Part shown: positions 1 through 62,946 of the stretch, piece by piece
Numbering within the stretch: the stretch's first letter is position 1
How the letters are laid out: each line of letters starts with the position of its first letter
IMG/VR virus record: IMGVR_UViG_3300045988_087398
Reading direction: 5' to 3' (one strand)
DNA from: a virus
Length of the DNA: 62,946 nucleotides
The notes under the pieces: model-generated
Told to the model about the DNA's origin: nothing
The model's input: only the letters and a program-made list of their open reading frames with translations
The model's database searches: none
Program-made: the position numbers and the translations under genes

Positions 1-234
1 GGTAATGCTTGGGTATGTGATAATGCTTGGGTATGTGATAATGCTCGGGTATGTGGAGATGCTAATGTGTGTGGTAATGCTTGGGTATGTGATAATGCTT
101 GGGTGTCTGGTGATGCTCGGGTGTCTGGTGATGCTCGGGTGTCTGGTAATGCTCAGGTGTCTGGTGATGCTCGGGTATGTGGAGATGCTAATGTGTGTGG
201 AGATGCTAATGTGTGTGGTGATGCTCAGGTGGAT
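1..234 (+). repeat. 13 tandem 18-nt units (consensus GGTGATGCTCGGGTGTCT) encoding hexapeptide repeats
   Basis: Direct reading: ggtaatgcttgggtatgt / gataatgcttgggtatgt / ... / ggtgatgctcaggtggat, all in frame 1. Three more units lie at 62892..62945. Confidence 0.9.
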
Positions 235-465
235 AAGAGCATCAATTATGCCGTGATCAAAGGTTTCGGCACTTGTTATAGATCTACGACATTTTTCAGA
301 TGTCAAGACAAAACAGTAAAAGTATCCTGTGGATGTTTTTTAGGAACCATCGACGAATTCAGAAATCAAGTAAAAAACACGCGTGGAGGAAAAATTGCAA
401 AAGAATATTTAATGATTGCTGATCTAATGGAAATACATTTTTCGGAGGATGGATACGATGGTTAA
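1..465 (+). CDS. Hexapeptide-repeat (beta-helix-like) protein; 3' part of the junction-spanning gene that starts at 62748
   Basis: Frame 1 is open from nt 1. Repeats read [GD][ND]A[WRNQ]V[CS], followed by a Cys-containing C-terminal domain. It joins 62748..62946 in frame through the 55-nt overlap. Confidence 0.7.
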   Translation, partial: GNAWVCDNAWVCDNARVCGDANVCGNAWVCDNAWVSGDARVSGDARVSGNAQVSGDARVCGDANVCGDANVCGDAQVDKSINYAVIKGFGTCYRSTTFFRCQDKTVKVSCGCFLGTIDEFRNQVKNTRGGKIAKEYLMIADLMEIHFSEDGYDG

Positions 466-507
466 AAAATTTTAAGATGCATCACAGTAGAAAGGAGATG
501 AGAAGAA

Positions 508-705
508 ATGATTAAATTAGAAGATTTACTTGCTGTTGCAAAAAACAATATAGCAATAATGAATGGTAGCTTTCAATCGATTGTGGTTAATGTTTGTCAT
601 CTCGAAGACTTGCCGTTACCTGATAGTCTATTAAAACGTAACATAAAAGAAATGGAAGCAAAAGATGATATTATTTTAGTTTGGTTGGAAGGGTATGGTG
701 ATTAG
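508..705 (+). CDS. Small hypothetical protein (MIKLxDLL...VWLE family, paralog of 61664..61924)
   Basis: ORF with GGAGATG RBS. Shares the N-terminal MIKL(E/R)DLL and C-terminal (L/Q)VWLE(G/D) segments with 61664..61924. Confidence 0.55.
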   Translation: MIKLEDLLAVAKNNIAIMNGSFQSIVVNVCHLEDLPLPDSLLKRNIKEMEAKDDIILVWLEGYGD

Positions 706-707
706 AA

Positions 708-1541
708 ATGATTAAATTAGAAAACGTAGTTCTGGCGAGTCCGGAGCAGATGGAGTTTATTATTGAAGGGATGCGGAATCCTATGAATAGTTGGGAGAAA
801 AGCGATAGTACAATAGTCAAAACCGATCATGAAGTTGATGATTATATTGATATTGGAAAGACTGATTATTTACTTATGCAGCGTTTATCTAATGCTGGTA
901 CAGACCGTAGAAACTTTATGAGAATGATGCCGGTGTATGTGAGAATCACCGCACCTTTATATTGGTGGAAAGATTTTGATGATCTTCCGGCGGCATATAC
1001 GATTGGTGTAATTTCTGACAATAGCAACGTGATAGATAAGATTCACGATAAAGAGTTTACGCTGGAGGATTTTTCGTGTGATCAGTTATCGACAGGTTTC
1101 GAAGAAGGCGACGATTTCATTAATTCTTTTATTGTGATGTCAGATGGAGATTCGGCTCATGATTATGAGTTATATCCTCGAGGAGTCCTCGAAATAGTCA
1201 TTGAGGGATTGAATAAAAATAGAAAAATGTTTCTTGATACCCGAAATAAAAAATATTGGTGGCAGATGATTCAGCTTCTTCCGAGTAGTTACAACCAGAC
1301 TCGTAATGTTATGATGAATTATGAGGTGCTGGCAAATATTTACCGGTGGAGAAAAGATCATAAGCTGGACGAATGGCGAGAGTTTTGTAAGTGGATCGAG
1401 CGGCTTCCATATTCGGAGTTGATTACACATCCTTCCAGCCCTATTACACAGGCTGGAGATATTGTGGGTCGGCTCGCCAGTGCTATGGCAGAAATATCTG
1501 AGAGTAAGAAAAAGGAGAAAACCGAAAATGAAAATGAATGA
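708..1541 (+). CDS. Hypothetical protein (weak ThyX-like APLYWWKDFD segment; no RHR motif seen)
   Basis: 277-aa ORF tightly packed after 508..705. The VYVRITAPLYWWKDFD segment recalls ThyX-like phage proteins, but catalytic motifs are absent. Confidence 0.55.
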   Translation: MIKLENVVLASPEQMEFIIEGMRNPMNSWEKSDSTIVKTDHEVDDYIDIGKTDYLLMQRLSNAGTDRRNFMRMMPVYVRITAPLYWWKDFDDLPAAYTIGVISDNSNVIDKIHDKEFTLEDFSCDQLSTGFEEGDDFINSFIVMSDGDSAHDYELYPRGVLEIVIEGLNKNRKMFLDTRNKKYWWQMIQLLPSSYNQTRNVMMNYEVLANIYRWRKDHKLDEWREFCKWIERLPYSELITHPSSPITQAGDIVGRLASAMAEISESKKKEKTENENE

Positions 1542-1815
1542 TAAAGCAAGCGTGGGTTGTATTTCTATAGAGGTTAAAGCAGGTTTTAGTTTGGATGCTG
1601 AGACTGCTAGAATTTGCATGGATTTATTAGCTATACATTATAAAAATCGTGGGTGCAAAGGTGTGGTTTTAAAATTCAATGATGATTGTGTCGAAGCTCA
1701 GCCATTACTTAGCAATGATGCAGTCGATGTTGCTATGGCAGCACCTTTGAATTGTGATGGTAAAGTAGATAACACCAGAGGTACTGGCCTGTGGCAGCCT
1801 GGCGATGAAGATTAA
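1528..1815 (+). CDS. Hypothetical protein
   Basis: ATG at 1528 preceded by AAAAGGAG. Overlaps the upstream stop by 14 nt. Confidence 0.55.
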   Translation: MKMNDKASVGCISIEVKAGFSLDAETARICMDLLAIHYKNRGCKGVVLKFNDDCVEAQPLLSNDAVDVAMAAPLNCDGKVDNTRGTGLWQPGDED

Positions 1816-1826
1816 GGAGGAATATT

Positions 1827-2051
1827 ATGATAGGAGTTAAATTGACTATTGTGTTGCTTATAACAACCTTTTTATCGACATTTATTGTCAAAGCAATTGT
1901 TGCTGGGCTAGATTTTAAAACTAAACTTTTGATTGGTTTAGATCAAGGACCAAAATGGTTTGAGAACATCTTAGTATTTCAAGGCGCATTAGTGTGTCTT
2001 GATTTCATTGGAGTCATATATTCAGTTATATGGCTCTTATTTTTTAGGTAG
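1827..2051 (+). CDS. Small membrane protein (2 predicted TM helices)
   Basis: AAGGAGG RBS. Hydrophobic stretches LTIVLLITTFLSTFIV and ALVCLDFIGVIYSVIWLLFF. Confidence 0.6.
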   Translation: MIGVKLTIVLLITTFLSTFIVKAIVAGLDFKTKLLIGLDQGPKWFENILVFQGALVCLDFIGVIYSVIWLLFFR

Positions 2052-2063
2052 GAGGGATAGGTT

Positions 2064-2384
2064 ATGCAGATATTAATATGTCCGGGTAATTTTAATTGTG
2101 TTGTCGGGGATTTGATGACTGAACTTAAAGATCAATTGTCTATAGTCTATCCGCGTATTATATATACCAAACACACAATTTATATTAGACCGGATATTGA
2201 AATACGGTTTGTGCCGCCATTTGCACAATTTGTTAGAGGAAGACATCCTGATTATTTTTGGACAGATTCTCTTGATGTGGATACTTACTTCAAGCATCGT
2301 CACGGAGTCAAGGAATTAAAAACATTTTCAGAAGTTGTTCATGTAGTTTTAGAAGAATGTATGAATAAAATTAAGGAGGAGTAA
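2064..2384 (+). CDS. Hypothetical protein
   Basis: ORF with GGAGGG RBS. Confidence 0.55.
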   Translation: MQILICPGNFNCVVGDLMTELKDQLSIVYPRIIYTKHTIYIRPDIEIRFVPPFAQFVRGRHPDYFWTDSLDVDTYFKHRHGVKELKTFSEVVHVVLEECMNKIKEE

Positions 2385-2386
2385 TT

Positions 2387-2671
2387 ATGGCTGATGCAAA
2401 GAAATGTGATAGATGCGGTAAGTATTATATTACGAACGAGCAGGAATTTAAGGGATGCAATCTAAGGGATCGGAGAAGTAACTCACCATCGATATTTTTT
2501 GATTTGTGTGATGAATGTGTTGGAAGATTGTGGAACTTTCTTAATTATCCAATTGAGACAGATAAAGCTGTAGATCATTATAATCAATCAAAGGACGATG
2601 TCAAACGTTCAGATGATACTTCAACACTTGATACGATAAAAATGTCTGGAGAATCATCTTCATCTCTTTAG
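2387..2671 (+). CDS. Zinc-ribbon protein
   Basis: AAGGAGGAG RBS. CDRCG...CDEC cysteine pairs. Confidence 0.6.
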   Translation: MADAKKCDRCGKYYITNEQEFKGCNLRDRRSNSPSIFFDLCDECVGRLWNFLNYPIETDKAVDHYNQSKDDVKRSDDTSTLDTIKMSGESSSSL

Positions 2672-2677
2672 ATTGTG

Positions 2678-2705
2678 GTCGCGAATAAAACATGCCTTTT
2701 TATGG
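2678..2705 (+). promoter_or_regulatory. TTCGCG-N14-TATTATGA element, copy A (gtCGCG-N14-TTTTATGG)
   Basis: gtcgcg aataaaacatgcct ttttatgg. Same 14-nt spacing and ACA position as the other copies. The leader is identical to that of copy 7. Confidence 0.6.
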
Positions 2706-2716
2706 AGGTGATATTT

Positions 2717-2893
2717 ATGAATAAGAATCTAATATATGATACTTTAGATTGCATGAGAGGTATTAAAAAGAAATATCCGTGGATACCTAAATTTATCATA
2801 CGGAGAGTTCTTTTTGCAGAAGAATGTTACATGCATAAAATTGGTATTATTGATTGGAAACCTGATCTAAAAAGTTGGTATTTTAAGAAATAA
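2717..2893 (+). CDS. Small hypothetical protein (cassette ORF, 58 aa)
   Basis: ATG 2717 after GGAGGTGAT RBS. Flanked by element copy A and the terminator at 2899. Confidence 0.55.
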   Translation: MNKNLIYDTLDCMRGIKKKYPWIPKFIIRRVLFAEECYMHKIGIIDWKPDLKSWYFKK

Positions 2894-2898
2894 GACCA

Positions 2899-2937
2899 AA
2901 GACTCAGTGTAGAAATACATTGGGTCTTTTATTTTTG
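2899..2937 (+). terminator. Rho-independent terminator (28 nt identical to 42705..42732)
   Basis: aagactcagtg-tagaaata-cattgggtctt stem-loop followed by TTTTATTTTT. Confidence 0.7.
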
Positions 2938-2968
2938 TTGGATTGAAAAAGAAAGGAGACGCAACAAA

Positions 2969-3217
2969 ATGTGGGATAAAGGAATAATTGAAATCGGAAA
3001 AGATATGTTTATTTATCATGCAAAAGTATTTGCTTTGCCATCTGAATTTGGTATTAATTGTGGAAGAATATCGAAATTGGAAATAAGGAGACAGTCTGAT
3101 GACACGATTGTTGTTCAGTATGACCGCGAATGGGTTGTTAGACCTAAAACAAAAGTAGATGAGTTAGCACTACAGCGGGTTTTGGATATTTATCCAATAA
3201 TTGACGAATGGACGTAA
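2969..3217 (+). CDS. Hypothetical protein
   Basis: ORF with AAAGGAGA RBS. Confidence 0.55.
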   Translation: MWDKGIIEIGKDMFIYHAKVFALPSEFGINCGRISKLEIRRQSDDTIVVQYDREWVVRPKTKVDELALQRVLDIYPIIDEWT

Positions 3218-3232
3218 TACGAAAGGAGAGGT

Positions 3233-3577
3233 ATGGCAGTGGATAATATATTTAAGAAATTAGAAGCATTAGGACAGAAAACAAATTGCACCATAAGCCT
3301 TGATTTTTATTGTATTGGCAGGTCGCGCCGCAATGTACAAATTGATGATTGCGAAACTAAGGAACACTGTTCTTGTGATGTTAACTGGGAATGGTCGGAA
3401 TATGAAATATTAAGAACTATTGCCAATGCTATTGAAGAAATGAAAGCACGACCAAAATGCTTTAATTGTAAGCATTATCATCCAGATCCTGGATTTTTTG
3501 AAATCTGCGGCTGTGATTGTAATAATTTCAGTAAATATGAAGATAAGAATAAGGTAGTGACATTTAATGAATTTTAG
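3233..3577 (+). CDS. Cys-rich hypothetical protein
   Basis: AAAGGAGAGG RBS. CFNCKHYH...CGCDC cluster. Confidence 0.55.
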   Translation: MAVDNIFKKLEALGQKTNCTISLDFYCIGRSRRNVQIDDCETKEHCSCDVNWEWSEYEILRTIANAIEEMKARPKCFNCKHYHPDPGFFEICGCDCNNFSKYEDKNKVVTFNEF

Positions 3578-3630
3578 TGATTATTCGGCATTCTCCATAA
3601 AACGTGGAATATTTTGGCATATCGTATTGA

Positions 3631-3661
3631 TCAACCGTAGATATCCTACGGTTTTATTTTT
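3631..3661 (+). terminator. Rho-independent terminator
   Basis: aaccgtag-atatc-ctacggtt hairpin followed by TTATTTTTT. Confidence 0.65.
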
Positions 3662-3744
3662 TGCCCGGGCTTTATCAAAGCGCAGGGTAGAAGACAAATT
3701 ATATAACTGGTGTTTATGTATGAAGATGAATGAGGTGATTGAAT

Positions 3745-4017
3745 ATGAAGGTAAAAGTTTTTGATTCTCGTAAGAGTATTGATCTGGAGAACCAGATAAA
3801 TGAATTTATCAAAGATAAAGTTGTTTATGATATTCGGCAGTCAACGTTCACAGTTCCGGCAAAAATTGATAAGGATGGTAAAACTGTTCGTGTTGATATT
3901 TTTAGCCGGGTGATTGTTATGTATGACAATGCTAAGAAGAATGTATTTAAGTCGAGTAGTTTGAGAAGTACCTTTGGAATATTTGATGATTTTGGAGGGG
4001 GTGTGAAGCCAGTATGA
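3745..4017 (+). CDS. Cse60-like small protein
   Basis: MKVKVFDSRKSIDLENQINEFI... resembles the sporulation protein Cse60 family by eye. GAGGTGA RBS. Confidence 0.45.
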   Translation: MKVKVFDSRKSIDLENQINEFIKDKVVYDIRQSTFTVPAKIDKDGKTVRVDIFSRVIVMYDNAKKNVFKSSSLRSTFGIFDDFGGGVKPV

Positions 4018-4181
4018 TAAATCTATTTGTTGAGAGTTATTGTCAGAATTGTCCATATTTTGAACCTGTGAAAGTAAATATGAGTATTCTAGGCGATTTT
4101 CATATAGAAGTTCGCTGTAAGGATATGAATAAATGTAATATCATACATAACCAGATTTTGGAAGAACAAGCTAAAAAGTAG
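4014..4181 (+). CDS. Small Cys-rich protein (55 aa; below ORF-track cutoff)
   Basis: ATGA start/stop overlap with the upstream gene. Translates to MINLFVESYCQNCPYFEP...RCKDMNKCN. Confidence 0.4.
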   Translation: MINLFVESYCQNCPYFEPVKVNMSILGDFHIEVRCKDMNKCNIIHNQILEEQAKK

Positions 4182-4193
4182 GAGGCGATTAAT

Positions 4194-4523
4194 ATGACTA
4201 CTATTGCAGTTTTATGTAAAGACAACAAAGATGCGGGTCATTTGTTTTGCGAACTGGTCGATGAACTTCGAGCGGACGGGGTGACGTTAAATCGTTTGAT
4301 ATGGCATCAATCAGTTATCGGGAATAAGAAATGTCGAGTTCGGGTTTATTCTTGTTCAGACGGCAGAGAAGAATGGAGAGGGACTAAGGTAGATATGACA
4401 TTCGGATTTTCAGTAAAGCAACAGCATGAAATATTAAAAGAAGGGTGTCGAGCCAGCCGGAAATATATTGAGATGAGGGATGATTATGCAGGGATCTTGA
4501 GTGGTTATTTTGGAGCAAAATAG
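4194..4523 (+). CDS. Hypothetical protein
   Basis: TAGGAGG RBS, 109-aa ORF. Confidence 0.55.
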   Translation: MTTIAVLCKDNKDAGHLFCELVDELRADGVTLNRLIWHQSVIGNKKCRVRVYSCSDGREEWRGTKVDMTFGFSVKQQHEILKEGCRASRKYIEMRDDYAGILSGYFGAK

Positions 4524-4766
4524 CTTGCATGGATGGAAAACTTGCACACACAGAAGTTGCATGGACGAAAATACTTGCATGGACGAAAGTTTTTTGAGAG
4601 TGATTTTTGTGAATTTTTTGGACGACTTGCATGCGTGCAATTTTGGACTTCAAAAAACCACGTATTTAAGCCATTTTTGGGCATTACTTGCACGTATGCA
4701 AGCACCCTTAATCGATATTAAAAAATATATATTATATAAGAAAATAAGCGCTTGCATGTGTGCAAG
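4524..4766. promoter_or_regulatory. Operator/iteron cluster: 4 direct CTTGCA(T/C) half-sites plus 3 inverted repeats (C)TTGCA-N4-TGCAA(G)
   Basis: Half-sites at 4524, 4541, 4556 and 4574; ttgcatggacgaaa is duplicated at 4557 and 4575. Inverted repeats at 4627..4640, 4687..4702 and 4751..4766. An AT-rich -10-like tatattatataag lies between the last two. Confidence 0.65.
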
Positions 4767-4789
4767 TTTTTAGGAGGTGAAAACAAACC

Positions 4790-5020
4790 ATGAGTGAAAC
4801 TGAATTTATTGACATTTTTAGCGATAATTTAAGAGATCTTATGATTGAGCGTAATTACACACAAAGATCGTTGGCAAAGGAAGCGGAATTGTCTGAATCA
4901 GCCATTACAAGATTTTTACAGAAAAAGTCTATGCCGACATTACGAGCAGTTATTAATTTATCTTTGTCGCTCAGTTGTGATGTGGACGATCTGATTCCAA
5001 CATATGATTATATCAAGTAG
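4790..5020 (+). CDS. XRE-family helix-turn-helix transcriptional regulator (Cro/CI-like)
   Basis: NYTQRSLAKEAELSESAITRFLQKKSMPTLRAVINLSLSLSCDVDDL is a typical HTH_3 pattern. It sits directly downstream of the operator cluster. Confidence 0.75.
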   Translation: MSETEFIDIFSDNLRDLMIERNYTQRSLAKEAELSESAITRFLQKKSMPTLRAVINLSLSLSCDVDDLIPTYDYIK

Positions 5021-5035
5021 AAAGGAGACGAGTAA

Positions 5036-5176
5036 ATGTTATTATTTGAGTTTGCCGTAAAGTGCGTGGTGTTACTTCTTTGTGTTTATCCAATAGTGGA
5101 TAGAATCTGTAGATGTAAGGAGCGGAAATATGTAAGTGATATTGTTAAGAAATTTACTGATGATAACAAACAGTAA
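5036..5176 (+). CDS. Small membrane protein (46 aa; below ORF-track cutoff)
   Basis: AAAGGAGACGAG RBS. Translates to MLLFEFAVKCVVLLLCVYPIV... and is followed by a terminator. Confidence 0.4.
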   Translation: MLLFEFAVKCVVLLLCVYPIVDRICRCKERKYVSDIVKKFTDDNKQ

Positions 5177-5185
5177 ATTTATATT

Positions 5186-5222
5186 AAAGAGAGGCGTTGG
5201 TTTTTACTGACGCTTTTCTTTT
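5186..5222 (+). terminator. Rho-independent terminator
   Basis: gaggcgttgg...ctgacgctt stem followed by TTCTTTTT. Confidence 0.5.
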
Positions 5223-5246
5223 TGCAATGAAGGGAGAACAGAAATT

Positions 5247-5636
5247 ATGAGTTATAAAACAAAACGAGATGGAGTGCGAGTGAGGATTGTAGAAACTGGT
5301 GAAGAGTTCAATTCTATTCGAGCATGCGCATTCAGATTGGGCGTTGATGTTACTTGGCTTGGAAAAGTCACAAGAGGAAACAATGGATTATGTACTTGTA
5401 AAGGTTATCACATTATTCGTGTAGAAGATCCCCGAGCAAATTATGATATTTCGAGAAAAGAATATCGTGGAAGAAAAGGACGAGCTGTTCGGATAGTCGA
5501 AACCGGAGAAACATTTAATTCCATATCCGAATGTGCAGATGCAATTGGTGGTAGCGCTGGAAGTATTTGTGAAATATTGAGAGGTCACAATAGAAGAGCA
5601 ACGCACATGGGTTACCACTTTGAATATGTAAAATGA
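5247..5636 (+). CDS. Tandem NUMOD1-like DNA-binding protein with no nuclease domain
   Basis: Two internal repeats, RVRIVETGEEFNSIRACAFRLG... and AVRIVETGETFNSISECADAIG...GYHFEYV. They resemble homing-endonuclease DNA-binding modules. Confidence 0.5.
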   Translation: MSYKTKRDGVRVRIVETGEEFNSIRACAFRLGVDVTWLGKVTRGNNGLCTCKGYHIIRVEDPRANYDISRKEYRGRKGRAVRIVETGETFNSISECADAIGGSAGSICEILRGHNRRATHMGYHFEYVK

Positions 5637-5657
5637 TTCAGTGCGAATAAAACATAC

Positions 5658-5685
5658 CCCGCGGAAATATCATGCCCTTTTATGA
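5658..5685 (+). promoter_or_regulatory. TTCGCG-N14-TATTATGA element, copy B (ccCGCG-N14-TTTTATGA)
   Basis: cccgcg gaaatatcatgccc ttttatga. Preceded by the partial duplicate gtgcgaataaaacat (compare copy A). The following leader resembles 57854..57880. Confidence 0.5.
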
Positions 5686-5796
5686 GAGGAAAGTGTGATA
5701 TTCTGTATTTCACAACATTTCCTCTTACCTTTGACTTTGGAACGTACTCCGGTGTCCTTCGGGCCCGGGGTCATTTATATTTAAGGAGGGGTTAAA

Positions 5797-6087
5797 GTGA
5801 AAGAGAATAAGTTTCAGGCAGGATTAAAAAAGAAACTTAAAACGATGTTTCCCGGATGTATAGTAACCAAACTCGATTCGAGTGATATTCAAGGCATTCC
5901 AGATTTACTTGTCTTATATAAAGATAAGTGGGCTGCCTTAGAAGTCAAGAAAGAGGCGAAAGCTTCTCATAGACCGAATCAAGATTACTATGTTGAGAAA
6001 ATGAATGAGATGTCATTTTCCAGATTTATATTTCCAGAAAATGAGGAGGACGTATTAAATGAACTTCGTGAAACATTCAAATCTTGA
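5797..6087 (+). CDS. VRR-NUC domain nuclease
   Basis: GTG start after AAGGAGGGG. The GIPDLLVL...ALEVKKE segment is a PD-(D/E)xK core typical of VRR-NUC. Confidence 0.65.
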   Translation: MKENKFQAGLKKKLKTMFPGCIVTKLDSSDIQGIPDLLVLYKDKWAALEVKKEAKASHRPNQDYYVEKMNEMSFSRFIFPENEEDVLNELRETFKS

Positions 6088-6613
6088 GGGGCTTCATGCA
6101 CCATTCAGTGCTAGTCAGTCGGCATGGCTTAGATATGACACTGAAAAAGCACTAACCGTATATGATAATATGCGGGCAAAAGAAAGAGGGACAAAGCTTC
6201 ATGATTGGGCAAAGAGAACTATCGACTTAGGAATCAAACAGCCCAGATCAAATAAAACCTTGTATGCATATGTCAATGATGCTATTGGTTTTAAAATGAG
6301 TACCGAAGTGGTGTTATATTACTCACCATATTTCTTTGGTACAGCTGATGCTATATCATTTAGAAATAATAAATTAAGAATACATGATCTTAAGACTGGA
6401 AAATCTGGTCACATGGAGCAGCTTGAAGTATACGCTGCTCTTTTTTGTTTGGAATACAAAATCAAACCAGGAGATATACAGATGGAGTTACGCTTATATA
6501 AGGACAATGAAGTAATTGTTCATGAGCCAACTGCTGAAGATATTTTACCAATCATGGACAAGATCACGTCTCTTAACAAAGCATTAGAAAACTTTGACGA
6601 CAGGGAGGTGTAG
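6059..6613 (+). CDS. PD-(D/E)XK family nuclease (RecB/Cas4-like fold)
   Basis: GTADAISF...LRIHDLKTGK...QLEVYA reads as a D...D/ExK...Q..Y motif series. Confidence 0.55.
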   Translation: MNFVKHSNLEGLHAPFSASQSAWLRYDTEKALTVYDNMRAKERGTKLHDWAKRTIDLGIKQPRSNKTLYAYVNDAIGFKMSTEVVLYYSPYFFGTADAISFRNNKLRIHDLKTGKSGHMEQLEVYAALFCLEYKIKPGDIQMELRLYKDNEVIVHEPTAEDILPIMDKITSLNKALENFDDREV

Positions 6614-6616
6614 ATA

Positions 6617-9592
6617 TTGAATCCTATTGCAGAAGAAATTGAATCATATCAGGGATGTGGCTCGATGACAACGAACGAATTCCTTGAGCATTATGGAATG
6701 CCTAGAAGATCAGGTAGATATCCATGGGGTTCTGGTGAGGATCCATATCAGCATGAGAGAGACTTCCTTAGTCGAGTTGAAGAATTAAAAGCGACTGGTT
6801 GGACAGAAACTCCGGAGAATATTAAAGAGACATTCGGATTGACGACAACACAGTATCGTACTGAGAAAGCTCTGGCTAAAGATGAACGAAGAATGTATGA
6901 CGTAGCAAGGGCAAAGTCACTCAGAGATGATGGTCTTGGAGCAACAGAGATTGGACGTAAGATGGGTATCAATGAATCGACAGTCAGATCGTTACTTAAT
7001 CCACATTCTGAACAGCGTATGGAGCAGGCGAGAAACACTGCAAAATATTTGAAAGAACAAGTGGATAAGAAGGAAATGGTTGAGGTTGGTACAGGTGTAG
7101 AGCGAGAGCTGAATATTTCAAAGGAGAAATTAGATCAAGCTCTCTATCTGTTGCAGAGAGATGGGTATAACGTTTACAAAGGTGGAATACCACAGGCAAC
7201 CAACCCAGGGCAACAAACAAATCAGCGAGTATTATGCAAGCCTGGAATTGAGCATAAAGAAATATATGATTTCAATAGAGTACAATCCTTGAAAGATTAC
7301 ATTTCGAGAGATGGCGGTGATACTTTTGAAAAGAAGTTCCATTATCCAGAGAGCATGGATTCAAGGCGATTGATGATCCGCTATAAAGAGGATGGCGGAA
7401 TTGAAAAGGATGGAGTAGTAGAGCTTCGTCCTGGTGTTGCTGACTTATCGCTTGGCGAATCTCGTTATTCTCAGGTTCGTATTATGGTTGACGGTAAGAA
7501 ATACATAAAAGGTATGGCTGTTTATGGAGATCCAAAAGATTTTCCCGATGGTATTGATGCCATCTTCAATACAAACAAATCTAAGTCAGTAGCAAAGATG
7601 GATGTGTTGAAAGACATCAAGAATGATCCAGACAATCCTTTTGGTTCACTCATCAAAGATGCTGATCAAGGAGGTCAGTATTGGTATGATGATCCAAAGA
7701 CTGGTAAAAAGAAACTTGGATTGATCAATAAAAGATCCGATGAGGGTGATTGGACTGAATGGAAAGACACGTTACCATCTCAGTTCTTGGCAAAGCAGTC
7801 ATTGAGAATGGCGGGCAAACAGCTGGATTTAGCCAAGGCAGACAGAAGAGATGAGTTTGAAGAGATTAAATCGATCACGAACCCTGTGATTAAAAAACAT
7901 TTCTTAGAGAAATTTGCTGATAGTTGTGATTCAGCATCAGTTCATTTGAAAGCGGCAGCGTTACCGGGGCAGAAATACCATGTAATACTCCCTATCAATT
8001 CTTTAAAGGAGAACGAAGTGTATGCTCCTGGATATACGCCAGGAACTAAGTTAGCATTGATTCGTTATCCGCATGGTGGAACATTTGAAATTCCAATACT
8101 TACTGTTACTGATAAAAATCCAGAAGGTAGAAGAATAATCGGAACCGAATCTATTGACGCAGTCGGTATTAATCACACGGTTGCTGAGCGTTTATCAGGA
8201 GCTGATTTTGATGGTGATACTGTTATGTGTATTCCAACACACGACAAAGCAGGAAGGGTTAAGATCGCCTCAACGCCTCCATTAAAAGGTCTTGAGGGAT
8301 TCGATCCAAAAATGTCATACCCAGAACGTCCCGGTATGAAATATATGAAAGACCCAAAGACTGGTAAAGACAATACTCAGAATGAAATGGGGAGAATTTC
8401 AAACCTTATCAGTGATATGACCTTAGCAGGAGCACCACCAGAAGAAATGGCTAGAGCAGTAAGACATTCTATGGTAGTTATTGATGCTGGAAAACATAAG
8501 CTGGACTACAAGCAAAGTGAGATTGATAACAACATTAAAGCATTGAGAAAAGAGTATCAGGTTAAGACGGATAAGGATGGAAACATTACTGGCTATGGTG
8601 GCGCCGCTACTATCATTTCAAGAAGTAAGGGCGAATCTACAATAAACAAACGCCAAGGTACGCCCAAGATTAATCTTAAGGGTAAAGAATGGTATGACCC
8701 AAGCAGACCTGAAGGTGCACTTATCTATAAAGATGCAGATAACCTATACTACCCAGATCGTAAGCAAGAGAAAGGTATCGTGGAGTTACGTACCGTGGAT
8801 GGTAAAAAAGTAACCTACTCCTATGCCGATAAGGATGCGGTAGATAGGTATGCCCCAGTAGAGAGGAGAGACCCTGCTACCGGAAAAGTCACATTCACTA
8901 ATAAAGATGGAAGCATAGAGTATCGAACCAAGGTTCATACACAGAAGAGTACCAATATGGCTGATACTGATGATGCATACACTCTAGTATCAAAGGCTAG
9001 ACACCCTATGGAACTTCTATATGCCGATTATGCCAATGATATGAAAGCATTAGCGAATCAGGCACGTGTTGAACTAGCCAATACAAGTAAGGTGGCATAT
9101 AACCGAAATGCCAACACAATGTATAAAGCAGAGGTTAAGTCGTTGGATGAGAAACTTAATAATGCATTATTAAATGCTCCTAGAGAGCGTGCCGCACAAC
9201 GAATGGCTAATGCTGAAGTACAAAAGAAACAATTGGACAATCCTGATTGGAAGTCTGCTGATGTTAAGAAAGCGAGTCAGCAAGCATTAACAAAGTTTCG
9301 ACAAGAAGTTGGCTCTGTCTCGAGAAGAGCTCGAAACATACAGATTACAGACAATGAATGGAAAGCTATTCAAGCTGGAGCAATCAGTGAAAGTAAATTA
9401 AAGAAGATTCTTAATAATGCAGACATTGATGAATTGAGACAACGTGCCACACCAAGACAGACAAAAGCTATGACCGAATCTCAAATCAATCGTGCAAAAG
9501 CAATGTCTTCTTCGAACTTCACATTAAAACAGATCGCAGATGCTTTAGGCGTCTCAACATCAACAGTTTCAAAGTATTTGAAAGGAGCGTGA
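6617..9592 (+). CDS. Candidate YonO/RdRP-like two-barrel RNA polymerase with N- and C-terminal HTH-like segments
   Basis: TTG start after GGGAGGTG. LALIRYPHGG...AVGINHTVAERLSGADFDGDTVMCIP parallels beta-prime NRAPTLHR...[23 protein letters not shown]. HTH-like segments are GATEIGRKMGINESTVRSLL and LKQIADALGVSTSTVSKYL. Confidence 0.5.
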   Translation: MNPIAEEIESYQGCGSMTTNEFLEHYGMPRRSGRYPWGSGEDPYQHERDFLSRVEELKATGWTETPENIKETFGLTTTQYRTEKALAKDERRMYDVARAKSLRDDGLGATEIGRKMGINESTVRSLLNPHSEQRMEQARNTAKYLKEQVDKKEMVEVGTGVERELNISKEKLDQALYLLQRDGYNVYKGGIPQATNPGQQTNQRVLCKPGIEHKEIYDFNRVQSLKDYISRDGGDTFEKKFHYPESMDSRRLMIRYKEDGGIEKDGVVELRPGVADLSLGESRYSQVRIMVDGKKYIKGMAVYGDPKDFPDGIDAIFNTNKSKSVAKMDVLKDIKNDPDNPFGSLIKDADQGGQYWYDDPKTGKKKLGLINKRSDEGDWTEWKDTLPSQFLAKQSLRMAGKQLDLAKADRRDEFEEIKSITNPVIKKHFLEKFADSCDSASVHLKAAALPGQKYHVILPINSLKENEVYAPGYTPGTKLALIRYPHGGTFEIPILTVTDKNPEGRRIIGTESIDAVGINHTVAERLSGADFDGDTVMCIPTHDKAGRVKIASTPPLKGLEGFDPKMSYPERPGMKYMKDPKTGKDNTQNEMGRISNLISDMTLAGAPPEEMARAVRHSMVVIDAGKHKLDYKQSEIDNNIKALRKEYQVKTDKDGNITGYGGAATIISRSKGESTINKRQGTPKINLKGKEWYDPSRPEGALIYKDADNLYYPDRKQEKGIVELRTVDGKKVTYSYADKDAVDRYAPVERRDPATGKVTFTNKDGSIEYRTKVHTQKSTNMADTDDAYTLVSKARHPMELLYADYANDMKALANQARVELANTSKVAYNRNANTMYKAEVKSLDEKLNNALLNAPRERAAQRMANAEVQKKQLDNPDWKSADVKKASQQALTKFRQEVGSVSRRARNIQITDNEWKAIQAGAISESKLKKILNNADIDELRQRATPRQTKAMTESQINRAKAMSSSNFTLKQIADALGVSTSTVSKYLKGA

Positions 9593-9597
9593 ATTAA

Positions 9598-9849
9598 ATG
9601 AATTATCAATCTTTATTGACAACAACAGATAATCCATTCGATCCATTCGAGCAGTTCACGCAATGGCAATTGTTTGATGCTCAAAAAGGAAGAGATACGT
9701 GTGGTTATTTGATGCGAATTGCCAAAATTTCAGATGATATGTCTGAAGTTGAGTGCGATAAAGAAATAAATCGAGCAATTGATGAAATTATTGCAGAAAA
9801 TCCTTTAGGAATTTACACAAAAGTTACAAAAGAGCTTGTTTTGGGCTAG
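9598..9849 (+). CDS. Hypothetical protein
   Basis: 83-aa ORF with a start 6 nt after the upstream stop. Confidence 0.55.
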   Translation: MNYQSLLTTTDNPFDPFEQFTQWQLFDAQKGRDTCGYLMRIAKISDDMSEVECDKEINRAIDEIIAENPLGIYTKVTKELVLG

Positions 9850-10127
9850 ATATGTGGTGGAAAAAGCATAGAGGGGGGTCTGAAAAAATGCACCCCCTCC
9901 CTGCATCGCCGCCCTCTTTGAAAATTCCCCGGGGGGATTTTTTATATTTGAGTTTCATGATACTTATAAGGGCTTATGATATGGTCTAGTGCACATCTCA
10001 ATGGACCTGCCACCTATTGAGAGTTTGTTAGTTTCTCCTTTCTGTTTTGTGCATCCCTCCGCCATATTATAAGTCTTTATAAGTGTTATGAAACAGTATG
10101 GAAACTATAAGAAAGGAGATCAGAAAC
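9850..10127. other. Candidate cos/packaging-recognition region
   Basis: 278-nt non-coding gap. GC-rich hairpin GAGGGGG(9871)/CCCCCTC(9893), CCCCGGGGGG palindrome, and three TTATAAG repeats. It lies just upstream of the small terminase-like, HNH and TerL genes. Confidence 0.45.
9921..9945 (+). terminator. Rho-independent terminator
   Basis: aaaattcccc-gg-ggggatttt hairpin followed by a T-run. Confidence 0.6.
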
Positions 10128-10481
10128 ATGGCAAAAGTGAAGCAAACCTCAACCAAAGACACAAAAAAGAGCCTCAGACCAGCTTTAACGCCAGAGGCAA
10201 GAGAAAACAGAGCTATTGCTTTGGCTATGGATTTGGTCGAGGAGCGGTTGATGAATGGAACGGCATCATCACAGGAAACAACTCATTTTTTGAAGCTTGG
10301 TTCTGTAAAGAATAAACTCGAGATAGAGAAACTTAAAGCTGAGAATGATCTCATCCACGCAAAAGCAGAAATGGTACGGGCTCAGAAGAATAATGAGGAG
10401 ATGTTTAAGGATGCTATTGCAGCAATGAAGGAGTATAGTGGCAATGGAACTACGGAGGATGATATAGAAGATGAATATTAA
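10128..10481 (+). CDS. Possible small terminase subunit
   Basis: AAAGGAGA RBS. Basic N-terminus and coiled-coil C-terminus. The call rests on its position upstream of HNH and TerL; there is no firm motif. Confidence 0.35.
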   Translation: MAKVKQTSTKDTKKSLRPALTPEARENRAIALAMDLVEERLMNGTASSQETTHFLKLGSVKNKLEIEKLKAENDLIHAKAEMVRAQKNNEEMFKDAIAAMKEYSGNGTTEDDIEDEY

Positions 10482-10890
10482 AAGATATTCAGAACTTATA
10501 AAATTTCTAACATTCGAAGAAAGATACGACTATCTGAAATTGAATGGTCGAGTTGGCGAAGACACTTTTGGTTTTGATAGATATCTGAATCAAGTTTTTT
10601 ATCGATCAAAAGAATGGCGATCAGTGAGAGATTTTGTTATAGCAAGAGATAACGGATGCGATTTAGCAATTGATGGTCGAGAGATATTTGATAAAATTTT
10701 AATACATCATATGAACCCAATCACTAAGGATGATGTATTGAAGAGACGGGATTATATTTTAGATCCTGAGTATCTGATAACAGTCACAAAGCGTACACAT
10801 GATGCAATACATTATGGCGATAAAGAATTGTTATTAAGCACATCGCTAATTACAAGAACTAAGAATGACACATGTCCATGGAGACATTAA
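10471..10890 (+). CDS. HNH endonuclease (packaging-associated)
   Basis: ARDNGCDLAIDG...ILIHHMNPI...THDAIHYG are HNH motifs. The gene is adjacent to the terminase genes. Confidence 0.75.
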   Translation: MNIKRYSELIKFLTFEERYDYLKLNGRVGEDTFGFDRYLNQVFYRSKEWRSVRDFVIARDNGCDLAIDGREIFDKILIHHMNPITKDDVLKRRDYILDPEYLITVTKRTHDAIHYGDKELLLSTSLITRTKNDTCPWRH

Positions 10891-10895
10891 AGTGA

Positions 10896-10924
10896 GAAGC
10901 CTGACGATAGGCTTCTTTTTTTTA
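10896..10924 (+). terminator. Rho-independent terminator
   Basis: gaagcc-tgacgata-ggcttc hairpin followed by T9. Confidence 0.7.
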
Positions 10925-10943
10925 TTTGAGAGGAGGTATGCAA

Positions 10944-11321
10944 ATGAGCGAAGTCACAAATGCGAACGACAGCATTCTTACATCAATCAAGAAAATTCTT
11001 GGAATACCAGAAGAGCATGAACACTTTGATGCAGATATCATTATGCATATCAACACAGTTTTTATGATTCTCAATCAGCTTGGTGTCGGACCCACTTCTG
11101 GTTTTAAGATTCTGGATAAAACTACGATGTGGGACGACTATTTGAAAAATGATAGTCAGTTAGAAGCTGTGAAATCCTATATGGGTTACAAGGTTCGATT
11201 GATGTTTGATCCCCCATCAAGCTCAGCCATCACAGAGTCAATTAATCGCGTCATTAGCGAGCTTGAATGGAGAATACTTGTGATGGTCGAAAGTAAAAAT
11301 TCTCGAGAGGAGGAATCATGA
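10944..11321 (+). CDS. gp6-like head-tail connector / DNA-packaging (QLRG-like) protein
   Basis: SILTSIKKILGIPEEHEHFDADIIMHINTVFMIL resembles the N-terminus of gp6-like connector proteins. Confidence 0.4.
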   Translation: MSEVTNANDSILTSIKKILGIPEEHEHFDADIIMHINTVFMILNQLGVGPTSGFKILDKTTMWDDYLKNDSQLEAVKSYMGYKVRLMFDPPSSSAITESINRVISELEWRILVMVESKNSREEES

Positions 11322-11971
11322 TGTACGAATATGTATTATGCCATCATGGTGTTCTTGGTATGAAATGGGGTGTCCGTAGATACCAGAATGCTGATGGAAG
11401 TCTTACGTATGCTGGAAAGAAACGAGCATTGAAAATCCAGGACAAATATACAAATTTCACAGAGAATCAAAAGTATCGAAAGAAGAACGGTGATTATACA
11501 TATGCCGGACGTAAGAAGGCTCTGAAGATGCGAGAGAAGTATTCGGCGGTTACTGGTGGAAAGAAATTGACTCGGTTTACACCATCTGGAAAGGCAGTGA
11601 CAAACAAACCAAGAACGTTAGGAGATTTGTCGGACGAAGAATTGAACAAAAAAGTTCAACGTCTGAGATCGGAACGAGATTATTTGGATTTGAATAGACA
11701 AATATCATCGTTAACTCCTAAACATATATCTGCCGGAAAGAAATTTGTAGATGCGATCAAATCATCAGCAGTATCAGTGTTAAAGGATAAAGGCACAAAA
11801 CTTGCTGGAGATTATCTGGATAAGCAGGTTAGAACGAAGTTGGGTATGAATGATGCAGACAACAAAAAAAAGAAATCTGAAAAATTACAGCAGGAAATGC
11901 TCGACGCTAGAAATCGATATAACATCGAAAACTTCAACAGAATGTATAAAGATTTAAAGAATAAAAAATAG
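11318..11971 (+). CDS. Hypothetical protein with N-terminal HHGVLGMKWGVRRY motif and a duplicated TYAG(K/R)K(R/K)ALK segment
   Basis: ATGA overlap with the upstream gene. Internal repeats GSLTYAGKKRALKIQDKY and GDYTYAGRKKALKMREKY. Confidence 0.55.
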   Translation: MMYEYVLCHHGVLGMKWGVRRYQNADGSLTYAGKKRALKIQDKYTNFTENQKYRKKNGDYTYAGRKKALKMREKYSAVTGGKKLTRFTPSGKAVTNKPRTLGDLSDEELNKKVQRLRSERDYLDLNRQISSLTPKHISAGKKFVDAIKSSAVSVLKDKGTKLAGDYLDKQVRTKLGMNDADNKKKKSEKLQQEMLDARNRYNIENFNRMYKDLKNKK

Positions 11972-11983
11972 GAGTGATTTTAT

Positions 11984-13747
11984 ATGGCATTATCGAACAC
12001 CGCCACCCCACGATACTACGGCGAGTTTCGAGATGCCGTACTTCGAGGTGAAATTCCGGTAAATGAAAAAATCGAGATGGAAATGAATCGAATAGATGCC
12101 CTAATACAGAATCCAGGTGTCTACTACGATGATAAGGCAATAGATGGATTTATTGCTTATTGTGAAAAAGAATTGGTTCTAACTAATGGTGATGATCTAC
12201 ATTTATTGGATTCATTCAAACTGTGGGCTGAGCAGATTTTTGGATGGTATTACTTTGTTGAGAGGAGTGTGTACGTCCCGTCAAAAGATGGGCACGGAGG
12301 GCATTATGCGAGAAAACGAATTAAGAAACGGCTCATAAATAAGCAGTATCTGATCGTTGCGAGAGGCGCAGCAAAATCTATGTATGCTTCTTGTATTCAA
12401 AACTATTTCTTGAATGTCGATACATCCACAACACATCAGGTCACAACAGCTCCAACAATGCCACAAGCAGAAGAGGTTATGTCGCCAATCAAGACTGCCA
12501 TAACCAGGGCAAGAGGACCGTTGTATCAGTTTCTTACTTATGGATCATTGCAGAATACAACCGGATCGAGAGCTGACAGAGTGAAACTTGCCAGCACAAA
12601 GAAGGGAATTCAGAATTTCTTGACGGGGTCACTGCTGGAAGTAAGACCAATGTCGATTGACAAGCTTCAGGGATTACGAGTGAAGATAGCTACAGTAGAT
12701 GAATGGTTATCTGGAGATGTCCGGGAGGATGTAATTGGTGCTTTGGAGCAGGGCGCCGCTAAGGAACAGGGCGGAGGTATGAACGATGACTATCTTATCG
12801 TAGCGATTTCCTCTGAAGGAACTGTCCGTAATGGTTCGGGAGATACAATCAAAATGGAATTGATGAGTATATTAAAAGGTGAGTACAATGCTCCACACAC
12901 CTCGATATGGTGGTATGCCCTTGATTCTGTTGACGAAGTATCAGAACCGGATTTATGGATAAAAGCAAATCCAAACCTTGGAAAAACTGTAAGTTATGAA
13001 ACGTATCAGTTGGATGTCGAGAGAGCTGAAAAGAATCCGGCAGTTCGGAATGATATTTTGGCAAAGAGATTCGGTATTCCCATGGAGGGTTATACATATT
13101 ACTTCACATATGAAGAAACTCTTCCTCACAGAAAGAAAGAGTATTGGCAAATGCCATGTGCAATGGGAGCCGATCTTTCTCAAGGTGATGATTTCTGTTC
13201 TTTCGTATTTCTATTTCCATTATCAAATGGAGAATTCGGTGTAAAAACAAGAAACTACATAACGGAGCTTACTTTGAATAAGCTACCTTCAGCCATGAGA
13301 TTCAAATACGAAGAGTTCATGAATGAAGGAAGTCTTATTGTCATGGATGGAAACATTCTCGATATGATGCAGGTATTCGACGATTTGGACGAATACATTC
13401 TGTCTATTGGCTATGACGTTCGGTGTTTTGGATATGATCCATACAATGCTAAAGAATTTGTGGAAAGATGGTCAAGAGAAAATGGACCATTTGGTATTGA
13501 GAAAGTAATACAGGGAACAAAAACCGAGTCAGTCCCATTAGGTGAATTAAAGAAGTTATCAGAAGAGAGAATGCTGCTGTTTGATGAGAAGCTTATGACC
13601 TTTGCGATGGGAAACTGTATCGTTATGGAAGATACAAATGGAAATCGTAAACTTCTAAAGAAAAGACATGATGCAAAGATTGATGCTGTAGCGGCTATGA
13701 TGGATGCCTTCGTTGCATTCAAGTTAAATCGAGAAGCATTTGAGTAA
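11984..13747 (+). CDS. terL: Terminase large subunit
   Basis: VARGAAKS Walker A-like, IATVDEW Walker B, and C-terminal nuclease motifs GADLSQGDD, GYDPYN and KIDAVAAMMDA. Confidence 0.9.
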   Translation: MALSNTATPRYYGEFRDAVLRGEIPVNEKIEMEMNRIDALIQNPGVYYDDKAIDGFIAYCEKELVLTNGDDLHLLDSFKLWAEQIFGWYYFVERSVYVPSKDGHGGHYARKRIKKRLINKQYLIVARGAAKSMYASCIQNYFLNVDTSTTHQVTTAPTMPQAEEVMSPIKTAITRARGPLYQFLTYGSLQNTTGSRADRVKLASTKKGIQNFLTGSLLEVRPMSIDKLQGLRVKIATVDEWLSGDVREDVIGALEQGAAKEQGGGMNDDYLIVAISSEGTVRNGSGDTIKMELMSILKGEYNAPHTSIWWYALDSVDEVSEPDLWIKANPNLGKTVSYETYQLDVERAEKNPAVRNDILAKRFGIPMEGYTYYFTYEETLPHRKKEYWQMPCAMGADLSQGDDFCSFVFLFPLSNGEFGVKTRNYITELTLNKLPSAMRFKYEEFMNEGSLIVMDGNILDMMQVFDDLDEYILSIGYDVRCFGYDPYNAKEFVERWSRENGPFGIEKVIQGTKTESVPLGELKKLSEERMLLFDEKLMTFAMGNCIVMEDTNGNRKLLKKRHDAKIDAVAAMMDAFVAFKLNREAFE

Positions 13748-13781
13748 GAATCTTACATTATAAAAGGCGGGTGTAAAAAGT

Positions 13782-14279
13782 TTGAAACAATATGGTTTAT
13801 CAATTAAAAGACAAGTCATAATTCCAGATGATGAATTATACCATTGGAAGTACATTAAAAGAAAAAGGGTTAATGGAAAATGGCGGTACTACTATGATAT
13901 AAAAGATGCTCTTGGGTATGACGAAAGAGATGGCTATAAAAAAGCAAAGAAGGATTTAGATGCTGCATATGTGAAGACATTAAATGCAAATTCGTTAAAT
14001 AACAACTATCAGTCATCGTTATTTGCTAAATATAGGCACCTTCGAGATCCTGAAGGAAACATTCTACCGGCACTTCGATCAGAATACAAAAAAGATCATG
14101 CAAGATTAAAAAACATAAATGATAATATTTTAAAAGCAAATTCTGATTACAGAAAAGCTGGTGAGAAGTATGCGAAAGCAGAAAAAGCTTATTTTAAGAC
14201 CCCATTAGGAAAATTAGAAATTACAAAAAAGAAAATTGAAAAAGCCAAAAGCTGGTTAAAAAAATTTCTAAAATATTAA
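13782..14279 (+). CDS. Hypothetical Lys-rich protein (HWKYIKRKRVNGKWRYYYD N-terminal motif)
   Basis: 165-aa ORF with a TTG start, lying between terL and the portal gene. Confidence 0.5.
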   Translation: MKQYGLSIKRQVIIPDDELYHWKYIKRKRVNGKWRYYYDIKDALGYDERDGYKKAKKDLDAAYVKTLNANSLNNNYQSSLFAKYRHLRDPEGNILPALRSEYKKDHARLKNINDNILKANSDYRKAGEKYAKAEKAYFKTPLGKLEITKKKIEKAKSWLKKFLKY

Positions 14280-14320
14280 AGGAAGACAGAATATGATTCT
14301 AATAAATAAAGGAGGTCAAA

Positions 14321-15574
14321 ATGGAATTAAATATTGGATCTAGGCTTAAAAGAGCCTGGAATGCGTTTACTAACCGGGATCCTACAGGTGGATATAAATC
14401 TGTCGGACCCGGTTATTCTTTATCTCCGAGTAGACCAAGACTATCTAGAGGTAACGAAAAATCCATAGTCAATGCTGTATTAACACGTATTGCGATGGAT
14501 GCGGCGGCCATAGACATTAAGCATTGTCGATTAGATAAGAATGGACGTTATCTGGAAGACATTGATTCTCCGCTCAACGATTGTTTCAACTTGTCGGCGA
14601 ATATCGATCAGACAGGTAGAGCATTTAAACTAGATGCATATCTGTCATTGCTTGATGAGGGTTGTATTGCTCTCGTTCCGATAGACACGACAGATAATCC
14701 GGATGATACGAATTCCTATGACATTAACTCGATGCGTGTATGTAAGATTCTCGACTGGTATCCAAGGCATGTTCGAGTTCTTGCTTATAATGATCGAACT
14801 GGTGAAAAAGAAGAATTGGTGATGCCGAAGAGCCAAGTGGCTATTATCGAGAATCCGGCATATTCAGTTATGAATGAACCTAACTCAACTATGCAGCGAC
14901 TGAAGAAGAAACTTAGTTTGTTGGATGCTACTGACGAACAGTCTGCTTCCGGAAAATTAGATTTGATTATTCAGTTGCCGTATGCGGTAAAGAGCGAATT
15001 GAAGAGACAACAGGTTGAAGAGCGAAGGAAAGACATCGAAGATCAATTGACGAATGGTAAGTATGGAATAGCATGGGCTGATGGTACTGAGAAAATTACT
15101 CAGCTCAATCGACCGGTTGAGAACAATCTTATGAAACAGATTGAGTATCTTACCAACCTGTTCTATAGCCAGCTGGGTGTTACTCAGAGTGTTATGGATG
15201 GCACCGCTGATGAAAAGACGATGCTTAATTACAATAACAGAACAATCGAGCCTTTGGTGGCTGCGGTTGTTGATGAAGTGAAACGAAAGTTTCTTACGAA
15301 GACTGCCAGAACAAAAGGGCAGTCTATTTCTTATTTCACAGACCCATTCAAACTGGTTCCAGTTGATAACATCGCTGAAATAGCAGACAAGTTCACAAGA
15401 AATGAAATTATGACTTCGAATGAAATCAGACAGATTATCGGAATGAAACCATCGGATGATCCGAAGGCTGATCAGCTTATAAACAGCAATATCAGCCAAC
15501 CAAACCAGGGAGAAGAGTTGGCGGTGGATGATACAGAAAATGAAGAAAGGAGTGAGAGTCAAAATGGGTATTAA
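14321..15574 (+). CDS. Portal protein
   Basis: 417-aa ORF between terminase and the protease-capsid gene, with an acidic C-terminus. The call is based on position and size. Confidence 0.75.
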   Translation: MELNIGSRLKRAWNAFTNRDPTGGYKSVGPGYSLSPSRPRLSRGNEKSIVNAVLTRIAMDAAAIDIKHCRLDKNGRYLEDIDSPLNDCFNLSANIDQTGRAFKLDAYLSLLDEGCIALVPIDTTDNPDDTNSYDINSMRVCKILDWYPRHVRVLAYNDRTGEKEELVMPKSQVAIIENPAYSVMNEPNSTMQRLKKKLSLLDATDEQSASGKLDLIIQLPYAVKSELKRQQVEERRKDIEDQLTNGKYGIAWADGTEKITQLNRPVENNLMKQIEYLTNLFYSQLGVTQSVMDGTADEKTMLNYNNRTIEPLVAAVVDEVKRKFLTKTARTKGQSISYFTDPFKLVPVDNIAEIADKFTRNEIMTSNEIRQIIGMKPSDDPKADQLINSNISQPNQGEELAVDDTENEERSESQNGY

Positions 15575-17378
15575 TTGCGACTTTAGTGGATGGGCTACCA
15601 GAAACGATTTGTTATGCGGCGACGGTAGAACTATTCGAAAAGACGCCTTTGCACAGAACGATGGGTGTCAGGTTCCTCTTGTTTGGAACCACAAACATGA
15701 TGATGTGAATGCCGTGCTTGGACATGCTGTTCTGGAGAATCGACCAGAGGGTGTCTATGCGTATGGAGTGTTCAACGACAGTCCACAGGGACAGAAAGCG
15801 AAGGATCTTGTACAGAATGGCGATGTTCGATCTTTGTCCATTTGGGCAAACGAACTGAAACAGATTGGAGGAGATGTGATTCACGGAAATATTCGTGAAC
15901 TCAGTCTTGTATTAGCAGGTGCTAATCCAGGAGCATACGTAGATTTCGTAATGGCGCACAGCACTGAGGAAGAAGACAGTTTATATGCTTCATGGGATGA
16001 AAATATTATGCTTCATCACTCTGCTGATGGAGAGAAAGGAGATTCAAAAATGGAAGGTGGCAATAAGCCAGAAGAGAAGAAAAACGAAGGTGACAATAAG
16101 CCAGAAGAGAAGACGATTCAGGATGTAATCGACACCATGAATGAGGAACAGCAGGAAGTGTTCTATGGCGTGCTCGCACAGGCAATTGAAGAAAAGGAAG
16201 AAAAAGATAATAGTGAAGGAGGAGATAACTCTATGAAACATAACGCATTTGATAAGAACAATGAAACTGCTCAGCAGAATGTACTTAGCCATTCAGATGA
16301 GATGGCAATCGTCGCACTTGCAAAGCAGAGCGGTGTTGGTAGCCTTCAGCAGGCCATGGCGATTTACGCAGAAGAGAATAAGGATACTTTGTCACACGGT
16401 ATCTTTGATGACAGTGTTGAGGAGCTTTTCCCAGAGTATGAGCTTCTCAAGAAGGGTGAACCTGAGACACTTGAGAGAGATCAGAGCTGGATTGGATCTG
16501 TAATTTCTAAGATTCATAAGAGTCCGATCAGCCGTATTCGTACAAGACAGGCGGACGCTCGTATTGCAGAGCTTAGAGCTAGCGGTTATCAGAAGAAGGG
16601 AAATTACAAGCATGAGTCAGAGCAGATCAAGCTGCTTAGTCGTACAACAGACCCACAGACAATCTACATCAAGGATACAATGCATCGAGACGATATTGTC
16701 GACATTACAGACTTTGATGTTGTAGATTATCAGTGGAACATGATGCGTCATGTACTTGATGAGGAAATGGCTATGGCCGCTCTTGTTGGTGATGGTCGTG
16801 ATGATGGTGATCCGGATAAGATCCACGAAGATCATATTCGTTCAGTATGGCATGACGATGAGCTTTATACAATCCATCAGGTTGTGGATTTCGAAGCCGC
16901 AAAGACAAAGCTTCAGGGCACAAATACAGGAGCTAACTTCAGTGAGAACTATATCAAAGCAGAGGCTATGATTGAGTCAGCTTTGTATTCTCGTGAGAAG
17001 TTCAAGGGTTCTGGAACACCAGATTTGTACTGCACACCACATCTTCTTAATGTAATGCTTCTTGCTCGTGACCTTAATGGTCGTCGTATCTATGATTCCA
17101 AGGCAGATCTTGCCAAGGCGCTCAATGTAAATGAAATTCATACTGTTGAGCAGTTCGAGGGACTTGAGAGAACAGCAGATGATGGTAAGAGAAAGCTTCT
17201 TGGTTTGTTTGTCAACATGGCTGATTATCAGTTTGGTGCTACTAAGGGCGGTGAAGTTACAAGATTCTCAGATTTCGATATCGACTTCAACCAGTACAAG
17301 TACATGCTGGAGACAAGACTTTCTGGAGCACTTACAAAGGTTTACTCTGCGATCGCTCTCGAAGAGAAGGTTTCGTAG
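15564..17378 (+). CDS. Prohead protease (HK97/S78-like), acidic linker and major capsid protein as one fusion
   Basis: ATG 15564 after AAAGGAGTGAG. N-terminal WNHKHDD...LSIWAN...IRELSLVLAGANPGA is protease-like. A KPEEK-rich linker follows, then a ~350-aa C-terminal capsid-like domain. Confidence 0.75.
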   Translation: MGINCDFSGWATRNDLLCGDGRTIRKDAFAQNDGCQVPLVWNHKHDDVNAVLGHAVLENRPEGVYAYGVFNDSPQGQKAKDLVQNGDVRSLSIWANELKQIGGDVIHGNIRELSLVLAGANPGAYVDFVMAHSTEEEDSLYASWDENIMLHHSADGEKGDSKMEGGNKPEEKKNEGDNKPEEKTIQDVIDTMNEEQQEVFYGVLAQAIEEKEEKDNSEGGDNSMKHNAFDKNNETAQQNVLSHSDEMAIVALAKQSGVGSLQQAMAIYAEENKDTLSHGIFDDSVEELFPEYELLKKGEPETLERDQSWIGSVISKIHKSPISRIRTRQADARIAELRASGYQKKGNYKHESEQIKLLSRTTDPQTIYIKDTMHRDDIVDITDFDVVDYQWNMMRHVLDEEMAMAALVGDGRDDGDPDKIHEDHIRSVWHDDELYTIHQVVDFEAAKTKLQGTNTGANFSENYIKAEAMIESALYSREKFKGSGTPDLYCTPHLLNVMLLARDLNGRRIYDSKADLAKALNVNEIHTVEQFEGLERTADDGKRKLLGLFVNMADYQFGATKGGEVTRFSDFDIDFNQYKYMLETRLSGALTKVYSAIALEEKVS

Positions 17379-17409
17379 TTGCGTAATTATATAAGGAGGA
17401 ACATGGATT

Positions 17410-17685
17410 ATGGAAAAGATCATGGAAAATTCTAGTGACTTACATGTAGTAGCAAGAAAGGTATACGCAAAGCCTAGCGACGCTTATGCTTATTCCGATT
17501 CAGACTACAAGACAAAGATCTCAGCAGACGAGTTGTATGACGCATTTGTTAAGGGGATGATCGTCATCGATGCTGGAGTAGAGTACAAGCCGATTAGTAT
17601 TAAGGTTGCTTCTAAGGTAGCAACTGTGTCATACGTTAAGGCTGGCTCTACAAATCCGGAGATTGCAACCGTTAAGTCTGAGTAG
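17410..17685 (+). CDS. Small head-associated protein (hypothetical)
   Basis: AAGGAGG RBS. Lies directly after the capsid gene. Confidence 0.5.
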   Translation: MEKIMENSSDLHVVARKVYAKPSDAYAYSDSDYKTKISADELYDAFVKGMIVIDAGVEYKPISIKVASKVATVSYVKAGSTNPEIATVKSE

Positions 17686-17704
17686 TTAAGGAGGAAAATT
17701 CAAA

Positions 17705-18022
17705 ATGGGTAAATGGTATGGGAATGTCGGTTTTGCACATACAACTGAAAATAATCCTGGTGAATGGGATTCCGAGATTATCGAGAAATCATATTTCGGA
17801 GATATTATGGGCAATCGATGGAAACGCCAGAATTCCGGTGGAATAAATGACGATGTCAATATTTCCAACATTATCAGCATTGTTGCTGATTCGTTTGCCA
17901 ATGAGAATTGCTCCGAAATTGTGTATGCAGAATTCTTGGGTATAAAGTGGAAGGTTACAGATATCGAACCACAATATCCAAGATTACTGCTCACATTAGG
18001 GGGTGTATATAATGGCGAGTAG
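17705..18022 (+). CDS. Head-tail joining/tail completion family protein (hypothetical)
   Basis: AAGGAGG RBS. The pattern WYGNVGF...GDIMGNRW...ISIVADSFA...PRLLLTLGGVYNG is common upstream of major tail genes. Confidence 0.5.
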   Translation: MGKWYGNVGFAHTTENNPGEWDSEIIEKSYFGDIMGNRWKRQNSGGINDDVNISNIISIVADSFANENCSEIVYAEFLGIKWKVTDIEPQYPRLLLTLGGVYNGE

Positions 18023-18317
18023 GGTTGATTTACAGAGCAAACTGGAGGAGATCCTTGGGAGTAGAAATGTATATTATAAAGCCCCTGAAAATATTAAGAT
18101 GAATTATCCGGCAATAATATATTCTCTTAATAATATAAAGGATAGAAACGCCAACAATAATTCATACATAAGAAATAGAAGTTATAGTGTTACGGTGATA
18201 TCAAAGCAATCAGATCCGGAAGTGGTAAATCGATTGTTGGATCTTCCATATTGTTCTTTTGATAGACCATACGTATCAGATAATTTGAATCATTACGTAT
18301 TCACTTTGTATTGGTAA
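18012..18317 (+). CDS. Head-tail joining protein (hypothetical)
   Basis: ORF overlaps the upstream stop and is followed by a terminator. Confidence 0.5.
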   Translation: MASRVDLQSKLEEILGSRNVYYKAPENIKMNYPAIIYSLNNIKDRNANNNSYIRNRSYSVTVISKQSDPEVVNRLLDLPYCSFDRPYVSDNLNHYVFTLYW

Positions 18318-18320
18318 GTA

Positions 18321-18346
18321 AGAGCCCATAATACGGGCTCTTTTTT
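18321..18346 (+). terminator. Rho-independent terminator
   Basis: agagccc-ataatac-gggctct hairpin followed by T6. Confidence 0.7.
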
Positions 18347-18378
18347 ATTACCTAAATCATGAAAAGGAGGACAGATAT

Positions 18379-19170
18379 ATGTCTAAGATTAAATGGGATG
18401 AAACCGGAGAGCGTTTGTTCGAAACCGGTGTAGAAAATGGAGCGTTGTTTGTACAGGACAATAACGGAACTTATGGAAAAGGTGTGCCTTGGAATGGACT
18501 TACGAACGTAAATGAGAGTCCGGAAGGTGGAGAAGTCACAACGTTGTATGCAGACGATGTAGCATACTTGGATCTTATCTCAGTAGAGAAGTATAAGTAC
18601 ACAATCGAAGCATATTCATCACCTGTTGAGTTTGATGCTTGTGATGGAACAGCAAGTATTGCTAAGGGTGTTACGATTGGACAGCAGTCTCGTAAGAAGT
18701 TTGGATTTGCATATAAGTCACGTATCGGCAATGATATTGAAGGCTCTGATTTCGGATACAAGTTGCATATTGTGTACAACAGCTTGGCTTCTCCATCTGA
18801 GCGGTCACATGCAACCATTAACGACAGCCCAGAGGCAGAGACGATGTCTTGGTCGGCTAGTTCTACAGCAGTAAATGTTGCCGGTCATAAGCCAACTTCT
18901 ACTGTAGTGATCAATAGCACAACAGCAGATCCTGCTAAGCTGGCTGTTCTTGAGAATATTCTGTATGGAACAGATCACGAGCTTACAAAGACTGAGCCTA
19001 AGAATTGGTCAACGGATTATAAGAAGTATTACATGAAGTCTGGAGATACGTTCGAAGCAGTTACTGGTGAATCAGCGCCAACATGGGAAGAGAACAAGTA
19101 TTACGACGAGGCAACAGAGCCGAGATTACCATTCCCTGATGAAATCATGGAAATCATGGGACAGGAGTAG
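18379..19170 (+). CDS. Major tail protein
   Basis: The N-terminus KWDETGERLFETGVENGALFVQ...GVPWNGLTNVNESPEGGE is typical of the phi13/TP901-type major tail proteins. Confidence 0.75.
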   Translation: MSKIKWDETGERLFETGVENGALFVQDNNGTYGKGVPWNGLTNVNESPEGGEVTTLYADDVAYLDLISVEKYKYTIEAYSSPVEFDACDGTASIAKGVTIGQQSRKKFGFAYKSRIGNDIEGSDFGYKLHIVYNSLASPSERSHATINDSPEAETMSWSASSTAVNVAGHKPTSTVVINSTTADPAKLAVLENILYGTDHELTKTEPKNWSTDYKKYYMKSGDTFEAVTGESAPTWEENKYYDEATEPRLPFPDEIMEIMGQE

Positions 19171-19183
19171 AATATCAACCATG

Positions 19184-19217
19184 AGACCTCACAAAAATCG
19201 TGGGGTCTCTTTTTATA
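19184..19217 (+). terminator. Rho-independent terminator/attenuator after the major tail gene
   Basis: gagacctcac-aaaaatc-gtggggtctc hairpin followed by TTTTT. Confidence 0.65.
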
Positions 19218-19232
19218 AAAAGGAGGAAATTT

Positions 19233-19649
19233 ATGTTAAAGAAGACAATAACATATACAGATTTTAATGGCACAGAAAGAACAGAAGATTATTATTTCAA
19301 TCTGAGTAAAGCAGAATTATTGGAGATGGAAGTTGGTACCACTGGCGGTTATGCTGAAAAGGTACAGGCGATTATTGATGCAAAGGATTCGCCAGACATC
19401 ATGAAAATCTTCAAGGAGTTGTTACTTAAGGCGTACGGCGAGAAGTCAGCAGACGGAAAGCGGTTTATTAAGATTGACGACAATGGACGTCCATTAGCAA
19501 TCGCGTTCGAGCAGACACCGGCATATTCCGAGATTTTCATGGAGCTTGCAACAGATGCAGACGCTGGCGCAGCGTTTATCAATGGTATTCTTCCGGCTGA
19601 TTTGATCAAAGAAGCAAACAAGGCGGCGTTACCGAAGGCTGCTAATTAA
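19233..19649 (+). CDS. Tail assembly chaperone
   Basis: ATG 19233 after AAAGGAGG. KKTITYTDFNGTERTEDYYFNLSKAELLEME pattern, positioned after the major tail gene. Confidence 0.6.
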   Translation: MLKKTITYTDFNGTERTEDYYFNLSKAELLEMEVGTTGGYAEKVQAIIDAKDSPDIMKIFKELLLKAYGEKSADGKRFIKIDDNGRPLAIAFEQTPAYSEIFMELATDADAGAAFINGILPADLIKEANKAALPKAAN

Positions 19650-19668
19650 TACGTCAAAATGGAGATGA

Positions 19669-20208
19669 ATGAGAATGCTTTCGATTATGATACCCGGGAG
19701 AGAGTGGTTTGATGAAGAAAAGAATGAGTTTGTGACCACGACGAGTACGACTATTCAAATGGAGCATTCTCTTCTTTCTCTTCATGAATGGGAAAAGAAA
19801 TGGAAAAAATCATTTTTCTCTGATAAAGAAAAAACAACAGAAGAAGTGCTGGATTATTTTAGATGTATGACACTTACTCCGGATGTTGGTGATGATATTT
19901 TTCGTGGTCTTACGAATGAAAACATAGAGACAATCAGGAATTATATTAATGATTCGATGACTGCTACTACGTTTTCTGACAGAGAAAATCGTAAGTTCAA
20001 TAGAGAGATAATAACCAGTGAGATTATTTATTATTGGATGATATCCCTAAACATTCCCGTGGAGTTTGAGAGATGGCATCTGAATAGTCTCATCACGTTA
20101 ATTAGAGTTTGTAATGTTAAGAATCAACCACCAAAGAAGATGAGTAAGAATGAGGTTCTTAATCATTATTCGGCTCTAAATGCAAGTAGAAGAAAGAAGT
20201 TTAAGTAA
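19669..20208 (+). CDS. Second tail chaperone-like protein (own RBS, not a frameshift product)
   Basis: LEHSLLSLHEWEKKW...TSEIIYYWM...ERWHLNSLITLI recalls chaperone-associated proteins of Gram-positive siphoviruses. Confidence 0.45.
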   Translation: MRMLSIMIPGREWFDEEKNEFVTTTSTTIQMEHSLLSLHEWEKKWKKSFFSDKEKTTEEVLDYFRCMTLTPDVGDDIFRGLTNENIETIRNYINDSMTATTFSDRENRKFNREIITSEIIYYWMISLNIPVEFERWHLNSLITLIRVCNVKNQPPKKMSKNEVLNHYSALNASRRKKFK

Positions 20209-20217
20209 AACGGAGGT

Positions 20218-21276
20218 ATGGATATGTCAATGAACGGAATCGATATTAGTGCATGGCAGAGAGGGATTAATTTAAGTAATGTCCCATTCGACTTTGCAAT
20301 TGTAAAAGCAACCGAAGGAACGAAGTATATCAATGGCGTATGTGAGAGTCATTGCGATGATGTACTTCGACTCGGTAAATGTCTGGGGATATATCACTAT
20401 GCAAATGGCGGAGATTACAAGCAGGAGGCGGATTTCTTCTTAGAGAAGATAAAGAAGTATGTTGGAAAAGCGCTGCTTGTTCTTGACTGGGAGAGTCAGA
20501 ACAATTCGCAGTTTGGTAAAACGGACCGTGAATGGGTTAAGAACTGGTGCGATTATGTGTATACCCAGACTGGCATTAAGCCAGTTATCTATGTATCCAA
20601 GAGTTTCATGTCTATGTTGGACGGACTTGGATATGAATTCTGGATCGCACAGTATGCGAATAACAAGCCTACGGGTTATCAGGAGAATCCGTGGAATGAG
20701 GGAGTATATACGTGTCTCATCAGACAGTATACATCAACAGGTCGTCTCACAGGTTATCCTGGAGACTTGGATTTGAACAAGTTTTATGGTACAGCAGCGG
20801 ATTGGAATGCACGAGTATCAGTTACTAAACCAGCTCCAGCGCCAGTTCCGGCCGTGTCTCCAACAGGTACAACCATCGAGCTTGTGGTAGCAACATTGCA
20901 GAATAAGTATGGCGTAGGCGATGAGCGTAAGCAGAAGCTGGGAACTCGATATGACGAGGTTCAGAAATTTATTGATTATGTAGCAAATGCTTCGATTGAT
21001 CAGCTGGTAGCAGAAACAAAGGCTGGTGATTATGGTAATGGCGAAACTCGTAAGATTATTCTCGGAGCATTCGATAAGTACGATGCTGTTCAGAATAAGA
21101 TCAATGCCGAGAATACAGCCAAGGCTAGTTCGGCAGCTATTTACGTAGTTAAGAGTGGGGACACGCTCTCTGACATTGCTGCGAAGTACAAAACAACATA
21201 TCAGGCATTACAGAAGCTGAATGGTATTCCGGACCCAAACAAAATTTATCCGGGTCAGAAATTGAAAATTAGATAA
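20218..21276 (+). CDS. Lysin: GH25 muramidase + 2 CW_7-like repeats + LysM
   Basis: [13 protein letters not shown]...FAIVKATEG...DLDLNKFYG (GH25). [12 protein letters not shown] and [12 protein letters not shown] (CW_7-like). [16 protein letters not shown]...YPGQKLKI (LysM). Confidence 0.9.
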
Positions 21277-21286
21277 TGAAAGGGTG

Positions 21287-21670
21287 ATGCAGGTGATCAC
21301 ATTTAAGCAGAAGGGCGATTTCTCCAAACTGAATAGTTTCTTTGAAAAAATTAAAGAAACTGTCAAAATAGGAGACCTCGATAAGTATGGACGAGCTGGT
21401 GTCGAAGCACTTGCATCTGCCACACCAAAGGAATCTGGAAAAACTGCGGATTCTTGGTACTACACAATTGAACATGAAAATGGAAAATCGTCGATTAATT
21501 TTCTTAATTCGAACATTAATGACGGCGTTCCGATTGCAATCATATTACAGTACGGGCATGGTACTGGAACTGGAGGCTGGGTCGAAGGAAGAGATTATAT
21601 CAATCCTGCGGTTCAGCCTCTTTTTGATAAGATTGCCGATGATGCTTGGAAGGAGGTTACTAGATTATGA
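21287..21670 (+). CDS. HK97 gp10-like protein (head-tail/tail completion)
   Basis: GRAGVEALASATPKESGKTADSWYY...GTGGWVEGRDYINPA pattern. Confidence 0.6.
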   Translation: MQVITFKQKGDFSKLNSFFEKIKETVKIGDLDKYGRAGVEALASATPKESGKTADSWYYTIEHENGKSSINFLNSNINDGVPIAIILQYGHGTGTGGWVEGRDYINPAVQPLFDKIADDAWKEVTRL

Positions 21671-24600
21671 GTAAGCAAGTTGATGAAAGAATTGTGTCGA
21701 TGCAGTTTAACAACAAACAGTTCGAAGCCAATGTTAAAACTTCTATGTCGACTATTCAGAAACTTAAGCAGAGCTTAAATTTTAAGGATAGTGGAAAGAG
21801 TTTGGAAAATCTTAGCAAAGCGGCAAATGAAGTGAAATTCGATAAGCTTCTGTCTGGAGTTGAGACATTAGAGAAGAGATTTTCTGCAATGGGCATTGTT
21901 GGAATGAGAGTTATCGAGAATTTAACTGATTCGGCGATGCAGATGGTAACCAAAACCAAGAATCTTATAACAAGCACTATTAAACAGGGCGGTATTTCGA
22001 GAGCAACAAACATCGAAAACGCCCGTTTTCAGTTACAGGGATTATTAAAGGATGATGAAGCAGTTGCCGCTGTAATGAAAAACGTAAGCGATTCGGTGGA
22101 TGGCACTGCCTATAGTTTGGATGCAGCAGCAAAAGTGGCATCTCAGTTAGCAGCTTCAGGGATGAGAGCCGGAGACGAGATGTTTTCATCACTAAGAGCG
22201 GTTGCTGGCGTTGCTGCTATGACGAACAGTTCTTATGAAGATATTGGTAGAATCTTTACTCAGGTAGCTGGTCAAGGTCGAATGATGGGCGATCAGTTAT
22301 TGCAGTTATCTGGTAGAGGTATGAATGCAGCAGCTACTTTAGCAGAGCAAATGGGTAAAACAGAGCAAGAAGTTAGAGACATGGTGTCCAAAGGACAGAT
22401 TTCGTTTTCAACATTTGCTTCAGCAATGGATAATGCATTTGGAGAGCATGCCAAGAAGGCGAATGAGACATTGAATGGCGCGTTCTCCAATGTTAAATCA
22501 GCATTAGCCAGAATCGGTGCCGAATTTGTTGCACCACTTATTGTTCAGAATGGTCCACTTGTACAAGTCCTCAACACAATACGAGAGAAAGTAAATGATG
22601 TCAAGAGAAACATTGTTCCATTTGCTGAATTGGTTACAACTACAATCAATAAGCTTGCAACCAAGGTAAATGCTGCAATTTCAAAGTTGAATATTGACAA
22701 GATGTTTGAGAAATTCAATTTCTTAAGTAGAGATTTCGGCGCGAGTAAGATTATCAAGCTGGTGGATGGAATATCCAAGCCAATTGAGAAAGTCACAGAT
22801 ACTGTGAAAGAAACTGTCAACGCAGTAACCGATTTGGATGACATTGTGAATAAAGTTATTCGTGGAGATTTTGGTAATGGAGCAGAAAGACTCGATAAAC
22901 TAACCGAGGCAGGACAGAACTATTATAGAGTTCAAAATAGAGTAAATGAGGTACTCAATAATGGTTTCAGATTTTCAGAAGATCAAATACAGGCCCAGGA
23001 CAAACTCCTTGGGATTCAGGAAAATACTGTTTCCGAGACAAAGAGCGAAACAACAGAAACTGTTAAATTGACAGAGGAGAAGAAGAAACTTATTAAAGAA
23101 CTTGCTGGTATGAGTGATGCTCAGCTGAGAGCAAACGGATATACTGAAGAACAAATCGCTGCATTCAGAGAGCTGAGAGGAGTTGCTAATAAGCTTGGTA
23201 TACCGATAGACAAGCTTATTGACAATATTGATGAGCTGAATGGTAAGTGGATTATTATGGACGCGCTGAAGAATATAGGAAATAGCATTGTTTCAATATT
23301 CAAGGCGATTGGACAGGCATGGAAGGATATCTTTCCATCGTCTTCTGCCGATACAGTGTTTAATATTGTAGCAGCATTTCATAAGTTATCCGAGAGAATG
23401 AAGGTAACTGATGAAGATGCAGATAAGATAAAACGTACATTTAAAGGTCTTTTCGCAGTATTAGATCTGGTCAGCACCCTTGTTGGCGGCGGTTTAAGAT
23501 TAGCATTAAAAGCTACGTCTTACATACTTAGTCTTTTCAATTTATCGTTATTGGATGTCACGGCAATACTCGGTGATGCCTTAGTTAAATTCAGAGATTG
23601 GATTAAAGGTAATAATCTAATTACAAAAGCGTTCGAAACTATGGCTCCATATTTGAAGGAGTTTGTATCACTGGTTGTCGAAGGAATAGTTGCAATCAAA
23701 GATTGGATCGTCGCCAATGAAAAGATCACTCAGGGATTTAAGAATATTCTTTCATATCTTAGAGAGGCTGGAGCAGGATTTAAGGCATGGGTTGAAGGTG
23801 CTAGAGAAGCAGAGAATATACCAGTATATATAATCCAGGGATTGGTAAATGGGTTAAAGAATGGTATTTCCACAGTTGCATCTATTGCAATAGAGTTGGC
23901 AAAATCAATTATTCAGACTGTTTGTGGTGTCCTTGGGATTCATTCGCCATCTACTGAATTTTATGCAATTGGTCTGTACATAATTCAGGGATTGATAAAT
24001 GGTCTTAAAGCAGGAGCCAAGAAAGTATGGGATACTGTCAAATCAATTGGCGAAGCTATCATTGGTGTTGGAAAAGAGATCGATTACAAATATCTTGGCA
24101 TTAGCACAACAGCATTGGGACTGTTGATAGTTCTTAACAAATTTACTAATGCTGTAACAGATATCAAGGAAAAGGTAATCGATGCAGGTCTTGGTGTTGT
24201 TAATAGCATATCTTCAATATTTGATAGCATCAGTAAATATATCAAAGCACGAGCATTGAAACAACAGGCAAAAGCGCTGTTACTGTTAGCAGTTTCAATT
24301 GCTGCTCTTGGGGCGACAATATATTTCATTTCTCAAATAGACACAAAGAGTTTGATTAAAGGCGGAATTGCTATTGGTGTTTTAGCTGGAATGTTAATCG
24401 GTCTTACTGTGGCTATGAGTAAATTGGATAAGCTCGGTGTATTCTCCGATAAAGTTGGGGTGATGTTACTCGGAATGTCTGTCGCTTTGTTGGCAATGGG
24501 AAAAGTTGCGACAGAAATCGGAAAACTTGAGTGGGAAGAAATAACAAAGGGAATCGTGTTTGTCGGTGCTTTGGAATTATTCATCATAAGTCTGATTGCA

Positions 24601-27600
24601 ATATCTAAGTTTGCTGGCACTAATGCTAAAGATGCAGGAAAGATGATTTTTAAAATTGCTGGAGCGCTTTTGATTATGGCCTTAGTTGCAAAATTGGCTG
24701 GTAATTTAAGAAAAGACGAGCTGACACAAGGATTAAAATTCATTGCTGTAATGGGTATCTTTACAACTGCATTAGTGGCGGTGTCTTTAGTTGCGGGAAA
24801 GAATGCATCTAGGGCCGGAACCATGATTCTTAAGATCGCCGGGGCGTTACTTATTATGGTAATGGTTGCTAAAATAGCGGGGAACATGAAACCAGAAGAA
24901 TTATCACAAGGGTTAGAATTCATTGAGATAATGGGAATATTTACGGCTACATTAGTTGCTGTATCTATACTTGCGGGAAAGAATGCATCTAGGGCTGGCA
25001 ATATGATTCTTAAAATTGCAATAGCTTTGCAGATTATGGCTAAAGTGGTAAAAACTATTGGACAGTTAAAACCTGATGAAGTTGAGAAGGGATTAAGTTT
25101 CATAAAGACTTTGGGTAAGTTTATAGTGGCATTGGTCGCAGTGTCATTATTGGCTGGAAAGAATGCATCTAAAGCAGGTGTAATGATGATTGGTGTGGCT
25201 ATAGCGATGGGAGTTATGGCACATGTCGTCAAAATGGCTGGAAGTATTGATGAAAACACGCTTAAACAGGGACTCAAAGTAATGGCTGTATTTGAGGTAT
25301 TTATTCTTGCACTTGTCGCAGTATCAATCTTAGCTGGTAAAAATGCGGCAAAGGCTGGCGAAATGTTGTTAAAAGTTTCGGTGTCACTATTAATTCTCAC
25401 AGGCGCATTGTTCTTGATTGGACAGATGGATTCGAAGAAGTTATGGAAAGCTGTTGGTGTAGTAGCAGTATTAGAGACTTTGTTTGCGGGTTTGATTGCG
25501 GTTACGAAGGTGTCTCAGAATGCAAACAAGACAATTATAGGACTTGTCGCAACACTGACGTTACTTGTTTCTGGCTTGGCATTACTTACCACACTTAATT
25601 CGGATAAGCTTGTTGCATCAGCAGAATCTTTATCTATGGTTATGGTAGCGATGGCAGCAATGATCGCAGCAACCGGGCAAATTAAGAATACTGAAGGAGC
25701 GACGAAGGTTCTTCTTCAGATTTCGTTGGTGGTTCTCATGTTGGTCGGTGTTCTTGGAATGATTCAGGCACTTAATATAGAAGGAAATATGGGTGCAGTT
25801 GCTTCAATCTCCGTATTGTTGGTTTCTATGGCAGCGTCATTAGCTCTCTTGGGAAATACGAAGGATATATCGCTTAAGGCTGTTGGTGCCATGGCATTGA
25901 TGGGATTGGTCGTTGCAGAATTAGCGGTTGTAATGAAAGCAATGGATAAACTCAATATTGATGTGTCTACAAAGACTGTTGCTCAATTGTCAGCTTTACT
26001 TCTTGCTATGTCTGGCGCATTAGTGATTCTGACTGTTGTCGGAATCGGTGGTGCCGCTGCATTTGTGGGGATTGGTGCGTTAGTGACATTGATAGCCGCA
26101 GTTGGTGGCTTGATGATAGCGATAGGCGCATTAAATGATGAATTTCCAGCTGTCGCTGATTTTGTACATAATAGTATCCCAATTCTTCAAGATATGGGTG
26201 AAGGCCTCGGTAATTTCATCGGTGGTTTAGTCGGTGGTGTTATTGCTGGTGCTATTGATAGTCTTGCTGGCATAGGCACAAGTCTTAGTACATTCATGGA
26301 AAATCTTCAGCCGTTTATCGAGAAGGTATCGGCTATTGATCCAGATGCTATGGCTGGTGGAGAAGCGTTGGCAAAGATGCTACTTACTCTTACGGCCGCA
26401 GAGCTTGTTAGTGGATTATCCAAATTTTTGGGAGTAAAAGATTTAGGAAATCTTGGATCCCAACTTTCGGATTTCGGCGATGCAATTATTGCATTTTCAG
26501 ACAAGCTTAATAATAGCGATGGTATAAACGATAAAGCTGTCCAAAAAGCTGCAAAAGCAGGTGAGATGATGGCTAAGCTTCAAAATAGCTTATATGGAAC
26601 TGGTGGATTAAAACAAGATATATTTGGCGAAAAAGATTTGGGCGACTTTGGACAGCAGATGAGTGATTTTGCAGATGGAATTATTGCGTTTGCCGCTAAG
26701 ATCGAAGCTGCAAAAATTAACCAAGATTCTGTTGACGCGGCAGCTTATGCTGGTGAAACCATGGCTACTCTTCAGAGCAAGATCAAAAGTCAAAATGGAG
26801 CACTTCAAGACATCTTTGGTTCTCAAGATCTTGGCGATTTCGGATCGCAGATGAGTAACTTTGCAGATGGGGTTGTTAATTTTGATAAGAAACTTAAGGC
26901 TAATAATGGGATTAGCTCAGACCTTGCCGATCAAGCTGCTTATGCAGGAAACGTAATGGCAGAGTTACAAAATAATACTGGAGCTATTGGTGGTGTAGTA
27001 AAATATTTTGCTGGTGAAAAGAATCTAGGTACTTTCGGAACCCAAATTGCACTTTATGGCTCAGCTTTAGCCGCATTTTCTCAGGTATTGTCAGAAAACC
27101 CGGTAGACACAACAACAGTTTCAATAGCTAAGGACTGTGGATTATTGATGACAGAACTTCAGACGGCTTTGCCAGAGACTCATCTATTCGATGGAAAGAT
27201 GGATCTGGATGATTTCGGAGCTAAGCTAATGTCATTTGGTAAATATATGGGTGTGTTTGCTAACATGACAGCTGAAATGGATGTGTCCAATCTCACGACA
27301 GTCAGTATGGCGGCTAAGAGACTTGGCGAAATGGCAGCATCAATCAGCACAGTAGACCAATCAAAAATTGACGAATTTGATTTCGAGGGCATTGGAAACA
27401 GCATAAAGACATTCTGTGATTCATTTGATAACGTCGACGCTTCAAAGGTTGAAACAGCAATCAACTCAATCAATAAGTTGGTTAACACAATCAAGAGTAT
27501 GGATGGGTTGAACACTAATGGAGTAAACACCTTTAAGGGAATTCTTAATTCACTCAGCGGTGACACAGTAAATCTTAAGGGTATTGGTAATTCATTCTCA

Positions 27601-28509
27601 GATGATCAGATCGCATCATTCAATTCAATTGGCTCAAGTGTTGTGAGCGCAATTGCTTCAGGTATGAAGAGCAAGTCAAGTGAATTTACGAGTATCGGAC
27701 ATTCAATACTCAGCAGCATCAAGAGTTCCTTGAATTATAATATTCAGCAGTTCAAAACCAGTGGAGAGACAATCATGTCGAACTTTGTTAGCGGAATAAA
27801 AGGTTCAAGAAATACGGCATCATCAGCATTTACATCAATGATGGCATTCATCACTCTGAGTCTGAAGGGTTATTATAATAACTTCTACACTATTGGAGGT
27901 TATCTTGTTACGGGATTCGCAAATGGTATATCGGCTAGTGCATATAAAGCTAAAGCAAAAGCTAAGGACATGGCCAAAGATGCGGAGAAGGCTGCACGAG
28001 AAGAATTGCAAGTTCATTCACCATCTAAGAAGTTAGACAAAGTTGGACAGTATTTCGGCATGGGATTTGCTAATGGTATTGATAAGAAATCACATCTCAG
28101 TGTTCAAGCAGCAAAGACTATGGCCGCATCAGCTATCGACAGTACAAAGCAGACAATCTCGAGATTAGGTCAGATGCTTGCAATGGATGTTGATGCTCAG
28201 CCTACAATCAGACCAGTAATGGATTTGAGCGACATTAATTCTGGTGTAGCAACTATGAATGGGATGCTTGCTATGAATCCATCCGTTGGCGTAATGACAA
28301 ATATTGGAGCAATTAACGCATCAATGAGAAATCGTCAAAATGGAAATGCAAATGATGTGATATCAGCTATCAATACACTTGGTAAAACACTCGGTAATAC
28401 ACGAGGCGATACATACATTATTGATGGCATTACGTATGATGACGGAAGCGGCATAAACGATGCAGTTCAAACACTCATTAGAGCAGCTAGAATAGAGAGG
28501 AGGATGTAA
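21667..28509 (+). CDS. Tape measure protein (2280 aa)
   Basis: Largest ORF, sited between the chaperones and Dit. N-terminal TMP-type helical region, a long hydrophobic repeat core, and an ATGA start overlap with the upstream gene. Confidence 0.9.
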   Translation: MSKQVDERIVSMQFNNKQFEANVKTSMSTIQKLKQSLNFKDSGKSLENLSKAANEVKFDKLLSGVETLEKRFSAMGIVGMRVIENLTDSAMQMVTKTKNLITSTIKQGGISRATNIENARFQLQGLLKDDEAVAAVMKNVSDSVDGTAYSLDAAAKVASQLAASGMRAGDEMFSSLRAVAGVAAMTNSSYEDIGRIFTQVAGQGRMMGDQLLQLSGRGMNAAATLAEQMGKTEQEVRDMVSKGQISFSTFASAMDNAFGEHAKKANETLNGAFSNVKSALARIGAEFVAPLIVQNGPLVQVLNTIREKVNDVKRNIVPFAELVTTTINKLATKVNAAISKLNIDKMFEKFNFLSRDFGASKIIKLVDGISKPIEKVTDTVKETVNAVTDLDDIVNKVIRGDFGNGAERLDKLTEAGQNYYRVQNRVNEVLNNGFRFSEDQIQAQDKLLGIQENTVSETKSETTETVKLTEEKKKLIKELAGMSDAQLRANGYTEEQIAAFRELRGVANKLGIPIDKLIDNIDELNGKWIIMDALKNIGNSIVSIFKAIGQAWKDIFPSSSADTVFNIVAAFHKLSERMKVTDEDADKIKRTFKGLFAVLDLVSTLVGGGLRLALKATSYILSLFNLSLLDVTAILGDALVKFRDWIKGNNLITKAFETMAPYLKEFVSLVVEGIVAIKDWIVANEKITQGFKNILSYLREAGAGFKAWVEGAREAENIPVYIIQGLVNGLKNGISTVASIAIELAKSIIQTVCGVLGIHSPSTEFYAIGLYIIQGLINGLKAGAKKVWDTVKSIGEAIIGVGKEIDYKYLGISTTALGLLIVLNKFTNAVTDIKEKVIDAGLGVVNSISSIFDSISKYIKARALKQQAKALLLLAVSIAALGATIYFISQIDTKSLIKGGIAIGVLAGMLIGLTVAMSKLDKLGVFSDKVGVMLLGMSVALLAMGKVATEIGKLEWEEITKGIVFVGALELFIISLIAISKFAGTNAKDAGKMIFKIAGALLIMALVAKLAGNLRKDELTQGLKFIAVMGIFTTALVAVSLVAGKNASRAGTMILKIAGALLIMVMVAKIAGNMKPEELSQGLEFIEIMGIFTATLVAVSILAGKNASRAGNMILKIAIALQIMAKVVKTIGQLKPDEVEKGLSFIKTLGKFIVALVAVSLLAGKNASKAGVMMIGVAIAMGVMAHVVKMAGSIDENTLKQGLKVMAVFEVFILALVAVSILAGKNAAKAGEMLLKVSVSLLILTGALFLIGQMDSKKLWKAVGVVAVLETLFAGLIAVTKVSQNANKTIIGLVATLTLLVSGLALLTTLNSDKLVASAESLSMVMVAMAAMIAATGQIKNTEGATKVLLQISLVVLMLVGVLGMIQALNIEGNMGAVASISVLLVSMAASLALLGNTKDISLKAVGAMALMGLVVAELAVVMKAMDKLNIDVSTKTVAQLSALLLAMSGALVILTVVGIGGAAAFVGIGALVTLIAAVGGLMIAIGALNDEFPAVADFVHNSIPILQDMGEGLGNFIGGLVGGVIAGAIDSLAGIGTSLSTFMENLQPFIEKVSAIDPDAMAGGEALAKMLLTLTAAELVSGLSKFLGVKDLGNLGSQLSDFGDAIIAFSDKLNNSDGINDKAVQKAAKAGEMMAKLQNSLYGTGGLKQDIFGEKDLGDFGQQMSDFADGIIAFAAKIEAAKINQDSVDAAAYAGETMATLQSKIKSQNGALQDIFGSQDLGDFGSQMSNFADGVVNFDKKLKANNGISSDLADQAAYAGNVMAELQNNTGAIGGVVKYFAGEKNLGTFGTQIALYGSALAAFSQVLSENPVDTTTVSIAKDCGLLMTELQTALPETHLFDGKMDLDDFGAKLMSFGKYMGVFANMTAEMDVSNLTTVSMAAKRLGEMAASISTVDQSKIDEFDFEGIGNSIKTFCDSFDNVDASKVETAINSINKLVNTIKSMDGLNTNGVNTFKGILNSLSGDTVNLKGIGNSFSDDQIASFNSIGSSVVSAIASGMKSKSSEFTSIGHSILSSIKSSLNYNIQQFKTSGETIMSNFVSGIKGSRNTASSAFTSMMAFITLSLKGYYNNFYTIGGYLVTGFANGISASAYKAKAKAKDMAKDAEKAAREELQVHSPSKKLDKVGQYFGMGFANGIDKKSHLSVQAAKTMAASAIDSTKQTISRLGQMLAMDVDAQPTIRPVMDLSDINSGVATMNGMLAMNPSVGVMTNIGAINASMRNRQNGNANDVISAINTLGKTLGNTRGDTYIIDGITYDDGSGINDAVQTLIRAARIERRM
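24613..25512 (+). repeat. Five tandem 180-nt (60-aa) repeats inside the tape measure gene, each a hydrophobic helix pair
   Basis: Units start at 24613, 24793, 24973, 25153 and 25333. Each reads AGKNAS(R/K)AG.M(I/L)LKIAGALLIM...(P/K)(E/D)EL.QGL.FI..MGIF..LVAVS.L. Confidence 0.85.
26440..27390 (+). repeat. Five tandem ~190-nt (~64-aa) repeats inside the tape measure gene (DLGDFG.QMS.FADG...)
   Basis: Units start at 26440, 26635, 26827, 27022 and 27202. Confidence 0.8.
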
Positions 28510-28511
28510 AG

Positions 28512-31037
28512 ATGGCTAATTCGCCACGTATCACAGGTTTCGGACCAGTTGATGCTCAAGGAAATACCTTATACGCGACATGGTCATGGAAGTACGATCA
28601 CATCGATCATTTTGAGGTTAGATGGGAATATAACTTGGGTATAGCAATCAATGATGAAGGAAATGCAGTTTGGATTGTTGGAAATTCTGGAACAACGACC
28701 GAGAAAACATCTACCTATAGTATACCTGGTGATGCAAGAGCGGTAAGGTTTAAGGTAAAACCAGTAGCACAAACGCATGAGGTAAACAAAGTTCAGGTTG
28801 CATATTGGAATGCTGATTGGTCTGTAGAAAAGACTTATTGGAATACACCAGAAGAAGAAAGAATTCAGGTGCCAGATGTTCCTACAGTATCAATTGACAA
28901 GTATACGATCACAGCAAAAATTGGCGGTAAAGAATTGAATACCAATCGTGTTCAGTTTGAGCTTTGGGCGCCGGGGTATTATCTTGACACGTCTTACTCT
29001 CGTAAAACAGTTATGTTGCTTCAAGATAACGCAGCATCTTGTACATTCAACATAGTACCGGGATATATCTATAAAGTTAGATGTAGAAGTTTGAATGGTG
29101 ATTTTGCAGCAAATTCTCCAATTATAGAAGACTGGTGTAGTGATTGGTCAGACTTTTCAGAAGAAATAAAATCAGCACCAGCCGCCTCTGGCGGAATAAC
29201 GACTTGCCGAGCGGAATCTGAAACTTCTGTATATCTTGTATGGTCGGCAGCCACAGGGGCAAAAACATACGAAATTGAGTACTCGTCAAATAAAGATTAC
29301 TTTGACAGGACAGATCAGACTACTAAACAATCTGGAATAGAAAATCCATATTATTTGGTAGTCGGTCTGGAAACAGGACAGGAGTATTTCTTTAGAGTAA
29401 GAGCCGTTAACGATCAGGGTGAATCTGCGTGGTCTGGTATAGTGTCTGTTGTAATAGGCAAGTCACCAGCCGCGCCGACCACATGGTCGTCGACTACCAC
29501 TTTGATTAGCGGTGAGAAATTGATGTTATATTGGGTTCATAATTCGGCAGATTCATCAAGTCAGACATATGCCGAACTTGAGATAATAATCAATGGAAAA
29601 AAGCAAACTCAAACAATCAAGAATGATAGATCAGACGACGATAAGGATAAGACGAGCTCTTACGAGTTAGACACGTTAAGTTTGACCGAAGGCGCTACAA
29701 TACAATGGCGAGTTAGAACCGCAGGAGTCACAAATAAGTATGGCGATTGGTCAGTACAGCGAGAAATAAAAGTGTACGCTCCGCCAACATTAAAGCTGAA
29801 TATATCAGATGTATATAATAATGATTTAACAGTTCTTACTTCATTTCCATTCCGCATTTCTGGTATTGCGGGACCAAATACCCAAGTTCCAACAGGATAT
29901 CATGTAACTATTAAAGCTATGAGTTCTTATGAGACTATCGATAACATCGGTAATCAGAGAATTGTGAGCGCCAATCAAGAGGTATTTTCCAAATTTTATG
30001 ATACCAAAACATCTCTTGACATTACGCTTTCAGCGAATGATATCGATTTGATGAATAATATTTCGTATCAAGTAGAAGTGGTGGTATCTATGAACACAGG
30101 ACTTACTTGTACAGAAATCCGTACTTTTCAGGTTCATTGGTATGAGGATGAATTATCCCCTAACGCCCAAATAGCTTTTGATAGTAAAACAATGTCTGTG
30201 TATATTAATCCTTATTGCGAATTGTATGAGGTGACTGTAAATAGAGTTAAATATTCAGAAGGAATAGGATATGAAAAGACAGAAGAAGAGGTTGAAATAT
30301 ACGCAGTGTTGTACACTGAGAATAAAATGCAAACTGTAACTGGTGAGGAAGTAATGAAAGTTCGTTTAACAACGGGAGAAATAGCATATGCTTGTTATTC
30401 AACACAAAAACAGCTTCCATCTAGTTATACATTATCCGTGTATAGACGCGAATTTGATGGTACGTTTACAGAGATAGAAACGGGACTTGATAATTCCAAA
30501 ACGACATATGCAACTGATCCACATCCGTCACTGGATGTAGCAAGATATCGAATTGTGGCTATATCGAAACATACAGGCGCTGTTGGATATTCAGATTTAC
30601 CTGGGTATCCAATTGGCGAAAAGGCAGTAATTATACAGTGGGATGAGCATTGGTCTTGGTTCGATGCCGGTGATACAGGAGAATTAGCTACACCACCTTG
30701 GTCTGGCTCTATGTTAAGGCTTCCTTATAATATAGATGTCTCCGATAAAAACAGTCCAGATAGCACACTGGTTAAGTATCAAGGACGAACTTCGCCGGTA
30801 AGTTATTATGGTACACAAATAACAGCATCGTCTTCATGGAAGGTAGATATTCCTAAAACAGATAAGGAGACATTATATGCCATAAGAAGATTATCCATAT
30901 GGAAAGGAGACGTCTATGTCCGAGAACCATCTGGAACAGGGTATTGGGCAAATATATCAGTATCATATAACGTAAACCACGATTCATTGGTCATTCCGGT
31001 GTCTTTTGAAATTACAAAGGTCGAAGGAGGAGTATAA
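28512..31037 (+). CDS. Distal tail protein (Dit) with N-terminal FN3-type insertions
   Basis: Lies directly after the tape measure gene. FN3-like SVYLVWSAATGAKTYEIEYS...YFFRVRAVNDQGESAWS. The C-terminal siphovirus tail-component-like segment ends ...VIPVSFEITKVEGG. Confidence 0.65.
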   Translation: MANSPRITGFGPVDAQGNTLYATWSWKYDHIDHFEVRWEYNLGIAINDEGNAVWIVGNSGTTTEKTSTYSIPGDARAVRFKVKPVAQTHEVNKVQVAYWNADWSVEKTYWNTPEEERIQVPDVPTVSIDKYTITAKIGGKELNTNRVQFELWAPGYYLDTSYSRKTVMLLQDNAASCTFNIVPGYIYKVRCRSLNGDFAANSPIIEDWCSDWSDFSEEIKSAPAASGGITTCRAESETSVYLVWSAATGAKTYEIEYSSNKDYFDRTDQTTKQSGIENPYYLVVGLETGQEYFFRVRAVNDQGESAWSGIVSVVIGKSPAAPTTWSSTTTLISGEKLMLYWVHNSADSSSQTYAELEIIINGKKQTQTIKNDRSDDDKDKTSSYELDTLSLTEGATIQWRVRTAGVTNKYGDWSVQREIKVYAPPTLKLNISDVYNNDLTVLTSFPFRISGIAGPNTQVPTGYHVTIKAMSSYETIDNIGNQRIVSANQEVFSKFYDTKTSLDITLSANDIDLMNNISYQVEVVVSMNTGLTCTEIRTFQVHWYEDELSPNAQIAFDSKTMSVYINPYCELYEVTVNRVKYSEGIGYEKTEEEVEIYAVLYTENKMQTVTGEEVMKVRLTTGEIAYACYSTQKQLPSSYTLSVYRREFDGTFTEIETGLDNSKTTYATDPHPSLDVARYRIVAISKHTGAVGYSDLPGYPIGEKAVIIQWDEHWSWFDAGDTGELATPPWSGSMLRLPYNIDVSDKNSPDSTLVKYQGRTSPVSYYGTQITASSSWKVDIPKTDKETLYAIRRLSIWKGDVYVREPSGTGYWANISVSYNVNHDSLVIPVSFEITKVEGGV

Positions 31038-32096
31038 ATGACTAATTGGTTAGAGTCGATGACTCAGACATTTGAGTATTATACTGTTGACCCAAATACT
31101 TGGATGGATGACGAGCGGATGCGAAACGTGACCGCGTGTAAAATTACGCGAGACAGTACATCAGATACATTGGCGTCGGCTACATTTGATGTGAAGGATT
31201 TCACTGGAGAGTGCTACATTCGAGTGTACCTTATTACAATTCAAAATGGAGAAAGATCGAAGTATCCATTAGGCACATTCTTAGTGCAAACCCCTTCGTC
31301 AGATTATGACGGAAAGGTGAGCACAGTATCTATGGATGCGTATTCCCCATTATTGGAATTATCTGAGAAAAAACCAGACATAGGATATTCGTTATTTAAA
31401 AACGATAACATCATGGAAAATGCATATAGGATTGCCAGAAGCAATATGAGAGCCCCGGTTGTAAGAGTCGAAACAAACGACAAATTGACCGGGGATTTTG
31501 TTTCGTCAACCGACGATACATGGCTTGCATTTCTTTCCGATTTATTGAGCAATGCGAAATATGAACTGGAGCTTGATGAGTTGGGAAAGGTACTGTTTGC
31601 GCCAAAGCAAGAACTTGTTGCATTACAACCAGTGTGGACATACAACGACGACAACAGTTCGATTTTATACCCGGAAGTAAGTTTGAGTCATGATTTGTAT
31701 GGGGTTCCAAATGTTGTAGAGGTTCTTTATTCGAGCGGTAATGGCAATTACTATTCGAGAATTGTAAATGATGATGAAAACAGCCCCACATCAACAGTAA
31801 AACGAGGACGAGAAATTGTGTATCGTGAAACTTCACCGTCTTTTGCAGGTTCTCCTTCACAGGCTCAGGTCGATGAGTATGCTGAGAAACTATTGAAAAG
31901 CTTATCTTCGGTTGAATACACAGTGAGTTATACACATGCTTACTGTCCAGTCAGAGTTGGTGACTGTGTGCGACTGAATTATTCAAGAGCTGGATTGGAA
32001 AATGTAAAAGCTAAAGTGATAAGTCAATCAATAACATGCGAGAGCGGGTGCCCGGTATCCGAAAAAGCAGTATTTACAACAAATTTATGGAGGTGA
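31038..32096 (+). CDS. Tail-associated/baseplate hub protein (Tal N-terminal-like)
   Basis: TAAATG junction with Dit. The call rests on position and the 352-aa size. Confidence 0.5.
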   Translation: MTNWLESMTQTFEYYTVDPNTWMDDERMRNVTACKITRDSTSDTLASATFDVKDFTGECYIRVYLITIQNGERSKYPLGTFLVQTPSSDYDGKVSTVSMDAYSPLLELSEKKPDIGYSLFKNDNIMENAYRIARSNMRAPVVRVETNDKLTGDFVSSTDDTWLAFLSDLLSNAKYELELDELGKVLFAPKQELVALQPVWTYNDDNSSILYPEVSLSHDLYGVPNVVEVLYSSGNGNYYSRIVNDDENSPTSTVKRGREIVYRETSPSFAGSPSQAQVDEYAEKLLKSLSSVEYTVSYTHAYCPVRVGDCVRLNYSRAGLENVKAKVISQSITCESGCPVSEKAVFTTNLWR

Positions 32097-32102
32097 TAAG
32101 TA

Positions 32103-35045
32103 GTGACATTGTCTAATGATTTGGCGAGTCAATTCGCAAAATTACTAAACGATGGCAACGATAAAAAGTCAAAAGAGACATCTATGTATGGAACATTTGT
32201 CGAGAGTGATAAAAAAAAATACGTGAAGTTGGATGGATCTGAGTTGCTTACTCCTGTAATACAGACTGCTGCGGCTAAGGATGGAGAGCGTGTCACGGTT
32301 ACAGTAAAGAATCGTACTGCCGTTGTTACAGGAAACCTGTCGTCTCCCGCTGCTAGATCAGGAGACGTGGAAGATCTCTCAGCAAAAGTATTGTCTGTCG
32401 AAGAGCTCATGGCGAAGAAAGTATCAACTGATGAACTTGAGGCTACGATTGGTAGAATAGAAACTCTCGAAACTGACAATGCGACGATTAGAGATACTCT
32501 GACAGCTCAATCGGCAAAGATCGATGATCTCGAAACTGACAATGCGACCATTAATGGCACTCTGACTGCTCAATCAGCAAAGATTGACAATCTCGAAACA
32601 ACTAAGCTTAGTGCAGAGATTGCTGAAATAACCTATGCAACAATCACGAATTTGGATGCAACAAATGTAGCGATACGTAATTTGGATGCTGATTATGGCA
32701 AGTTTAAAGATGCAACAGTTGAGTCGTTTAGGGCAACGGAAGCTGATATCGAATCGTTAAATACAACGAAATTATCGGCAGAACAAGCAGATATTCGATA
32801 TGCAAATATTGATTTTTCAAATATTGGTAAGGCTGCGATCGAACAGTTCTATGCTACATCCGGCATTATTAAAGATTTGGTCATCGGAGATCAGACAGTC
32901 ACGGGAGAATTGGTTGGCGTTACGATTAAGGGAGATCTGATTGAGGGTAATACGATTAAAGCCGATAAGCTGGTGGTAAAAGGGTCTGACGGACTATACT
33001 ACAAGCTCAATGTATCTGCTGAGACTGTAGAAACAGAGCAGACAGATCAAAATAGCTTGAATGGAAGCATTATCACAGCAAAGTCTATAACCGCTACCAA
33101 AATTAGTGTAGAAGATTTGGTAGCTTTCGACGCAACAATTGGTGGATTTAACATCACCGATAATGCTATATATTCAGGAGTAAAAAGTTCTATCGACAAC
33201 ACAACAAGAGGAATCTATCAGGATAAGGATGGACAGATTGCTTTTGGTGATGGAGATTATTTCCTAAAGTATTTTAAGGATAAAGACGGAAAATATAAGC
33301 TGGCAATATCAGCAGACAACATTAAATTCAGCGCAAGTAATAAAGATCTGGACACGGTGCTTGGTTCTACAATAACCAGTGCTATCGAGGAATTCTATTT
33401 ATCTAAATCACCTACGTCATTATCTGGCGGATCATGGTCAAAAACGCAGCCGACATGGACTGAAGGAAAGTATATATGGAGAAGAACTGCGGTAACGTAT
33501 GGAGATGGAAGTTCTGAACATACGCCATCGCCAAATGGTGTGTGCATTACTGGTAATACCGGAGCCAAAGGAGATACTGGTGAGAAAGGTGATACAGGTA
33601 GTCAAGGGCCTCAAGGTGAGAAGGGTGATACAGGAGCAAAGGGCGACACTGGTGCAACAGGTAAAGGTGTTAAAACAACTGCGGTAACTTATCAGGCATC
33701 GTCTAGTGGTACAACAACCCCAACCGGGACGTGGAGTACAGCTATTCCAACGGTATCAGCAGGACAGTATCTTTGGACAAGAACGATCATCACCTATACC
33801 GACAACACAACATCTACATCGTACAGTGTAGGACGTAATGGAACGAACGGTGTGAATGGAACCAATGGAACGAACGGCAAGGATGGAGCAGCTGGAAAAG
33901 GTATCAAATCCACGGCAATAACATACCAAGCTGGAGCATCAGGAACTACGGTTCCAACCTGGACGTGGTCTGCGTCGATACCGGCTGCGGACACATCAAA
34001 GCCATATCTTTGGACGAGGACGATTATTACCTACACTGATAATACAACATCTACATCATACAGTGTAGGTGCTACGCCAGAAGGAATGGTTCAAAAGAAA
34101 AAGATTATTTCTGAAATCAACCAGTCAGCAGAGGAGATTTCGATTAAGGCTGAAAAGATCAGTCTCGAAGGTCTTGTCACCGCCAATGAGAATTTCAAAG
34201 TGCTGGAAGATGGCTCAATAGAGGCGAAAAATGGTAAGTTTACTGGCGAGATATATGCTACGAGCGGTAAATTCGAGGGCGAAATAGTCTCATCTAAGGC
34301 GACTATTACTGGCGGAAGTATGATAATTAAAGCGGCAGACAATGATTATAAAGCAATAGATATTTATTGGGGAAATCCAAATACGCAGGGAGAAGACGGA
34401 TATTATACAACACAAATATCACCTGGATCGGTCTATGGTTATGGTTACAATGGCGGACATAGCGGGTCATTCAGACTAGATTTCGATGGGTTAACGTTGA
34501 CTGGAGCTGGAGCTAACATACGTTGTCTTGATATAACCGCAGCAGGAGCAATCAACGGACGTTATTGGAATTGGTCTGGGCAAGGCGGACAGCCAAGTTG
34601 GTTGTGGGGCGGAAATGATGGTGTAAACATGTATGTATATAATCCATCAAACTTTAGCGTAAACTATGCTAAATCTGCAAATTATGCTAATAGTGCTGGT
34701 GGTATTTCGGCACCTATATATGGATATGACAAAAATATTAATATTACATGTGGCGGATGGAATACCCCTGCTAGCGTGACACTTCCTGCCGGAACATATA
34801 TTGGAATGGTGTTTGCAAAGATGTATGGAACTCCTACATCCAGAATGGTTATGGTATTTTCAACTAATAGCGGAGCCACCGATGCTGGGGCTTATATGTC
34901 AGACGATAATATGGATAGGGCATGCTGTAGTTCCCCAGTTGTTATAAATGTCAGTGGTAATACCAATTTTTATTTGAGGGTATACAACAGTATGTCAGGA
35001 GTTAGAACATGTCATTGTGGGTGGTACTTAGTAAAAGTTAAATAA
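32103..35045 (+). CDS. Tail fiber / receptor-binding protein with coiled-coil, collagen-like and duplicated modules
   Basis: GTG start after GGAGGTGA. LETDNATI..TLTAQSAKID.LE occurs twice. G-X-Y runs lie at 33552..33668 and 33831..33902. The module ...TYQA..SGTT.PT.TWS..IP....YLWTRTIITYTDNTTSTSYSVG is duplicated. Confidence 0.75.
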   Translation: MTLSNDLASQFAKLLNDGNDKKSKETSMYGTFVESDKKKYVKLDGSELLTPVIQTAAAKDGERVTVTVKNRTAVVTGNLSSPAARSGDVEDLSAKVLSVEELMAKKVSTDELEATIGRIETLETDNATIRDTLTAQSAKIDDLETDNATINGTLTAQSAKIDNLETTKLSAEIAEITYATITNLDATNVAIRNLDADYGKFKDATVESFRATEADIESLNTTKLSAEQADIRYANIDFSNIGKAAIEQFYATSGIIKDLVIGDQTVTGELVGVTIKGDLIEGNTIKADKLVVKGSDGLYYKLNVSAETVETEQTDQNSLNGSIITAKSITATKISVEDLVAFDATIGGFNITDNAIYSGVKSSIDNTTRGIYQDKDGQIAFGDGDYFLKYFKDKDGKYKLAISADNIKFSASNKDLDTVLGSTITSAIEEFYLSKSPTSLSGGSWSKTQPTWTEGKYIWRRTAVTYGDGSSEHTPSPNGVCITGNTGAKGDTGEKGDTGSQGPQGEKGDTGAKGDTGATGKGVKTTAVTYQASSSGTTTPTGTWSTAIPTVSAGQYLWTRTIITYTDNTTSTSYSVGRNGTNGVNGTNGTNGKDGAAGKGIKSTAITYQAGASGTTVPTWTWSASIPAADTSKPYLWTRTIITYTDNTTSTSYSVGATPEGMVQKKKIISEINQSAEEISIKAEKISLEGLVTANENFKVLEDGSIEAKNGKFTGEIYATSGKFEGEIVSSKATITGGSMIIKAADNDYKAIDIYWGNPNTQGEDGYYTTQISPGSVYGYGYNGGHSGSFRLDFDGLTLTGAGANIRCLDITAAGAINGRYWNWSGQGGQPSWLWGGNDGVNMYVYNPSNFSVNYAKSANYANSAGGISAPIYGYDKNINITCGGWNTPASVTLPAGTYIGMVFAKMYGTPTSRMVMVFSTNSGATDAGAYMSDDNMDRACCSSPVVINVSGNTNFYLRVYNSMSGVRTCHCGWYLVKVK

Positions 35046-35106
35046 TAAAGACCTTGGAGAGGGTCTATAAACACTACTACTTTATGAAGCGAGGAGTCAA
35101 AACATT

Positions 35107-35487
35107 ATGAAAAAATACATTACAACATTAAGCAAACTGTTTGATATTCGTCGGTTGATTGCCAATAATGGCATCTTAGATCTTGCGTTCTCGCGTAAGG
35201 CAGGACTGTCAGTTGCACGAAATATTAAGAAAATCGACAATGAACTTGCAGAATATGACAAGTCTCGTGATGAGCTGATTCGTAAGTACTCTGACGACGG
35301 AGTCACTATGAACCGTTCAAATCCGAACTGGGACGAGTTCATCAAAGAGTTTAATGAGATCGGTTCAGTCGAAGCGTCGCTGGAAATCAACACGATCACA
35401 GACGATGATCTGCCGGAGAACATTACACCATCGGCATGCCTTGCGATTGAATTCATGATCGAAGATCCAGTAGAAATTGTAGAATAG
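35107..35487 (+). CDS. Hypothetical protein
   Basis: GAGGAG RBS, 126-aa ORF. Confidence 0.5.
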   Translation: MKKYITTLSKLFDIRRLIANNGILDLAFSRKAGLSVARNIKKIDNELAEYDKSRDELIRKYSDDGVTMNRSNPNWDEFIKEFNEIGSVEASLEINTITDDDLPENITPSACLAIEFMIEDPVEIVE

Positions 35488-35500
35488 GGAGGAAGTCAAA

Positions 35501-35779
35501 ATGGATATTAAAGATTTTGTTATTATTATACCAATCGTGGTTATTTGTTATCTTATCGGTATGGGGCTTAAAGCATGGAGTTATGTGAATGATGTATGCA
35601 TCCCGGTGTTAGTCGGAGCTATTGGCGGTGTTCTTGGTGTTGTTGCAATGTTTACAATGCCGAGCTTCCCAGCAAATGATGTTCTAACATCCATTGCTAT
35701 TGGTATTATGAGTGGTTTAGCATCCACAGGAAGCAATCAGATTTACAAACAGTTACAGAAGTTTTTCAAAGGGGAGTAG
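35501..35779 (+). CDS. Holin (3 predicted TM helices)
   Basis: 92 aa. TM stretches followed by the ...SGLASTGSNQIYKQLQKFF tail, typical of Gram-positive phage holins. Confidence 0.75.
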   Translation: MDIKDFVIIIPIVVICYLIGMGLKAWSYVNDVCIPVLVGAIGGVLGVVAMFTMPSFPANDVLTSIAIGIMSGLASTGSNQIYKQLQKFFKGE

Positions 35780-35782
35780 TCG

Positions 35783-36085
35783 ATGATCAAATTCACAGTA
35801 TCTTCAGACACGATACTCCTTATTTGCTCGTTGATAGCAGCCTTATGGGGGGTGTATAAAATCGTGAAAGAAGTAAAGAAACCAAGTAAAGATTTACAGG
35901 AGACTGTAGATAAGCATTCAAAACTTCTTGATTCGGACAATGTTCGACTCAAGGAGGTTGAAGAATCCAACAAGATGATTCTACAATGCTTATTAGTAAT
36001 AATCAATCACGATATTACAGGTAACGGAATCGACAATCTCAAAGACACAAGAGATAAGCTACAGCAATATTTGATTGATAAGTAG
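35783..36085 (+). CDS. Membrane-anchored coiled-coil protein (possible lysis accessory)
   Basis: N-terminal TM ILLICSLIAALWGVY followed by a charged helical region. Sits next to the holin. Confidence 0.45.
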   Translation: MIKFTVSSDTILLICSLIAALWGVYKIVKEVKKPSKDLQETVDKHSKLLDSDNVRLKEVEESNKMILQCLLVIINHDITGNGIDNLKDTRDKLQQYLIDK

Positions 36086-36097
36086 GGAGGTCGCATC

Positions 36098-36394
36098 ATG
36101 AATGAAATTAGTAAGAAGATTATTATGGATGAAATCAAGGGATTAATGAGTGGTATTTCAGCCATCGTTAGTTCTTCAGCAATGGTAGCAATGCCAATGG
36201 GGTATTCGAATGATTCAGCAGTAACAGTTTCAAGTGTTTCCGAAATTACTACAAAAGCAAAAAGTATTAAAGCTTACGTAGCTAAGATTGAAGAAAAGAC
36301 AAAGCTCCTTGAAGAAGATTTAGCATCTGATAATACGGAAGTAGAATCCGATCAGACAAGCACCGAGGATTTAACATCTGAATCAAACAAATAA
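36098..36394 (+). CDS. Hypothetical protein with acidic C-terminus
   Basis: GGGAGG RBS, 98-aa ORF. Confidence 0.5.
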   Translation: MNEISKKIIMDEIKGLMSGISAIVSSSAMVAMPMGYSNDSAVTVSSVSEITTKAKSIKAYVAKIEEKTKLLEEDLASDNTEVESDQTSTEDLTSESNK

Positions 36395-36402
36395 CAAAGA
36401 CA

Positions 36403-36437
36403 AAGGCTCCGTTAAATTGACAGAGCCTTTTCTTTTT
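36403..36437 (+). terminator. Rho-independent terminator ending the late operon
   Basis: aaggctc-cgttaaattgaca-gagcctt hairpin followed by TTCTTTTT. Confidence 0.7.
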
Positions 36438-36439
36438 GC

Positions 36440-36734
36440 TTTTATATCGTTGTGACAAGATGTAATTCAGAGCCGTTTATTTGTCTATTATTTGACACTA
36501 AATGACCCATAAATGGCTTAAAACCTAGCTTCTAAGTTTCTGTTGAGGAAGCAGCAAAGGCTGGAAAGTTCTAAGAAAATGGCGTAAATGCTAGATTTCT
36601 AGAAGTAGTCAAAAGTGATAAAATGTGACAAAATGTACATCGTTTGACCACTATTTGACCATTACTTGACTACTACATTTGACCACTATAATGTCAAATA
36701 TATGGGAACCTTTCTTAACTGATTGGTTCCCTTT
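36440..36734. repeat. Candidate attP region with arm-type repeats TTTGAC(C/A)AC
   Basis: Copies near 36491, 36643, 36654, 36666 (cttgacta) and 36678, plus an inverted copy near 36691 (atgtcaaat). The non-coding stretch is adjacent to the integrase 3' end. A GGGAACC/GGTTCCC hairpin lies at 36703..36730. Confidence 0.5.
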
Positions 36735-37985
36735 TTATTGTATTTTTTCTAAGTCTTCTCTAAGCCACTCTACATCTCTTTCGGTGTAAGTGGATTCGGT
36801 TATATCTTGGATATTATGTCCAACCATCTCCTTTAAAGCATATTCGTCTACGTTTGCTTTCTTACATCGAGTGATAAATGTTTTTCTTGGATCGTGAGGT
36901 CTATGCTCAGGATTCAATTTCAATTGCTGTATCACCTTCGTAAAGCGGTTCTTATATTTGTCGTATGTAACAGCATAAGAACCGGCATGTGTTTGTCCTT
37001 TATCATTGAATAGATAAGGGCTTCCTAATTCTATTGCTTTGTCATAATTCATTTTCACAAGCCCTTTTATTTTTGCGTGGATGGGGACGATACGTTGTTT
37101 GCCAGCATTCGTCTTCATTCCGGCTTTCATATACCATTCATCCATATTCACCTCATCAAGACGTAAGGTAGCGAGTTCCTGTGGTCGCCACCCCATATAC
37201 ATCTGAATAATCACCCAATCAGCATATTTTACAACTCCTATATTTTTCCACAATTTATCAATTTCATCTTCGCTGAAAATAATATGTGGTTTCTTAGAGT
37301 TTTCGATATTCTCAACTATGTCGTCAGATAAGTTGAACGTCCGGGCATAATTCTTATCTACAATCTCATATTCTTCAGCGTAATCAAGCAATAGATTGAA
37401 CGTAGATTTAATTCTCGATTTAATCCCTGGGGATGGGTAAATCTTTTTGTCTTTTTCCTTACCTTTTGTTCCTATTCGATATCCTTCCTCGATGCATCCT
37501 TTTATGTGCCGGGCTCTAACGTCTTTTGCTCTCATGTCATATATGGACGAGCAATATGACCACGCTGCTGTAACAGATCGAGTAGCGGACGGCGATATGC
37601 CAGAAAAATATTCTTTGCTCCATTTCATATACAACTCTTTCACTGTTAAATCATTATTCAAGTCATAAGGATTTCGTCTGTACTCCATCAATGCTTCGTA
37701 TGCCTCGTTGTATGTTGGGAAATAGCAAGTTGGCTTTAACTGTTTCAAAATAGGTTTGCCATCTGGTGTCTTTCCAACTGTAACTCTGGCTCTAAAACGA
37801 TTTCTCAATGGTTTGTTTTTAATCTCAGTAATACTTCCAAAGCCATTAGGCAATCGTCGTCGCTTAGTTGTCCTTGGACGAACCTGCGATTGTTTTGAGA
37901 GCGGATAACCACAATGCGGACAAGTTAGTGCTTTATCGCTGACCTGTAATTCACATTCTGGACATTTTGTGAGCATAAGCATCAC
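36735..37985 (-). CDS. int: Tyrosine integrase with N-terminal zinc ribbon and AP2-like arm-binding domain
   Basis: CPECELQVS...CPHCGYPL; LPNGFGSITE...RFRARVTVG...FPTYNEAYEAL; catalytic WRPQEL...HDPRKTF...VGHNI...STYTERD. Confidence 0.9.
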   Translation of the reverse strand: MMLMLTKCPECELQVSDKALTCPHCGYPLSKQSQVRPRTTKRRRLPNGFGSITEIKNKPLRNRFRARVTVGKTPDGKPILKQLKPTCYFPTYNEAYEALMEYRRNPYDLNNDLTVKELYMKWSKEYFSGISPSATRSVTAAWSYCSSIYDMRAKDVRARHIKGCIEEGYRIGTKGKEKDKKIYPSPGIKSRIKSTFNLLLDYAEEYEIVDKNYARTFNLSDDIVENIENSKKPHIIFSEDEIDKLWKNIGVVKYADWVIIQMYMGWRPQELATLRLDEVNMDEWYMKAGMKTNAGKQRIVPIHAKIKGLVKMNYDKAIELGSPYLFNDKGQTHAGSYAVTYDKYKNRFTKVIQQLKLNPEHRPHDPRKTFITRCKKANVDEYALKEMVGHNIQDITESTYTERDVEWLREDLEKIQ

Positions 37986-38120
37986 TCCTTTCTATTTTTG
38001 TGCGAACTATATTACTACGTTTTTTTTTATTTTGTCAACCGTTTGGGCAAACTACATCATGGGAATTCGATCAATTATCGTCTTACTTATTATGTAACAA
38101 ATTTTTTGGGAAGGAGCGTG

Positions 38121-38447
38121 ATGAAAATGCCAAAAGGAAAATGTGAAGGCGGTTGTAAGAATTTGAAGCACTATGATTGGAGGTTGAGAAAAGTATACGA
38201 CAAGGGTCGAGTCGCAGTACCAATTAAGGTTGAAAGACTCAAATGTAAAGATTGTGGACACATGACATTGAGATATCCGGATGATGTTTTATCGTACAAA
38301 CAATATGATAAGGACATTTACGAAGGGGTCGTCGAAGGATTTATTACGCCGGATACGTACGGATTTGAAGAATACCCATCCGAGAGAACAATGCAACGTT
38401 GGCTTAAAGAGCATAAAGATGACGATATGGATAATTCTTCCAAATAA
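38121..38447 (+). CDS. Zinc-ribbon protein (DUF6431-like pattern)
   Basis: AAGGAG RBS. CEGGCKNL...RLKCKDCGH... Confidence 0.4.
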   Translation: MKMPKGKCEGGCKNLKHYDWRLRKVYDKGRVAVPIKVERLKCKDCGHMTLRYPDDVLSYKQYDKDIYEGVVEGFITPDTYGFEEYPSERTMQRWLKEHKDDDMDNSSK

Positions 38448-38522
38448 AATCAAAAACAATATACAATATTTATATTCGTATGCTATAATATATCTATAAT
38501 TTTATGGGGAGGTGAAAAAACA

Positions 38523-38660
38523 ATGCAGATGTGTCCATTTTGCGACCGGGTGTACGACGAATCAGAATACAGTCGTTGTCCTTATTGCTCTGGCGAGTTA
38601 AGAAGACGACCAAGATTACAGTTTCGTTATGTATTAGAATGGAGTGTAGAAATGCACTAA
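38523..38660 (+). CDS. Small zinc-ribbon protein (45 aa; below ORF-track cutoff)
   Basis: GGGGAGGTG RBS. MQMCPFCDRVY...RCPYCSGEL, followed by the terminator at 38681. Confidence 0.5.
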   Translation: MQMCPFCDRVYDESEYSRCPYCSGELRRRPRLQFRYVLEWSVEMH

Positions 38661-38680
38661 TCGTAGCGCCGATCATTTAC

Positions 38681-38718
38681 AAGCCTGTTGATAGAAATGT
38701 CAGCAGGCTTTTTTATTT
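38681..38718 (+). terminator. Rho-independent terminator
   Basis: aagcctg...caggctt stem followed by TTTTTATTTT. Confidence 0.6.
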
Positions 38719-38830
38719 TATTCGTATATTTCTTTGAATTACCCCTCCCTATATAACAACCAAATCCACCTAAGTTGTCGTGACGAATCATAGCGATTGA
38801 TGTATATTCGTGTCACAAGGAGGTGAAAAG

Positions 38831-39082
38831 ATGCAAGATATAGTATTTGGTCCCGGTTCAGTTCCGGTAGCAGTAGCTGCTAGAGTATACGGTAAGGATG
38901 CAAACTGGATTAGAGCGGGTATTGTGACTGGATATCTGGACATAGGGACCGCTACTAGGAGGGGTAAAGTAATAACGTCCATAGAACAAATGAATAGTAA
39001 GTACGGACGGATCAATTATTATATATCTCCTAAGAAATTGTATGCTGAAACTGGTTATATTTGGAAAGGAGTAACGCGATGA
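38831..39082 (+). CDS. Putative excisionase-like/DNA-binding protein
   Basis: AAGGAGGTG RBS. The call rests on small size and its position in the integration module; sequence support is weak. Confidence 0.3.
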   Translation: MQDIVFGPGSVPVAVAARVYGKDANWIRAGIVTGYLDIGTATRRGKVITSIEQMNSKYGRINYYISPKKLYAETGYIWKGVTR

Positions 39083-39492
39083 AATCTGAATTATCAAAGA
39101 GAAATCCATATTGGATTGAAAAACACCGGTATTACGAATTACGTCATTTTTGTTTGCAATATCCTATTTGGAAAAGTTCATACAATTCTTTGTATGGTTT
39201 ATCAAAACATATACATATAAGCGATGTTACTAATTCGTCAAAAACAAAAAATATTCCAGATCCAACGGCAACGATTGCAGGAAAAAGGATGTTTTATTCA
39301 GACCGGATGAAGATGATTACGGAAACGGCAAAGAACACAGATGAGTCATTGGCAAAATATCTTGTGTGTGGTGTGACGGAAGGATTATCATACGATACGC
39401 TTCGAGCTCGCCACAATATTCCATGTTGTAGAGATACATATTATGACATGTATCGAAAGTTTTTTTGGCTGCTTAGCAATGTACGAGATTAA
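39079..39492 (+). CDS. Putative sigma-70 region-4-like / RinA-ArpU-type phage transcription activator
   Basis: ATGA coupling to the upstream gene. The C-terminal YLVCGVTEGLSYDTLRARHNIPCCRDTYYDMYRKFFWLL looks like a region-4 HTH. It lies directly upstream of the first element of the cassette array. Confidence 0.4.
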   Translation: MKSELSKRNPYWIEKHRYYELRHFCLQYPIWKSSYNSLYGLSKHIHISDVTNSSKTKNIPDPTATIAGKRMFYSDRMKMITETAKNTDESLAKYLVCGVTEGLSYDTLRARHNIPCCRDTYYDMYRKFFWLLSNVRD

Positions 39493-39514
39493 AATTCTAA
39501 TCTAGATTAGAATT
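39493..39514. promoter_or_regulatory. 22-bp perfect palindrome AATTCTAATCTAGATTAGAATT (operator candidate) abutting element copy 1
   Basis: Read directly from the sequence. A shorter copy, TAATCTAGATTA, lies at 40868..40879. Confidence 0.6.
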
Positions 39515-39540
39515 CGCGTAGAAAACAGATTGTTTTATGG
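39513..39540 (+). promoter_or_regulatory. TTCGCG-N14-TATTATGA element, copy 1
   Basis: ttcgcg tagaaaacagattg ttttatgg. Its first 18 nt are shared with copy 7. Confidence 0.6.
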
Positions 39541-39575
39541 AACTATAATTTATATTTTTAAGGAGGAACAATATT

Positions 39576-39911
39576 ATGGAGATGAAGAGTTTAGGAACTT
39601 GTTATTTGTACGAGGTTACAAAAACAGGAATGACGAAATGCTTCGGAGAGGTTTTTCATCAGGATGCGATTACCAAAGAAGATGGACGCACCATACCTGG
39701 GACGACCGCATTTCGACCTCAGCAGGGAGGATCGGTTATTGTGGCGTCCGAGGAAGGATGCATTCTTGATGGTACGATCTGGTATTATGACGATGAACCG
39801 GAAGAAGCGCTTAAGAAGCTGTATAAAGCAGAACGTGCAAAATTAGCAAGACTCAACAATGATGTCTATCGACAGGAAATGATTGTGCTTAATCTTAAAG
39901 CAAAATTATAG
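39576..39911 (+). CDS. Hypothetical protein (cassette ORF, 111 aa)
   Basis: AAGGAGGAAC RBS. Flanked by element copy 1 and the terminator at 39919. Confidence 0.6.
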   Translation: MEMKSLGTCYLYEVTKTGMTKCFGEVFHQDAITKEDGRTIPGTTAFRPQQGGSVIVASEEGCILDGTIWYYDDEPEEALKKLYKAERAKLARLNNDVYRQEMIVLNLKAKL

Positions 39912-39918
39912 AAGGATC

Positions 39919-39948
39919 GAGCCCCTAACAAGGGCTCTTTCTTTTTTT
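39919..39948 (+). terminator. Terminator of the shared GAGyCC-TAACA-GGrCTC family
   Basis: gagccc-ctaacaa-gggctc hairpin followed by TTTCTTTTTTT. The T-tract runs into element copy 2. Confidence 0.7.
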
Positions 39949-39975
39949 ACGCGAAAATTACATTTCCTATTATGA
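39948..39975 (+). promoter_or_regulatory. TTCGCG-N14-TATTATGA element, copy 2
   Basis: tacgcg aaaattacatttcc tattatga. 32 nt are identical to copy 5. Confidence 0.6.
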
Positions 39976-40016
39976 AAACAAAGACAACATATCATAAAAA
40001 GGAAAGGATGATTATT

Positions 40017-40085
40017 ATGTTAAAACTATTTGTAATAGTAGCATTTATTATTGCAGGAATTTGGTTTGTTGAATGTGTTGATTAA
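40017..40085 (+). CDS. Micro-ORF, 22-aa single-TM peptide (MLKLFVIVAFIIAGIWFVECVD)
   Basis: AAAAGGAAAGG RBS. Bracketed by element copy 2 and the terminator at 40090. Confidence 0.45.
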   Translation: MLKLFVIVAFIIAGIWFVECVD

Positions 40086-40089
40086 GGAG

Positions 40090-40117
40090 GAAGTCCTACA
40101 TGGGCTTCTTTCTTTTG
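40090..40117 (+). terminator. Terminator of the shared hairpin family
   Basis: gaagtcc-tacat-gggcttc hairpin followed by TTTCTTTTGTTTT. Confidence 0.6.
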
Positions 40118-40119
40118 TT

Positions 40120-40147
40120 TTCGCATAAATATCATCCTATTCTATGG
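40120..40147 (+). promoter_or_regulatory. TTCGCG-N14-TATTATGA element, copy 3 (degenerate: TTCGCA...TTCTATGG)
   Basis: ttcgca taaatatcatccta ttctatgg. The spacing is the same. Confidence 0.45.
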
Positions 40148-40159
40148 GAGGTGAGAACA

Positions 40160-40327
40160 GTGAAAAACATACTGACGATTATCATGAGTATAGTATTGGT
40201 TCTTATGCTGGTGATTGATATATTTTTCTATCAAAGACCAGAAGGAAGAATGTTTATGCTTATACTCGCAACAATTGGAGGTGTATGCAGCATCATTATG
40301 TTCGAACAAGACGAAGCAGAGTCCTAA
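40160..40327 (+). CDS. Small membrane protein (55 aa, 2 TM) ending ...EAES
   Basis: GTG start after GGGAGG. The stop TAA lies in the loop of the terminator hairpin. Confidence 0.55.
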   Translation: MKNILTIIMSIVLVLMLVIDIFFYQRPEGRMFMLILATIGGVCSIIMFEQDEAES

Positions 40328-40344
40328 CATGGACTCTTCTTTTT
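40318..40344 (+). terminator. Shared-family terminator with the stop codon in the loop
   Basis: agagtcc-TAAcat-ggactct hairpin followed by TCTTTTT. Confidence 0.75.
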
Positions 40345-40370
40345 CGCGAAAATTACAAGGTGTATTATGA
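40343..40370 (+). promoter_or_regulatory. TTCGCG-N14-TATTATGA element, copy 4
   Basis: ttcgcg aaaattacaaggtg tattatga. Confidence 0.6.
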
Positions 40371-40446
40371 GAGAATAGACACTCGAAAGGGCAGTGAAGT
40401 TTGAGGATCCAAGCATCATTGGAAACTAATCGGGAAGGAGATAATA

Positions 40447-40599
40447 GTGAAAACTATGCACGAGGCTAGATCGAAAGATGAACTATATCGAAAGATATAC
40501 CATGAGCCTGAGGGAAATATCGGCGTCCTTCGAGTGGAATTGATGTATTCTTTTCTTTTTCGCGAAAATTACATTTCCTATTATGAAAACAATTCATAA
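40447..40599 (+). CDS. Possible 50-aa ORF (cassette without its own terminator; reads through element copy 5)
   Basis: GTG after GGGAAGGAG. The frame was checked codon by codon. This may be a decayed cassette. Confidence 0.25.
   Translation: MKTMHEARSKDELYRKIYHEPEGNIGVLRVELMYSFLFRENYISYYENNS
40559..40586 (+). promoter_or_regulatory. TTCGCG-N14-TATTATGA element, copy 5
   Basis: ttcgcg aaaattacatttcc tattatga. Confidence 0.6.
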
Positions 40600-40614
40600 A
40601 AAGGAGTGATTTAT

Positions 40615-40842
40615 ATGATGAATTTATATAATTATTTAGCAGTTATGATTACAGAGCGTATGACTGGATTGGATCATACTTGTCTCAAGATTTGGGATTT
40701 TTATACATATGTGTATACATTATCTACAGTTGAGAAAGCTATGAACATTACAATCATAGGTTTGGTATTAATTACTGTATGCGTTATAGCAATTATCGTA
40801 TTAAACAAATTTGAGAAGAAATTGAAGAGTGAGGAAGCCTAA
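40615..40842 (+). CDS. Small membrane protein (75 aa, C-terminal TM) ending ...SEEA
   Basis: AAAAGGAG RBS. The stop TAA lies in the terminator loop. Confidence 0.6.
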   Translation: MMNLYNYLAVMITERMTGLDHTCLKIWDFYTYVYTLSTVEKAMNITIIGLVLITVCVIAIIVLNKFEKKLKSEEA

Positions 40843-40862
40843 CATGGGCTTCTTCTCTTTTT
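40831..40862 (+). terminator. Shared-family terminator with the stop codon in the loop
   Basis: gaggaagcc-TAAcatg-ggcttcttc hairpin followed by TCTTTTT. Confidence 0.75.
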
Positions 40863-40867
40863 ATTTT

Positions 40868-40879
40868 TAATCTAGATTA
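40868..40879. promoter_or_regulatory. Palindrome TAATCTAGATTA (second copy of the 39493 operator core)
   Basis: Read directly. Followed by the AT-rich gaattttatattttacaac. Confidence 0.5.
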
Positions 40880-40987
40880 GAATTTTATATTTTACAACAC
40901 AGACAAACCCATAATAAATGATATTTTGATATTGGAAAAATTCCCGGGTGGGGTTTTCATAAAAACAAAATGGAAGGAGGAAAACAA

Positions 40988-41194
40988 ATGGTTGCATTAG
41001 CGATTACTTTGGTGATTACCAACATTCTTTGGCTTTTATATTTTCAGTGGTGGCGGAAGAAGAAAACATTGGGATCTATCATTATTACGGACGAAGACTC
41101 TTTGTACGTAGAATTGGAAGATCACGAGTCTATGGATAAGATTCATAAGAGTAAAGATGTTATTTTTTCAGTGCATATGGAATCGCGTAAATAA
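40988..41194 (+). CDS. Small membrane protein (68 aa, N-terminal TM)
   Basis: GGAAGGAGG RBS. MVALAITLVITNILWLLYFQWW... Confidence 0.6.
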   Translation: MVALAITLVITNILWLLYFQWWRKKKTLGSIIITDEDSLYVELEDHESMDKIHKSKDVIFSVHMESRK

Positions 41195-41234
41195 CGTGGG
41201 CTATTATGAATAAAATTTAAGGAGGTATAAAGCA

Positions 41235-41591
41235 ATGGACAAAATTAAGGAAGCATTGTGGAATGACTACGAGGAGAAGAAGGGATTATTGAATGACATG
41301 GAACCAGGCTCAGACGAGTATAAGGTTGTTGCATCAGAAGTCGATAATATCCGGAAAGAGCTTATTGATGTCAATAAGACTGTAGCTGAGAACGAATTTA
41401 AGGTTACTCAGGCGGCAGACGATTCGAAGAAAGAGAAGACTCGGAACCGGATTTCTATCGGAACTTTTATTACATCAACCGCATTATCGTTGTATGCCAT
41501 TGGAAAGACATTCAAATTTGATTCGTCATCGACAGTCACATCCACATTGGGTCGGAATATTTTGAATGCGTTTATTCCAAAGAAGAGATAA
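41235..41591 (+). CDS. Hypothetical protein (coiled coil plus C-terminal hydrophobic segment)
   Basis: AAGGAGG RBS, 118 aa. Confidence 0.6.
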   Translation: MDKIKEALWNDYEEKKGLLNDMEPGSDEYKVVASEVDNIRKELIDVNKTVAENEFKVTQAADDSKKEKTRNRISIGTFITSTALSLYAIGKTFKFDSSSTVTSTLGRNILNAFIPKKR

Positions 41592-41604
41592 TTATTCAAA
41601 ACGG

Positions 41605-41635
41605 GACGCTGAGGAAACTTGGCGTCTTAGTTTTT
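41605..41635 (+). terminator. Rho-independent terminator
   Basis: gacgc-tgaggaaacttg-gcgtc hairpin followed by TTAGTTTTT, running into element copy 6. Confidence 0.6.
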
Positions 41636-41661
41636 CGCGAAATAAACATCGACTATTATGA
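41634..41661 (+). promoter_or_regulatory. TTCGCG-N14-TATTATGA element, copy 6
   Basis: ttcgcg aaataaacatcgac tattatga. Confidence 0.6.
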
Positions 41662-41734
41662 AAGGATGATATATAATTATTTATATTATTGTCCTTATCT
41701 TAACGGAAAGGGCTTGCTTTAAGGAGGCAGGTAA

Positions 41735-41890
41735 ATGGAAGATAACATGAAAGAATTTGTTGCATTCAGTAGAAAATTACTGAGAAGTTTGAAAGAACTT
41801 CGTGAACTTCTGGCTAAGGACGATAAGGAATTAGCTTTGAAGAAACTCGATGAGTTGATTGACGATACTCAGAAGGATATTGAAGCATAA
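41735..41890 (+). CDS. Small helical protein (51 aa; below ORF-track cutoff)
   Basis: AAGGAGG RBS. MEDNMKEFVAFSRKLLRSLKELRELLAKDDKELALKKLDELIDDTQKDIEA. A terminator follows. Confidence 0.5.
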   Translation: MEDNMKEFVAFSRKLLRSLKELRELLAKDDKELALKKLDELIDDTQKDIEA

Positions 41891-41908
41891 TATCGAGTTA
41901 TCAGAAAT

Positions 41909-41946
41909 GGCCTGTGGTTGAAAAATCGCAGGCTCTTTCTTTTTTA
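41909..41946 (+). terminator. Rho-independent terminator
   Basis: ggcctg...caggct stem followed by CTTTCTTTTTT. Confidence 0.55.
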
Positions 41947-41957
41947 TATATTTTATT

Positions 41958-42317
41958 ATGAGATATCATTACGAAAAACCAAAATTATACAATTCAATAT
42001 ATGGACAGATATACGAATGTAATCACCCAGTCTATAGCAGGTGCACATTATATTTGATAGGTAATAAGGGCTTAGCTGTGATTCAGCAGCGATATAACCC
42101 GGAGAATAAAACAACTTGGTGGACCGAAATAGACCCGTGGTTGAATAATACTTTATATTTGCATCCGGGATTTAAGAAGTTTTTCGATGAGAGAGCTGGA
42201 GAGCCAGTCGAAGAATTGTATCCGACCGTCTCTGTACGGCAAATTATGTGGGCTTTGAAGATGAAACCAATAAAGCGAGAACGATGGGAAACATGTTTTG
42301 ATCGGCGATATATTTGA
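41958..42317 (+). CDS. Hypothetical protein (119 aa)
   Basis: ORF; the ATG lies within ttttattATGa. No upstream TTCGCG box or obvious RBS was seen. Confidence 0.5.
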   Translation: MRYHYEKPKLYNSIYGQIYECNHPVYSRCTLYLIGNKGLAVIQQRYNPENKTTWWTEIDPWLNNTLYLHPGFKKFFDERAGEPVEELYPTVSVRQIMWALKMKPIKRERWETCFDRRYI

Positions 42318-42318
42318 A

Positions 42319-42346
42319 TTCGCGTAGAAAACACACAGTTTTATGG
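42319..42346 (+). promoter_or_regulatory. TTCGCG-N14-TATTATGA element, copy 7
   Basis: ttcgcg tagaaaacacacag ttttatgg. The leader ttttatggaggtgatatttatg is identical to that of copy A. Confidence 0.6.
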
Positions 42347-42357
42347 AGGTGATATTT

Positions 42358-42693
42358 ATGGCAATAACAGAAATTTTAAGTAAGTATTCTAAGAGATTTG
42401 ATGATTCTTGTATTTCTTGGGCAAGAGATCCAGAATTGAACATTTATTTCCTAAAGTACATACAAGATTATGCCAATGATTTACTACAGCGTAGCGGATA
42501 TCTATTTCTAAATAGAGTATTTGAATTATTAGGAATAGCACCAACTAAAGCTGGACAAATCGTTGGATGGATTTATGCTCCAGGAAAAATGATCGATTTT
42601 GGAATTTCAAAAGAAGACGGAACATCAAACTATATGCTTAATTTTAATGTTGATGGCGAAATATTAGACAAAACTGATATGGAAGATTATTAG
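42358..42693 (+). CDS. Stand-alone paralog of the C-terminal domain of 47484..48416
   Basis: DPELNIYFLKYIQDYANDLLQRSGYLFLNRVFELLGIAPTKAGQIVGWIY...NFNVDGEILD compared with DPELNLMFLRKQQDFLNDRLKAEGYLFLNDVYDALGIQKTKIGQIAGWVY...DFNCDGDILD. Confidence 0.65.
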   Translation: MAITEILSKYSKRFDDSCISWARDPELNIYFLKYIQDYANDLLQRSGYLFLNRVFELLGIAPTKAGQIVGWIYAPGKMIDFGISKEDGTSNYMLNFNVDGEILDKTDMEDY

Positions 42694-42700
42694 GAATGCT

Positions 42701-42736
42701 AAGGCTCAGTGTAGAAATACATTGGGTCTTTTCTTT
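42701..42736 (+). terminator. Rho-independent terminator (28 nt identical to 2903..2930)
   Basis: aaggctcagtg-tagaaata-cattgggtctt hairpin followed by TTCTTTTT. Confidence 0.7.
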
Positions 42737-42764
42737 TTCGCGTAAAAAACATATCCCTTTATGA
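42737..42764 (+). promoter_or_regulatory. TTCGCG-N14-TATTATGA element, copy 8
   Basis: ttcgcg taaaaaacatatcc ctttatga. Confidence 0.55.
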
Positions 42765-42799
42765 AAATAAACTACATTACATAAACGGAGGTATGTGTT

Positions 42800-42982
42800 A
42801 TGAATATTAAGAAAAAAGAAGCAAAGAAGATGATTAAATTGTTGGACGATAAGGCAAGATATGCATTGCAAAATATGATGTTTGCAATTGAGCATAAACT
42901 GCCTATTGAATCGCAGTTTAGAGGAGAGGCTAAAGCTTATTTAGACTTAAGAGACGAATTAATGCGAGGTTTGAAGAAGTAG
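42800..42982 (+). CDS. Small helical protein (60 aa)
   Basis: ACGGAGG RBS. Flanked by element copy 8 and the terminator at 42990. Confidence 0.55.
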   Translation: MNIKKKEAKKMIKLLDDKARYALQNMMFAIEHKLPIESQFRGEAKAYLDLRDELMRGLKK

Positions 42983-42989
42983 TTATTTG

Positions 42990-43025
42990 GGAGTAGATTT
43001 GACAGAGTCTATTCCTTTTCTTTTT
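42990..43025 (+). terminator. Rho-independent terminator
   Basis: ggagtaga-tttgacagag-tctattcc hairpin followed by TTTTCTTTTT. Confidence 0.6.
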
Positions 43026-43051
43026 CGCGAAAATTACATACTGTATTATGA
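43024..43051 (+). promoter_or_regulatory. TTCGCG-N14-TATTATGA element, copy 9
   Basis: ttcgcg aaaattacatactg tattatga. Confidence 0.6.
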
Positions 43052-43080
43052 GGAAATCAAAGAAAGGAAGGTATATTTAT

Positions 43081-43257
43081 ATGATACTTACAACATTATT
43101 AATTATTGCAGCTTTAATAACAATAGTGGTTTTAGCATTTGCGGTATTAGCCGGGGGTGCAGGATTCTTATTGGTGTTTGGAGATGTAATTGTATTTGTA
43201 TTGGTGGTTGTAGGAATTATTAAATCCTTAACCAAGAAAAAGAAATCCAAGAAATAG
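43081..43257 (+). CDS. Small membrane protein (58 aa, 2 TM, Lys-rich tail)
   Basis: AAAGGAAGG RBS. MILTTLLIIAALITIVVLAFAVLAGGAGFLLVFGDVIVFVLVVVGII... Confidence 0.6.
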   Translation: MILTTLLIIAALITIVVLAFAVLAGGAGFLLVFGDVIVFVLVVVGIIKSLTKKKKSKK

Positions 43258-43282
43258 GAGAGCTACGGCTCTCTTATTTTTT
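43258..43282 (+). terminator. Terminator GAGAGC-tacg-GCTCTC
   Basis: Perfect 6-bp stem with a tetraloop, directly after the stop TAG, followed by TTATTTTTT. Confidence 0.7.
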
Positions 43283-43308
43283 CGCGAAAAATACTTTCAC
43301 TATTATGA
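43281..43308 (+). promoter_or_regulatory. TTCGCG-N14-TATTATGA element, copy 10
   Basis: ttcgcg aaaaatactttcac tattatga. Confidence 0.6.
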
Positions 43309-43347
43309 CAATAATAACAGTTTTCATAAATGAAAGGAGAAAACATT

Positions 43348-43557
43348 ATGATTAAAGCATTGAAAGAGTACAAGGACGAGGTATTGAAACCAGAAATAGC
43401 ATGGTTAAAAAGACACTGGATTGGGTTTTTAGTGTATTTGGTAATATGCTTTATTACGGGGTTTGTATCAACGATGGTACGTAATATCAAAGAAAAGAAG
43501 AAACATAATGAAGACGATTATTATGAAGATCGTTATGGCAAAGAGGAGGAGTCCTAA
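43348..43557 (+). CDS. Small membrane protein (69 aa, 1 TM) ending ...KEEES
   Basis: AAAGGAGA RBS. The stop TAA lies in the terminator loop. Confidence 0.6.
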   Translation: MIKALKEYKDEVLKPEIAWLKRHWIGFLVYLVICFITGFVSTMVRNIKEKKKHNEDDYYEDRYGKEEES

Positions 43558-43574
43558 TGGACTCTTCTTTTTAT
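43546..43574 (+). terminator. Shared-family terminator with the stop codon in the loop
   Basis: gaggagtcc-TAAt-ggactcttc hairpin followed by TTTTTATTT. Confidence 0.75.
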
Positions 43575-43602
43575 TTCGCGTCGTTTACATTTCCTATTAT
43601 GA
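43575..43602 (+). promoter_or_regulatory. TTCGCG-N14-TATTATGA element, copy 11
   Basis: ttcgcg tcgtttacatttcc tattatga. Confidence 0.6.
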
Positions 43603-43628
43603 AAACATATAGGAAAGGAGACAAAATA

Positions 43629-43700
43629 ATGAATGCAGTTATAGCAATATTGGCTGGCGCATTAATTTATGCGATCCTGAACAAGGTGGATAAGAAATAG
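43629..43700 (+). CDS. Micro-ORF, 23-aa single-TM peptide (MNAVIAILAGALIYAILNKVDKK)
   Basis: AGGAAAGGAGA RBS. Bracketed by element copy 11 and the terminator at 43701. Confidence 0.45.
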   Translation: MNAVIAILAGALIYAILNKVDKK

Positions 43701-43725
43701 GAGGGCTACGGCTCTCTTATTTTTA
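43701..43725 (+). terminator. Terminator GAGGGC-tacg-GCTCTC (near-copy of 43258)
   Basis: Stem-loop directly after the stop TAG, followed by TTATTTTT. Confidence 0.65.
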
Positions 43726-43744
43726 TAAGAAAGGAGATGATCTA

Positions 43745-44524
43745 TTGATCAATGCAAAATTATTTCTCAAAAGACACTCTTCAACAATTTTAGCATGTCT
43801 TGGATGTGCAGGGGTTATAGTGACTTCTGTAACGGCTGTACGAGCAACCCCAAAGGCTATTAAACTATTAGAAGAAGCCGAAGAAAACAAAGGATCTGAA
43901 TTAACAACATGGGAAAAAGCCAAGACAACGACGAAAGCATATTTACCGTCGATATTGTTTGGTGTTTCAACCATTGCGTGTATTGCCGGTTCTTCGATTC
44001 TTTCATATAACACCCAGAAATCTATGGCAAGTGCATACGCTTTGATAAATCAATCGTATCGAGATTATCGTAGAAAAGCAAAAGATATTTACGGTGAAGA
44101 TGCAGATAGAAAGATTCTCGATGCAATCATTGCTGAAAAAGCGGAGACTATGTACATAGAAGCTCCTGGTATTTGTGATTGCGCGACCTTATATATCGAC
44201 GAGAATCACGGAGAGAAACGATTGTTCTATGACGAATATGGCAAGCGATTCTTTGAATCAACGTTGGAACAAGTTATATCAGCGGAGTACCATACGAACC
44301 GTAATTTTGTATTACGTGGATCACAGATGCTAAATGAATTCTATGGGTTCTTGGGCTTGGAACCTACTGATTTTGGCTGGGAAGCTGGATGGTGTGTCAT
44401 AGATGAGCTTTATTGGATTGATTTTGATCATAGAGAAATTGAAATCGATGGTAAGAAATGTATTGTCATCCAGATGCCGTGGGAACCACGAATAGGGTAT
44501 GACGATGATAATTGCTATTATTGA
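43745..44524 (+). CDS. Two-TM-hairpin protein family, paralog A (259 aa)
   Basis: TTG start after AAAGGAGA. KRHSSTILACLGCAGVIVTSVTAVRATPKAIKLLEEAEE...second TM...ASAYAL..SYRDYRRK aligns with 45091 and 47484. Confidence 0.65.
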   Translation: MINAKLFLKRHSSTILACLGCAGVIVTSVTAVRATPKAIKLLEEAEENKGSELTTWEKAKTTTKAYLPSILFGVSTIACIAGSSILSYNTQKSMASAYALINQSYRDYRRKAKDIYGEDADRKILDAIIAEKAETMYIEAPGICDCATLYIDENHGEKRLFYDEYGKRFFESTLEQVISAEYHTNRNFVLRGSQMLNEFYGFLGLEPTDFGWEAGWCVIDELYWIDFDHREIEIDGKKCIVIQMPWEPRIGYDDDNCYY

Positions 44525-44552
44525 TTCGCGAAAAAACCATTTGCTATTATGA
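44525..44552 (+). promoter_or_regulatory. TTCGCG-N14-TATTATGA element, copy 12
   Basis: ttcgcg aaaaaaccatttgc tattatga. It starts one nt after the stop of 43745..44524. Confidence 0.6.
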
Positions 44553-44577
44553 AAAAATACAAAAGGAGGGTCTTAAT

Positions 44578-44742
44578 ATGAATAAGGCAGATTTGAAGTT
44601 TTTGAGAAAGGCAGGATTTAACATTGCTTTCGGAGTCATCGTAGGTAAAGAATTAGGCGAGTTCGTTACGCAGGTGGCTTATCGATTTGCAATTAAGATG
44701 ATGGACAAGAAAATGCCAGAATCAAACAAGACTGAAGAGTAA
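44578..44742 (+). CDS. Small protein (54 aa, one hydrophobic segment)
   Basis: AAAAGGAGGG RBS. Confidence 0.55.
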   Translation: MNKADLKFLRKAGFNIAFGVIVGKELGEFVTQVAYRFAIKMMDKKMPESNKTEE

Positions 44743-44751
44743 TTTTCAAAT

Positions 44752-44788
44752 AGAGGATTCAATGGAAACATTGGGTCTTCTATTTTTT
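44752..44788 (+). terminator. Rho-independent terminator
   Basis: agaggattcaatg-gaaa-cattgggtcttct hairpin followed by ATTTTTT. Confidence 0.65.
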
Positions 44789-44831
44789 CAGCACGGAAAT
44801 ACCAGTAATCAATGATATTTTGATAGTAACA

Positions 44832-44859
44832 TTCGCACGAAAAACATCGGCTATTATGG
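44832..44859 (+). promoter_or_regulatory. TTCGCG-N14-TATTATGA element, copy 13 (TTCGCA...TATTATGG)
   Basis: ttcgca cgaaaaacatcggc tattatgg. Preceded by AATGATATTTTGATA (44811..44825), which also occurs at 40919..40933. Confidence 0.55.
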
Positions 44860-44877
44860 AAAGGAGGTAAGCCATCT

Positions 44878-45051
44878 ATGAAAGAAAAGTTTAATTCAAC
44901 GACAGTTTTGAGCGCCGTTGTGACTGCGATGGGAGTGATTGGAACATTACTTTCATTTAAGGTTCAGAACGATGATCGGGAACTGTTGAAGGAAGAATTA
45001 AAGGAAGAGCTTAGAGAAGAGCTTAGCAACGAAGATAAAGAGGAGTCCTAA
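44878..45051 (+). CDS. Small membrane protein (57 aa, 1 TM, EEL-repeat tail) ending ...KEES
   Basis: AAAGGAGG RBS. The stop TAA lies in the terminator loop. Below the ORF-track cutoff. Confidence 0.55.
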   Translation: MKEKFNSTTVLSAVVTAMGVIGTLLSFKVQNDDRELLKEELKEELREELSNEDKEES

Positions 45052-45070
45052 CACGGGCTCTTCTTTTATA
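45040..45070 (+). terminator. Shared-family terminator with the stop codon in the loop
   Basis: gagtcc-TAAcac-gggctc hairpin followed by TTCTTTTAT. Confidence 0.65.
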
Positions 45071-45090
45071 TTTGATAGGAGGAATCAAAC

Positions 45091-45885
45091 ATGAGTAAAG
45101 AATCATTTGCGAGATTTGTGAAAAGCACAAAAAGAGGTCTCGTAAAACACAGTCCGGAAATCTTAACCGGATTAGGAATCGCAGGAATGATATCATCTGT
45201 CGTTCTTGCGGCAAAAGCAACGCCCAAGGCGCTTCAGTTGATTGAAGAAGCGAAGGATAAGGCAGACACAGACAAGCTTACAGTACCAGAAACAATCAAG
45301 GCAGCATGGAAGCCATATATTCCAGTCGTACTTACATGCAGTGCATCTGTAGCTTGTATTATTGGTGCAAATACAGTAAATGCACGACGCAATGCTGCTC
45401 TTGCTACGGCATATGAACTCTCAAGAAATGCTCTGACTGAGTATAAGGAGCGTGTGGTAGAGGAGATTGGCAAGGAAAAAGAGCAGAAGATACAGGAAAA
45501 GGTTGCTCAGAAAAAGATCAACGAAACACCAAACGCATCTAATGTAATAATTGCAGGTGCAAACAAGGTGTGGTTTCTTGAGCCTGTATCTGGACGATAT
45601 TTCCAGGCAAATGTAGAAGACGTAAGACGAGTAATCAATGATTTGAATTATCGCCTTACTGGTGGAATGGAAGAGTATGTATCGCTCAGTGAATTCTATG
45701 ATGAAATCGTGGCTATTGGTGGAGATCTTCCTCACACATGCACCAGCGACGATCTTGGATGGAACCTCAATCGAGATGGGCAAATTGAAATCGATATGCC
45801 AGCAGGCAAAATGTCAAATGGCGAACCATGTCTCGTATTGGACTATCATGTAGCACCGCGGTACGATTATTCAAAATTATCGTAA
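45091..45885 (+). CDS. Two-TM-hairpin protein family, paralog B (264 aa)
   Basis: VKHSPEILTGLGIAGMISSVVLAAKATPKALQLIEEAKD...ATAYELSRNALTEYKERV. Confidence 0.65.
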   Translation: MSKESFARFVKSTKRGLVKHSPEILTGLGIAGMISSVVLAAKATPKALQLIEEAKDKADTDKLTVPETIKAAWKPYIPVVLTCSASVACIIGANTVNARRNAALATAYELSRNALTEYKERVVEEIGKEKEQKIQEKVAQKKINETPNASNVIIAGANKVWFLEPVSGRYFQANVEDVRRVINDLNYRLTGGMEEYVSLSEFYDEIVAIGGDLPHTCTSDDLGWNLNRDGQIEIDMPAGKMSNGEPCLVLDYHVAPRYDYSKLS

Positions 45886-45913
45886 TTCGCGAAAAATACA
45901 AGCACTATTATGA
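45886..45913 (+). promoter_or_regulatory. TTCGCG-N14-TATTATGA element, copy 14
   Basis: ttcgcg aaaaatacaagcac tattatga. It starts directly after the stop of 45091..45885. Confidence 0.6.
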
Positions 45914-45948
45914 CAGAGTAAAAAATTATATTTAAGGAGGACAAAACT

Positions 45949-46254
45949 ATGTCAAGAAACAATGTTAAGAATGAGGAAGTAAAGGATGTCGAGGTTGTCG
46001 ACGAGAAGGATGTTGAAGTTGTAGACAACAACGCAACTGATGAAAACTCAAAGGCTGATGCCAAGGAGGAATCAAAGGTTAAGAAGATCTTAAATAAGAT
46101 CAAGAAACCGGTTTCCTACATTGGTGCGGCAGTTGGCGGATTCGCAGTAGCGATGTTGATCTCAGCAGCAAGACAGGACGAAGATGATCAGGATGGACTG
46201 TACTACCTTGAAGGAGACAAAGAGGATGACAGTAGCAAAACAACTGAAGAGTAA
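45949..46254 (+). CDS. Acidic protein with one TM segment (101 aa)
   Basis: AAGGAGG RBS. EEVKDVEVVDEKDVEVVDNN... then VSYIGAAVGGFAVAMLISAA. Confidence 0.6.
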   Translation: MSRNNVKNEEVKDVEVVDEKDVEVVDNNATDENSKADAKEESKVKKILNKIKKPVSYIGAAVGGFAVAMLISAARQDEDDQDGLYYLEGDKEDDSSKTTEE

Positions 46255-46266
46255 TTTCTATCGGTC

Positions 46267-46309
46267 GAAAGGGTGATGCCTATACAAGGCATTTCCCTTT
46301 TTTCTTTTT
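46267..46309 (+). terminator. Rho-independent terminator
   Basis: gaaagggtgatgcct-ataca-aggcatttcccttt interrupted stem followed by a T-run. Confidence 0.65.
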
Positions 46310-46327
46310 TGGAAGGAGGTTATGCCT

Positions 46328-46519
46328 ATGTATAGATACGTATTTGAAGGGCAGGTTTCAGAATCGAATCATCTCATTACGAATAGATGGAGAGGCGAAA
46401 CTTGGGCAAATTCAGAAGCCAAAGCCAGGAACAATTTGGCTTATCAATTTAAAAAAGCCAGCAACAGACCATCGATGGCAAAGGTTGTATTACATGGTCC
46501 GATTGTAAAGGCAAGTTAA
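46328..46519 (+). CDS. Hypothetical small protein
   Basis: GGAAGGAGG RBS. The alternative ATG at 46322 is too close to the RBS. Confidence 0.55.
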   Translation: MYRYVFEGQVSESNHLITNRWRGETWANSEAKARNNLAYQFKKASNRPSMAKVVLHGPIVKAS

Positions 46520-46532
46520 AGGAGGGTAACAG

Positions 46533-47153
46533 ATGAGTTTAGACATTGAATGCAAACCTAACTCGCACAAGGCAAAGCAGGAGGCAGCAACAAAAAAAGG
46601 TACTCCGAAAGTAAAAAAGGTAGTGTCAGGAACTGTCAAAACAAAAAAGAAGAAAGGAGTAAGTAAGCTTAAGGAAGCATTGATCGCCGATAGTGCAAAA
46701 GACGTTGGTTCTCATGCATTTTTGGATGTACTGATTCCAGCAATGAAGAAGGCATTTTCTGATATTGTCAAGGATGGTGTCGACATGATTTTGTACGGCG
46801 AAACTCGTGGACGGAAAAGTAGCTCAAACGCTTCTTATGTGTCATATCGAAGATATTCGGACAGAGATCGAGATAGAAGAGATGATCGCAGATCTTCAAA
46901 TTCTATATTTAATTTGGATGATATTATCTTGGAATCTCGAGCTGATGCGGATGATGTGTTGAATGCAATGAGCGATCTGATCGAAACTTATGAATCTGTG
47001 AGTGTTGCTGATTTGTATGATTTGATCGGTATTGATGTATCCGGTAGATATACGTACAACGATTATGGATGGACAAGTCTTAGAAACGCGGAGATTGTTG
47101 AGGTACGTGAAGGTTATTGGATCAAGCTTCCTAGACCAAGACCAATTAAGTAG
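46533..47153 (+). CDS. Hypothetical protein (Lys-rich N-terminus, RD/RS-rich linker, conserved C-terminal domain)
   Basis: AAGGAGGG RBS. ...RRYSDRDRDRRDDRRSS... then SVADLYDLIGIDV...YNDYGWTSL... Confidence 0.6.
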   Translation: MSLDIECKPNSHKAKQEAATKKGTPKVKKVVSGTVKTKKKKGVSKLKEALIADSAKDVGSHAFLDVLIPAMKKAFSDIVKDGVDMILYGETRGRKSSSNASYVSYRRYSDRDRDRRDDRRSSNSIFNLDDIILESRADADDVLNAMSDLIETYESVSVADLYDLIGIDVSGRYTYNDYGWTSLRNAEIVEVREGYWIKLPRPRPIK

Positions 47154-47164
47154 GAGAGATATGC

Positions 47165-47479
47165 ATGAATGATATTTTGAAATCTGAATATTCAGAACAG
47201 TTTGACAAGGAACGAAAGAGCAGGATTGAAATTTCGTTTCATAAATATGGTCCAGCAAGAGATAACTTCGCAAGTGGCAGAGTGGACGCACTTGCTACTG
47301 CCGAGCTATGTCTGGACGCATTTAAGAAAGATCATAACAGTGAGCATTTGATCGATGCTGCAAATTATTTGATGTTCCGGTTTAAGTATCCTATGCCGGG
47401 AGATCATTTTACACCGACAGACTCGAGCGGAAGTGTCGGAACAGTTGGTACACCAATAAATATGGAAAAGGAGATTTAA
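47165..47479 (+). CDS. Hypothetical protein
   Basis: TAGGAGAG RBS, 104-aa ORF. Confidence 0.55.
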   Translation: MNDILKSEYSEQFDKERKSRIEISFHKYGPARDNFASGRVDALATAELCLDAFKKDHNSEHLIDAANYLMFRFKYPMPGDHFTPTDSSGSVGTVGTPINMEKEI

Positions 47480-47483
47480 TATT

Positions 47484-48416
47484 ATGAAGAATGATTTGAA
47501 AAATAAGATGACTCGGTCATTATGTAAGGCAAAGTTTAAGGTTAAAAAGCATAGCCCAGAGATCTTGGTTGTTGCAGGCGTGATTGGTACGGTGACAAGT
47601 GCTGTGATGGCATGTCGCGCTACAACAAAGCTGAGTAAGATTCTCGATGAGGCGAAAGAGACAGAGAAGACAATCTCTGAAGGAATGGAAAGTGGATATA
47701 TCGCAGATCAGGAATACACAGAGGAAGACGGCAAGAAGGATCTCAGAATCACAAAGGTTCAGACTGGATTAAAGGTTGTAAAGCTGTATGCACCAGCTGT
47801 TATCCTTGGCGGATTATCAATCACAGCCATGCTGACATCTAACAATATTCTCAGAAAGAGAAACGTATCACTTGCAGCGGCATATGCAGCAGTAGATAAG
47901 AGTTTCAAGGAATATCGTGGCAGAGTAAAGGAACGTTTCGGTGAAGAGCTGGACAAGGAGCTTCGTTACAACATCAAGGCGAAGGAAATCGAAGAAGTAG
48001 TTAAGGACGAGAAGACCGGTAAAGAAAAGGTTCAGAAAAAAATCGTGAACGTTTCTGATTTTGATGATTGCAGCGAGTACGCAAAGTTCTATGATTGCGG
48101 TTGCACTGGATGGACAAAAGACCCAGAGCTGAATTTGATGTTTCTTAGAAAACAGCAGGACTTCTTGAATGATCGGTTAAAGGCTGAGGGTTATCTGTTC
48201 TTGAATGATGTGTATGATGCACTTGGTATTCAGAAGACAAAGATTGGTCAGATTGCAGGTTGGGTTTATGATGAAAAGAATCCAGTCGGAGATAACTATA
48301 TCGATTTCGGAATTTATGACACTCATCGTGAGGCAAATAGAAGATTTGTAAATGGTCTTGAGAGAACAATTCTTCTTGATTTCAATTGTGATGGTGACAT
48401 TCTGGATATGATGTGA
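47484..48416 (+). CDS. Two-TM-hairpin protein family, paralog C (310 aa; its C-terminal domain is shared with 42358..42693)
   Basis: KKHSPEILVVAGVIGTVTSAVMACRATTKLSKILDEAKE...AAAYAAVDKSFKEYRGRV. Confidence 0.65.
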   Translation: MKNDLKNKMTRSLCKAKFKVKKHSPEILVVAGVIGTVTSAVMACRATTKLSKILDEAKETEKTISEGMESGYIADQEYTEEDGKKDLRITKVQTGLKVVKLYAPAVILGGLSITAMLTSNNILRKRNVSLAAAYAAVDKSFKEYRGRVKERFGEELDKELRYNIKAKEIEEVVKDEKTGKEKVQKKIVNVSDFDDCSEYAKFYDCGCTGWTKDPELNLMFLRKQQDFLNDRLKAEGYLFLNDVYDALGIQKTKIGQIAGWVYDEKNPVGDNYIDFGIYDTHREANRRFVNGLERTILLDFNCDGDILDMM

Positions 48417-48502
48417 ATGACAGGACTCGATAGTATCGGGTCAGGAAATCCATATCGAGATACGTATGATTATCCACAGTTTGCTATATAAGGAGGGCAC
48501 CT

Positions 48503-48724
48503 ATGAAAGGAAGAGATTTAATTATTTATATTCTTGAGAATCATCTCGAAGATGTGGATGTGTTAAGTGATTTGAAGAATCTTGGATTATATTCTGTTGA
48601 AGAAGTGGCAGCTTTGAACAATGTTGGTAAAGCAACTGTTGAAGCGTGGTGTGGTTTTGGAAGATATAATTATACCACAATTGATGACAGAATATATATC
48701 TGGTTACCAGAAGGAGGTAAGTAA
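48503..48724 (+). CDS. Hypothetical protein (possible HTH: SVEEVAALNNVGKATVEAW)
   Basis: AAGGAGGG RBS. Confidence 0.5.
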   Translation: MKGRDLIIYILENHLEDVDVLSDLKNLGLYSVEEVAALNNVGKATVEAWCGFGRYNYTTIDDRIYIWLPEGGK

Positions 48725-48725
48725 A

Positions 48726-49310
48726 ATGAACAATGCGATTGAAAAAATTGCTATGTTTGTCATTGGAGCCGCAACAGGCTCCTTTGTAACATGGCGAATC
48801 ATTAAATCAAAGTATGAGCTGGTAGAAAACGGCGAGATTACAGTATATCCTGCCGAGGAAAAGTATGCGGAAGAGCCAGAGGAAACAGTCGAAGAGAATC
48901 TGGAAACCGAAGACAATGATGGAGAACCCGCATTCTCGGCTGAAGAGAAAAAAGAAGGCGAAAAGGTAATCAAAGACCTTAAATATCGAACATATTCCAA
49001 CGGCGGAAGTAAAAAAAAACGGAAAAAAACAGTGAATGATGACGACGAAATGTTTCCTTATGTTATTCCGCCAGAAGCTGTTGGTGACACTGGTTACGAC
49101 CTTGTAAATCTCACATTATATTCGAACGGCGTTCTGGTGGATGATCTCGACGACGAAGTGATTGAAGACGCAGAACTGCTTATTGGTAATTATGCTATCG
49201 ATCGTATCGGTGAGTATGAGCCAGATATTATTCACGTAAGAAACGACGAGCTTCAGAGAGAATATGAGATCTGTCGTGTTGACGAGGAATATGAAGCAAC
49301 GGAGGAATAA
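48726..49310 (+). CDS. Membrane-anchored, strongly acidic protein (194 aa)
   Basis: ATG 48726 after GAAGGAGG. N-terminal TM IAMFVIGAATGSFVTW, then D/E-rich sequence. Confidence 0.6.
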   Translation: MNNAIEKIAMFVIGAATGSFVTWRIIKSKYELVENGEITVYPAEEKYAEEPEETVEENLETEDNDGEPAFSAEEKKEGEKVIKDLKYRTYSNGGSKKKRKKTVNDDDEMFPYVIPPEAVGDTGYDLVNLTLYSNGVLVDDLDDEVIEDAELLIGNYAIDRIGEYEPDIIHVRNDELQREYEICRVDEEYEATEE

Positions 49311-49312
49311 TA

Positions 49313-49879
49313 TTGAGAGGAGAATTTAAGGAAGATGTGCGAAGAGAATACTTCGAGTGGCTTTATGATTATGTGTGTGCCGGTAAATTTTCGACAGATA
49401 ATTCTTTTCGGAAATTATTGGAACATCTTCATGAACTTGAATTCACTTATAGTATTCCAAGAGATCGCAACAGAGCTGAAGATGGTAAAAATATGCATTT
49501 CAGATTTATTATTGCACATGAGTATGAATATGAGGATATATCTGAAGACATATTGGATGTATTGGATGCACCTTGTAGTGTCCTTGAGATGTTGATCGCG
49601 TTGTCTATTCGGTGTGAGGAAACAATCATGGATGACCCAGATGTGGGAGATCGAACTGCACAGTGGTTTTGGAATATGATTAACAATCTCGGTCTTGGAG
49701 GAATGATTGATTCTCGTTTTGATTGTGACAAAGTCGATCGAATTATATCCAGATTATTAAGTAGAAGCTATGCTCCGGACGGAACAGGTGGATTGTTTAC
49801 TATCAAGAACTGCAAGTACGATTTAAGAGATGTTGAGATATGGGTTCAGCTCTGTTGGTATTTAGACACAATAACATAA
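49313..49879 (+). CDS. Hypothetical protein of a conserved phage family (...NRAEDG...VLEMLIALSIRCE...WFWNMINNLGL...)
   Basis: TTG start after GGAGGAATAATA. Confidence 0.55.
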   Translation: MRGEFKEDVRREYFEWLYDYVCAGKFSTDNSFRKLLEHLHELEFTYSIPRDRNRAEDGKNMHFRFIIAHEYEYEDISEDILDVLDAPCSVLEMLIALSIRCEETIMDDPDVGDRTAQWFWNMINNLGLGGMIDSRFDCDKVDRIISRLLSRSYAPDGTGGLFTIKNCKYDLRDVEIWVQLCWYLDTIT

Positions 49880-49898
49880 TAGGAAAGGAGCTTATATA

Positions 49899-52800
49899 AT
49901 GGCTGATTTTTATAGAATAGCTTATCAGAATAAGCAAGGCATGATAGAAATATTTCCTAAATTCATTATTGGGAATAGCTCCGATCTTATGATACGAGGT
50001 GGCGATTTTTATGCTGTATGGTTGGAAGACAAAGGTCTGTGGTCCACCGATGAGCAAGACGTCATTCGAATGATCGACAGAGATCTGGATAAGTATGTCA
50101 CAGATAATAGTCCAAGGTTCGATACGAACACAAAGATTAAATATATGTGGGATGCAGAATCTGGATCGATTGACCGATGGCATAAGTATTGTCAGAAACA
50201 ACAAAGGGACTCATTTCACATGTTGGATGAAAAACTTATATTTTCCAATAGTGAGACAAACAAGAAAGATTATGCCAGCAAACGATTGAATTATCCATTG
50301 GAACCTGGTAAATGTCCAGCTTATGAGAAGATTATATCAACGATATATTCGGAGGAAGAAAGACATAAGATTGAATGGGCGATCGGGTCTATTGTTACCG
50401 GCGATTCCAAGACAATACAGAAGTTTCTTGTATTGTATGGTGCTGCTGGTACAGGTAAATCAACCATCTTGAACATTATCCAACAGTTATTTGAGGGTTA
50501 CTATTCGGTATTTGATGCGAAGGCATTGGGGTCGAGTAGTAACTCTTTTGCGTTAGAGGCATTTAAGTCGAACCCGCTGATTGCAATTCAGCATGATGGA
50601 GATCTGTCTAAGATCGAAGATAATACGAGATTAAATAGTCTTGTATCTCATGAGATGATGACTGTGAATGAGAAATTCAAGTCAACCTATGCCAGCCAGT
50701 TTAAGTGTTTTCTATTCATGGGTACAAACAAGCCAGTACGAATTACAGATGCAAAGTCTGGTCTTATACGAAGATTGATTGATGTATCACCTTCCGGAAA
50801 GAAAGTTAGTCCTAAAGAATACAACACCTTAATGGAGCAGGTTAAGTTTGAGCTTGGTGCTATTGCTTGTCATTGCAGAGACGTATATTTGGAAGATCCT
50901 GGATATTACGATACATATCTTCCAATGTCAATGATGAGTGCATCAAATGATTTCTACAACTTTATTATCGATTCATTTCATGTATTCAAAAAAGAAGACG
51001 GAACAACGTTAAAGGCAGCATGGGAAATGTATAAAACATATTGTGATGAGGCGAAGGTTCCGTATCCATTTTCTCAGAGAAGTTTCAAAGAAGAACTTAA
51101 AAACTATTTTTGGGATTTTGACGAGGAGATTGATGAGGATGGATCTAAGATAAGAAATATTTATCATGGATTTAGAACCGAGAAATTTGAAACTTTTAGT
51201 CACAGAAAAAGAGAGGAAAAAAATGTGACTAACTCAGAATCTTGGCTGCAATTCATGAATGCAGCAGAAACAACAAAGAGCTTTGATATGGAATGTGAAT
51301 CATGCCCAGCTCAATATGCAACGGACAAAGAAACCCCAAGTAAATCTTGGAACCAAGTCACAACCACACTCAAAGACATCGATCCATCGAAACTTCATTA
51401 TGTCAAGGTTCCAGAGAATCACATAGTTATTGACTTTGATTTGAAGGGCGATGATGGCAAAAAATCGTTTGAAAAGAATTTGGAGGCTGCTGCGAAGTGG
51501 CCACCTACGTATGCGGAGCTTAGTAAAAGTGAGGCAGGGATCCATCTTCATTATATTTATAATGGGGATGTATCAAAATTAAGTCGTATATATGACGAAA
51601 ACATTGAAATAAAGGTTTTTACAGGTAAGAGTTCTCTTAGACGAAAACTTACCAAGTGCAATAATTTATCTGTTGCGACGATAAGCTCCGGATTACCAAT
51701 GAAAGGAGAAAAGATGATAGATAAAAATATTGTACAATCTGAGAAAGGTCTCAGAACAACAATTAAAAAATGTCTTAATAAAGAAGTCCACGCTGGTACA
51801 AAATCCAATGTGGACTTTATTTATAAGATTTTGGACGATGCTTACAATAACGGTCTTCATTATGACGTATCAGATATGAAGAATGACGTATTAGCATTTG
51901 CTGCTAATAGTACCAATCAGGCACCATATTGTATCAAGCTGGCGAGTAAGATGAAGTTCAAGTCGGAAGAGATATCAGACGGCAAAGCGGATGAAAATGC
52001 ACCATTGATATTTTATGATATCGAGGTATTTCCGAACTTGTTCTTGGTCAATTGGAAAATCCAGGGAGAAGGAAACCCCGTAGTTCGAATGATCAATCCA
52101 AGTCCAAAAGACATTGAGGATTTGATCAAATACAATCTTGTAGGATTCAACTGCCGAAGATATGATAACCATCTTATTTACGCAAGACTTATGGGATATA
52201 CGAATGAGCAGTTATATAACTTATCTCAGAAAATTATATCTGGAGATCGAAATGCATTCTTTGGAGAAGCTTACAATTTGTCTTATACAGATGTGTATGA
52301 CTTTGCATCTGCTGGAAACAAAAAAAGTTTGAAGAAGCTTGAGATTGAGATGAATAACGTCGCAAACGATCCGAAGTCAAAAATGGATGACAGTCTTAGA
52401 CAAATGTTGAAGAACATAAAGCATCAGGAGCTTGGTTTACCTTGGGATCAACCAGTACCTGAAGATTTATGGGTAAAAGTTGCAGAGTATTGTGATAATG
52501 ATGTCATTTCGACCGAGGCAGCATTCTTATATTTGTCTGCGGATTGGACAGCTAGACAGATTCTGGCGGATTTAGCCGGGATGACAGTAAATGACACGAC
52601 AAACACGCTTACAACCAGAATTATATTTGGTAAAGACAAAAAGCCACAGAGTCAGTTCAATTACAGAAATTTGGCAGAACCAGTCACAGAAATGACATTG
52701 GAGACACAGGAATTCTTGAAGGAAGCTTGTCCGGAAATGATGGAGGAACCGCATGGAGAAGCAAAAAGCATGTTGCCTTATTTTCCAGGGTATAAATACG

Positions 52801-54089
52801 AAGCCGGTAAATCGACATATCGGGGAGAGGTTGTTGGTGAAGGCGGATATGTATATTCTGAACCGGGTATGTACGGAAACGTAGCATTACTTGATATTGC
52901 ATCTATGCATCCTCATAGTGCTATCGCAGAGGTATTGTTTGGTGTTAAATTTACACAGGCATTTAGAGATATTGTTGAGGGTCGTGTAAGTATCAAACAT
53001 CAGGCTTGGGATGAGGTAAATCACATGCTTGATGGTAAACTTACGCCTTATATTCAGAAAGTCATTGATGGTGAAATGACAGCTAAGCAGCTTGCAAATG
53101 CATTGAAGACTGCAATCAACTCTGTATACGGATTAACTTCAGCAAGCTTCAGCAATGCGTTTAGAGATCCGCGTAATAAGGACAATATTGTAGCTAAACG
53201 TGGTGCTTTATTCATGATTGACTTGAAGAATGAGGTGCAGGCAAGAGGATTTACAGTTGCTCATATCAAGACGGACTCAATCAAGATTCCAGACGCAACG
53301 CCAGAAATCATACAGTTCGTTATGGATTTTGGTAAAAGATATGGTTATACATTTGAGCATGAGGCTACGTATGACAGAATGTGCCTCGTAAATGATGCAG
53401 TTTATATCGCAAAGTACAAAGACGCAGAATCATGTCAGGCTATGTATGGTTATGCGCCAGGAGATAATGCAGATCATGGTGGAGATTGGACTGCAACAGG
53501 TAAGCAGTTCGCAGTACCATATTTATTCAAGACATTATTTAGTCACGAAGACATTGAATTTAACGATATGTGTGAGACATTTGCTGTATCCAAAGGAGAT
53601 TTATATTTGGATATGAATGAGAATTTACCTGACGTGGCTAAGTATGAGATTGAATTGGAGAAGCTTGAAGAGCAGTACAAGAAAGGTAAGATCTCGGATG
53701 TTATATTTGAATCCGAATCAGCTGGTCTTCCGGATAAGATTGCAGAGGGTCATGAAATGCAGTTTGTAGGGAGAGTTGGTCAGTTCTGTCCGATTATGTC
53801 TGGAAACAATGGCGGAATTTTATACCGTGTCTGCGATGGTAAGAATTATGCTGCACCAGGATCGAGTGGATATCGATGGTTGGAATCTGAGACAGTGAAG
53901 AGATTAGGTTTGACTGATAACATTGATCGCTCATTCTATGATGCATTAGTAAACGATGCAGTAGATAGTATATCACAGTATGGAGATTTTGAGTGGTTTG
54001 TATCCGACGATCCATACATTCCAGAAAACAACGATGGACATATGGTCATACCTTATGGACCACCAAACGATCCAATACCATTTAAGTAA
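49899..54089 (+). CDS. Replicase fusion: SF3 (D5/P4-type) helicase + archaeo-eukaryotic prim-pol + family B DNA polymerase with 3'-5' exonuclease
   Basis: LYGAAGTGKST Walker A at aa ~181 and SGLIRRLI. HIVIDFDLKGDDG and AGIHLHY (AEP) at aa ~510-550. FYDIEVF (ExoI), YCDNDV (ExoIII), LLDIASMHPHS (motif A), KTAINSVYG (motif B), HIKTDSIKI (motif C). Confidence 0.8.
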   Translation: MADFYRIAYQNKQGMIEIFPKFIIGNSSDLMIRGGDFYAVWLEDKGLWSTDEQDVIRMIDRDLDKYVTDNSPRFDTNTKIKYMWDAESGSIDRWHKYCQKQQRDSFHMLDEKLIFSNSETNKKDYASKRLNYPLEPGKCPAYEKIISTIYSEEERHKIEWAIGSIVTGDSKTIQKFLVLYGAAGTGKSTILNIIQQLFEGYYSVFDAKALGSSSNSFALEAFKSNPLIAIQHDGDLSKIEDNTRLNSLVSHEMMTVNEKFKSTYASQFKCFLFMGTNKPVRITDAKSGLIRRLIDVSPSGKKVSPKEYNTLMEQVKFELGAIACHCRDVYLEDPGYYDTYLPMSMMSASNDFYNFIIDSFHVFKKEDGTTLKAAWEMYKTYCDEAKVPYPFSQRSFKEELKNYFWDFDEEIDEDGSKIRNIYHGFRTEKFETFSHRKREEKNVTNSESWLQFMNAAETTKSFDMECESCPAQYATDKETPSKSWNQVTTTLKDIDPSKLHYVKVPENHIVIDFDLKGDDGKKSFEKNLEAAAKWPPTYAELSKSEAGIHLHYIYNGDVSKLSRIYDENIEIKVFTGKSSLRRKLTKCNNLSVATISSGLPMKGEKMIDKNIVQSEKGLRTTIKKCLNKEVHAGTKSNVDFIYKILDDAYNNGLHYDVSDMKNDVLAFAANSTNQAPYCIKLASKMKFKSEEISDGKADENAPLIFYDIEVFPNLFLVNWKIQGEGNPVVRMINPSPKDIEDLIKYNLVGFNCRRYDNHLIYARLMGYTNEQLYNLSQKIISGDRNAFFGEAYNLSYTDVYDFASAGNKKSLKKLEIEMNNVANDPKSKMDDSLRQMLKNIKHQELGLPWDQPVPEDLWVKVAEYCDNDVISTEAAFLYLSADWTARQILADLAGMTVNDTTNTLTTRIIFGKDKKPQSQFNYRNLAEPVTEMTLETQEFLKEACPEMMEEPHGEAKSMLPYFPGYKYEAGKSTYRGEVVGEGGYVYSEPGMYGNVALLDIASMHPHSAIAEVLFGVKFTQAFRDIVEGRVSIKHQAWDEVNHMLDGKLTPYIQKVIDGEMTAKQLANALKTAINSVYGLTSASFSNAFRDPRNKDNIVAKRGALFMIDLKNEVQARGFTVAHIKTDSIKIPDATPEIIQFVMDFGKRYGYTFEHEATYDRMCLVNDAVYIAKYKDAESCQAMYGYAPGDNADHGGDWTATGKQFAVPYLFKTLFSHEDIEFNDMCETFAVSKGDLYLDMNENLPDVAKYEIELEKLEEQYKKGKISDVIFESESAGLPDKIAEGHEMQFVGRVGQFCPIMSGNNGGILYRVCDGKNYAAPGSSGYRWLESETVKRLGLTDNIDRSFYDALVNDAVDSISQYGDFEWFVSDDPYIPENNDGHMVIPYGPPNDPIPFK

Positions 54090-54119
54090 AATTATATTTA
54101 AGAAAAGGAGATAAAAATT

Positions 54120-54611
54120 ATGGAATTAACATTTGCACCAAGAGGTATCTTGCAGATTGATGACGCAGATATCACTTACAGAAATTTTAGAGGAGAGGGA
54201 TCGCTTTATAATAGAGAAGGCGATCGGAATTTTTCATTGATTATTCCATCAACAGAAATTGCTGATGCATTAGCAAGTAACGTCAATGAATATGGCGTTG
54301 GCTGGAACGTGAGAATTAAGCCACCAAGAGAAGAGGGTGATAACCCATTTATTACACTCAAGGTGAACGTGAAGTTCAATGAGTATGGACCTCATATTTT
54401 CTTACACACTGGTAATCACGTAACAGAGCTTGACGAGGAAAGTGTATCGTGTTTGGATATGATCGATATCGAGCGCGTAGATCTTGACATTTCTCCATCG
54501 GATAGAGTTGTTAACGGCAAGCCTTATCGAACTGCATATGTAAGAACAATGCATGTTGTTCAGAAGATTGACCGTTTTGAAGGTAGATATGGCAACAATA
54601 ACGAAGAGTAA
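54120..54611 (+). CDS. Possible ssDNA-binding (OB-fold) protein
   Basis: Lies after the polymerase. The pattern ITYRNFRGE...REGDRNFSLIIP...GWNVRIK recalls phage SSB-like proteins, but support is weak. Confidence 0.3.
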   Translation: MELTFAPRGILQIDDADITYRNFRGEGSLYNREGDRNFSLIIPSTEIADALASNVNEYGVGWNVRIKPPREEGDNPFITLKVNVKFNEYGPHIFLHTGNHVTELDEESVSCLDMIDIERVDLDISPSDRVVNGKPYRTAYVRTMHVVQKIDRFEGRYGNNNEE

Positions 54612-54618
54612 TTGCATT

Positions 54619-54656
54619 AGAGGCTTGATCGTGATCGGTTGAGCCTCTTTCTTTTT
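54619..54656 (+). terminator. Rho-independent terminator
   Basis: agaggct-...-agcctct hairpin followed by TTCTTTTT. Confidence 0.7.
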
Positions 54657-54712
54657 AGAGCTTCTTATGATATACTAACTTATATTTTAAGGAGAAAAAG
54701 GAGGATTCTCAT

Positions 54713-55087
54713 ATGAAGAAAAAAGTATTACTGTTGGTTGGATTGATGTTGTGTTTATTGCTAGTTGGATGTGGGAAAGAGAAAGAATCCATAGTTAAAC
54801 CAGTTAGCATGGTTCCGGATCCAAGCGAATATTTTGCAGGGGCAGAAATTACGTTACTTGTAAATGACGACGATGGGTTTTATTATATGATTAAAAAGTA
54901 TAATGATTCAGACTTTGATAAATATGTTGACGCTTGTATGACTGGAATATTTACTGATGTTGATTATAGTACGACTAATGACAAGGGGAAGATTTATTAT
55001 ATATATGACTCCGATAAGAAATACAGATTAGATTGTACTATGGACAATAATTTAGGAATCATAAACATAATTTGTAACAAACAATAA
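54713..55087 (+). CDS. Lipoprotein (moron-like; its own terminators on both sides)
   Basis: MKKKVLLLVGLMLCLLLVGCGKE is a signal peptide plus lipobox Cys. Confidence 0.75.
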   Translation: MKKKVLLLVGLMLCLLLVGCGKEKESIVKPVSMVPDPSEYFAGAEITLLVNDDDGFYYMIKKYNDSDFDKYVDACMTGIFTDVDYSTTNDKGKIYYIYDSDKKYRLDCTMDNNLGIINIICNKQ

Positions 55088-55101
55088 CCAACAAACCACA
55101 A

Positions 55102-55128
55102 GGACTCTCAGAAATGAGGGTCTTTTTT
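55102..55128 (+). terminator. Rho-independent terminator
   Basis: ggactctca-gaaa-tgagggtct hairpin followed by T6. Confidence 0.6.
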
Positions 55129-55151
55129 ATTTGCTCAGAAAGGAGATAAAA

Positions 55152-55418
55152 ATGGTAAAGAAATATTTTAGACGTGGCGGAACTTGGCAGTACAGCCATA
55201 ATAATGCTACGTTATCTAATTACACTACAGTCAATGTAGGGTTTTTAAGAGACGGAAACGAGGAAGATGAAACTCAGTTCGATATTGAAAAATACAATGT
55301 CGGCGAGCTGAATGAGTTATTCGATGAATTTGTTAAGGAGAATAATTTCTCCAATGTTAAGGTTTTGTATGTTGAAATTGTAAAGACGGCAAGAACAATA
55401 GAAGAATTGGAGGATTGA
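55152..55418 (+). CDS. Hypothetical protein
   Basis: AAAGGAGA RBS. Confidence 0.55.
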   Translation: MVKKYFRRGGTWQYSHNNATLSNYTTVNVGFLRDGNEEDETQFDIEKYNVGELNELFDEFVKENNFSNVKVLYVEIVKTARTIEELED

Positions 55419-55421
55419 GAT

Positions 55422-55895
55422 ATGGAAGTAAGAATTGAAGAATGGCATGGAATGAATATTCGGTTCGTAAATGTTGATGGTGAATGGTGGTGCGTCTATG
55501 ACGACATCATTAGTATAATAAAGAAATTTAACACCGGATATTGTTCGCATTTTGAAAGGGATCTTATAGATCATAAAAATTTAATACGGCGAATTGATCT
55601 GGATGGAGAGTCGGTGCTCATTGTAAATGAGTTGGGTATATATGAGATATTCTATTTATGCGATGAAATGTTGGAGACAGTAAACTTCAGGCATTGGTCT
55701 GGGGAAATAATAGCTAAGCTCCGTTCAAAGTATGGATTACAGCAATATGAAGTATTACAAATGCTGGACGATGATGTTCAGCAGGACATTAGTAGAATGA
55801 TTGATACTCTGTATTGGGACGATGAGAAAAAAATACTCATGCAGTCAGTGACAGTGCAGGGTGGAGATGTTGAACAAATACCATTTATGGAATAG
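55422..55895 (+). CDS. Bro-N/KilA-N-like DNA-binding protein (possible antirepressor)
   Basis: WHGMNIRFVNVDGEWWCVYDDIISII resembles the Bro-N core. Confidence 0.4.
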   Translation: MEVRIEEWHGMNIRFVNVDGEWWCVYDDIISIIKKFNTGYCSHFERDLIDHKNLIRRIDLDGESVLIVNELGIYEIFYLCDEMLETVNFRHWSGEIIAKLRSKYGLQQYEVLQMLDDDVQQDISRMIDTLYWDDEKKILMQSVTVQGGDVEQIPFME

Positions 55896-55915
55896 AAGAA
55901 TTGGAGGGTTAAGAT

Positions 55916-56608
55916 ATGAAAAAAGAATTGATCTCTGGTGGGTGTATACTATGTGACGGTCTTACATCGGAAGAACTGATACAATCATTGGATAGACACA
56001 TATTTCCACGAAAAAAAATTTATGATTTAAGCAAGCTTGAAGTCCATTTTGGCCGGGAATTATTTAATAGATTATGTAATGATGACATAATTAATTATGA
56101 CTCTATTAATCATTCATTTACAGTTACGGTATGTGAAATTCCTTGTCGTTTATCATACGAATGTCCATCTTATGGATATTGTGTATATTTGAAGCATGAT
56201 CACGAAGACCAGATGGACTCGACGATAGGATTGTTTCAGGATGATATTAAAAGACAGCTTAATGCAGCATTTGGAAGATCGTCTGTACCTATTGATATAT
56301 CCGGAAGAATTAAAAAAGTTATCTTCAACCCACCTGCAACTATTATATTCTGGAAAGATAGTAGTAAAACAGTAGTGAAATGCGACGGCGAAGCTTTTGA
56401 TCCTGAGAAGGGAATGGCTATGGCAATCAGCCGCAAGGTGTTAGGTGATTCCTATGGATATTATAATATATTTGAAAAGTGGTGCAAGAAGTACAAGGAG
56501 CCGGGTAAAAGATCAGGCAAATATCCATGGGGAACAACTCCACAGGAAGTAGCGGCTAAGTATATGCCACTGCCTAATGCAGAATCAGGTGATTCAGATG
56601 CCGACTAA
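55916..56608 (+). CDS. Hypothetical protein (C-terminal VIFNPPATIIFWKDSSKTVVKC...EKGMAMAI domain; KRSGKYPWG motif)
   Basis: GGAGGG RBS, 230 aa. Confidence 0.55.
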   Translation: MKKELISGGCILCDGLTSEELIQSLDRHIFPRKKIYDLSKLEVHFGRELFNRLCNDDIINYDSINHSFTVTVCEIPCRLSYECPSYGYCVYLKHDHEDQMDSTIGLFQDDIKRQLNAAFGRSSVPIDISGRIKKVIFNPPATIIFWKDSSKTVVKCDGEAFDPEKGMAMAISRKVLGDSYGYYNIFEKWCKKYKEPGKRSGKYPWGTTPQEVAAKYMPLPNAESGDSDAD

Positions 56609-57845
56609 GCCGTTTTTATATGACTACCAGATGGATGCTGTGAATCACATGTTCAATGGTTGTATTCTCAATGGTGGTGTTGGATCGGGAAAAAGTAGAA
56701 CCGGATTATATTACTATTTCAAGGAACAAGGTGGTAGTATAAATCCAGACTACAAACCGATGAAAAAGCCAAAGGATTTATATATTATCACAACTGCCAT
56801 GAAACGGGATACTTTGGAATGGGAAGGTGAGCTGGCAAATTACCTACTATCCACAGACCCAAAGAAAAACCTCTTAAATGGTAGCGTAAAAATTACCATA
56901 GATTCATGGAATAATATAAAGAAGTATGTAGATGTAAAAAATGCATTCTTCATATTTGATGAACAGAGAGTGGTTGGATCCGGAGCTTGGGTTAAGGCAT
57001 TTCTGAAAATAACAAAGTCAAATAATTGGGTTTTGTTGTCGGCAACTGCCGGAGACACCTGGTCTGATTATATTCCGGTATTCATAGCAAATGGTTTTTA
57101 TAAGAACAGATCTGAGTTCATCCAACAACATGTGATATATTCTCGATTTACAAAATACCCGCAGATTGACAGATATATCAATACTGGTCGATTAATTCGT
57201 TTAAGAAAGAAAATACTGATTGATATGGACTTCAAGCGTCAGACAATCGCTCACCATAATGATATTTATGTAACATATGATGTCACTAAGTATAAATCAG
57301 TTGTGAAAAATAGATGGGATCCATACAAAAATGAACCTATCCAACAGGCATCGGGTCTCTGTTATATTTTAAGAAGAGTCGTTAACGAAGACGAATCCAG
57401 AATAGTAGCTCTATTGGAGATTCTTGAGAAAACTCCTAGAGCTATTATTTTTTACAATTTTGATTATGAGCGAGAGATGCTATTACATGTGTTTAGCAAC
57501 CACGATGGTAATAGTAAGGACTTTGAAGTGGCCGAATGGTCTGGTCATGCTCACCAACCTATACCAAAAACAAAGCGATGGGTATATCTGGTTCAGTATA
57601 CGGCTGGATGTGAAGGTTGGAATAGTATCAAGACAGACACGATTATATTCTATTCACAGAATTACAGTTATAAGGTTGTGACACAGGCTGCTGGACGAAT
57701 CGATCGTCTGAATACGCCATTCAAAGATTTATATTATTATCATCTGAAAAGTAGAAGCGGGATTGATCTCGCCATAAGTAAAGCATTGAAGGAGAAGAAA
57801 AAATTCAATGAAACAAAATGGTGCGGTAATTCATTCGCGAAATAA
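56598..57845 (+). CDS. SF2 (DEAD/DEAH-like) helicase
   Basis: GGVGSGKSRT (motif I), FIFDEQR (II), LLSATAGD (III), QAAGRIDR (VI). Confidence 0.75.
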   Translation: MPTKPFLYDYQMDAVNHMFNGCILNGGVGSGKSRTGLYYYFKEQGGSINPDYKPMKKPKDLYIITTAMKRDTLEWEGELANYLLSTDPKKNLLNGSVKITIDSWNNIKKYVDVKNAFFIFDEQRVVGSGAWVKAFLKITKSNNWVLLSATAGDTWSDYIPVFIANGFYKNRSEFIQQHVIYSRFTKYPQIDRYINTGRLIRLRKKILIDMDFKRQTIAHHNDIYVTYDVTKYKSVVKNRWDPYKNEPIQQASGLCYILRRVVNEDESRIVALLEILEKTPRAIIFYNFDYEREMLLHVFSNHDGNSKDFEVAEWSGHAHQPIPKTKRWVYLVQYTAGCEGWNSIKTDTIIFYSQNYSYKVVTQAAGRIDRLNTPFKDLYYYHLKSRSGIDLAISKALKEKKKFNETKWCGNSFAK

Positions 57846-57861
57846 TCATGTCCTTATATGA
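57834..57861 (+). promoter_or_regulatory. TTCGCG-N14-TATTATGA element, copy 15 (overlaps the helicase stop)
   Basis: ttcgcg aaataatcatgtcc ttatatga. Confidence 0.55.
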
Positions 57862-57879
57862 GAGGAAAGGAGTGATTAT

Positions 57880-58134
57880 ATGCGAGATTATGAATATTTA
57901 ATTTCCATAGCATTGCGAGATAAACTGAAAGAATCAATTAAAGGAAGAGTATTCTGTAAGGTTGAATATGACTATTTATACATATCTATTCAGACAAGAG
58001 AATTAGATAGGTTTGAATATAAGATATACGATTTTGCGGACAAACTCATAACCGGAAGATTGATTGTAGATGAGATTGCAGCAACTGTGGTAGCTAATTA
58101 TAAGAAATATATATTGGCATATTTCACATATTAG
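57880..58134 (+). CDS. Hypothetical protein (84 aa)
   Basis: GAAAGGAGTGA RBS. Lies downstream of element copy 15. Confidence 0.55.
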   Translation: MRDYEYLISIALRDKLKESIKGRVFCKVEYDYLYISIQTRELDRFEYKIYDFADKLITGRLIVDEIAATVVANYKKYILAYFTY

Positions 58135-58140
58135 TGAATG

Positions 58141-58177
58141 AAGACTCGGTGAAAACATCGGGTCTTTTGTTTTTTTA
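58141..58177 (+). terminator. Rho-independent terminator
   Basis: aagactcggtg-aaaa-catcgggtctt hairpin followed by TTGTTTTTTT. Confidence 0.7.
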
Positions 58178-58195
58178 GGAGGTATAAATATTTAT

Positions 58196-58441
58196 ATGAC
58201 AATTGAAAGATGGCAACAGGAATTCGCAGATCGTTTACGTAACAAGATGAATGAACGTGGATGGGGCATTCGCAAAACAGCAAAGGAATCCGGTTTAAGC
58301 ATCATGACAATATCTAAGTATGTAAATGCTTTGGTAGTTCCGAGATGTACGGAATTGATGAAACTCGCTAATGCTTTCAGTGTAAATCCTTCATATTTCA
58401 TAGATTTTGGCGAGTCAGTTGAGTTTTTGATAGGGAGGTGA
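58196..58441 (+). CDS. XRE-family helix-turn-helix regulator
   Basis: GWGIRKTAKESGLSIMTISKYVNALVVPRCTELMKLANAFSVNPSYF. Confidence 0.7.
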   Translation: MTIERWQQEFADRLRNKMNERGWGIRKTAKESGLSIMTISKYVNALVVPRCTELMKLANAFSVNPSYFIDFGESVEFLIGR

Positions 58442-58447
58442 TTAACA

Positions 58448-58600
58448 ATGGAGTATGGATATAAAGAAGTTGAGTTCTGGAAATATTGTGAGAAATGTAA
58501 GCACTATGAAGTGGAAGATGTAAAGGATCCATGTAATGATTGCTTAGATGAGCCAGTGAATTTGCATTCAACAAAGCCAGTGTATTTTGAGGAGAAGTAA
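58448..58600 (+). CDS. Small zinc-ribbon protein (50 aa; below ORF-track cutoff)
   Basis: MEYGYKEVEFWKYCEKCKHYEVEDVKDPCNDC... Its first ~85 nt are duplicated at 59388. Confidence 0.5.
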   Translation: MEYGYKEVEFWKYCEKCKHYEVEDVKDPCNDCLDEPVNLHSTKPVYFEEK

Positions 58601-58602
58601 AT

Positions 58603-58809
58603 ATGGTATGTAAATGTGGTGGTAAACTGATGTCTTGTGATCAGGTACATACGCCAGGGAATAAAATAATTCGGAAACGAAAATGCAAGGAATGTGGGAA
58701 ATTTTCATATTCAGTCGAATTAATCGTTGATTACAATGAAAAGGTAAAACGAGTGTGGAATATGAATCACAGAAAAGCAAAACCAAAAGAGGAGGTAGAA
58801 AAAATATGA
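58603..58809 (+). CDS. Zinc-ribbon protein
   Basis: CKCGG...CKECG. Confidence 0.55.
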   Translation: MVCKCGGKLMSCDQVHTPGNKIIRKRKCKECGKFSYSVELIVDYNEKVKRVWNMNHRKAKPKEEVEKI

Positions 58810-59156
58810 TACATATATTGGTATTGACAAAAGATCCATGCGAAAAAGCCGTATTTGCTAAACGGGTGCAGTCGGCACTTAATACCTTATGCAGCGTGAA
58901 GCCTGGATTAACCACGAATATTTATGTGAAAGATATAAATATTCAGGTTACGAGTGTCGTTCATAAGACTGGGGATGCTATTGGAGATATTCATTTACAA
59001 CCGGATTATTATATCGATGATTCTGGTGTAAGTCTAAGTGATATTTTAAGTGATTTATGCAGAGGCGCAGAACGATTAAAAGGTGTTGTAGACGTAGTAT
59101 CAATTGTAAAAAATCGAGATCATTATGCTAAGCATGAAGCATATAACAGAATTTAA
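58806..59156 (+). CDS. Hypothetical protein
   Basis: ATGA overlap with the upstream gene. AGAGGAGG RBS. Confidence 0.55.
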   Translation: MIHILVLTKDPCEKAVFAKRVQSALNTLCSVKPGLTTNIYVKDINIQVTSVVHKTGDAIGDIHLQPDYYIDDSGVSLSDILSDLCRGAERLKGVVDVVSIVKNRDHYAKHEAYNRI

Positions 59157-59170
59157 AAGGGGTGATATTT

Positions 59171-59383
59171 ATGGCGATGACATTTGCAATCATAGTCATG
59201 TCTGTTTGGATCAGTATTGGTTATTGGCTTGCGTGCCATGAGGCTCCAGACGGAACTTATATATTGAATAGTAATTATATTTATATAGTTACATTATGGC
59301 CGGTGTATTTGATATTCGCCGGCTTTTATTGGTTGATCTGCGCTATATGTTGGAAGATTGAAGATTGGGGAGGTGATGAATGA
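59171..59383 (+). CDS. Small membrane protein (2 TM)
   Basis: MAMTFAIIVMSVWISIGYWLA...VTLWPVYLIFAGFYWLICAICW. Confidence 0.6.
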   Translation: MAMTFAIIVMSVWISIGYWLACHEAPDGTYILNSNYIYIVTLWPVYLIFAGFYWLICAICWKIEDWGGDE

Positions 59384-59640
59384 TGCAGTATGAACACAAA
59401 GAAGTTGATTTCTGGAGATATTGTGAGAAACGTAAGCACTATGGAGTGGAAGATGTAAAGGATTCATGTGCTGAAAAGAAATACACAATCGATACTAGAA
59501 AAAAGATTTATCGTGGATTTGCTAAGCGGTGCAAGAAAGTTATTGAGAAACGAATGAAAAAATCGCATTATGGTGCTTATTTGCTTGATATCGCTTCGTT
59601 ATATCCAGTTCCGCTAGTGAAAGGAGAACTAAAATTATGA
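59380..59640 (+). CDS. Hypothetical protein; its N-terminus is a Cys-depleted duplicate of 58448..58600
   Basis: MMQYEHKEVDFWRYCEKRKHYGVEDVKDSCAEK compared with MEYGYKEVEFWKYCEKCKHYEVEDVKDPCNDC. Confidence 0.55.
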   Translation: MMQYEHKEVDFWRYCEKRKHYGVEDVKDSCAEKKYTIDTRKKIYRGFAKRCKKVIEKRMKKSHYGAYLLDIASLYPVPLVKGELKL

Positions 59641-59852
59641 ATGATAATGAAATGGAAATGAATCAAAGATTGAGTGTATTTCTGAACCAACTTAACTATT
59701 TGGTGAGTAACTTCGATCGACTTCCGCTACATTTACAGTTAGAAACCTTGGGATGTTTAGTTCGACTTATGAATGTTATTACATCTCTTACAGATGAAGT
59801 AGCAGCGTTGTATACAAAAGCAGTAATTGCGTTGGGTGATTTCGAAAAGTAA
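59637..59852 (+). CDS. Hypothetical protein
   Basis: ATGA overlap with the upstream gene, 71 aa. Confidence 0.5.
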   Translation: MNDNEMEMNQRLSVFLNQLNYLVSNFDRLPLHLQLETLGCLVRLMNVITSLTDEVAALYTKAVIALGDFEK

Positions 59853-59877
59853 TTTATATTTTATGGAGGGAATAATT

Positions 59878-60771
59878 ATGGCAGAAAAATTTACAGAATT
59901 ATTTAAAATGTTTTGTGCAGATGTGAAAGATGAAGTGGCTAAGTTATGTGGCTTCGATGTGGAAGTACGTGACGTTACAAAAAATAACGGTGTGAAGAGA
60001 AAGGGATTATACTTTGGAGAGGGGAGATATTCCCCAATTATATATTTAGAGCCTTATTTTGACATTAAATTTATCAAAAATAAGGAGGCAATCAATGACA
60101 TTGCAAACCAGATATACGAGATATATAAGGAAAATAAGGCTGAGACTAAAAAATACGATGTTGAAAACGCAGTTGAACATTGGAAAGATGCAATTTACCT
60201 CGAAGTTATAAATTATGAGGCGAATAAAGAAATGCTGAAAACACGCCCTCATATTCGTTTCTTAGACTTAGCAATTGTGTTTAGATTGTTATTATATATA
60301 GACGAATCTGGTAGAGCATCGGTGCTATTTGATGATATTCCTGATAATAGCAATCTGGACGAAATGTATAACATTGCTAAAGAAAATACGCTTAAATTCT
60401 TTGGACTTTTTAGAAAAAATGTGGCAGATTTATTAGTGGACAGGAGTGAAGACATTGATATTCCGATGTGGATCGACTCTTCGATGTATGTTCTTACAAA
60501 CAAGACTTTTACTGGAGGAGCAAATTTGATTGTTATCCCTGAGGTATTAAAGGGACTTTGTGAGGAATTAGAAATCAATAGTTGCTATATAGTTCCATCT
60601 TCAACTAATGAAGTAATTATTATATATGGAAGCGATGCTGATTCTATGACCGAATCAATACGGAGCACTATTGAACATATAAATGATGATGAGGTTCCGG
60701 ATACAAAGGTATTGTCATATAACTTATATCAGTTCAGTATGAAAACTGGACTGGTATCAATTGTTAAGTAA
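59878..60771 (+). CDS. Hypothetical protein (DUF5688-like N-terminal pattern)
   Basis: ATG after TGGAGGG. ...VEVRDVTKNNGVKRKGLYFGEGRYSPIIYLEPYF... Confidence 0.5.
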   Translation: MAEKFTELFKMFCADVKDEVAKLCGFDVEVRDVTKNNGVKRKGLYFGEGRYSPIIYLEPYFDIKFIKNKEAINDIANQIYEIYKENKAETKKYDVENAVEHWKDAIYLEVINYEANKEMLKTRPHIRFLDLAIVFRLLLYIDESGRASVLFDDIPDNSNLDEMYNIAKENTLKFFGLFRKNVADLLVDRSEDIDIPMWIDSSMYVLTNKTFTGGANLIVIPEVLKGLCEELEINSCYIVPSSTNEVIIIYGSDADSMTESIRSTIEHINDDEVPDTKVLSYNLYQFSMKTGLVSIVK

Positions 60772-60781
60772 ATATATTTCA

Positions 60782-60818
60782 AAGACTCGGTACGGCAGGT
60801 ATCGGGTCTTTTCTTTCG
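60782..60818 (+). terminator. Rho-independent terminator
   Basis: aagactcggtac-ggca-ggtatcgggtctt hairpin followed by TTCTTT. Confidence 0.6.
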
Positions 60819-60833
60819 AAAGGAGATAATAAA

Positions 60834-61133
60834 ATGGCAGATAGAAATAATATCAATGAGTTTGTTAAATTATTTGAGAAGAAGTTGTATGAGAAGCTTC
60901 CATTTTCAATATTTCAACATGAGGAAGATGATGAACAGGAATATGTGATGCTTAAAGTGACTTCAACATATAAGGGCACAATGTACAGATACCGTCATAT
61001 CATGGATTATGTCGAAATTAATAATTTTTATGATATTATGCATGGTTTGGAGAATCTTGTTGATTATGTTGTGGAGCTTTTATATCGTGAATTTTTAGAC
61101 AAATTCGAAGAGATTCAGATTAAGGAGGAATAG
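60834..61133 (+). CDS. Hypothetical protein
   Basis: AAAGGAGA RBS. Confidence 0.55.
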   Translation: MADRNNINEFVKLFEKKLYEKLPFSIFQHEEDDEQEYVMLKVTSTYKGTMYRYRHIMDYVEINNFYDIMHGLENLVDYVVELLYREFLDKFEEIQIKEE

Positions 61134-61136
61134 GCT

Positions 61137-61343
61137 ATGAATTTTTATGAATTCAATAAAAAGTTAACTAAGACATTTGGCGATTTCTATATTTTAGCAA
61201 AGGATAAAAAGCCTTGCGCTGTTTGCGGAAATCTTACGAATAGAGTTGATATTCATTATGAGCAGCGGGTTTGTAGCAATCGGTGCAGAAGCATTTTGGA
61301 TACCGGATTGGCAAAGCAGGAAAGCGAAGGAGAGGTTATATGA
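61137..61343 (+). CDS. Small Cys-containing protein (CAVCGN...CSNRC)
   Basis: AAGGAGGAA RBS. Confidence 0.55.
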   Translation: MNFYEFNKKLTKTFGDFYILAKDKKPCAVCGNLTNRVDIHYEQRVCSNRCRSILDTGLAKQESEGEVI

Positions 61344-61501
61344 GTAATGATATTTCCAGTATGTACACGAAAGATAGAAACATAAGAACCGGACGTAAAG
61401 GTTACGGTCAATGGAAGCATGAAAAAGAAGACGCTATCCGTCCAGCTGATTATGGTAATTATATTCTTGAGAAAAAGAGAGGTAAGAAGAAATGTGGTTA
61501 A
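61340..61501 (+). CDS. Small basic protein (53 aa)
   Basis: ATGA overlap with the upstream gene. GAAGGAGAGG RBS. Confidence 0.45.
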   Translation: MSNDISSMYTKDRNIRTGRKGYGQWKHEKEDAIRPADYGNYILEKKRGKKKCG

Positions 61502-61671
61502 TCGGGTTTGTTGTGGTGCTTATTATATGGCTTGGTTTCTACATTGAAGAATCTATCATGCATTATTTAACTGGTGTAAGCATCTTAGATCAGATTAAAA
61601 AATGGCTAAGAATACAAAGCCCTAGTGGGCGTATGAGTAGTGATTGTAAGGAGATAAAAAGAGATGATTAA
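61492..61671 (+). CDS. Small membrane protein (59 aa; below ORF-track cutoff)
   Basis: MWLIGFVVVLIIWLGFYI... Overlaps both neighbouring genes. The frame was checked codon by codon. Confidence 0.4.
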   Translation: MWLIGFVVVLIIWLGFYIEESIMHYLTGVSILDQIKKWLRIQSPSGRMSSDCKEIKRDD

Positions 61672-61924
61672 ATTAAGAGATTTATTACAACATTGTAGTT
61701 GTGATGTTTATATTTTTGGAAATGGTAACTGTCCATGCCCAGAAATAAAACTTCCAAAACCGCTTGTGAAGGCGGAAAAATATTTGAATGCCGATATTTT
61801 GAATCGGGGTGTGCGGAATATATCCGTATACAATGATCATTTGCAGGTTTGGCTGGAGGATAAATCTATTCAAGACGTTGTTGATTCTAAGTTGAAAGAA
61901 ATGGAGGATGAAAGTAATGAGTAA
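61664..61924 (+). CDS. Small hypothetical protein (MIKLxDLL family, paralog of 508..705)
   Basis: AAGGAGA RBS. MIKLRDLL...LQVWLED. Confidence 0.55.
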   Translation: MIKLRDLLQHCSCDVYIFGNGNCPCPEIKLPKPLVKAEKYLNADILNRGVRNISVYNDHLQVWLEDKSIQDVVDSKLKEMEDESNE

Positions 61925-62654
61925 TATGTTAGATTGGGCTAAAAAGGAAGTTGAAATTGCATGTAAGAAAGAAAATCCAAACAGAAAAGATGGAGAGTTT
62001 GATTATGGATGTGCCTGTTACGAGAGCGCATTAAAAGCTTTTCAAAGCTTATGCGAAGATGATCATTCTGGTTTCAGTATTAGAATGACTCAGGCGATAT
62101 TGAATCGGCTCATAAATGGTAAACCATTAACACCGATTGAGGATACCGACGAGGTATGGAGTGATATTTCTGATATGAGTGGTCTGAAGGGAGAAGAGCG
62201 TAACTATCAGTGCAAACGCATGTTTTCCTTATTTAAGTATGTATATGCTGACGGAACTGTCAAGTACAAGGATAATAACCATTCATACTGTGTCAGCATT
62301 CATAACTGCAATGATACATATTCTTTTGTAATGGTTGAAAGAATTATTGACGAGATGTTTCCTATAACAATGCCGTATATGCCAGGAAAACCAATCGAAG
62401 TTTATTGCGAAGATTTCTTAACAGATAAAAAGAACGGCGATTTTGATACTGTCGGAGTGTTCTATGCGCTGAAAACAGAGGATGGTAAACAGGAGAAGAT
62501 TGAGATTAATAGATTCTTCAGAGAACCAGAAGGCGATGAAGAGGGTAACTGGACTGAGATATCTAAGGAAGAATATTACGAGAGGAAGGAGAGACAGATA
62601 ACTGCTGCTGATATTTCAAGAGAGATTAAAGAAGCAATGGAGGATGAGAAGTAA
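61917..62654 (+). CDS. Hypothetical protein (245 aa)
   Basis: GGAGGA RBS 10 nt upstream of ATG 61917. Confidence 0.55.
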   Translation: MSNMLDWAKKEVEIACKKENPNRKDGEFDYGCACYESALKAFQSLCEDDHSGFSIRMTQAILNRLINGKPLTPIEDTDEVWSDISDMSGLKGEERNYQCKRMFSLFKYVYADGTVKYKDNNHSYCVSIHNCNDTYSFVMVERIIDEMFPITMPYMPGKPIEVYCEDFLTDKKNGDFDTVGVFYALKTEDGKQEKIEINRFFREPEGDEEGNWTEISKEEYYERKERQITAADISREIKEAMEDEK

Positions 62655-62747
62655 ATGTAATTGAAGCTATATAGAGTCATAACTCGAGTTCATTTTAATG
62701 AGTGGATTCGAGTTATTTTTATGCATAGTCAAGAAAGGAGATAAACC

Positions 62748-62946
62748 ATGAAAAAATATGAATTAACAAATGAAACAATCGAATATAAAGGAAAAAAATT
62801 ATATAGAATTAAGGCTCTAATTGATTTTGGAAATGTAGAAAAAGGAGCTCGTGGTGGGTTCGTTGAAAAAGAGGAAAATCTTAGTATGTCTGGTAATGCT
62901 TGGGTATGTGATAATGCTTGGGTATGTGATAATGCTCGGGTATGTG
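62748..62946 (+). CDS. 5' part of the hexapeptide-repeat protein gene (continues at nt 56 of the window across the circular junction)
   Basis: AAAGGAGA RBS. MKKYELTNETIEYKGKKLYRIKAL...GNAWVCDNAWVCDNARVC, in frame with 1..465. Confidence 0.7.
   Translation, partial: MKKYELTNETIEYKGKKLYRIKALIDFGNVEKGARGGFVEKEENLSMSGNAWVCDNAWVCDNARVC

Follow-up and report, generated by a model that had tools for sequence, protein, structure and literature searches.

Two-barrel (double-psi beta-barrel) single-chain RNA polymerases are thought to be akin both to the common ancestor of the cellular RNA polymerases and to the source of the eukaryotic RNAi polymerases. We know of only four phage enzymes of this type that have been characterised: YonO, crAss gp66, P23-45 gp96 and gp64. 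The gp66 protein of crAss-like phage phi14:2 and gp96, a tape-measure fusion, read conserved intergenic early promoters and are physically tied to virion proteins. YonO, a single-chain two-barrel protein of ~100 kDa from the Bacillus prophage SPbeta, is a proven DNA-dependent late-gene transcriptase; its gene immediately precedes the terminase/portal late operon, which the enzyme transcribes (PMC5467207). Members of the superfamily share an invariant R-x-P before the DxDGD of the beta-prime-like barrel (Rpb1 R446/P448; QDE-1 R962/P964) and, in the beta-like barrel, an invariant trio of an acidic and two basic residues (QDE-1 D709, R738, K743) (PMC2919709).

A further phage family, PHROG 4291, has already been predicted to consist of two-barrel polymerases by Ruprich-Robert & Thuriaux (2010; PMC2919709) and by Koert et al. 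(2021; bioRxiv 10.1101/842583), who also noted HTH domains at both ends and obtained an HHpred match of the family alignment to PF05183 with a probability of 95.7%. The PHROG itself is annotated as "RNA-dependent RNA polymerase", and relatives appear in GenBank as 'RNA-dependent RNA polymerase', 'putative RNA polymerase' or, in many records, only as 'helix-turn-helix DNA-binding protein'. The polymerase interpretation that we develop below is thus not new; what is new here is a promoter-like motif, the position of cos, and portal-linked variants of the polymerase together with a likeness of its N-terminal peptide to a head-module protein. Our literature searches found no usable experimental work on the PHROG 4291 family, DUF7211 or the virion proteomes of 1706-like phages, and no biochemical or transcript evidence or published polymerase assay for any family member.

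The window, a stretch of 62,946 nucleotides of viral DNA, contains a gene for a 991-aa protein that matches PHROG 4291 over its full length (E = 0, 1208 bits, with aa 17-990 covering positions 6-907 of the 909 in the profile). The nearest record in the phage database, MT835495, is 60% identical, and a megablast search of the phage collection returned no match. The 'RdRP-like HTH proteins' of Lactococcus phage 1706, Faecalibacterium phage FP_oengus and an actinophage supercluster belong to the same family (full-length identity 36-60%) and resemble the protein in their HTH-core-HTH layout, in the order Cas4-polymerase-small gene-genome end and in the promoter-like motif; they differ in host and lineage only, the phage described here being a temperate phage of gut Clostridia. 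The parts of the gene are as follows.

6617..9592, + strand: putative single-chain two-barrel polymerase gene, 991 aa, with HTH modules at both ends (sequence, profiles, model)
6905..7000, + strand: N-terminal HTH module, aa ~97-128 (Sigma70_r4_2 and HTH_28 at aa 105-127; model helices 109-116 and 120-126)
7364..7651, + strand: predicted first (beta-like) barrel, aa ~250-345, with D265/R288/K298 (invariant columns; model beta strands 252-318)
7964..8251, + strand: second (beta-prime-like) catalytic barrel, aa ~450-545 (alignment, model, structure matches)
8375..8497, + strand: two long, highly conserved helices past the catalytic barrel, aa 587-627, MGxISNLIxDM...AVRHSMVVIDAxKH (invariant columns; model)
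9464..9586, + strand: C-terminal HTH module, aa ~950-990 (HTH_23 E 3e-8, Sigma70_r4 E 7e-7, HTH_38)

The open reading frame starts with TTG, 3 nt past the stop codon of the upstream exonuclease gene, and encodes the peptide LALIRYPHGG...AVGINHTVAERLSGADFDGDTVMCIP on which the original prediction of a single-chain two-barrel RNA polymerase had been built. Within this peptide, R483-Y-P485 (nt 8063-8071) supplies the superfamily R-x-P, and D530-F-D-G-D534 (nt 8204-8218) supplies the Mg-binding DxDGD loop. In 118 homologues with identities down to 44%, R483, P485, D530, D532 and D534 do not vary; these homologues are a diverse sample of a large family (~1500 clusters at 50% identity), which occurs commonly in Clostridia prophages of the human gut and is present in hundreds of easily grown isolated actinophages. 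D265, R288 and K298 are likewise invariant in these homologues (as are K321 and K332), and the eight residues, which agree with the eight-residue set of PMC2919709, are also invariant across six phages of two phyla. Judged by sequence, the RxP...DxDGD match to two-barrel enzymes is not due to chance. D265, R288 and K298 are the putative counterparts of QDE-1 D709, R738 and K743. The distance from R483 to D530, which had been likened to that of other two-barrel enzymes, is 47 residues, slightly above the 45 of QDE-1 (R962 to D1007; PMC2919709) and longer than the ~35 that we counted in the beta-prime string quoted alongside the prediction.

Pfam and NCBIfam scans of the protein returned HTH matches alone, and hmmscan gave no match to PF05183 (Pfam RdRP) at E <= 1. 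A search of solved structures by sequence, whether with the protein, the full alignment or the core alignment, gave HTH matches or noise and nothing else; a weak match to 8h2n (P23-45; E 0.66) was confined to the DFDGD stretch. The full-length AlphaFold (AF2) model (pLDDT 83.1, pTM 0.73) had as its eight best Foldseek matches in the PDB only QDE-1 and RDR2 entries (E 8e-7, for QDE-1, to 1.5e-2), followed by the largest subunits of multisubunit RNA polymerases. The core-only model was poorer (pLDDT 72, pTM 0.41) and still served for local comparisons: it matched QDE-1 five times (E 1e-6 to 5e-5) in alignments of 510-580 columns that cover both predicted barrels, and it gave local double-psi barrel matches to designed DPBB proteins, the p97 N domain, Pol IV NRPD1 and E. 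coli beta-prime, those to NRPD1, beta-prime and the designed proteins falling on the predicted barrel at aa ~450-545. Helices 587-604 and 608-627 of the full-length model may correspond to the bridge-helix region. The models thus support assignment to the two-barrel polymerase fold.

Neurospora QDE-1 and plant RDR2, the best structural matches, are single chains with two double-psi barrels in the order predicted for the phage protein. They differ from the phage protein in that HMMER detects no sequence similarity, in that they lack HTH modules, and in that they act in RNA silencing whereas the phage gene belongs to a dsDNA phage. Global TM-scores are low (0.24), which indicates that the domain arrangement differs from that of QDE-1. 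The two HTH-like segments that had been proposed near the termini are both real, with Pfam HTH_23, Sigma70_r4 and Sigma70_r4_2 matches above gathering scores at aa 105-127 (nt ~6929-6997) and aa 950-990 (nt ~9464-9586).

The protein had also been described as YonO-like, and this holds for its architecture and genome position but not for its sequence. In hhalign the two profiles gave a probability of 0.3% and an E-value of 0.21 over 82 columns around RxPH...DxDGD only, which is not significant, although YonO ILRSPH...FDNDGD falls on the columns of the RxP and DFDGD motifs. BLASTP against YonO gave an E-value of 0.84, and there were no Bacillus records among the 250 tblastn matches listed. By sequence, then, the polymerase family is separate from that of YonO.

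We classified the surrounding genes and the DNA downstream of the polymerase by profile matches and by comparison with relatives.

5797..6087, + strand: VRR-Nuc-type endonuclease gene, first of the polymerase operon (phrog_93 endonuclease, E 3e-16)
6059..6613, + strand: Cas4/RecB-like exonuclease gene, adjoining the polymerase gene on its upstream side (phrog_3953 exonuclease, E 2e-71)
9598..9849, + strand: small gene, 83 aa, after the polymerase gene (phrog_4303, E 6e-31)
9862..9943, no strand: cos region, with the cut placed after ~9915, between CTGCATCGCCGCCCT and CTTTGAAAATTCCCCGGGGGG (alignment to relatives and phage termini)

A VRR-Nuc gene is annotated at the equivalent place in Egad and Scap1, the exonuclease-polymerase pair is kept in FP_oengus, Egad and Mudcat, and a small gene comes next after the polymerase gene in every relative looked at, namely FP_oengus, Egad, Mudcat, Scap1 and P092. 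The cos region is 84-92% identical in DNA to relatives whose proteins are just 50-65% identical. Positions 9862-9943 line up with the right-hand physical termini, ending in CTGCATCGCCGCCCT, of the packaged DNA of four phages with linear genomes, those of Streptomyces phage Scap1, Arthrobacter phages Egad and Mudcat, and Lactococcus phage P092, which places the cos cut near 9915/9916, ~323 nt past the polymerase stop codon, and bears out the proposal that the gene sits just upstream of cos. A hairpin at 9920-9942 was considered as a terminator and is more likely a part of cos, as it matches the left ends of actinophage genomes. The polymerase gene is the last large gene before cos, at the right genome end after the Cas4-like exonuclease, and this placement is conserved. 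Once the genome is circularised, the operon of the polymerase and the two nucleases stands directly upstream of the structural (late) operon (10098-36394), which is ~26 kb long and almost gapless.

Computation here thus gave the predicted fold, the full set of invariant active-site residues, an HTH module akin to sigma region 4 at each terminus, and the conserved placement before cos; the first three are consistent with the original reading. Taken together, they make it probable that the protein is a catalytically competent single-chain two-barrel polymerase, most likely one that transcribes phage genes as a DNA-dependent RNA polymerase.

The coding (+) strand of the window carries 18 copies of a motif of ~30 nt, CGCG-N5-wwACA-N5-yWTWATGr.

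2680..2713, + strand: motif copy running straight into GGAGG and ATG (33.1 bits)
5660..5693, + strand: promoter-like motif, variant CGCGGAAATATCATGCCCTTTTATGAGAGG, ahead of the VRR-Nuc / Cas4-like / polymerase operon (PWM 34.1 bits)
39515..45921, + strand: fourteen motif copies in a small-gene block (starts 39515, 39950, 40122, 40345, 40561, 41184, 41636, 42321, 42739, 43026, 43283, 43577, 44527, 44834 and 45888, less one counted elsewhere)
57836..57869, + strand: motif copy after the helicase gene (32.1 bits)

In a PWM scan the 18 sites scored 20.7-42.5 bits and the best minus-strand score was -1.2; the motif written as a regular expression gave 14 sites against 0.36 expected. Copies stand ahead of small-gene units, replication-gene units and the polymerase operon. 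Those of the small-gene block are all on the + strand, 20-60 nt ahead of a ribosome-binding site and start codon, and several adjoin a T-run hairpin. The motif is kept in register in phages that have the polymerase gene and whose DNA is otherwise unalignable (Faecalibacterium FP_oengus, Arthrobacter Egad, Streptomyces Scap1 and Lactococcus P092). Related Clostridia prophage loci hold, over 306 kb, 36 matches on the + strand and 0 on the minus strand, and in 21 of 24 such loci the motif stands ahead of the polymerase operon, with 0.9-1.0 kb between it and the polymerase gene; it also precedes the operon in FP_oengus (at 27684) and Egad (L002:4117). Scans of phiC31 and of the SPbeta region showed it to be absent there. 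The recognition helix of the N-terminal HTH, NES(T/S)VR, is retained in phages with the CGCG-bearing motif, whereas in P092 the helix is SPGSVT and the motif lacks CGCG; this co-variation concerns that one lineage only.

We considered whether wwACA and TATAAT could form a sigma-70 -35/-10 pair, and rejected this reading because the spacer between them is just 5 nt; the gap from CGCG to TATAAT is 14 nt. A good TATAAT-like hexamer occurs within the motif in three of the five phage groups, and the hexamer of FP_oengus, TTTATG, is without A-11 and T-7. In several copies a Shine-Dalgarno sequence begins 1-4 nt past the hexamer. Possibly the motif is a promoter used by the host RNA polymerase, with a leader that is short or missing. 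That it is instead the promoter of the two-barrel polymerase appears to us about an even chance. In that case the N-terminal HTH would recognise CGCG, recognition of the wwACA/TATAATG part would fall to either the core or the C-terminal HTH, and RNA would start at the purine run immediately after TATG. Transcription of the late operon, in and ahead of which the PWM scan found no motif copy, would depend on read-through that begins in the polymerase operon and passes the joined cos, or on another promoter. The presence of the motif ahead of the polymerase's own operon creates a bootstrap problem, above all at prophage induction, and the first enzyme molecules would be made by the host polymerase or brought by the virion. 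A similar logic may apply in the T7-like and N4 single-subunit RNA polymerases, where one polypeptide reads a long contiguous multi-copy promoter with a purine-rich start; these enzymes have an unrelated right-hand fold, and the likeness is one of analogy only. A candidate promoter, two candidate reader domains and their natural co-variation make the polymerase-promoter model directly testable, and if the enzyme reads this promoter unaided, it would provide a compact, orthogonal, sigma-independent transcription module for Firmicutes and Actinobacteria.

Alternatively, the protein may be a late-gene polymerase of the YonO type, made in mid-infection and transcribing only the long structural operon from a single promoter near cos, with the motif serving as an unusual host-polymerase promoter of early and middle genes. 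The position of the gene directly upstream of the late operon, like that of yonO (PMC5467207), fits this alternative, as does the length of the almost gapless operon, which would suit a processive enzyme; the motif does hold a TATAAT-like hexamer, and the early genes of a prophage need to be read by the host polymerase. However, when a late promoter was sought between cos and the first late gene, the cos-proximal block alone was conserved, and a motif-like stretch near 10046 was below the PWM threshold. Nor does this explanation account for the in-register conservation across phyla of CGCG and wwACA, which are not sigma-70 elements, and the Shine-Dalgarno sequence in several copies is too near the hexamer for a sigma-70 start site. 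We consider it unlikely. A role in replication or recombination, as a primase-like or RNA-dependent RNA polymerase acting on ssDNA or RNA together with the VRR-Nuc and Cas4-like nucleases, would agree with the database name and with the nearest folds, which are those of cellular RdRPs; QDE-1 takes ssDNA and RNA templates (PMC9508822). Yet the phage has its own large primase/helicase-type protein, encoded by a primase-polymerase-type gene at 49899..54089 that is so annotated in Egad and Scap1, and we down-weighted a primase role for this reason. Two HTH modules of a sequence-specific type also suit promoter or site recognition better than priming, and the characterised phage two-barrel enzymes are all transcriptases, so that this role seems very improbable. 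Least credible of all is a catalysis-free, polymerase-derived DNA-binding protein, such as a transcription regulator or a cos-binding packaging factor using the HTH modules, for while the GenBank 'helix-turn-helix' names, the adjoining cos and weak sub-threshold matches to small-terminase families over aa 820-989 (phrog_309 E 2e-3, phrog_7067 E 6e-4) point that way, invariance of the Mg-binding aspartates, RxP and first-barrel D/R/K in the 118 homologues is unexpected for a dead enzyme, and head-module variants keep the core without either HTH module.

These variants, and a peptide at the N terminus of the polymerase, bear on how a DNA-dependent RNA polymerase of this kind might reach the cell.

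6677..6736, + strand: conserved N-terminal peptide, aa 21-40, EFLEHYGMPRRSGRYPWGSG (H25, G27 and S32-G40 invariant or nearly so; disordered in the model)
11318..11971, + strand: head-module protein, 217 aa, encoded immediately ahead of the large terminase gene, with the DUF7211 N terminus HHGVLGMKWGVRRY (PF23847, E 1.5e-8)

The peptide, which has pLDDT < 50, resembles DUF7211 (hhalign 78.7% over 13 columns; Pfam E 0.05), and related peptides occur at the N termini of 1-4 proteins beside the terminase and portal in Egad, Scap1 and MT835495. In one metagenomic contig (L034) the polymerase core is fused to a portal domain, and in another (L035) it directly follows the portal gene inside the head module; the core is retained in these variants and both HTH modules are missing. 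A motif scan of the two contigs was uninformative, as they contain structural genes only. The portal-linked variants and the DUF7211-like peptide hint at virion delivery. We tentatively suggest, as a rather unlikely extension of the model, that the enzyme is packaged in the capsid, is delivered with the DNA and then acts as a self-contained promoter-specific transcription system. The N-terminal xFLxHYG...WG peptide common to the small head-module proteins would target it to the capsid, direct portal fusion or adjacency would replace this peptide in one lineage, and after delivery the two sigma-region-4-like HTH modules would read the ~30-nt promoter, which is near-constant across phages of Actinobacteria and Firmicutes. 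Like gp66 and gp96, the portal-adjacent and portal-fused variants appear to be physically tied to virion proteins; in contrast to the phages of those enzymes, the genome here is that of a temperate cos siphophage with an integrase. If the enzyme is indeed packaged and acts in this way, ordinary-sized temperate siphophages would have their first virion two-barrel RNA polymerase, and no earlier one would have sigma-like promoter readers built in. Host-independent transcription could also explain how a phage supergroup that keeps its G+C content 20-30% lower than its hosts do (Koert et al., bioRxiv 10.1101/842583) has crossed phyla. The related Clostridia loci are integrated prophages, and the integrase gene of the window lies at 36735..37985.

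The original prediction had read the 6617-9592 region as a two-barrel RNA polymerase gene, and the ORF listing bore out the gene itself, a 991-aa ORF on the + strand with a TTG start codon 3 nt past the stop of a Cas4-like exonuclease gene. Its RYP...GADFDGD peptide is present (R483, Y484, P485, D530-F-D-G-D534), and none of R483, P485, D530, D532 and D534 varies among 118 aligned homologues with identity down to 44%, so the motif is not a chance match. The two segments described as HTH-like match Pfam HTH families at aa 105-127 and aa 950-990, with HTH_23, Sigma70_r4, Sigma70_r4_2 and HTH_38 among the matches above gathering scores. PHROG 4291 ("RNA-dependent RNA polymerase") covers residues 17 to 990 (1208 bits). 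Full-length relatives were found by tblastn in 250 phage records, from phages of Arthrobacter, Gordonia, Streptomyces, Lactococcus, Curtobacterium, Microbacterium and Rhodococcus as well as Faecalibacterium phage FP_oengus, under annotations that vary between RNA-dependent RNA polymerase, putative RNA polymerase and HTH DNA-binding protein. A search with a profile of the core returned 1513 representatives of clusters built at 50% identity, 780 with E below 1e-30. Three homologues of 1054-1072 aa (P0281, P0317 and P0407) carry an extra N-terminal 2H phosphoesterase domain (2'-5' RNA ligase-like, PF13563).

HMMER searches of Pfam, NCBIfam and PDB sequences matched only the HTH domains, and the structure was therefore predicted, using the 118-sequence alignment, in which the sequence in the first row (P0001) agrees with the window protein at all but 4 of 991 positions. 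The full-length model (mean pLDDT 83.1, pTM 0.73) was compared with the PDB by Foldseek, as had been proposed; QDE-1 (7y7p_A) came first (E 8.4e-7), followed at ranks 2-8 by maize and Arabidopsis RDR2 and then by the largest subunits of Pol II and Pol III. Among predicted viral structures, the best matches were uncultured-phage proteins named RNA-dependent RNA polymerase. A core-only model (aa 240-700) gave five QDE-1 matches (E 1e-6 to 5e-5, 510-580 columns) and local matches of ~70-112 residues, mostly at rmsd ~3 Å, to Pol IV NRPD1, the p97 N domain, designed double-psi barrel proteins and E. coli beta-prime. These matches to QDE-1 and to isolated barrels support the prediction that DFDGD lies in a double-psi barrel. 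A beta-rich domain at aa 250-345, with D265, R288 and K298 invariant, very probably forms the second barrel; we infer that these three residues are the counterparts of QDE-1 D709, R738 and K743, which belong to the eight-residue set of Ruprich-Robert and Thuriaux (2010). We consider it very probable that the window protein is an active polymerase of the two-barrel type; its most probable role is that of a phage transcriptase.

The two-barrel reading is thus correct, though it had already been published as a prediction: Ruprich-Robert and Thuriaux (2010) listed five YonO-like two-barrel families, one of them represented by the phage 1706 protein, and Koert et al. (bioRxiv 10.1101/842583) studied the same family, noted HTH domains at both termini and the DxDGD loop, reported 95.7% HHpred probability against PF05183, and regarded the gene as a signature of a supergroup of actinophages and Firmicutes phages. 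The window protein is a new member of this family, on which we found no experimental work in the literature searched. The label YonO-like holds for architecture and gene position but not for family membership by sequence. When the core alignment was compared with YonO from SPBc2 using hhalign, LIRYPH...SGADFDGD fell exactly opposite ILRSPH...LQFDNDGD; however, the match was not significant (probability 0.3%, E 0.21) and BLASTP found none, which places the two proteins in separate families with a common architecture. YonO transcribes the terminase/portal late operon directly downstream of its gene (PMC5467207), and the window gene likewise lies directly upstream of a late operon.

The ~63-kb genome in the window belongs to a temperate siphophage and is circularly permuted; its genes lie almost entirely on the + strand, and its relatives are integrated prophages in [Ruminococcus] torques, Hungatella hathewayi, Enterocloster lavalensis and Cuneatibacter. 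Its main features are as follows.

Features of the window
5797..6087, +, VRR-Nuc gene, in an operon with the polymerase gene
6059..6613, +, Cas4-like exonuclease gene, in the same operon
6617..9592, +, polymerase gene
9598..9849, +, small conserved gene (83 aa, phrog_4303), last gene before cos
10098-36394, late operon: HNH endonuclease, large terminase, portal, capsid-protease, 2280-aa tape measure
36735..37985, minus, integrase
49899..54089, primase/helicase-type protein, 1396 aa
39515-45888 (14 sites), 57836, 2680 and 5660, +, promoter-like motif sites (PWM)

The operon of VRR-Nuc, Cas4-like exonuclease, polymerase and small gene is syntenic in FP_oengus, Egad, Mudcat and Scap1. The 83-aa gene lies directly 3' of the polymerase gene in every relative examined; its product (9598-9849) has no Pfam match and may be an accessory factor. 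Beyond it, positions 9862-9943 are 84-92% identical among relatives whose proteins are only 50-65% identical, and line up with the right-hand physical termini of four phage genomes, those of Scap1, Egad, Mudcat and P092. Within this stretch, CTGCATCGCCGCCCT reproduces the last 15 bases of Streptomyces phage Scap1 exactly and the right ends of the other three almost exactly. This alignment puts the predicted cos site ~323 nt past the polymerase stop codon, in agreement with the proposed position of the gene just upstream of the packaging region, and the packaging site has been kept between Clostridia and Actinobacteria phages. At least 14 tandem units of an 18-nt sequence (GGTATGTGATAATGCTTG-like) occupy 1-250 and 62864-62946 and run off both ends of the window, which suggests a circularly permuted assembly with the array inside a coding region. 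The tape-measure gene (21667..28509) contains a 180-nt tandem repeat (24634-25173) and a ~195-nt repeat (26419-26884).

Unlike the family prediction, the promoter-like motif (CGCG-N5-wwACA-N5-yWTWATGr, ~30 nt) is new in the present analysis. A repeat search of the window found a multi-copy element of 30-40 nt, and a position weight matrix built from 53 instances identified exactly 18 sites (20.7-42.5 bits), all on the + strand; the best minus-strand score was -1.2. Each site lies 20-60 nt ahead of a ribosome-binding site and start codon. Several sites adjoin a T-run hairpin, which often lies 5' of the motif. The matrix found no copy in the late operon (10098-36394). Two sub-classes are recognisable: copies of the small-gene block read TTACAT..CTATTATGAAA, whereas those before later modules read A(A/T)CATGCCCTTTTATGAGAGG. 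The motif stays in register across five phages whose DNA is otherwise unalignable, and is kept across two phyla in phages with the polymerase gene in common.

Motif copies in the window and four related phages
Window: TTCGCGAAAATTACATTTCCTATTATGAAA
FP_oengus: GACGCGAAAAATACAGCCTCCTTTATGGAA
Egad: TTCGCAnGATTTACACACGTTATAATGAGA
Scap1: TCGCAAGTTTTACATGCATTATAGTGAGA
P092: TTTAAGTTTTACATACCCTATAATGAAAG

Regular-expression counts were 30- to 100-fold above those in shuffled sequences, with zero on the minus strand, while phiC31 and the SPbeta region gave none or one at chance level. All 36 matches in 24 Clostridia loci (L010-L033, 306 kb) were on the + strand, and 21 of these loci have a copy heading the operon, 0.9-1.0 kb ahead of the polymerase gene. 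Two P092 copies (L007 19982-20041 and 20370-20429) have tRNA-like sequence (..GACTTTAGCTCAGAGGTAGAGCG..) within ~12 nt downstream; in this phage the motif thus also precedes RNA genes.

The spacing within the motif is a poor match to a sigma-70 promoter: the TATAAT-like hexamer lies 5 nt from wwACA and 14 nt from CGCG, TTTATG (the hexamer of FP_oengus) is without the two best-conserved -10 positions, and in some copies, 2680 and 42321 among them, the Shine-Dalgarno starts directly after TATG, so that a start site 7 nt past the hexamer would lose it. The motif may be the promoter of the phage polymerase, for which we judge the chances roughly even. Scap1 has no other HTH or sigma protein in its SEA-PHAGES annotation. 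When N-terminal HTH helices were compared (alignment columns ~118-135, window aa ~106-124), the recognition helix was NES(T/S)VR in phages whose motif has CGCG, and SPGSVT in P092 (Lactococcus), the sole lineage among those examined whose motif lacks it; the C-terminal HTH is conserved in all phages aligned.

Hints of virion delivery are also new here, and weaker than the promoter-like motif. Residues 1-45 of the polymerase are disordered in the model yet carry an invariant peptide, EFLEHYGxxRxSGRYPWGSG (window 6677-6736). A related peptide, xFLxHYGxxGMKWG or more generally xFLxHYG..(K/R)..WG (Pfam DUF7211), heads the 11318..11971 protein adjoining the terminase gene, four Egad proteins around the terminase gene (L004 3125, 5364, 5749, 6417), one Scap1 protein (L008 2256) and two in phage MT835495 (L005 7215, 7758); such small proteins number one to four per phage, beside terminase and portal. 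Profile-profile comparison of the two peptides (78.7% probability over 13 columns) is suggestive only of a relationship, and the N-terminal peptide may be a capsid-targeting or portal-binding signal. Portal-linked variants occur in two GC-rich metagenomic contigs, each observed once. In one (L034 1866-7235, P0372), a linker connects the polymerase core to a portal domain (PF04860, E 3e-29) in a single 1789-aa protein, whose gene has a terminase-like gene on one side and the S78 protease and capsid genes on the other; the second contig (L035 229-5658, P0380) encodes a 1809-aa linker-core protein directly after a separate portal gene and upstream of S78 protease and capsid genes. The motif, its co-variation with the reader domain and these variants are leads by inference from sequence comparison, and they make polymerase function directly testable. 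In both variants the core is C-terminal and the HTH modules are absent. The L034 protease gene product also shows a faint match to the PF13563 family.

Follow-up and report, generated by a model that had tools for sequence, protein, structure and literature searches.

A putative gp03-family regulator, an operator-like box and a promoter-like repeated element in a temperate phage of gut Clostridia

The DNA analysed here, a 62,946-bp stretch that we call the window, belongs to a temperate, Oengusvirus-like siphovirus of gut Clostridia. Near its integrase gene, a homologue of FP_oengus gp03 is followed by a perfect 22-bp palindrome and then by the first of 18 copies of a strand-specific, promoter-like element. 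The palindrome is, judging by sequence comparison, a perfected and displaced copy of a conserved box, TTCTAAYCTAGRWTAGAA, that overlaps an early promoter in related prophages. The explanation that we favour joins three parts: a gp03 regulator, an operator box and an element read by the phage's own 991-aa RNA polymerase-like protein. Taken as a whole, it seems to us about as apt to hold as to fail.

The integrase-proximal region and the gp03 family

The window and FP_oengus share one gene order: int (minus strand), gp02, gp03, an array of small genes, three DUF6353 genes, DNA polymerase, exonuclease and the RNA polymerase-like (RNAP) gene (Table 1). The related loci L001 and L002 are arranged as the window is, and a megablast comparison of positions 36.5-42.5 kb with phages gave no DNA match. 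The integrase gene corresponds in position to FP_oengus gp01 and is the only minus-strand gene of the region. The gp02-like gene is found at 108 of 163 gp03 loci. A terminator scan found no intergenic terminator between 38720 and 39919, its single weak match in that span (39744) lying inside the first cassette ORF; transcripts from the early promoter, P_E, would thus cross the palindrome. The left end of Streptomyces phage Scap1 carries CCTCCGGGGGATTC, which is similar to the GAAAATTCCCCGGGG motif at 9921..9944.

Table 1. Features of the window, with positions counted from its first letter
Feature	Position	Strand	Evidence or remark
Element copy 17	2678..2708	+	PWM 27.8 bits
Element copy 18, heads exonuclease and RNAP operon (ORFs 5797..6087, 6059..6613, 6617..9592)	5658..5688	+	PWM 26.1 bits
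991-aa RNAP-like protein, proposed element reader	6617..9592	+	phrog_4291 E = 0
Second copy of GAAAATTCCCCGGGG motif, between RNAP gene and first late gene	9921..9944	+	sequence match
Tyrosine integrase	36735..37985	-	PF00589 E 3.9e-13; phrog_1 E 4e-38
DUF6431 protein, zinc-ribbon type, upstream of P_E	37998..38447	+	PF20020 E 7.3e-14
Intrinsic terminator ending DUF6431 unit	38681..38720	+	13-bp stem and T-run
Early promoter P_E, window clade	38766..38816	+	CCACCTAAGTTGT box, then GTGACG-17-TATATT (38780..38808)
gp02-like gene, 83 aa, phrog_6058	38831..39082	+	phrog_6058 E 8.1e-26
137-aa gene, FP_oengus gp03 family, phrog_11237	39079..39492	+	phrog_11237 E 3e-50 over residues 2-137/137
Perfect 22-bp palindrome AATTCTAATCTAGATTAGAATT, operator-like box	39493..39514	.	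longest perfect palindrome in window
Element copy 1, TTCGCGTAGAAAACAGATTGTTTTATGGAAC	39513..39543	+	PWM 26.1 bits
First cassette ORF, 111 aa	39576..39911	+	ORF with AAGGAGG ribosome site
First terminator downstream of P_E	39919..39947	+	GAGCCCCTAACAAGGGCTC and T-run
Element copy 2	39948..39978	+	PWM 39.2 bits
Element copy 3, weak; ribosome site right after invariant G	40120..40150	+	PWM 17.1 bits
Element copy 4	40343..40373	+	PWM 35.1 bits
Element copy 5	40559..40589	+	PWM 40.7 bits
Second box copy	40865..40884	.	17/18 core positions at 40865..40882; just after terminator T-run
GAAAAATTCCCGGGTGGGGTTTTC motif in conserved leader upstream of 40988 gene	40937..40960	+	kept in many relatives and Arthrobacter phage Salk
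Small membrane-anchored gene behind second box and leader	40988..41194	+	ORF and translation
Element copy 6, weak	41182..41212	+	PWM 19.1 bits
Element copy 7	41634..41664	+	PWM 34.7 bits
Element copy 8; GGAGG directly after invariant G	42319..42349	+	PWM 23.1 bits
Element copy 9	42737..42767	+	PWM 34.7 bits
Element copy 10	43024..43054	+	PWM 31.9 bits
Element copy 11	43281..43311	+	PWM 22.0 bits
Element copy 12	43575..43605	+	PWM 31.1 bits
Element copy 13	44525..44555	+	PWM 29.0 bits
Element copy 14	44832..44862	+	PWM 34.3 bits
Element copy 15	45886..45916	+	PWM 31.6 bits
Element copy 16, ahead of 57880..58134 and XRE-type gene 58196..58441	57834..57864	+	PWM 19.7 bits

The 137-aa gene is coupled to its neighbour just as the original prediction, made from the DNA alone, had it: the ATG at 39079-39081 overlaps the TGA at 39080-39082 of ORF 38831..39082, and AAGGAG lies 7 nt ahead of the ATG. 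The product ends in ...GLSYDTLRARHNIPCCRDTYYDMYRKFFWLLSNVRD, with a TAA stop at 39490-39492. Its family profile match, together with 42% identity to FP_oengus gp03, identifies it as a homologue of that protein. Genes of this family stand first or second in a short operon at the int/DUF6431 end. The family is very large (1686 homologues; 1946 cluster representatives at 50% identity) and previously had no annotation; its hosts are prophages of Lachnospiraceae, Oscillospiraceae, Christensenellaceae and others. Neither the single protein nor alignments of 34 and 120 members gave a sequence match in Pfam, NCBIfam or the PDB. Noise from the profile searches (LANA1, DndE, seryl-tRNA synthetase and similar) was not taken as identities.

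What kind of protein is gp03? AlphaFold2 predicts a small, all-helical fold (pLDDT 86 for the whole protein, 95.6 for the C-terminal 77 aa) and supports the proposed HTH-like tail, with helices at residues 105-112 and 118-136. A Foldseek search of the PDB with the whole protein returned nothing significant. The C-terminal domain alone found only two fold matches, both to sigma factors and neither significant: Staphylococcus aureus sigma B (TM 0.56, E 3.4) and Mycobacterium tuberculosis sigma H (TM 0.52, E 5.6). In the predicted model, then, the C-terminal 77 aa are weakly like sigma domain 4. The recognition helix, YY..YR.FFW.L, is unusually aromatic for a DNA reader, and the most conserved part of the protein is an aromatic N-terminal segment, FCLQYPIW.

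The gene had been described as sigma-region-4- or RinA-like, with ArpU and DUF1492 as further candidates, and profile searches bear out none of these memberships. Sigma-70 region 4 (PF04545, PF08281) gave no match at E up to 1 for the 137-aa protein or up to 10 for the 34 and 120 family members, and the NCBIfam sigma models did not match the 137-aa protein. There was no match to the RinA models PF05263 and TIGR01636, and hhalign against a RinA alignment gave a probability of 0.3%. ArpU (TIGR01637) and DUF1492 (PF07374) had no profile HMM match either; here the only resemblance is in weak BFVD fold matches, among which phage proteins of the DUF1492, ECF sigma and sigma-70 region 4 kinds are over-represented. 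The gene's position is also not of the RinA type. It lies at 39 kb beside the integrase, with the terminase at 11984..13747; in 80alpha, rinA is followed by terS. We infer that gp03 is a predicted DNA-binding regulator of the lysogeny-proximal control region and not a specificity factor for the element.

The palindrome and the conserved box

The palindrome is present as described: it begins directly after the TAA stop, and it shares its final TT with the start of TTCGCG at 39513. Among 200 first-order Markov simulations, 3 produced a palindrome with arms of 11 nt or more. The shorter copy reported at 40868..40879 also exists, but its length had been understated, the identity running over 17 nt (TAATCTAGATTAGAATT, 40868..40884). 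The window holds only these two sites, the next best matching 13/18 positions, and the position of the second is kept in L001, L002 and many other loci.

Over 100 related prophages have the box lying across the spacer and -10 of a conserved sigma-A-type promoter that drives gp03. This promoter, P_E, of the form CCACYGAGGTTGTTTTWAC-N10-TYCTWAYCTAGAATAG, was recognised in 121 of 165 sequences; the distance from TTWACW to TAGAAT is constant at 17 nt, and the overlap occurs in most of the 121. Of 163 related loci, 83 match the window core at 15/18 positions or better; among 163 shuffled loci, 1 does. Because it overlaps the P_E spacer and -10 in relatives, we regard the box as an operator-like site, so that the palindrome's proposed role as a repressor-type site gains support: the site is real and conserved, its dyad is beyond chance and it lies at a promoter in relatives. 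Many variants are asymmetric (for example TATCCTAGATTAGAA and TTATTCTAGGTTAAAT), and dimer binding is therefore not required by the data. In gp03-less phages Salk and Scap1 the box was not seen as a regulatory site; a match in Lactococcus phage P092 was rejected as one, since it falls inside coding sequence (codons YSRLE).

An early idea, that P_E operators vary widely by clade, gave way when a wider sample showed the box to be mostly kept; replacement is confined to a few clades, that of the window among them. The window P_E aligns with the conserved P_E of the 121 sequences at an equal -10 offset and scores 9/12 in a sigma-70 scan, but the TTCTAACCTAGAATAG box of other clades has been replaced, and an inverted repeat, GTGACGAAT...ATTCGTGTCAC, flanks the promoter. 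The TAGAAT within the palindrome was considered as a promoter -10 and rejected, since the window has neither a -35 nor a CCAC box ahead of it.

Which protein binds the box? The best candidate would be gp03 itself, because it is the only gene adjoining the box in every architecture seen, and the result would be autoregulation. The box occurs without DUF6431 (locus L068), without gp02 (55 loci) and without the window's XRE protein (FP_oengus). The temperate loci were all collected through gp03, however, and gp03-box co-occurrence is thus built into the sample; this argument from association is the weakest step of our model. The palindrome could instead be the operator of another protein, the DUF6431 zinc-ribbon protein or another repressor, with gp03 doing something else, such as modulating the phage or host polymerase. 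DUF6431 occupies the classic repressor position, between int and P_E, in 107 loci. Its homologues in the window clade score 351 and 204 bits within the clade and at most 89 to other clades, a divergence far greater than that of gp03; the clade has changed DUF6431 and the P_E operator region together, which fits DUF6431 as the binder of the P_E site and tells against gp03. The conserved FCLQYPIW segment, moreover, looks like a protein-protein surface. Against this, L068 has box and leader directly between int and gp02-gp03, and the window retains two near-perfect boxes despite a DUF6431 of a different type. Nor was another conserved DNA-binding candidate found near the box: the XRE protein (58196..58441) was rejected as binder for want of an FP_oengus homologue. 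A binder other than gp03 is on balance unlikely, but it is the alternative that we take most seriously.

The repeated element and the 991-aa polymerase-like protein

A position weight matrix (PWM) scan of the window at a threshold of at least 12 bits recovers an element of ~27 bp with the form TTCGCR-N6-ACA-N5-TATWATG. The repeat is real, although it numbers 18 copies and not the 17 first counted, all on the plus strand; the best minus-strand score in the window is 0.3 bits. Fifteen copies lie in 39.5-45.9 kb and the others at 57834, 2678 and 5658. Across 1.31 Mb of loci, a regular expression for the element found 778 plus-strand copies and 0 on the minus strand. The copies lie upstream of genes and after terminators. 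They had been assigned to an accessory-gene island, a framing that fails because replication genes, and the polymerase operon itself (5658), also have the element in front of them. Nor would the palindrome gate the whole array, as had been supposed: each cassette has its own element and terminator, so the palindrome would reach no further than transcripts reading through from the upstream operon and the first cassette.

Where would transcription from the element start? In 163 of 408 elements the invariant G is followed, within 0-3 nt, by the start of a ribosome site, and a tRNA-like gene of FP_oengus begins right after that G, which makes the G the probable start site. By these ribosome-site and tRNA positions, the element looks like a phage-polymerase promoter and not like a sequence read by gp03. 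TATWAT would occupy -6 to -1 if transcription started at the G, and neither TTCGCG-14-TATTAT nor TTTACA-5-TATAAT is a spacing that suits sigma-A. A sigma-70 promoter scan of 38.4-46.6 kb found 33 promoters where 30.5 were expected; with the scan at chance level, the cassettes appear to be without canonical promoters. The element's ATG was rejected as a leaderless start codon, as copy 1 meets a stop after three codons.

The distribution of the element points the same way. Arthrobacter phage Salk has eight complete copies and Scap1 about six; P092 has nine copies of the 3' core only. All three carry the RNAP-like protein, and hmmsearch at E up to 10 found no gp03 homologue in any of them. This is a counterargument to the proposal that the 137-aa protein reads the element. 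Most likely, as far as sequence comparison can tell, the element is the promoter of the phage's own RNA polymerase and independent of gp03.

The other proposed reader is the 991-aa protein. The family that it matches, phrog_4291, is annotated as 'RNA-dependent RNA polymerase'. The protein itself, whose FP_oengus counterpart is gp55, contains the motif GADFDGD (aa 528-534), of the RdRP/YonO catalytic-loop type, and has an HTH domain towards either end, around aa 105-127 and 968-989. Pfam RdRP gave no match at E up to 0.01, and tblastn with the protein gave no Bacillus or SPbeta match. A protein of this kind has been proposed as an RNA polymerase (HHpred 95.7%; bioRxiv 10.1101/842583). With this motif, these HTH domains and a strand-specific promoter-like element, the idea of a dedicated phage transcription system gains support.

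Could gp03 nonetheless be a sigma- or RinA-like factor that sends host RNA polymerase to the element, with the palindrome as a repressor or anti-activator gate? It is the first product of a sigma-A-type promoter, element copy 1 directly follows its stop codon in every clade, and there is the likeness of its C-terminal domain to sigma domain 4. An element copy also stands before the polymerase operon, which poses a bootstrapping problem; a factor kick-starting the host polymerase would solve it. Temperate members, furthermore, have TTTATG or TATTAT in the element where lytic relatives have TATAAT; the lytic relatives, with a perfect TATAAT, may make some use of host sigma-A. This reading is nevertheless improbable. 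It is opposed by the elements of Salk, Scap1 and P092, by the count of 250 phage records with the polymerase against 4 with gp03, by the lack of any profile link to the families named above, and by a putative start at the G and a 14-nt gap that do not suit a sigma-70-family holoenzyme.

A proposed circuit and its relation to known systems

Our favoured model runs as follows. In the relatives, a protein bound at the box would block host RNA polymerase at P_E, the box acting as operator, and a weaker copy of the box sits upstream of the second conserved leader. In the window, P_E would have been swapped for a different version, and the box stands downstream of the gp03 stop codon, ahead of element copy 1; a protein sitting on it would block transcripts arriving from P_E and would cover the upstream end, TTCGCG, of a single promoter, the first. 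The 991-aa protein, which co-occurs with the element, would read its 18 copies, initiating at the invariant G.

The window palindrome might, on the other hand, be a non-functional remnant or recombination joint left by exchange of the int-proximal module, or a hotspot of cassette shuffling. The P_E module has indeed been swapped in the window clade. In L001, the closest relative, a minus-strand gene interrupts exactly this junction, and the box there is only a degenerate one, ATTCTTATCTAGGTTAAAG; the coding part of the first L001 cassette has been exchanged, behind an unchanged promoter and ribosome site. A remnant should decay, yet the 22-bp dyad is perfect where P_E copies match at 7/9 arm positions, it is unchanged in L003 and L004 (both 99%-identical relatives), and in FP_oengus a box abuts an element copy independently. 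We consider a remnant highly improbable. That the palindrome acts as an RNA hairpin (terminator, attenuator or processing site) in the P_E transcripts that cross it deserves almost no credence: the fold of 39470..39560 is no better than shuffles (z = 0.30) and its minimum-energy structure skips the full dyad, no T-run follows, Rfam gave no match in the whole window (gathering thresholds) or in 38.4-41.3 kb (E up to 1), and the box of the relatives is part of the promoter, ahead of the transcription start.

Read narrowly, an uncharacterised phage HTH regulator beside an operator-like palindrome is an ordinary kind of thing. What is not ordinary is that phages of different bacterial phyla have in common a promoter-like element, a terminator type to match and an RNAP-like gene, and that temperate gut phages add a small module driven by a host promoter (P_E, box and gp03) at the prophage end. 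We tentatively put forward a wider proposal, whose chances we rate as somewhat short of even. The element and the CTAACA-loop terminators would be the cognate promoter and terminator set of an HTH-fused two-barrel (RdRP/YonO-type) polymerase that initiates at the invariant G, conserved from phages of Actinobacteria to those of Lactococcus and gut Clostridia; gp03 and the TTCTAAYCTAGRWTAGAA box would be, in the temperate Clostridia branch, the host-polymerase-driven switch on which the firing of this self-amplifying circuit depends. If true, the proposal would give this polymerase class its first promoter consensus, as far as the literature was searched: we found no description of these elements in work on YonO promoters, FP_oengus, 1706-type phages, ReqiPepy6 or Arthrobacter phages. 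The recognition sequence of YonO-type polymerases was left undefined (PMC5467207), and the element is a concrete, testable candidate for it. Our results also suggest how abundant gut prophages may keep a private transcription system silent.

How does this arrangement compare with known systems? Like the RinA, ArpU and DUF1492 activators of Firmicutes siphoviruses, gp03 is ~140 aa long, all helical and C-terminally HTH; it has a weak fold resemblance to DUF1492 and sigma-like phage proteins (BFVD TM 0.4-0.57), and its C.QYPxWKK is a short local match to the RinA-type CDYPNYxKQ at the same N-terminal position. Unlike them, it adjoins the integrase at the start of the early region instead of lying directly upstream of the small terminase, and we propose that its likely target is the dyad box at early promoters, not a late promoter. 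Its four-helix C-terminal domain superposes, with non-significant E-values, on domain 4 of sigma B and sigma H (rmsd 3.0-3.7), and its first HTH helix, LSY(D/E)xL, is likewise reminiscent of sigma-70 domain 4. It differs from the sigma-70 family in matching neither the Sigma70_r4 nor the r4_2 profile and in having no recognisable region 2, and the repeated element lacks a -35/-10 geometry that sigma could use.

The box recalls lambdoid operators: a dyad site of ~18-22 bp overlaps the spacer and -10 of an int-adjacent early promoter, it occurs twice per genome, its neighbour is a gene for an HTH protein, and the module is swapped between clades. There is, however, no divergent cI/cro pair, all genes except int being read one way. 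The box is nearly alike across many phages, not immunity-specific, and in the window it abuts a promoter of the phage-polymerase type instead of lying in P_E.

The element, for its part, resembles the promoters of the single-subunit RNA polymerases of T7, T3 and SP6 in being compact, highly conserved, strand-specific and repeated before many genes. As in T7, an AT-rich stretch ends at the presumed initiating G, and the Scap1 version, CTCTATAGTGAGACC, resembles T7 CACTATAGGGAGACC. The polymerase of the window is not a T7-like enzyme but a putative two-barrel protein of the RdRP/YonO type fused to HTH domains. With YonO of SPbeta it shares the DxDGD loop of a phage-encoded polymerase; YonO serves late genes, whereas promoters of the window type serve early and middle genes.

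The coupled gene pair and the fold of its second product

The gene order of the window (see table) is that of Faecalibacterium phage FP_oengus. The second of two coupled genes encodes a 137-residue protein with 42% identity to FP_oengus gp03, and we refer to it by that name. The coupling itself was read correctly in the original prediction: the TGA of the upstream gene, gp02 (39080-39082), overlaps the ATG of gp03 (39079-39081), and an AAGGAG lies 7 nt upstream of that ATG.

Order of features in the window
Feature	Coordinates	Strand	Place in the order
Structural genes	10-35 kb
Integrase	36735..37985	minus
DUF6431 gene	37998..38447		between integrase and coupled gene pair
Two coupled genes	38831..39082 and 39079..39492		after DUF6431 gene
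Small-gene array; every gene has an element and a terminator of its own			after coupled pair
Three DUF6353 genes			after small-gene array
Primase-polymerase, helicase, exonuclease			after DUF6353 genes
991-residue protein	6617..9592		closes the list

What kind of protein is gp03? It matches the profile phrog_11237 (E 3e-50). The family is very large, with 1686 close homologues and, when clustered at 50% identity, 1946 representatives; its members are found in prophages of Lachnospiraceae, Oscillospiraceae, Christensenellaceae and related groups. The original prediction called it sigma-region-4/RinA-like and named ArpU and DUF1492 as further profiles for comparison; no profile supports membership of any of the four. 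Pfam, NCBIfam and the PDB sequences gave no match to gp03 or to 34 or 120 family members taken one by one, and a RinA alignment that had been built from phage 80alpha reached a probability of 0.3% in a profile-profile comparison. The part of the label that survives concerns the fold. AlphaFold2 predicts a confident, all-helical model of the whole protein (pLDDT 86) that has no significant neighbor among PDB structures; the names DUF1492, ECF sigma and sigma-70 region 4 are frequent among its weak BFVD neighbors. Modeled separately, the C-terminal 77 residues (pLDDT 95.6) match only two PDB structures, sigma B (TM 0.56) and sigma H (TM 0.52), both with non-significant E-values. Because both are sigma factors within polymerase complexes, the modeled domain is fairly described as a 'sigma-domain-4-like HTH'.

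The palindrome and its counterparts in related phages

The predicted 22-bp palindrome is indeed present. AATTCTAATCTAGATTAGAATT (39493..39514) directly adjoins the TAA stop codon of gp03, and its final TT is the opening TT of TTCGCG in the first copy of the repeated element. No other perfect palindrome in the window is as long, and 3 of 200 Markov simulations produced arms of 11 nt or more. The original prediction understated the length of the second copy: it has 17 identical nucleotides (40868..40884) and agrees at 17 of the 18 core positions, whereas every remaining window site agrees at 13 or fewer. Folding of the site as RNA is unremarkable and Rfam gave no match to it; the palindrome probably acts on DNA. 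Elsewhere in the window, a 14-bp perfect palindrome, TATAAATATTTATA (58183-58196), overlaps the start codon of an 81-residue XRE-type HTH gene (58196-58441) that is expressed from the element copy at 57834.

We fetched 164 related loci. A conserved non-coding block, CCACYGAGGTTGTTTTWAC followed after ~10 nt by TYCTWAYCTAGAATAG, lies upstream of the gp03-containing operon in 121 of 165 sequences, with TAGAAT at a constant distance of 17 nt downstream of TTWACW. Judged by these motifs, it is a good sigma-A-type promoter, which we name P_E. Its spacer and -10 are spanned by a relative of the window palindrome, the box TTCTAACCTAGAATAGAA, so placed that in most relatives the same box probably controls the promoter of gp03 itself. 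A second, weaker copy, a T-run and then ATCCTAGATTAGAA, follows a terminator ~55 nt upstream of a conserved leader with GAAAAATTSCCSGGGTGG, the same position as that of the window copy at 40865. In 83 of 163 loci a site agrees with the window core at 15 or more of 18 positions; among shuffled loci this holds for 1 of 163. In FP_oengus the box independently adjoins an element copy (CTATTCTAGAATAGAAT, 5 nt, GGCGCG).

The window clade (the window, L001, L003 and L004) is organized differently. Its P_E has the usual CCAC box and -10 offset, the palindrome-related box gives way to GTGACG-17-TATATT with a different inverted repeat, and the perfect palindrome lies downstream of the gp03 stop codon. 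In the window this promoter (38780-38816) is bracketed by GTGACGAAT...ATTCGTGTCAC, whose arms are kept in L001 with a different spacer; the repeat is a candidate clade-specific operator in place of the usual box.

Box-like sequence also occurs within gp03 itself. In many relatives (for example, L023 at 1434 and L027 at 6323) the coding sequence contains AAAGCTAGATTAGAAATTCC, translated as KARLEIP at the HTH turn; in the window gene, where the residues are RARHNIP, it is absent. These internal copies may be a mere by-product of conserved residues.

A candidate binder and the reach of its control

Which protein binds the box? The box occurs without gp02 in 55 loci and without the window's XRE protein in FP_oengus. 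Because gp03 is the only gene adjoining the box in every architecture, we consider it the best candidate, with the proviso that the loci were collected through gp03, which makes their co-occurrence an association. Binding of gp03 at P_E would amount to autoregulation.

The DUF6431 protein is a live rival, since it and P_E changed jointly in the window clade: there it is of a very different type (351 and 204 bits inside the clade, at most 89 bits to others) and far more diverged than gp03. Against it, L068 has a box without DUF6431, in the order integrase, box and leader, gp02, gp03. The gene for this zinc-ribbon protein has homologues in 107 loci, is invariably placed with P_E on one side and the integrase or prophage end on the other, and looks like a swapped immunity-type module.

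The original prediction had the palindrome gating the whole array. We find that its control is probably local only. P_E transcripts cross the palindrome because no terminator precedes 39919, and the palindrome touches the 5' edge of element copy 1. A protein bound there could block P_E read-through and the first element promoter; it could not block the other 17 copies, which lie out of reach in their own terminator-bounded units.

The repeated element and the proposed phage polymerase

The element has the form [TG][TA]CGC[GA]-N6-ACA-N5-T[AT]TTATG. As a regular expression this has 778 matches in 1.31 Mb of loci, every one of them on the plus strand. The array is real, although a position-weight scan of the window counts 18 copies rather than the 17 first reported, all on the plus strand (best minus-strand score, 0.3 bits). 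They lie upstream of small cassettes, replication genes and the polymerase operon (5658), with none in the late region. Within the array, terminators are enriched (16 versus 4.4 expected) and canonical sigma-70-like sites occur at chance level. We found no published description of these elements in a literature search that covered subscription journals thinly.

Several window terminators (39919-39947, 40319-40348, 45043-45072) share the hairpin GAG.CC-CTAACA-.GG.CTC plus T-run, as do two in Arthrobacter phage Salk (6678 and 7331). Related loci hold 203 CTAACA-loop terminators, all on the plus strand. That the loop is kept in phages of different phyla suggests that the terminator is adapted to the phage polymerase and is not a generic intrinsic one. 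Between the window (39513-39911) and L001 (10780-11109), the first cassette has a near-identical promoter, leader and ribosome site and unrelated coding sequences: a cassette exchange behind fixed expression signals. L001 also carries a minus-strand zinc-ribbon gene between gp03 and the box. Another motif, GAAAAATTSCCSGGGKGG (GAAAAATTSCCSGGG), occurs in many loci and twice in the window, inside the conserved ~100-nt leader of the 40988-type gene (40937-40960) and downstream of the polymerase gene, ahead of the first late gene (9921-9944). Related sequences occur in Salk (~6420) and at the left end of Streptomyces phage Scap1 (~55-75). It has no Rfam match; it may mark a regulatory site or a second class of promoter, perhaps a late one.

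Two readers of the element had been put forward, gp03 and the 991-residue protein. The latter matches phrog_4291 ('RNA-dependent RNA polymerase'; E = 0) and has a GADFDGD motif and HTH domains at each end; its family was proposed earlier to be an RNA polymerase (preprint 10.1101/842583). Homologues occur in 250 phage records (Arthrobacter, Gordonia, Streptomyces, Lactococcus and others), those of gp03 in only four. Salk has eight plus-strand copies of TCGCR-N6-ACA-N5-TATAATG, which follow CTAACA-loop terminators as in the window; Scap1 has ~6 copies of TCGCA-N6-ACA-N5-TATAGTGAGACCCCTAC; and Lactococcus phage P092 has nine of TTTTACATACCCTATAATG, some directly upstream of tRNA genes (tRNA or tRNA-like at 23591 and 23979). 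All three have the polymerase, and hmmsearch at E up to 10 found no gp03 homologue in them (positive control, FP_oengus gp03, 3.7e-48). The distribution of the element thus follows that of the polymerase and not that of gp03. We infer that the 991-residue protein reads it, possibly via its two HTH domains. The polymerase operon is itself behind an element copy.

The lytic relatives P092 and Salk retain a perfect TATAAT in the element, and temperate gut phages (FP_oengus, type-B loci) mostly have TTTATG or TATTAT. The difference may reflect lost compatibility with host sigma-A, which would keep the promoters silent in lysogens.

Where would transcripts begin? In 163 of 408 elements, 0-3 nt separate the invariant G from the start of the ribosome-binding site, and in FP_oengus a tRNA-like gene starts right after this G (2908-3006; called 'tRNA-???', with an odd anticodon loop). 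These adjacencies place the predicted start at or beside the G. TATWAT would then lie at -6 to -1, ACA near -13 and CGCG near -23, a layout that fits a compact single-polymerase promoter and not the -35/-10 promoter of the sigma-70 family. The 3' half of the Scap1 element (23126-26864), CTCTATAGTGAGACCCCTAC, closely resembles the T7 initiation region, CACTATAGGGAGACC, although T7 polymerase belongs to a class unrelated to the 991-residue protein.

Follow-up and report, generated by a model that had tools for sequence, protein, structure and literature searches.

A 28-nt element that is probably the promoter of a phage's own two-barrel RNA polymerase in phages of Clostridia and Actinobacteria

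Phage two-barrel RNA polymerases with promoter motifs of their own have been described in phi14:2, a crAss-like phage (gp66), and in Thermus phage P23-45 (gp96/gp64), where the motifs were found upstream of mapped starts and are confined to enzyme-bearing relatives. A single-chain DxDGD enzyme, YonO, drives one long late operon in SPbeta, and its promoter sequence was left undefined (Forrest et al. 2017, PMC5467207). An HHpred/DxDGD analysis has also been published for the phrog_4291 polymerase family (bioRxiv 10.1101/842583). Phages of Gordonia cluster DJ carry a 43-50 bp intergenic motif containing TATAAT, which precedes centrally located small genes, many encoding membrane proteins; it was described as having 5 copies and a sigma-70 -10, and it 'may regulate gene expression' (Vardy PMC9671010, Conley PMC10868162).

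Here we analyzed a 62,946-nt stretch of viral DNA (IMG/VR record IMGVR_UViG_3300045988_087398; hereafter the window) that carries repeated copies of a 28-nt element. We conclude that this element is probably the promoter of the phage's own polymerase, encoded at 6617-9592. The putative promoter and polymerase are found as a pair in phages of Clostridia and Actinobacteria and had not previously been linked in the literature. All features are collected in Table 1.

Table 1. Copies of the putative promoter element and associated features in the window (SD, Shine-Dalgarno sequence; PWM, position weight matrix).
Position	Strand	Feature	Remarks	Found by
2678..2705	+	Element copy, TTTTATGG subclass	SD GGAGGTGA begins at position 27-28	PWM (32 bits)
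5658..5685	+	Element copy	Heads VRR-Nuc / Cas4-like / RNA polymerase operon	
5684..5726	+	Leader hairpin	From motif position 27, then T-rich run	
5797..6087	+	VRR-Nuc-like endonuclease	First gene of operon, core in all relatives	
6059..6613	+	Cas4/PD-(D/E)XK-like exonuclease	Core gene	
6617..9592	+	Single-polypeptide two-barrel RNA polymerase	991 aa, phrog_4291	
9598..9849	+	83-aa protein	phrog_4303, directly 3' of polymerase	
9920..9942	+	Terminator-like hairpin	Closes polymerase operon, adjoins GC-rich cos-like region	
39079..39492	+	137-aa protein	phrog_11237, just upstream of promoter array	
39494..39513	.	Perfect 20-bp palindrome ATTCTAATCTAGATTAGAAT	Overlaps positions 1-2 of first array copy; looks like an operator candidate	
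39513..39540	+	Element copy, TTTTATGG subclass		pattern match, PWM
39948..39975	+	Element copy	Directly 3' of terminator 39919-39937; gene downstream encodes 22-aa hydrophobic peptide	PWM
40120..40147	+	Element copy (TTCGCA...TTCTATGG)	After terminator 40084-40114; SD begins at position 27, so T-run to SD gap is just 26 nt	PWM
40343..40370	+	Element copy	After terminator 40318-40337	pattern match, PWM
40559..40586	+	Element copy	Top score, 49 bits	pattern match, PWM
41182..41209	+	Element copy	Overlaps stop codon of 40970-41194	mismatch search, PWM
41634..41661	+	Element copy	After terminator 41603-41628	pattern match, PWM
42319..42346	+	Element copy, TTTTATGG subclass	Starts 2 nt past stop codon of 41958-42317; SD from position 27-28	pattern match, PWM
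42737..42764	+	Element copy	After terminator 42701-42730	mismatch search, PWM
43024..43051	+	Element copy	After terminator 42989-43016; gene downstream encodes 58-aa membrane protein	pattern match, PWM
43281..43308	+	Element copy	After terminator hairpin	pattern match, PWM
43575..43602	+	Element copy	After terminator hairpin; gene downstream encodes 23-aa hydrophobic peptide	pattern match, PWM
44525..44552	+	Element copy	Immediately past stop of DUF6353 gene 43745-44524	
44832..44859	+	Element copy (TTCGCA...TATTATGG)	SD 4 nt past box	
45886..45913	+	Element copy	Immediately past stop of DUF6353 gene 45091-45885	
57834..57861	+	Element copy	Within 3' end of helicase gene 56577-57845; heads next small-gene block	

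A sequence-only reading of the window had listed 17 copies, all at correct coordinates, and we found an 18th at 41182-41209 (ATCGCGTAAATAACGTGGGCTATTATGA). Ten copies match TTCGCG-N14-TWTTATGR exactly, all on the plus strand, where shuffled sequences lead one to expect 0.02; allowing up to three mismatches recovered the remaining listed copies. A 40-column PWM trained on the 18 window copies scored these same copies, all on the plus strand, at 28.6-49 bits. By this window-trained matrix, the plus strand outside the 18 copies has no site of 8 bits or more and the maximum on the minus strand is 10 bits. Since the genes of the window all lie on one strand, strand bias by itself is weak evidence.

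The 14-nt spacer, claimed to be constant, shows no exception among the 18 copies, and C3, G4, C5, C14, T24, A25, T26 and G27 are invariant. The conserved ACA reported within the spacer was likewise recovered (C14 in 18/18, A15 in 16/18 and A13 in 14/18). The statement that the element heads nearly every small gene holds in part: 15 copies lie within 39493-45913, but four genes there (40970-41194, 41958-42317, 43745-44524 and 45091-45885) have no copy of their own. The distance to the start codon, given as 15-75 nt with two exceptions, is corrected to 12-77 nt from position 28, and to 112 nt for the copy at 5658. Additionally, this last copy proved to be the head of the operon containing the polymerase gene, which corrects its earlier description.

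The ORF at 6617-9592 matches phrog_4291 with E=0 and 1208 bits, and its catalytic motif SGADFDGD (ADFDGD) is unchanged in six distant homologues. The top match of its AlphaFold model (pLDDT 71.8) is the QDE-1 RdRP (5fsw_A, E=6.9e-5), followed by RDR2 and then, weakly, by beta' subunits; judged by this model, the protein is a QDE-1/YonO-like two-barrel RNA polymerase. Matches to sigma-region-4-like HTH domains (Sigma70_r4) lie at amino acids 105-127 and 968-989. The adjacent phrog_4303 protein, a possible cofactor, is also encoded by 4 of 5 distant relatives. At the head of the operon, 31 of 48 distinct relatives have the 5' edge of the leader hairpin at position 27 or 28, even where upstream bases could pair, and the predicted hairpin could act as a 5' stabiliser or attenuator. 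Many related contigs stop ~300 nt past the polymerase gene.

The element occurs with identical geometry in every polymerase-bearing relative tested, including gut phages and Clostridia prophages. Lactococcus 1706 has at least 10 copies of ttCRCAtGTTTTACAnnnnCTATAGTAG, Gordonia Tanis 11 copies of TCGCAGAAATTACACGTCCTATAATGAG, Arthrobacter Egad 9 copies, Faecalibacterium Oengus at least 11, and Streptomyces SheRa 6 matches to a PWM built without SheRa. Running the PWM on relatives and shuffles, a check proposed together with the sequence-only reading, yielded 210 matches on the polymerase strand and none on the opposite strand or in shuffles, over 1.64 Mb in 104 polymerase-bearing loci, which come from viruses and Clostridia prophages and include many near-duplicates. 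A copy lies 850-1300 nt (~950) upstream of the polymerase start in 83 of 95 loci. Among three phages that infect the same hosts and have no polymerase gene, Mushu and GTE2 gave no matches, and Tuc2009 gave one borderline match on the minus strand. The bare pattern matches 119 IMG/VR loci. Most of the ~90 with full-PWM support have genes in common with the window; of the 29 without it, 27 contain no window homologue and 2 contain one. What the element tracks is a whole phage lineage and not just the polymerase gene, which confounds lineage with polymerase.

In the core common to six genomes, the polymerase is the sole recognisable transcription protein. A phage-specified reader had been proposed, and it is the best explanation. 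Of the two candidate proteins put forward, the two-barrel polymerase is the one found with the element across two bacterial phyla, and we infer that it, rather than a host enzyme, reads the element. The other candidate, the phrog_11237 protein, is confined to Oengus-like gut phages while the element is more widespread; it is thus not a general reader, and it may be a local regulator.

The core of the element had been described as a palindrome, with an activator dimer among the possible readers. The palindrome TTCGCGAA is present in 10 of 18 copies and absent from the rest, and its symmetry is gone in relatives (CGCA, CRCA), which argues against such a dimer. The palindrome also bears on whether the element is a promoter at all: repeated ahead of the genes, the element could instead bind a protein, for example as an operator, or act at the RNA level, for example as a 5' UTR signal. 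In favor of this are the palindromic copies, the separate 20-bp palindrome overlapping the first array copy, and a one-strand gene layout that weakens the strand-bias argument. We regard a non-promoter role as highly improbable, with the palindrome missing from relatives and with neither an Rfam match nor internal pairing potential found for the element. The 36-47 kb region contains 17 terminator-like sites versus 5.7 expected, and approximately 10 copies lie right beside a terminator hairpin with its T-run. In these ~10 cassettes the element occupies the entire space from T-run to SD, leaving room for no other promoter.

In more than 25 independent copies the SD begins 0-3 nt past position 28, and no SD begins ahead of position 27. 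An SD so close to the box makes a start inside the box, at G27/R28, most likely, and not 5-12 nt downstream of TATTATGA as had been supposed. Among 600 distinct copies, T23, A25, T26 and G27 are retained in 95-99%, and positions 28-31 hold a purine in 87-98%. Position 22, the -11 equivalent, is A in just 48%. With this A missing from about half of the copies, no TTGACA-like hexamer at the 16-18 nt that sigma-A would call for, and the conserved upstream box at 14 nt, the earlier judgement that the element does not fit a canonical sigma-A promoter is supported.

These features also weigh on the proposal that the host sigma-A enzyme reads the element, using TATTAT/TATAAT as the -10, with the upstream boxes forming a degenerate -35 or UP-like region, to express early genes. 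Other phages, such as SPO1 and T4, have early host-takeover modules served by many strong host promoters, giving this proposal a phage precedent. The hexamer is TATAAT-like, and perfect in Tanis and Egad; the cluster DJ genome announcements read it as a sigma-70 -10, and in actinophages the SD is far enough downstream to allow a sigma-A start. Initiation 7 nt past the hexamer would lose the SD in the >25 copies above. The Oengus copies have CTTTATGG or TTTTATGA here, as do the conserved copies of the polymerase operon. Phages of Actinobacteria and of Firmicutes both keep the non-sigma boxes CGCR and ACA, polymerase-less phages that infect the same hosts are without the element, and the array region is not enriched in sigma-70-like sites (41 found versus 40.7 expected). 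Reading by unaided sigma-A is therefore unlikely.

A phage factor might instead redirect the host core polymerase, through sigma appropriation of the MotA/AsiA kind or a sigma-like protein, by binding the CGCR/ACA boxes at ~-30 with TATwAT serving as the -10. T4 middle promoters have an upstream box near -30 at a similar distance to the hexamer, and the 14-nt spacing and box centre of our element resemble them. The objections from SD proximity and the -11 A hold here too, and such a factor must suit host polymerases from two phyla. The 991-aa protein does have HTH domains resembling sigma region 4, but apart from these polymerase-fused domains the scanned ORFs gave no MotA, AsiA or sigma family match. 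For several proteins of the conserved core no function is known; among them, phrog_4303, 4079, 4678 and 4282 may instead supply the specificity or redirect the host polymerase. Overall, we consider redirection unlikely.

If the phage polymerase reads the element, as we favor, initiation would occur at G27, possibly R28. This would place the CGCR box at approximately -24 to -21, followed by an A/T-rich spacer, the (A)CA box at -14 to -12, C at -7, T-x-A-T at -4 to -1 and purines at +1 to +5. The two terminal sigma-region-4-like HTH domains would be the likeliest readers of the upstream boxes. The timing of expression is likewise inferred. Each small gene of the 39.5-46 kb region would form an insulated cassette that runs from promoter through SD and ORF to terminator; many of these genes encode membrane peptides. 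A conserved copy would drive the polymerase operon, giving positive feedback. A polymerase gene under its own promoter, if true, needs a bootstrap, either virion delivery or some host transcription; the only hint of one is that 1706 orf75 is labelled 'structural protein'.

Compared with known systems, the element shares with T4 middle promoters a box ~12-14 bp from a TAnnnT-like hexamer and the lack of a -35; however, those promoters depend on a genuine sigma-70 -10 with a start ~7 nt downstream, and both fail here. Similar to the promoters of T7, T3 and SP6, it is compact and contiguous up to the putative start, with TAT(A) before a +1 purine, an initial transcript rich in purines, many copies per genome in one orientation and lineage-specific variants (here TATTATGA, TATAATGA, TATAGTAG and CTTTATGG). 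In contrast to those systems, the element is longer (~-27 to +5) with three separated boxes, the phage is temperate, and the enzyme is two-barrel and QDE-1-like with fused HTH domains, unrelated to the Pol I-like right hand.

SPbeta is likewise a temperate Firmicute siphophage with a single-chain DxDGD two-barrel polymerase and a dedicated phage transcription unit. Whereas YonO has its single operon, the phage studied here has at least 18 putative promoters, mostly for small non-structural genes and the polymerase operon. BLAST-level similarity between the window polymerase and SPbeta is absent, tblastn returned no Bacillus phage among the named genera of 250 matching records (two genera unnamed), and the family PWM found no copy in SPbeta 52-84 kb (32 kb, including yonO and yonK). 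An unverified lead is TCATTTATGAGGGT in the P_YonO primer-extension amplicon, a sequence that resembles the element's 3' box. Our co-occurrence logic is that used for phi14:2 and P23-45. Their promoter sequences differ from ours, their enzymes have no PDB sequence-level match to the window polymerase, and they were characterized by TSS mapping, ChIP and structures, the window element by computation. Lastly, the cluster DJ reports left the phage polymerase, the upstream boxes and the Firmicute phages unconnected. Judging by sequence, the DJ intergenic motif is most likely the same element, as in DJ phage Tanis the motif reads TCGCAGAAATTACACGTCCTATAATGAGACCCC, followed by TAYGAAAGGA in most copies.

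We searched the window for the 28-nt element as TTCGCG-N14-TWTTATGR and found 10 exact matches, 10/10 on the + strand, where dinucleotide-preserving shuffles predict 0.02. All 17 copy coordinates of the sequence-only reading proved correct on reading the sequence, with the remaining listed copies recovered at up to 3 mismatches in the window pattern search, and an 18th copy, absent from that reading, was found at 41182–41209, where it overlaps the stop codon of 40970–41194. A 40-column PWM, self-trained in that it was built from the same 18 copies that it scores, gave these copies 28.6–49 bits; all other + strand sites fell below 8 bits and the best − strand site reached 10 bits. Counting positions 1–28, the residues C3, G4, C5, C14, T24, A25, T26 and G27 are invariant among the 18 copies; A/T predominates at positions 7–13 and C at position 20.

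The surroundings of the copies are also distinctive. About 10 of them begin immediately 3′ of a hairpin and T-run, and terminator-like sites are enriched (17 found versus 5.7 expected). The genes downstream are short, at 22–118 aa, and strongly hydrophobic peptides are encoded downstream of 8/18 copies. It had been claimed that the element heads nearly every small gene of the region at ~39.5–46 kb; this holds for most of them, four genes there being without a copy. The accompanying claim that structural genes lack the element was borne out, with no copy in front of them across 10–36 kb. Scanned in full against Rfam at gathering thresholds, the window matched no family. We consider it very likely that the elements are promoters.

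Apart from the 18 copies, a lone TATTATGA box lies at 41954–41961, directly after a terminator T-run, and no CGCG box, ACA box or SD was found at this site; the ATG of the conserved gene 41958–42317 (phrog_17256) sits within the box. Intergenic DNA also contains repeats of the 15-mer AATGATATTTTGATA (40917–40931, 44811–44825 and 47168–47182), at a frequency barely above chance (4 found versus 1.0 expected).

Inside the element the only inverted repeat found was TTCGCGAA, which is present in 10/18 window copies and is not conserved. An activator dimer bound to this palindrome had been among the proposed readers and was rejected, as the symmetry is not conserved in relatives. A different, perfect 20-bp palindrome, ATTCTAATCTAGATTAGAAT, occupies 39494–39513 and overlaps positions 1–2 of the first promoter copy of the small-gene array. 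A second copy with 2 mismatches in one arm lies at 40864–40883, upstream of 40970–41194, a gene without a polymerase-type promoter, and half-matches to the palindrome number 4 versus 0.17 expected. From its sequence ATTCTAATCTAGATTAGAAT looks like an operator, and at the first array promoter this predicted operator may hold the array shut in the lysogen.

To follow the element beyond the window, we assembled 80 IMG/VR loci picked solely for encoding a relative of the polymerase specified by 6617–9592 (54–100% identity). Matches to the window PWM in these loci were confined to the polymerase strand, and in nearly all of them one copy, the positional counterpart of window copy 5658, precedes the polymerase gene by ~900–1000 nt. 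A further 24 loci taken from bacterial genome assemblies, among them [Ruminococcus] torques ATCC 27756, Cuneatibacter caecimuris, Enterocloster lavalensis and a Clostridium sp. isolate, brought the total to 104 loci (1.64 Mb). All 210 matches in this set fall on the polymerase strand, the opposite strand and the shuffles each giving 0, with a copy 850–1300 nt upstream of the polymerase start in 83/95 eligible loci; many of the loci are near-duplicates, so that these counts overstate independence. Searched from the opposite direction, 119 IMG/VR loci match the bare 14-base pattern. About 90 of these also satisfy the full PWM, with up to 13 copies in 14 kb or less, always on one strand, and most have genes in common with the window; of the 29 that fail it, 27 share no homologue with the window and 2 share one.

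More distant phages carry the element as well. In Lactococcus phage 1706, whose polymerase is 39% identical, the form ttCRCAtGTTTTACAnnnnCTATAGTAGaaagaagg occurs at least 10 times on the + strand, and Faecalibacterium phage Oengus has at least 11 copies reading gACGCGAAAAAtaCAgcctcCTTTATGG. Gordonia phage Tanis has 11 copies (tTCGCAGAAATTACACGTCCTATAATGAGACCCC, followed by TAYGAAAGGA in most), Arthrobacter phage Egad has 9, including one that precedes its polymerase gene by 930 nt, and Streptomyces phage SheRa gave 6 matches to a PWM that had never seen SheRa. The register is identical in all these phages (CGCR, 7 nt, ACA, 4 nt, C, T-w-T-w-r-T-R-R), and lineage drift is restricted to letters within the boxes. 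A leave-one-genome-out PWM did not recover the 1706 copies or most Oengus copies because the 3′ boxes differ there; these were identified by repeat search and regex. In polymerase-less phages of the same hosts, PWM matches numbered 0 in Faecalibacterium Mushu and Gordonia GTE2, with one borderline match in Lactococcus Tuc2009. The element was found in 6/6 distant polymerase-bearing phages examined, and the motif appears to co-occur with the polymerase across genomes and to be absent without it, lineage and polymerase being confounded in this comparison. A putatively cognate phage-encoded polymerase lies in the same genome as the element, as in the T7-like class.

The core common to all six genomes consists of structural genes, a primase-polymerase, a helicase, a single-strand annealing protein, the DUF6353 paralogues, VRR-Nuc and Cas4-like nucleases, a few uncharacterised proteins and the polymerase; no other transcription protein is recognisable among them. 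The sequence-only reading had ascribed the element to a phage-specified factor and named two candidates. The general proposal is supported, with 6617–9592 the best candidate. The other, the 137-aa ORF 39079–39492 next to the array, was rejected as a universal reader; it is present only in Oengus-like gut phages and is therefore not the general reader.

Is the element instead a variant of a host promoter? No TTGACA-like −35 hexamer was found 16–18 nt upstream of the −10-like hexamer; the upstream box that is conserved, (TT)CGCR, keeps a fixed distance of 14 nt. The −10 rule TAnnnT, in which the A at −11 and the T at −7 hardly vary, does not describe the 3′ box either: position 22, the would-be critical −11 A, is A in 48% and T in 40% of 600 distinct copies taken from gut-phage loci, and A22 and T26 occur jointly in 286/600. 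Oengus copies read CTTTATGG. In the same 600 copies T23, A25, T26 and G27 are each 95–99% conserved, and positions 28, 29, 30 and 31 are purines in 98, 96, 96 and 87%. Additionally, sigma-70 consensus scans over 5–47 kb of the window gave counts equal to shuffles, and sigma-70-like sites were not enriched (41 found versus 40.7 expected). On both the −35 and the −10 side, then, the element is not a canonical sigma-A promoter, in agreement with the sequence-only reading. For the actinophages, a host sigma-A start downstream of the hexamer is compatible with the sequences: TATAAT is matched perfectly there, and Tanis and Egad have the SD at a greater distance. Two genome notes on Gordonia cluster DJ phages took the motif as a sigma-70 −10 (PMC9671010, PMC10868162). 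In the gut phages and 1706, a start 7 nt past the hexamer would delete the SD, which speaks indirectly against a sigma-A start in those genomes.

Four features of the copies bear on where transcription begins. In more than 25 copies from gut phages and 1706 the SD begins 0–3 nt after position 28, and its onset is never earlier than position 27 (for example TATGA-AAGGAG-N8-ATG and TATGG-AGGTGATATTT-ATG). At copy 40120 the gap between the terminator T-run and the SD measures just 26 nt, so the whole promoter would have to fit inside it with the start at its 3′ edge. The third feature is the purine run at 27–31. The fourth is a hairpin with a purine-rich 5′ arm, followed by a T-run, directly 3′ of the promoter copy heading the polymerase operon (5684–5726 in the window, and at the same position in the relatives' loci L120–L199). 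When 48 distinct sequences were folded from motif position 1, the outermost pair fell at position 27 in 26/48 and at position 28 in 5/48; the arm sequences vary between relatives and the pairing is kept. A stem with which an RNA begins would be expected to show this arrangement, and the hairpin could serve as a 5′ stabiliser or a promoter-proximal attenuator. Because of these four features, the copies point to a transcription start at G27, or possibly R28. With G27 as the predicted +1, the CGCR box would span −24 to −21, the ACA box −14 to −12 and TAT −3 to −1, with purine-rich RNA from +1. The earlier expectation of a start 5–12 nt downstream of the box finds no support in this arrangement, in which the SD adjoins the box and the leader hairpin starts at 27/28. 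In two relatives' loci a tRNA-like gene (GGCGGACCATTAGCTCAGTTGGTT...) lies directly after a polymerase-operon-type promoter and hairpin (L147 at ~5278–5340 and L148 at ~8810–8870).

The polymerase gene encodes 991 aa with a full-length match to phrog_4291, named 'RNA-dependent RNA polymerase' (E=0, 1208 bits), and contains the motif SGADFDGD. HTH/Sigma70_r4-type matches occur at aa 105–127 and aa 968–989. Both the catalytic loop (ADFDGD) and the N-terminal recognition helix E-S-[ST]-V-R are invariant across six distant homologues; a further stretch at aa 25–40, in the disordered N terminus (window 6617–6760), reads H-x-G-x-x-R-x-S-G-R-Y-P-W-G-S-G in all six. Sequence search against the PDB returned nothing meaningful. 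An AlphaFold model built from 40 homologues was of moderate quality (mean pLDDT 71.8, pTM 0.48), and its best PDB match by Foldseek was the QDE-1 RdRP (5fsw_A, E=6.9e-5, probability 1.0), followed by RDR2 and then, weakly, by beta′ subunits. The single polypeptide is thus modelled as containing a pair of double-psi beta-barrels and a DxDGD catalytic loop. The family is very common: we counted at least 8,000 clusters (90% identity) at E≤1e-10, tblastn against 50,697 phage records matched 250 records from at least 10 host genera, and members occur in prophages of cultured gut Clostridia ([Ruminococcus] torques ATCC 27756 and Hungatella hathewayi). This HTH-flanked DxDGD protein has already been noted in a preprint as the signature gene of a supercluster comprising Lactococcus 1706-like phages, Faecalibacterium Oengus and several actinophage clusters, with no mention of promoters (bioRxiv 10.1101/842583). 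In the literature searched we found no activity or assigned promoter for this family.

The window is a temperate siphophage genome with nearly all genes on the + strand, and the DUF6353/phrog_2152 family is conserved in all distant relatives.

Features of the window outside the polymerase operon
Feature	Coordinates	Strand	Remarks
TerL	11984–13747		
2280-aa ORF	21667–28509		weakly similar to relatives' tape-measure proteins
Integrase	36735–37985	−	tyrosine integrase, N-terminal zinc ribbon
DUF6431 protein	37998–38447	+	divergent from integrase
Best sigma-70-like site of switch region	38460–38489		TATACA-18-TATAAT with TG
DUF6353/phrog_2152 paralogue	42343–42693		C-terminal part only; one of four
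DUF6353/phrog_2152 paralogue	43745–44524		one of four
DUF6353/phrog_2152 paralogue	45091–45885		one of four
DUF6353/phrog_2152 paralogue	47484–48416		one of four
DUF5906 protein	49899–54089		homologous to annotated primase-polymerases of relatives

A terminator at 9920 closes the polymerase operon, and a GC-rich, hairpin-rich stretch (9870–10070) immediately follows it. Many related contigs terminate ~300 nt past the polymerase gene, and in both 1706 and the actinophages the small 83-aa homologue is the only gene beyond the polymerase, which takes second-to-last place. By these sequence features 9870–10070 is probably a cos/packaging end, and the window would therefore be a circular permutation or a prophage form.

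We think it probable, with less assurance than for promoter function itself, that the phage polymerase reads the elements. On this model the upstream boxes would most likely be read by its two fused HTH domains, the T/A-rich segment from −4 to −1 would be melted by the polymerase, and initiation would occur at G27. The 39.5–46 kb block would be a series of insulated single-gene or two-gene units transcribed by the polymerase. The enzyme would also transcribe its own operon, from copy 5658 through VRR-Nuc, the Cas4-like gene, the polymerase and the 83-aa gene to the terminator, and would thereby establish positive feedback. The polymerase homologue of 1706 (orf75) carries the annotation 'structural protein', a label that hints at delivery of the polymerase in the virion. 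The full combination is more tentative, at slightly less than even odds: a self-sufficient, sigma-independent system in which a ~110-kDa two-barrel polymerase, possibly virion-delivered, would use two fused sigma-region-4-like HTH domains on a ~30-bp three-box promoter, start at the G of TATG, fire insulated units of small membrane proteins and amplify itself, the pair being conserved from Clostridia and Lactococcus phages to those of Gordonia, Arthrobacter and Streptomyces.

The element itself has been glimpsed before in the actinophage notes, whose sigma-70 reading the polymerase-promoter reading would correct. Judged by the literature searched, three points appear to be new: the link to the polymerase, the cross-phylum conservation, and the non-sigma geometry together with the predicted start. 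The element would account for the block of small membrane-protein genes that is a hallmark of these phages. Together with the polymerase it is a candidate for orthogonal expression in Gram-positive and actinobacterial hosts, and a promoter consensus with a predicted start makes promoter recognition by single-chain two-barrel polymerases directly testable.

Several known phage promoter types were compared with the element. The promoters of P23-45 gp96/gp64 and of the AR9 non-virion RNAP, phage enzymes with kinship to cellular RNAPs, were defined by TSS mapping and differ from it in sequence and spacing, and the AR9-type AACA-N6-TA geometry was rejected on mismatched spacing. A T4 MotA-type middle promoter has a similar box position, but its −10 and start-site rules fail here; Pfam and PHROG scans of 26 window ORFs, a subset of all ORFs, revealed no MotA/AsiA-like factors. 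The N4 virion-polymerase hairpin promoter does not fit, as the element contains no conserved inverted repeat.

YonO of SPbeta is the nearest characterised enzyme in kind to the window polymerase, the two having only the DxDGD two-barrel superfamily in common. Among the genera named for the 250 tblastn matches (two were unnamed) there was no Bacillus/SPbeta record, and the family PWM found no copy in the SPbeta stretch holding yonO and yonK. For YonO the start site has been mapped, at 168 genome position 2225998, and the promoter was explicitly left undetermined (PMC5467207). On the minus strand of SPbeta (NC_001884), TCATTTATGAGGGT at 8434–8447 and TCATTTATGAAGGT at 8591–8604 are spaced by 157 nt within the yonN-yonK gap, the former within the published P_YonO primer-extension amplicon and the latter being the upstream copy; such sites number 2 versus 0.09 expected. 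Their resemblance to the window 3′ box cTTTATGRg is a tentative lead only. In function the element would resemble T7-class promoters, whereas its enzyme is of an unrelated, two-barrel type.
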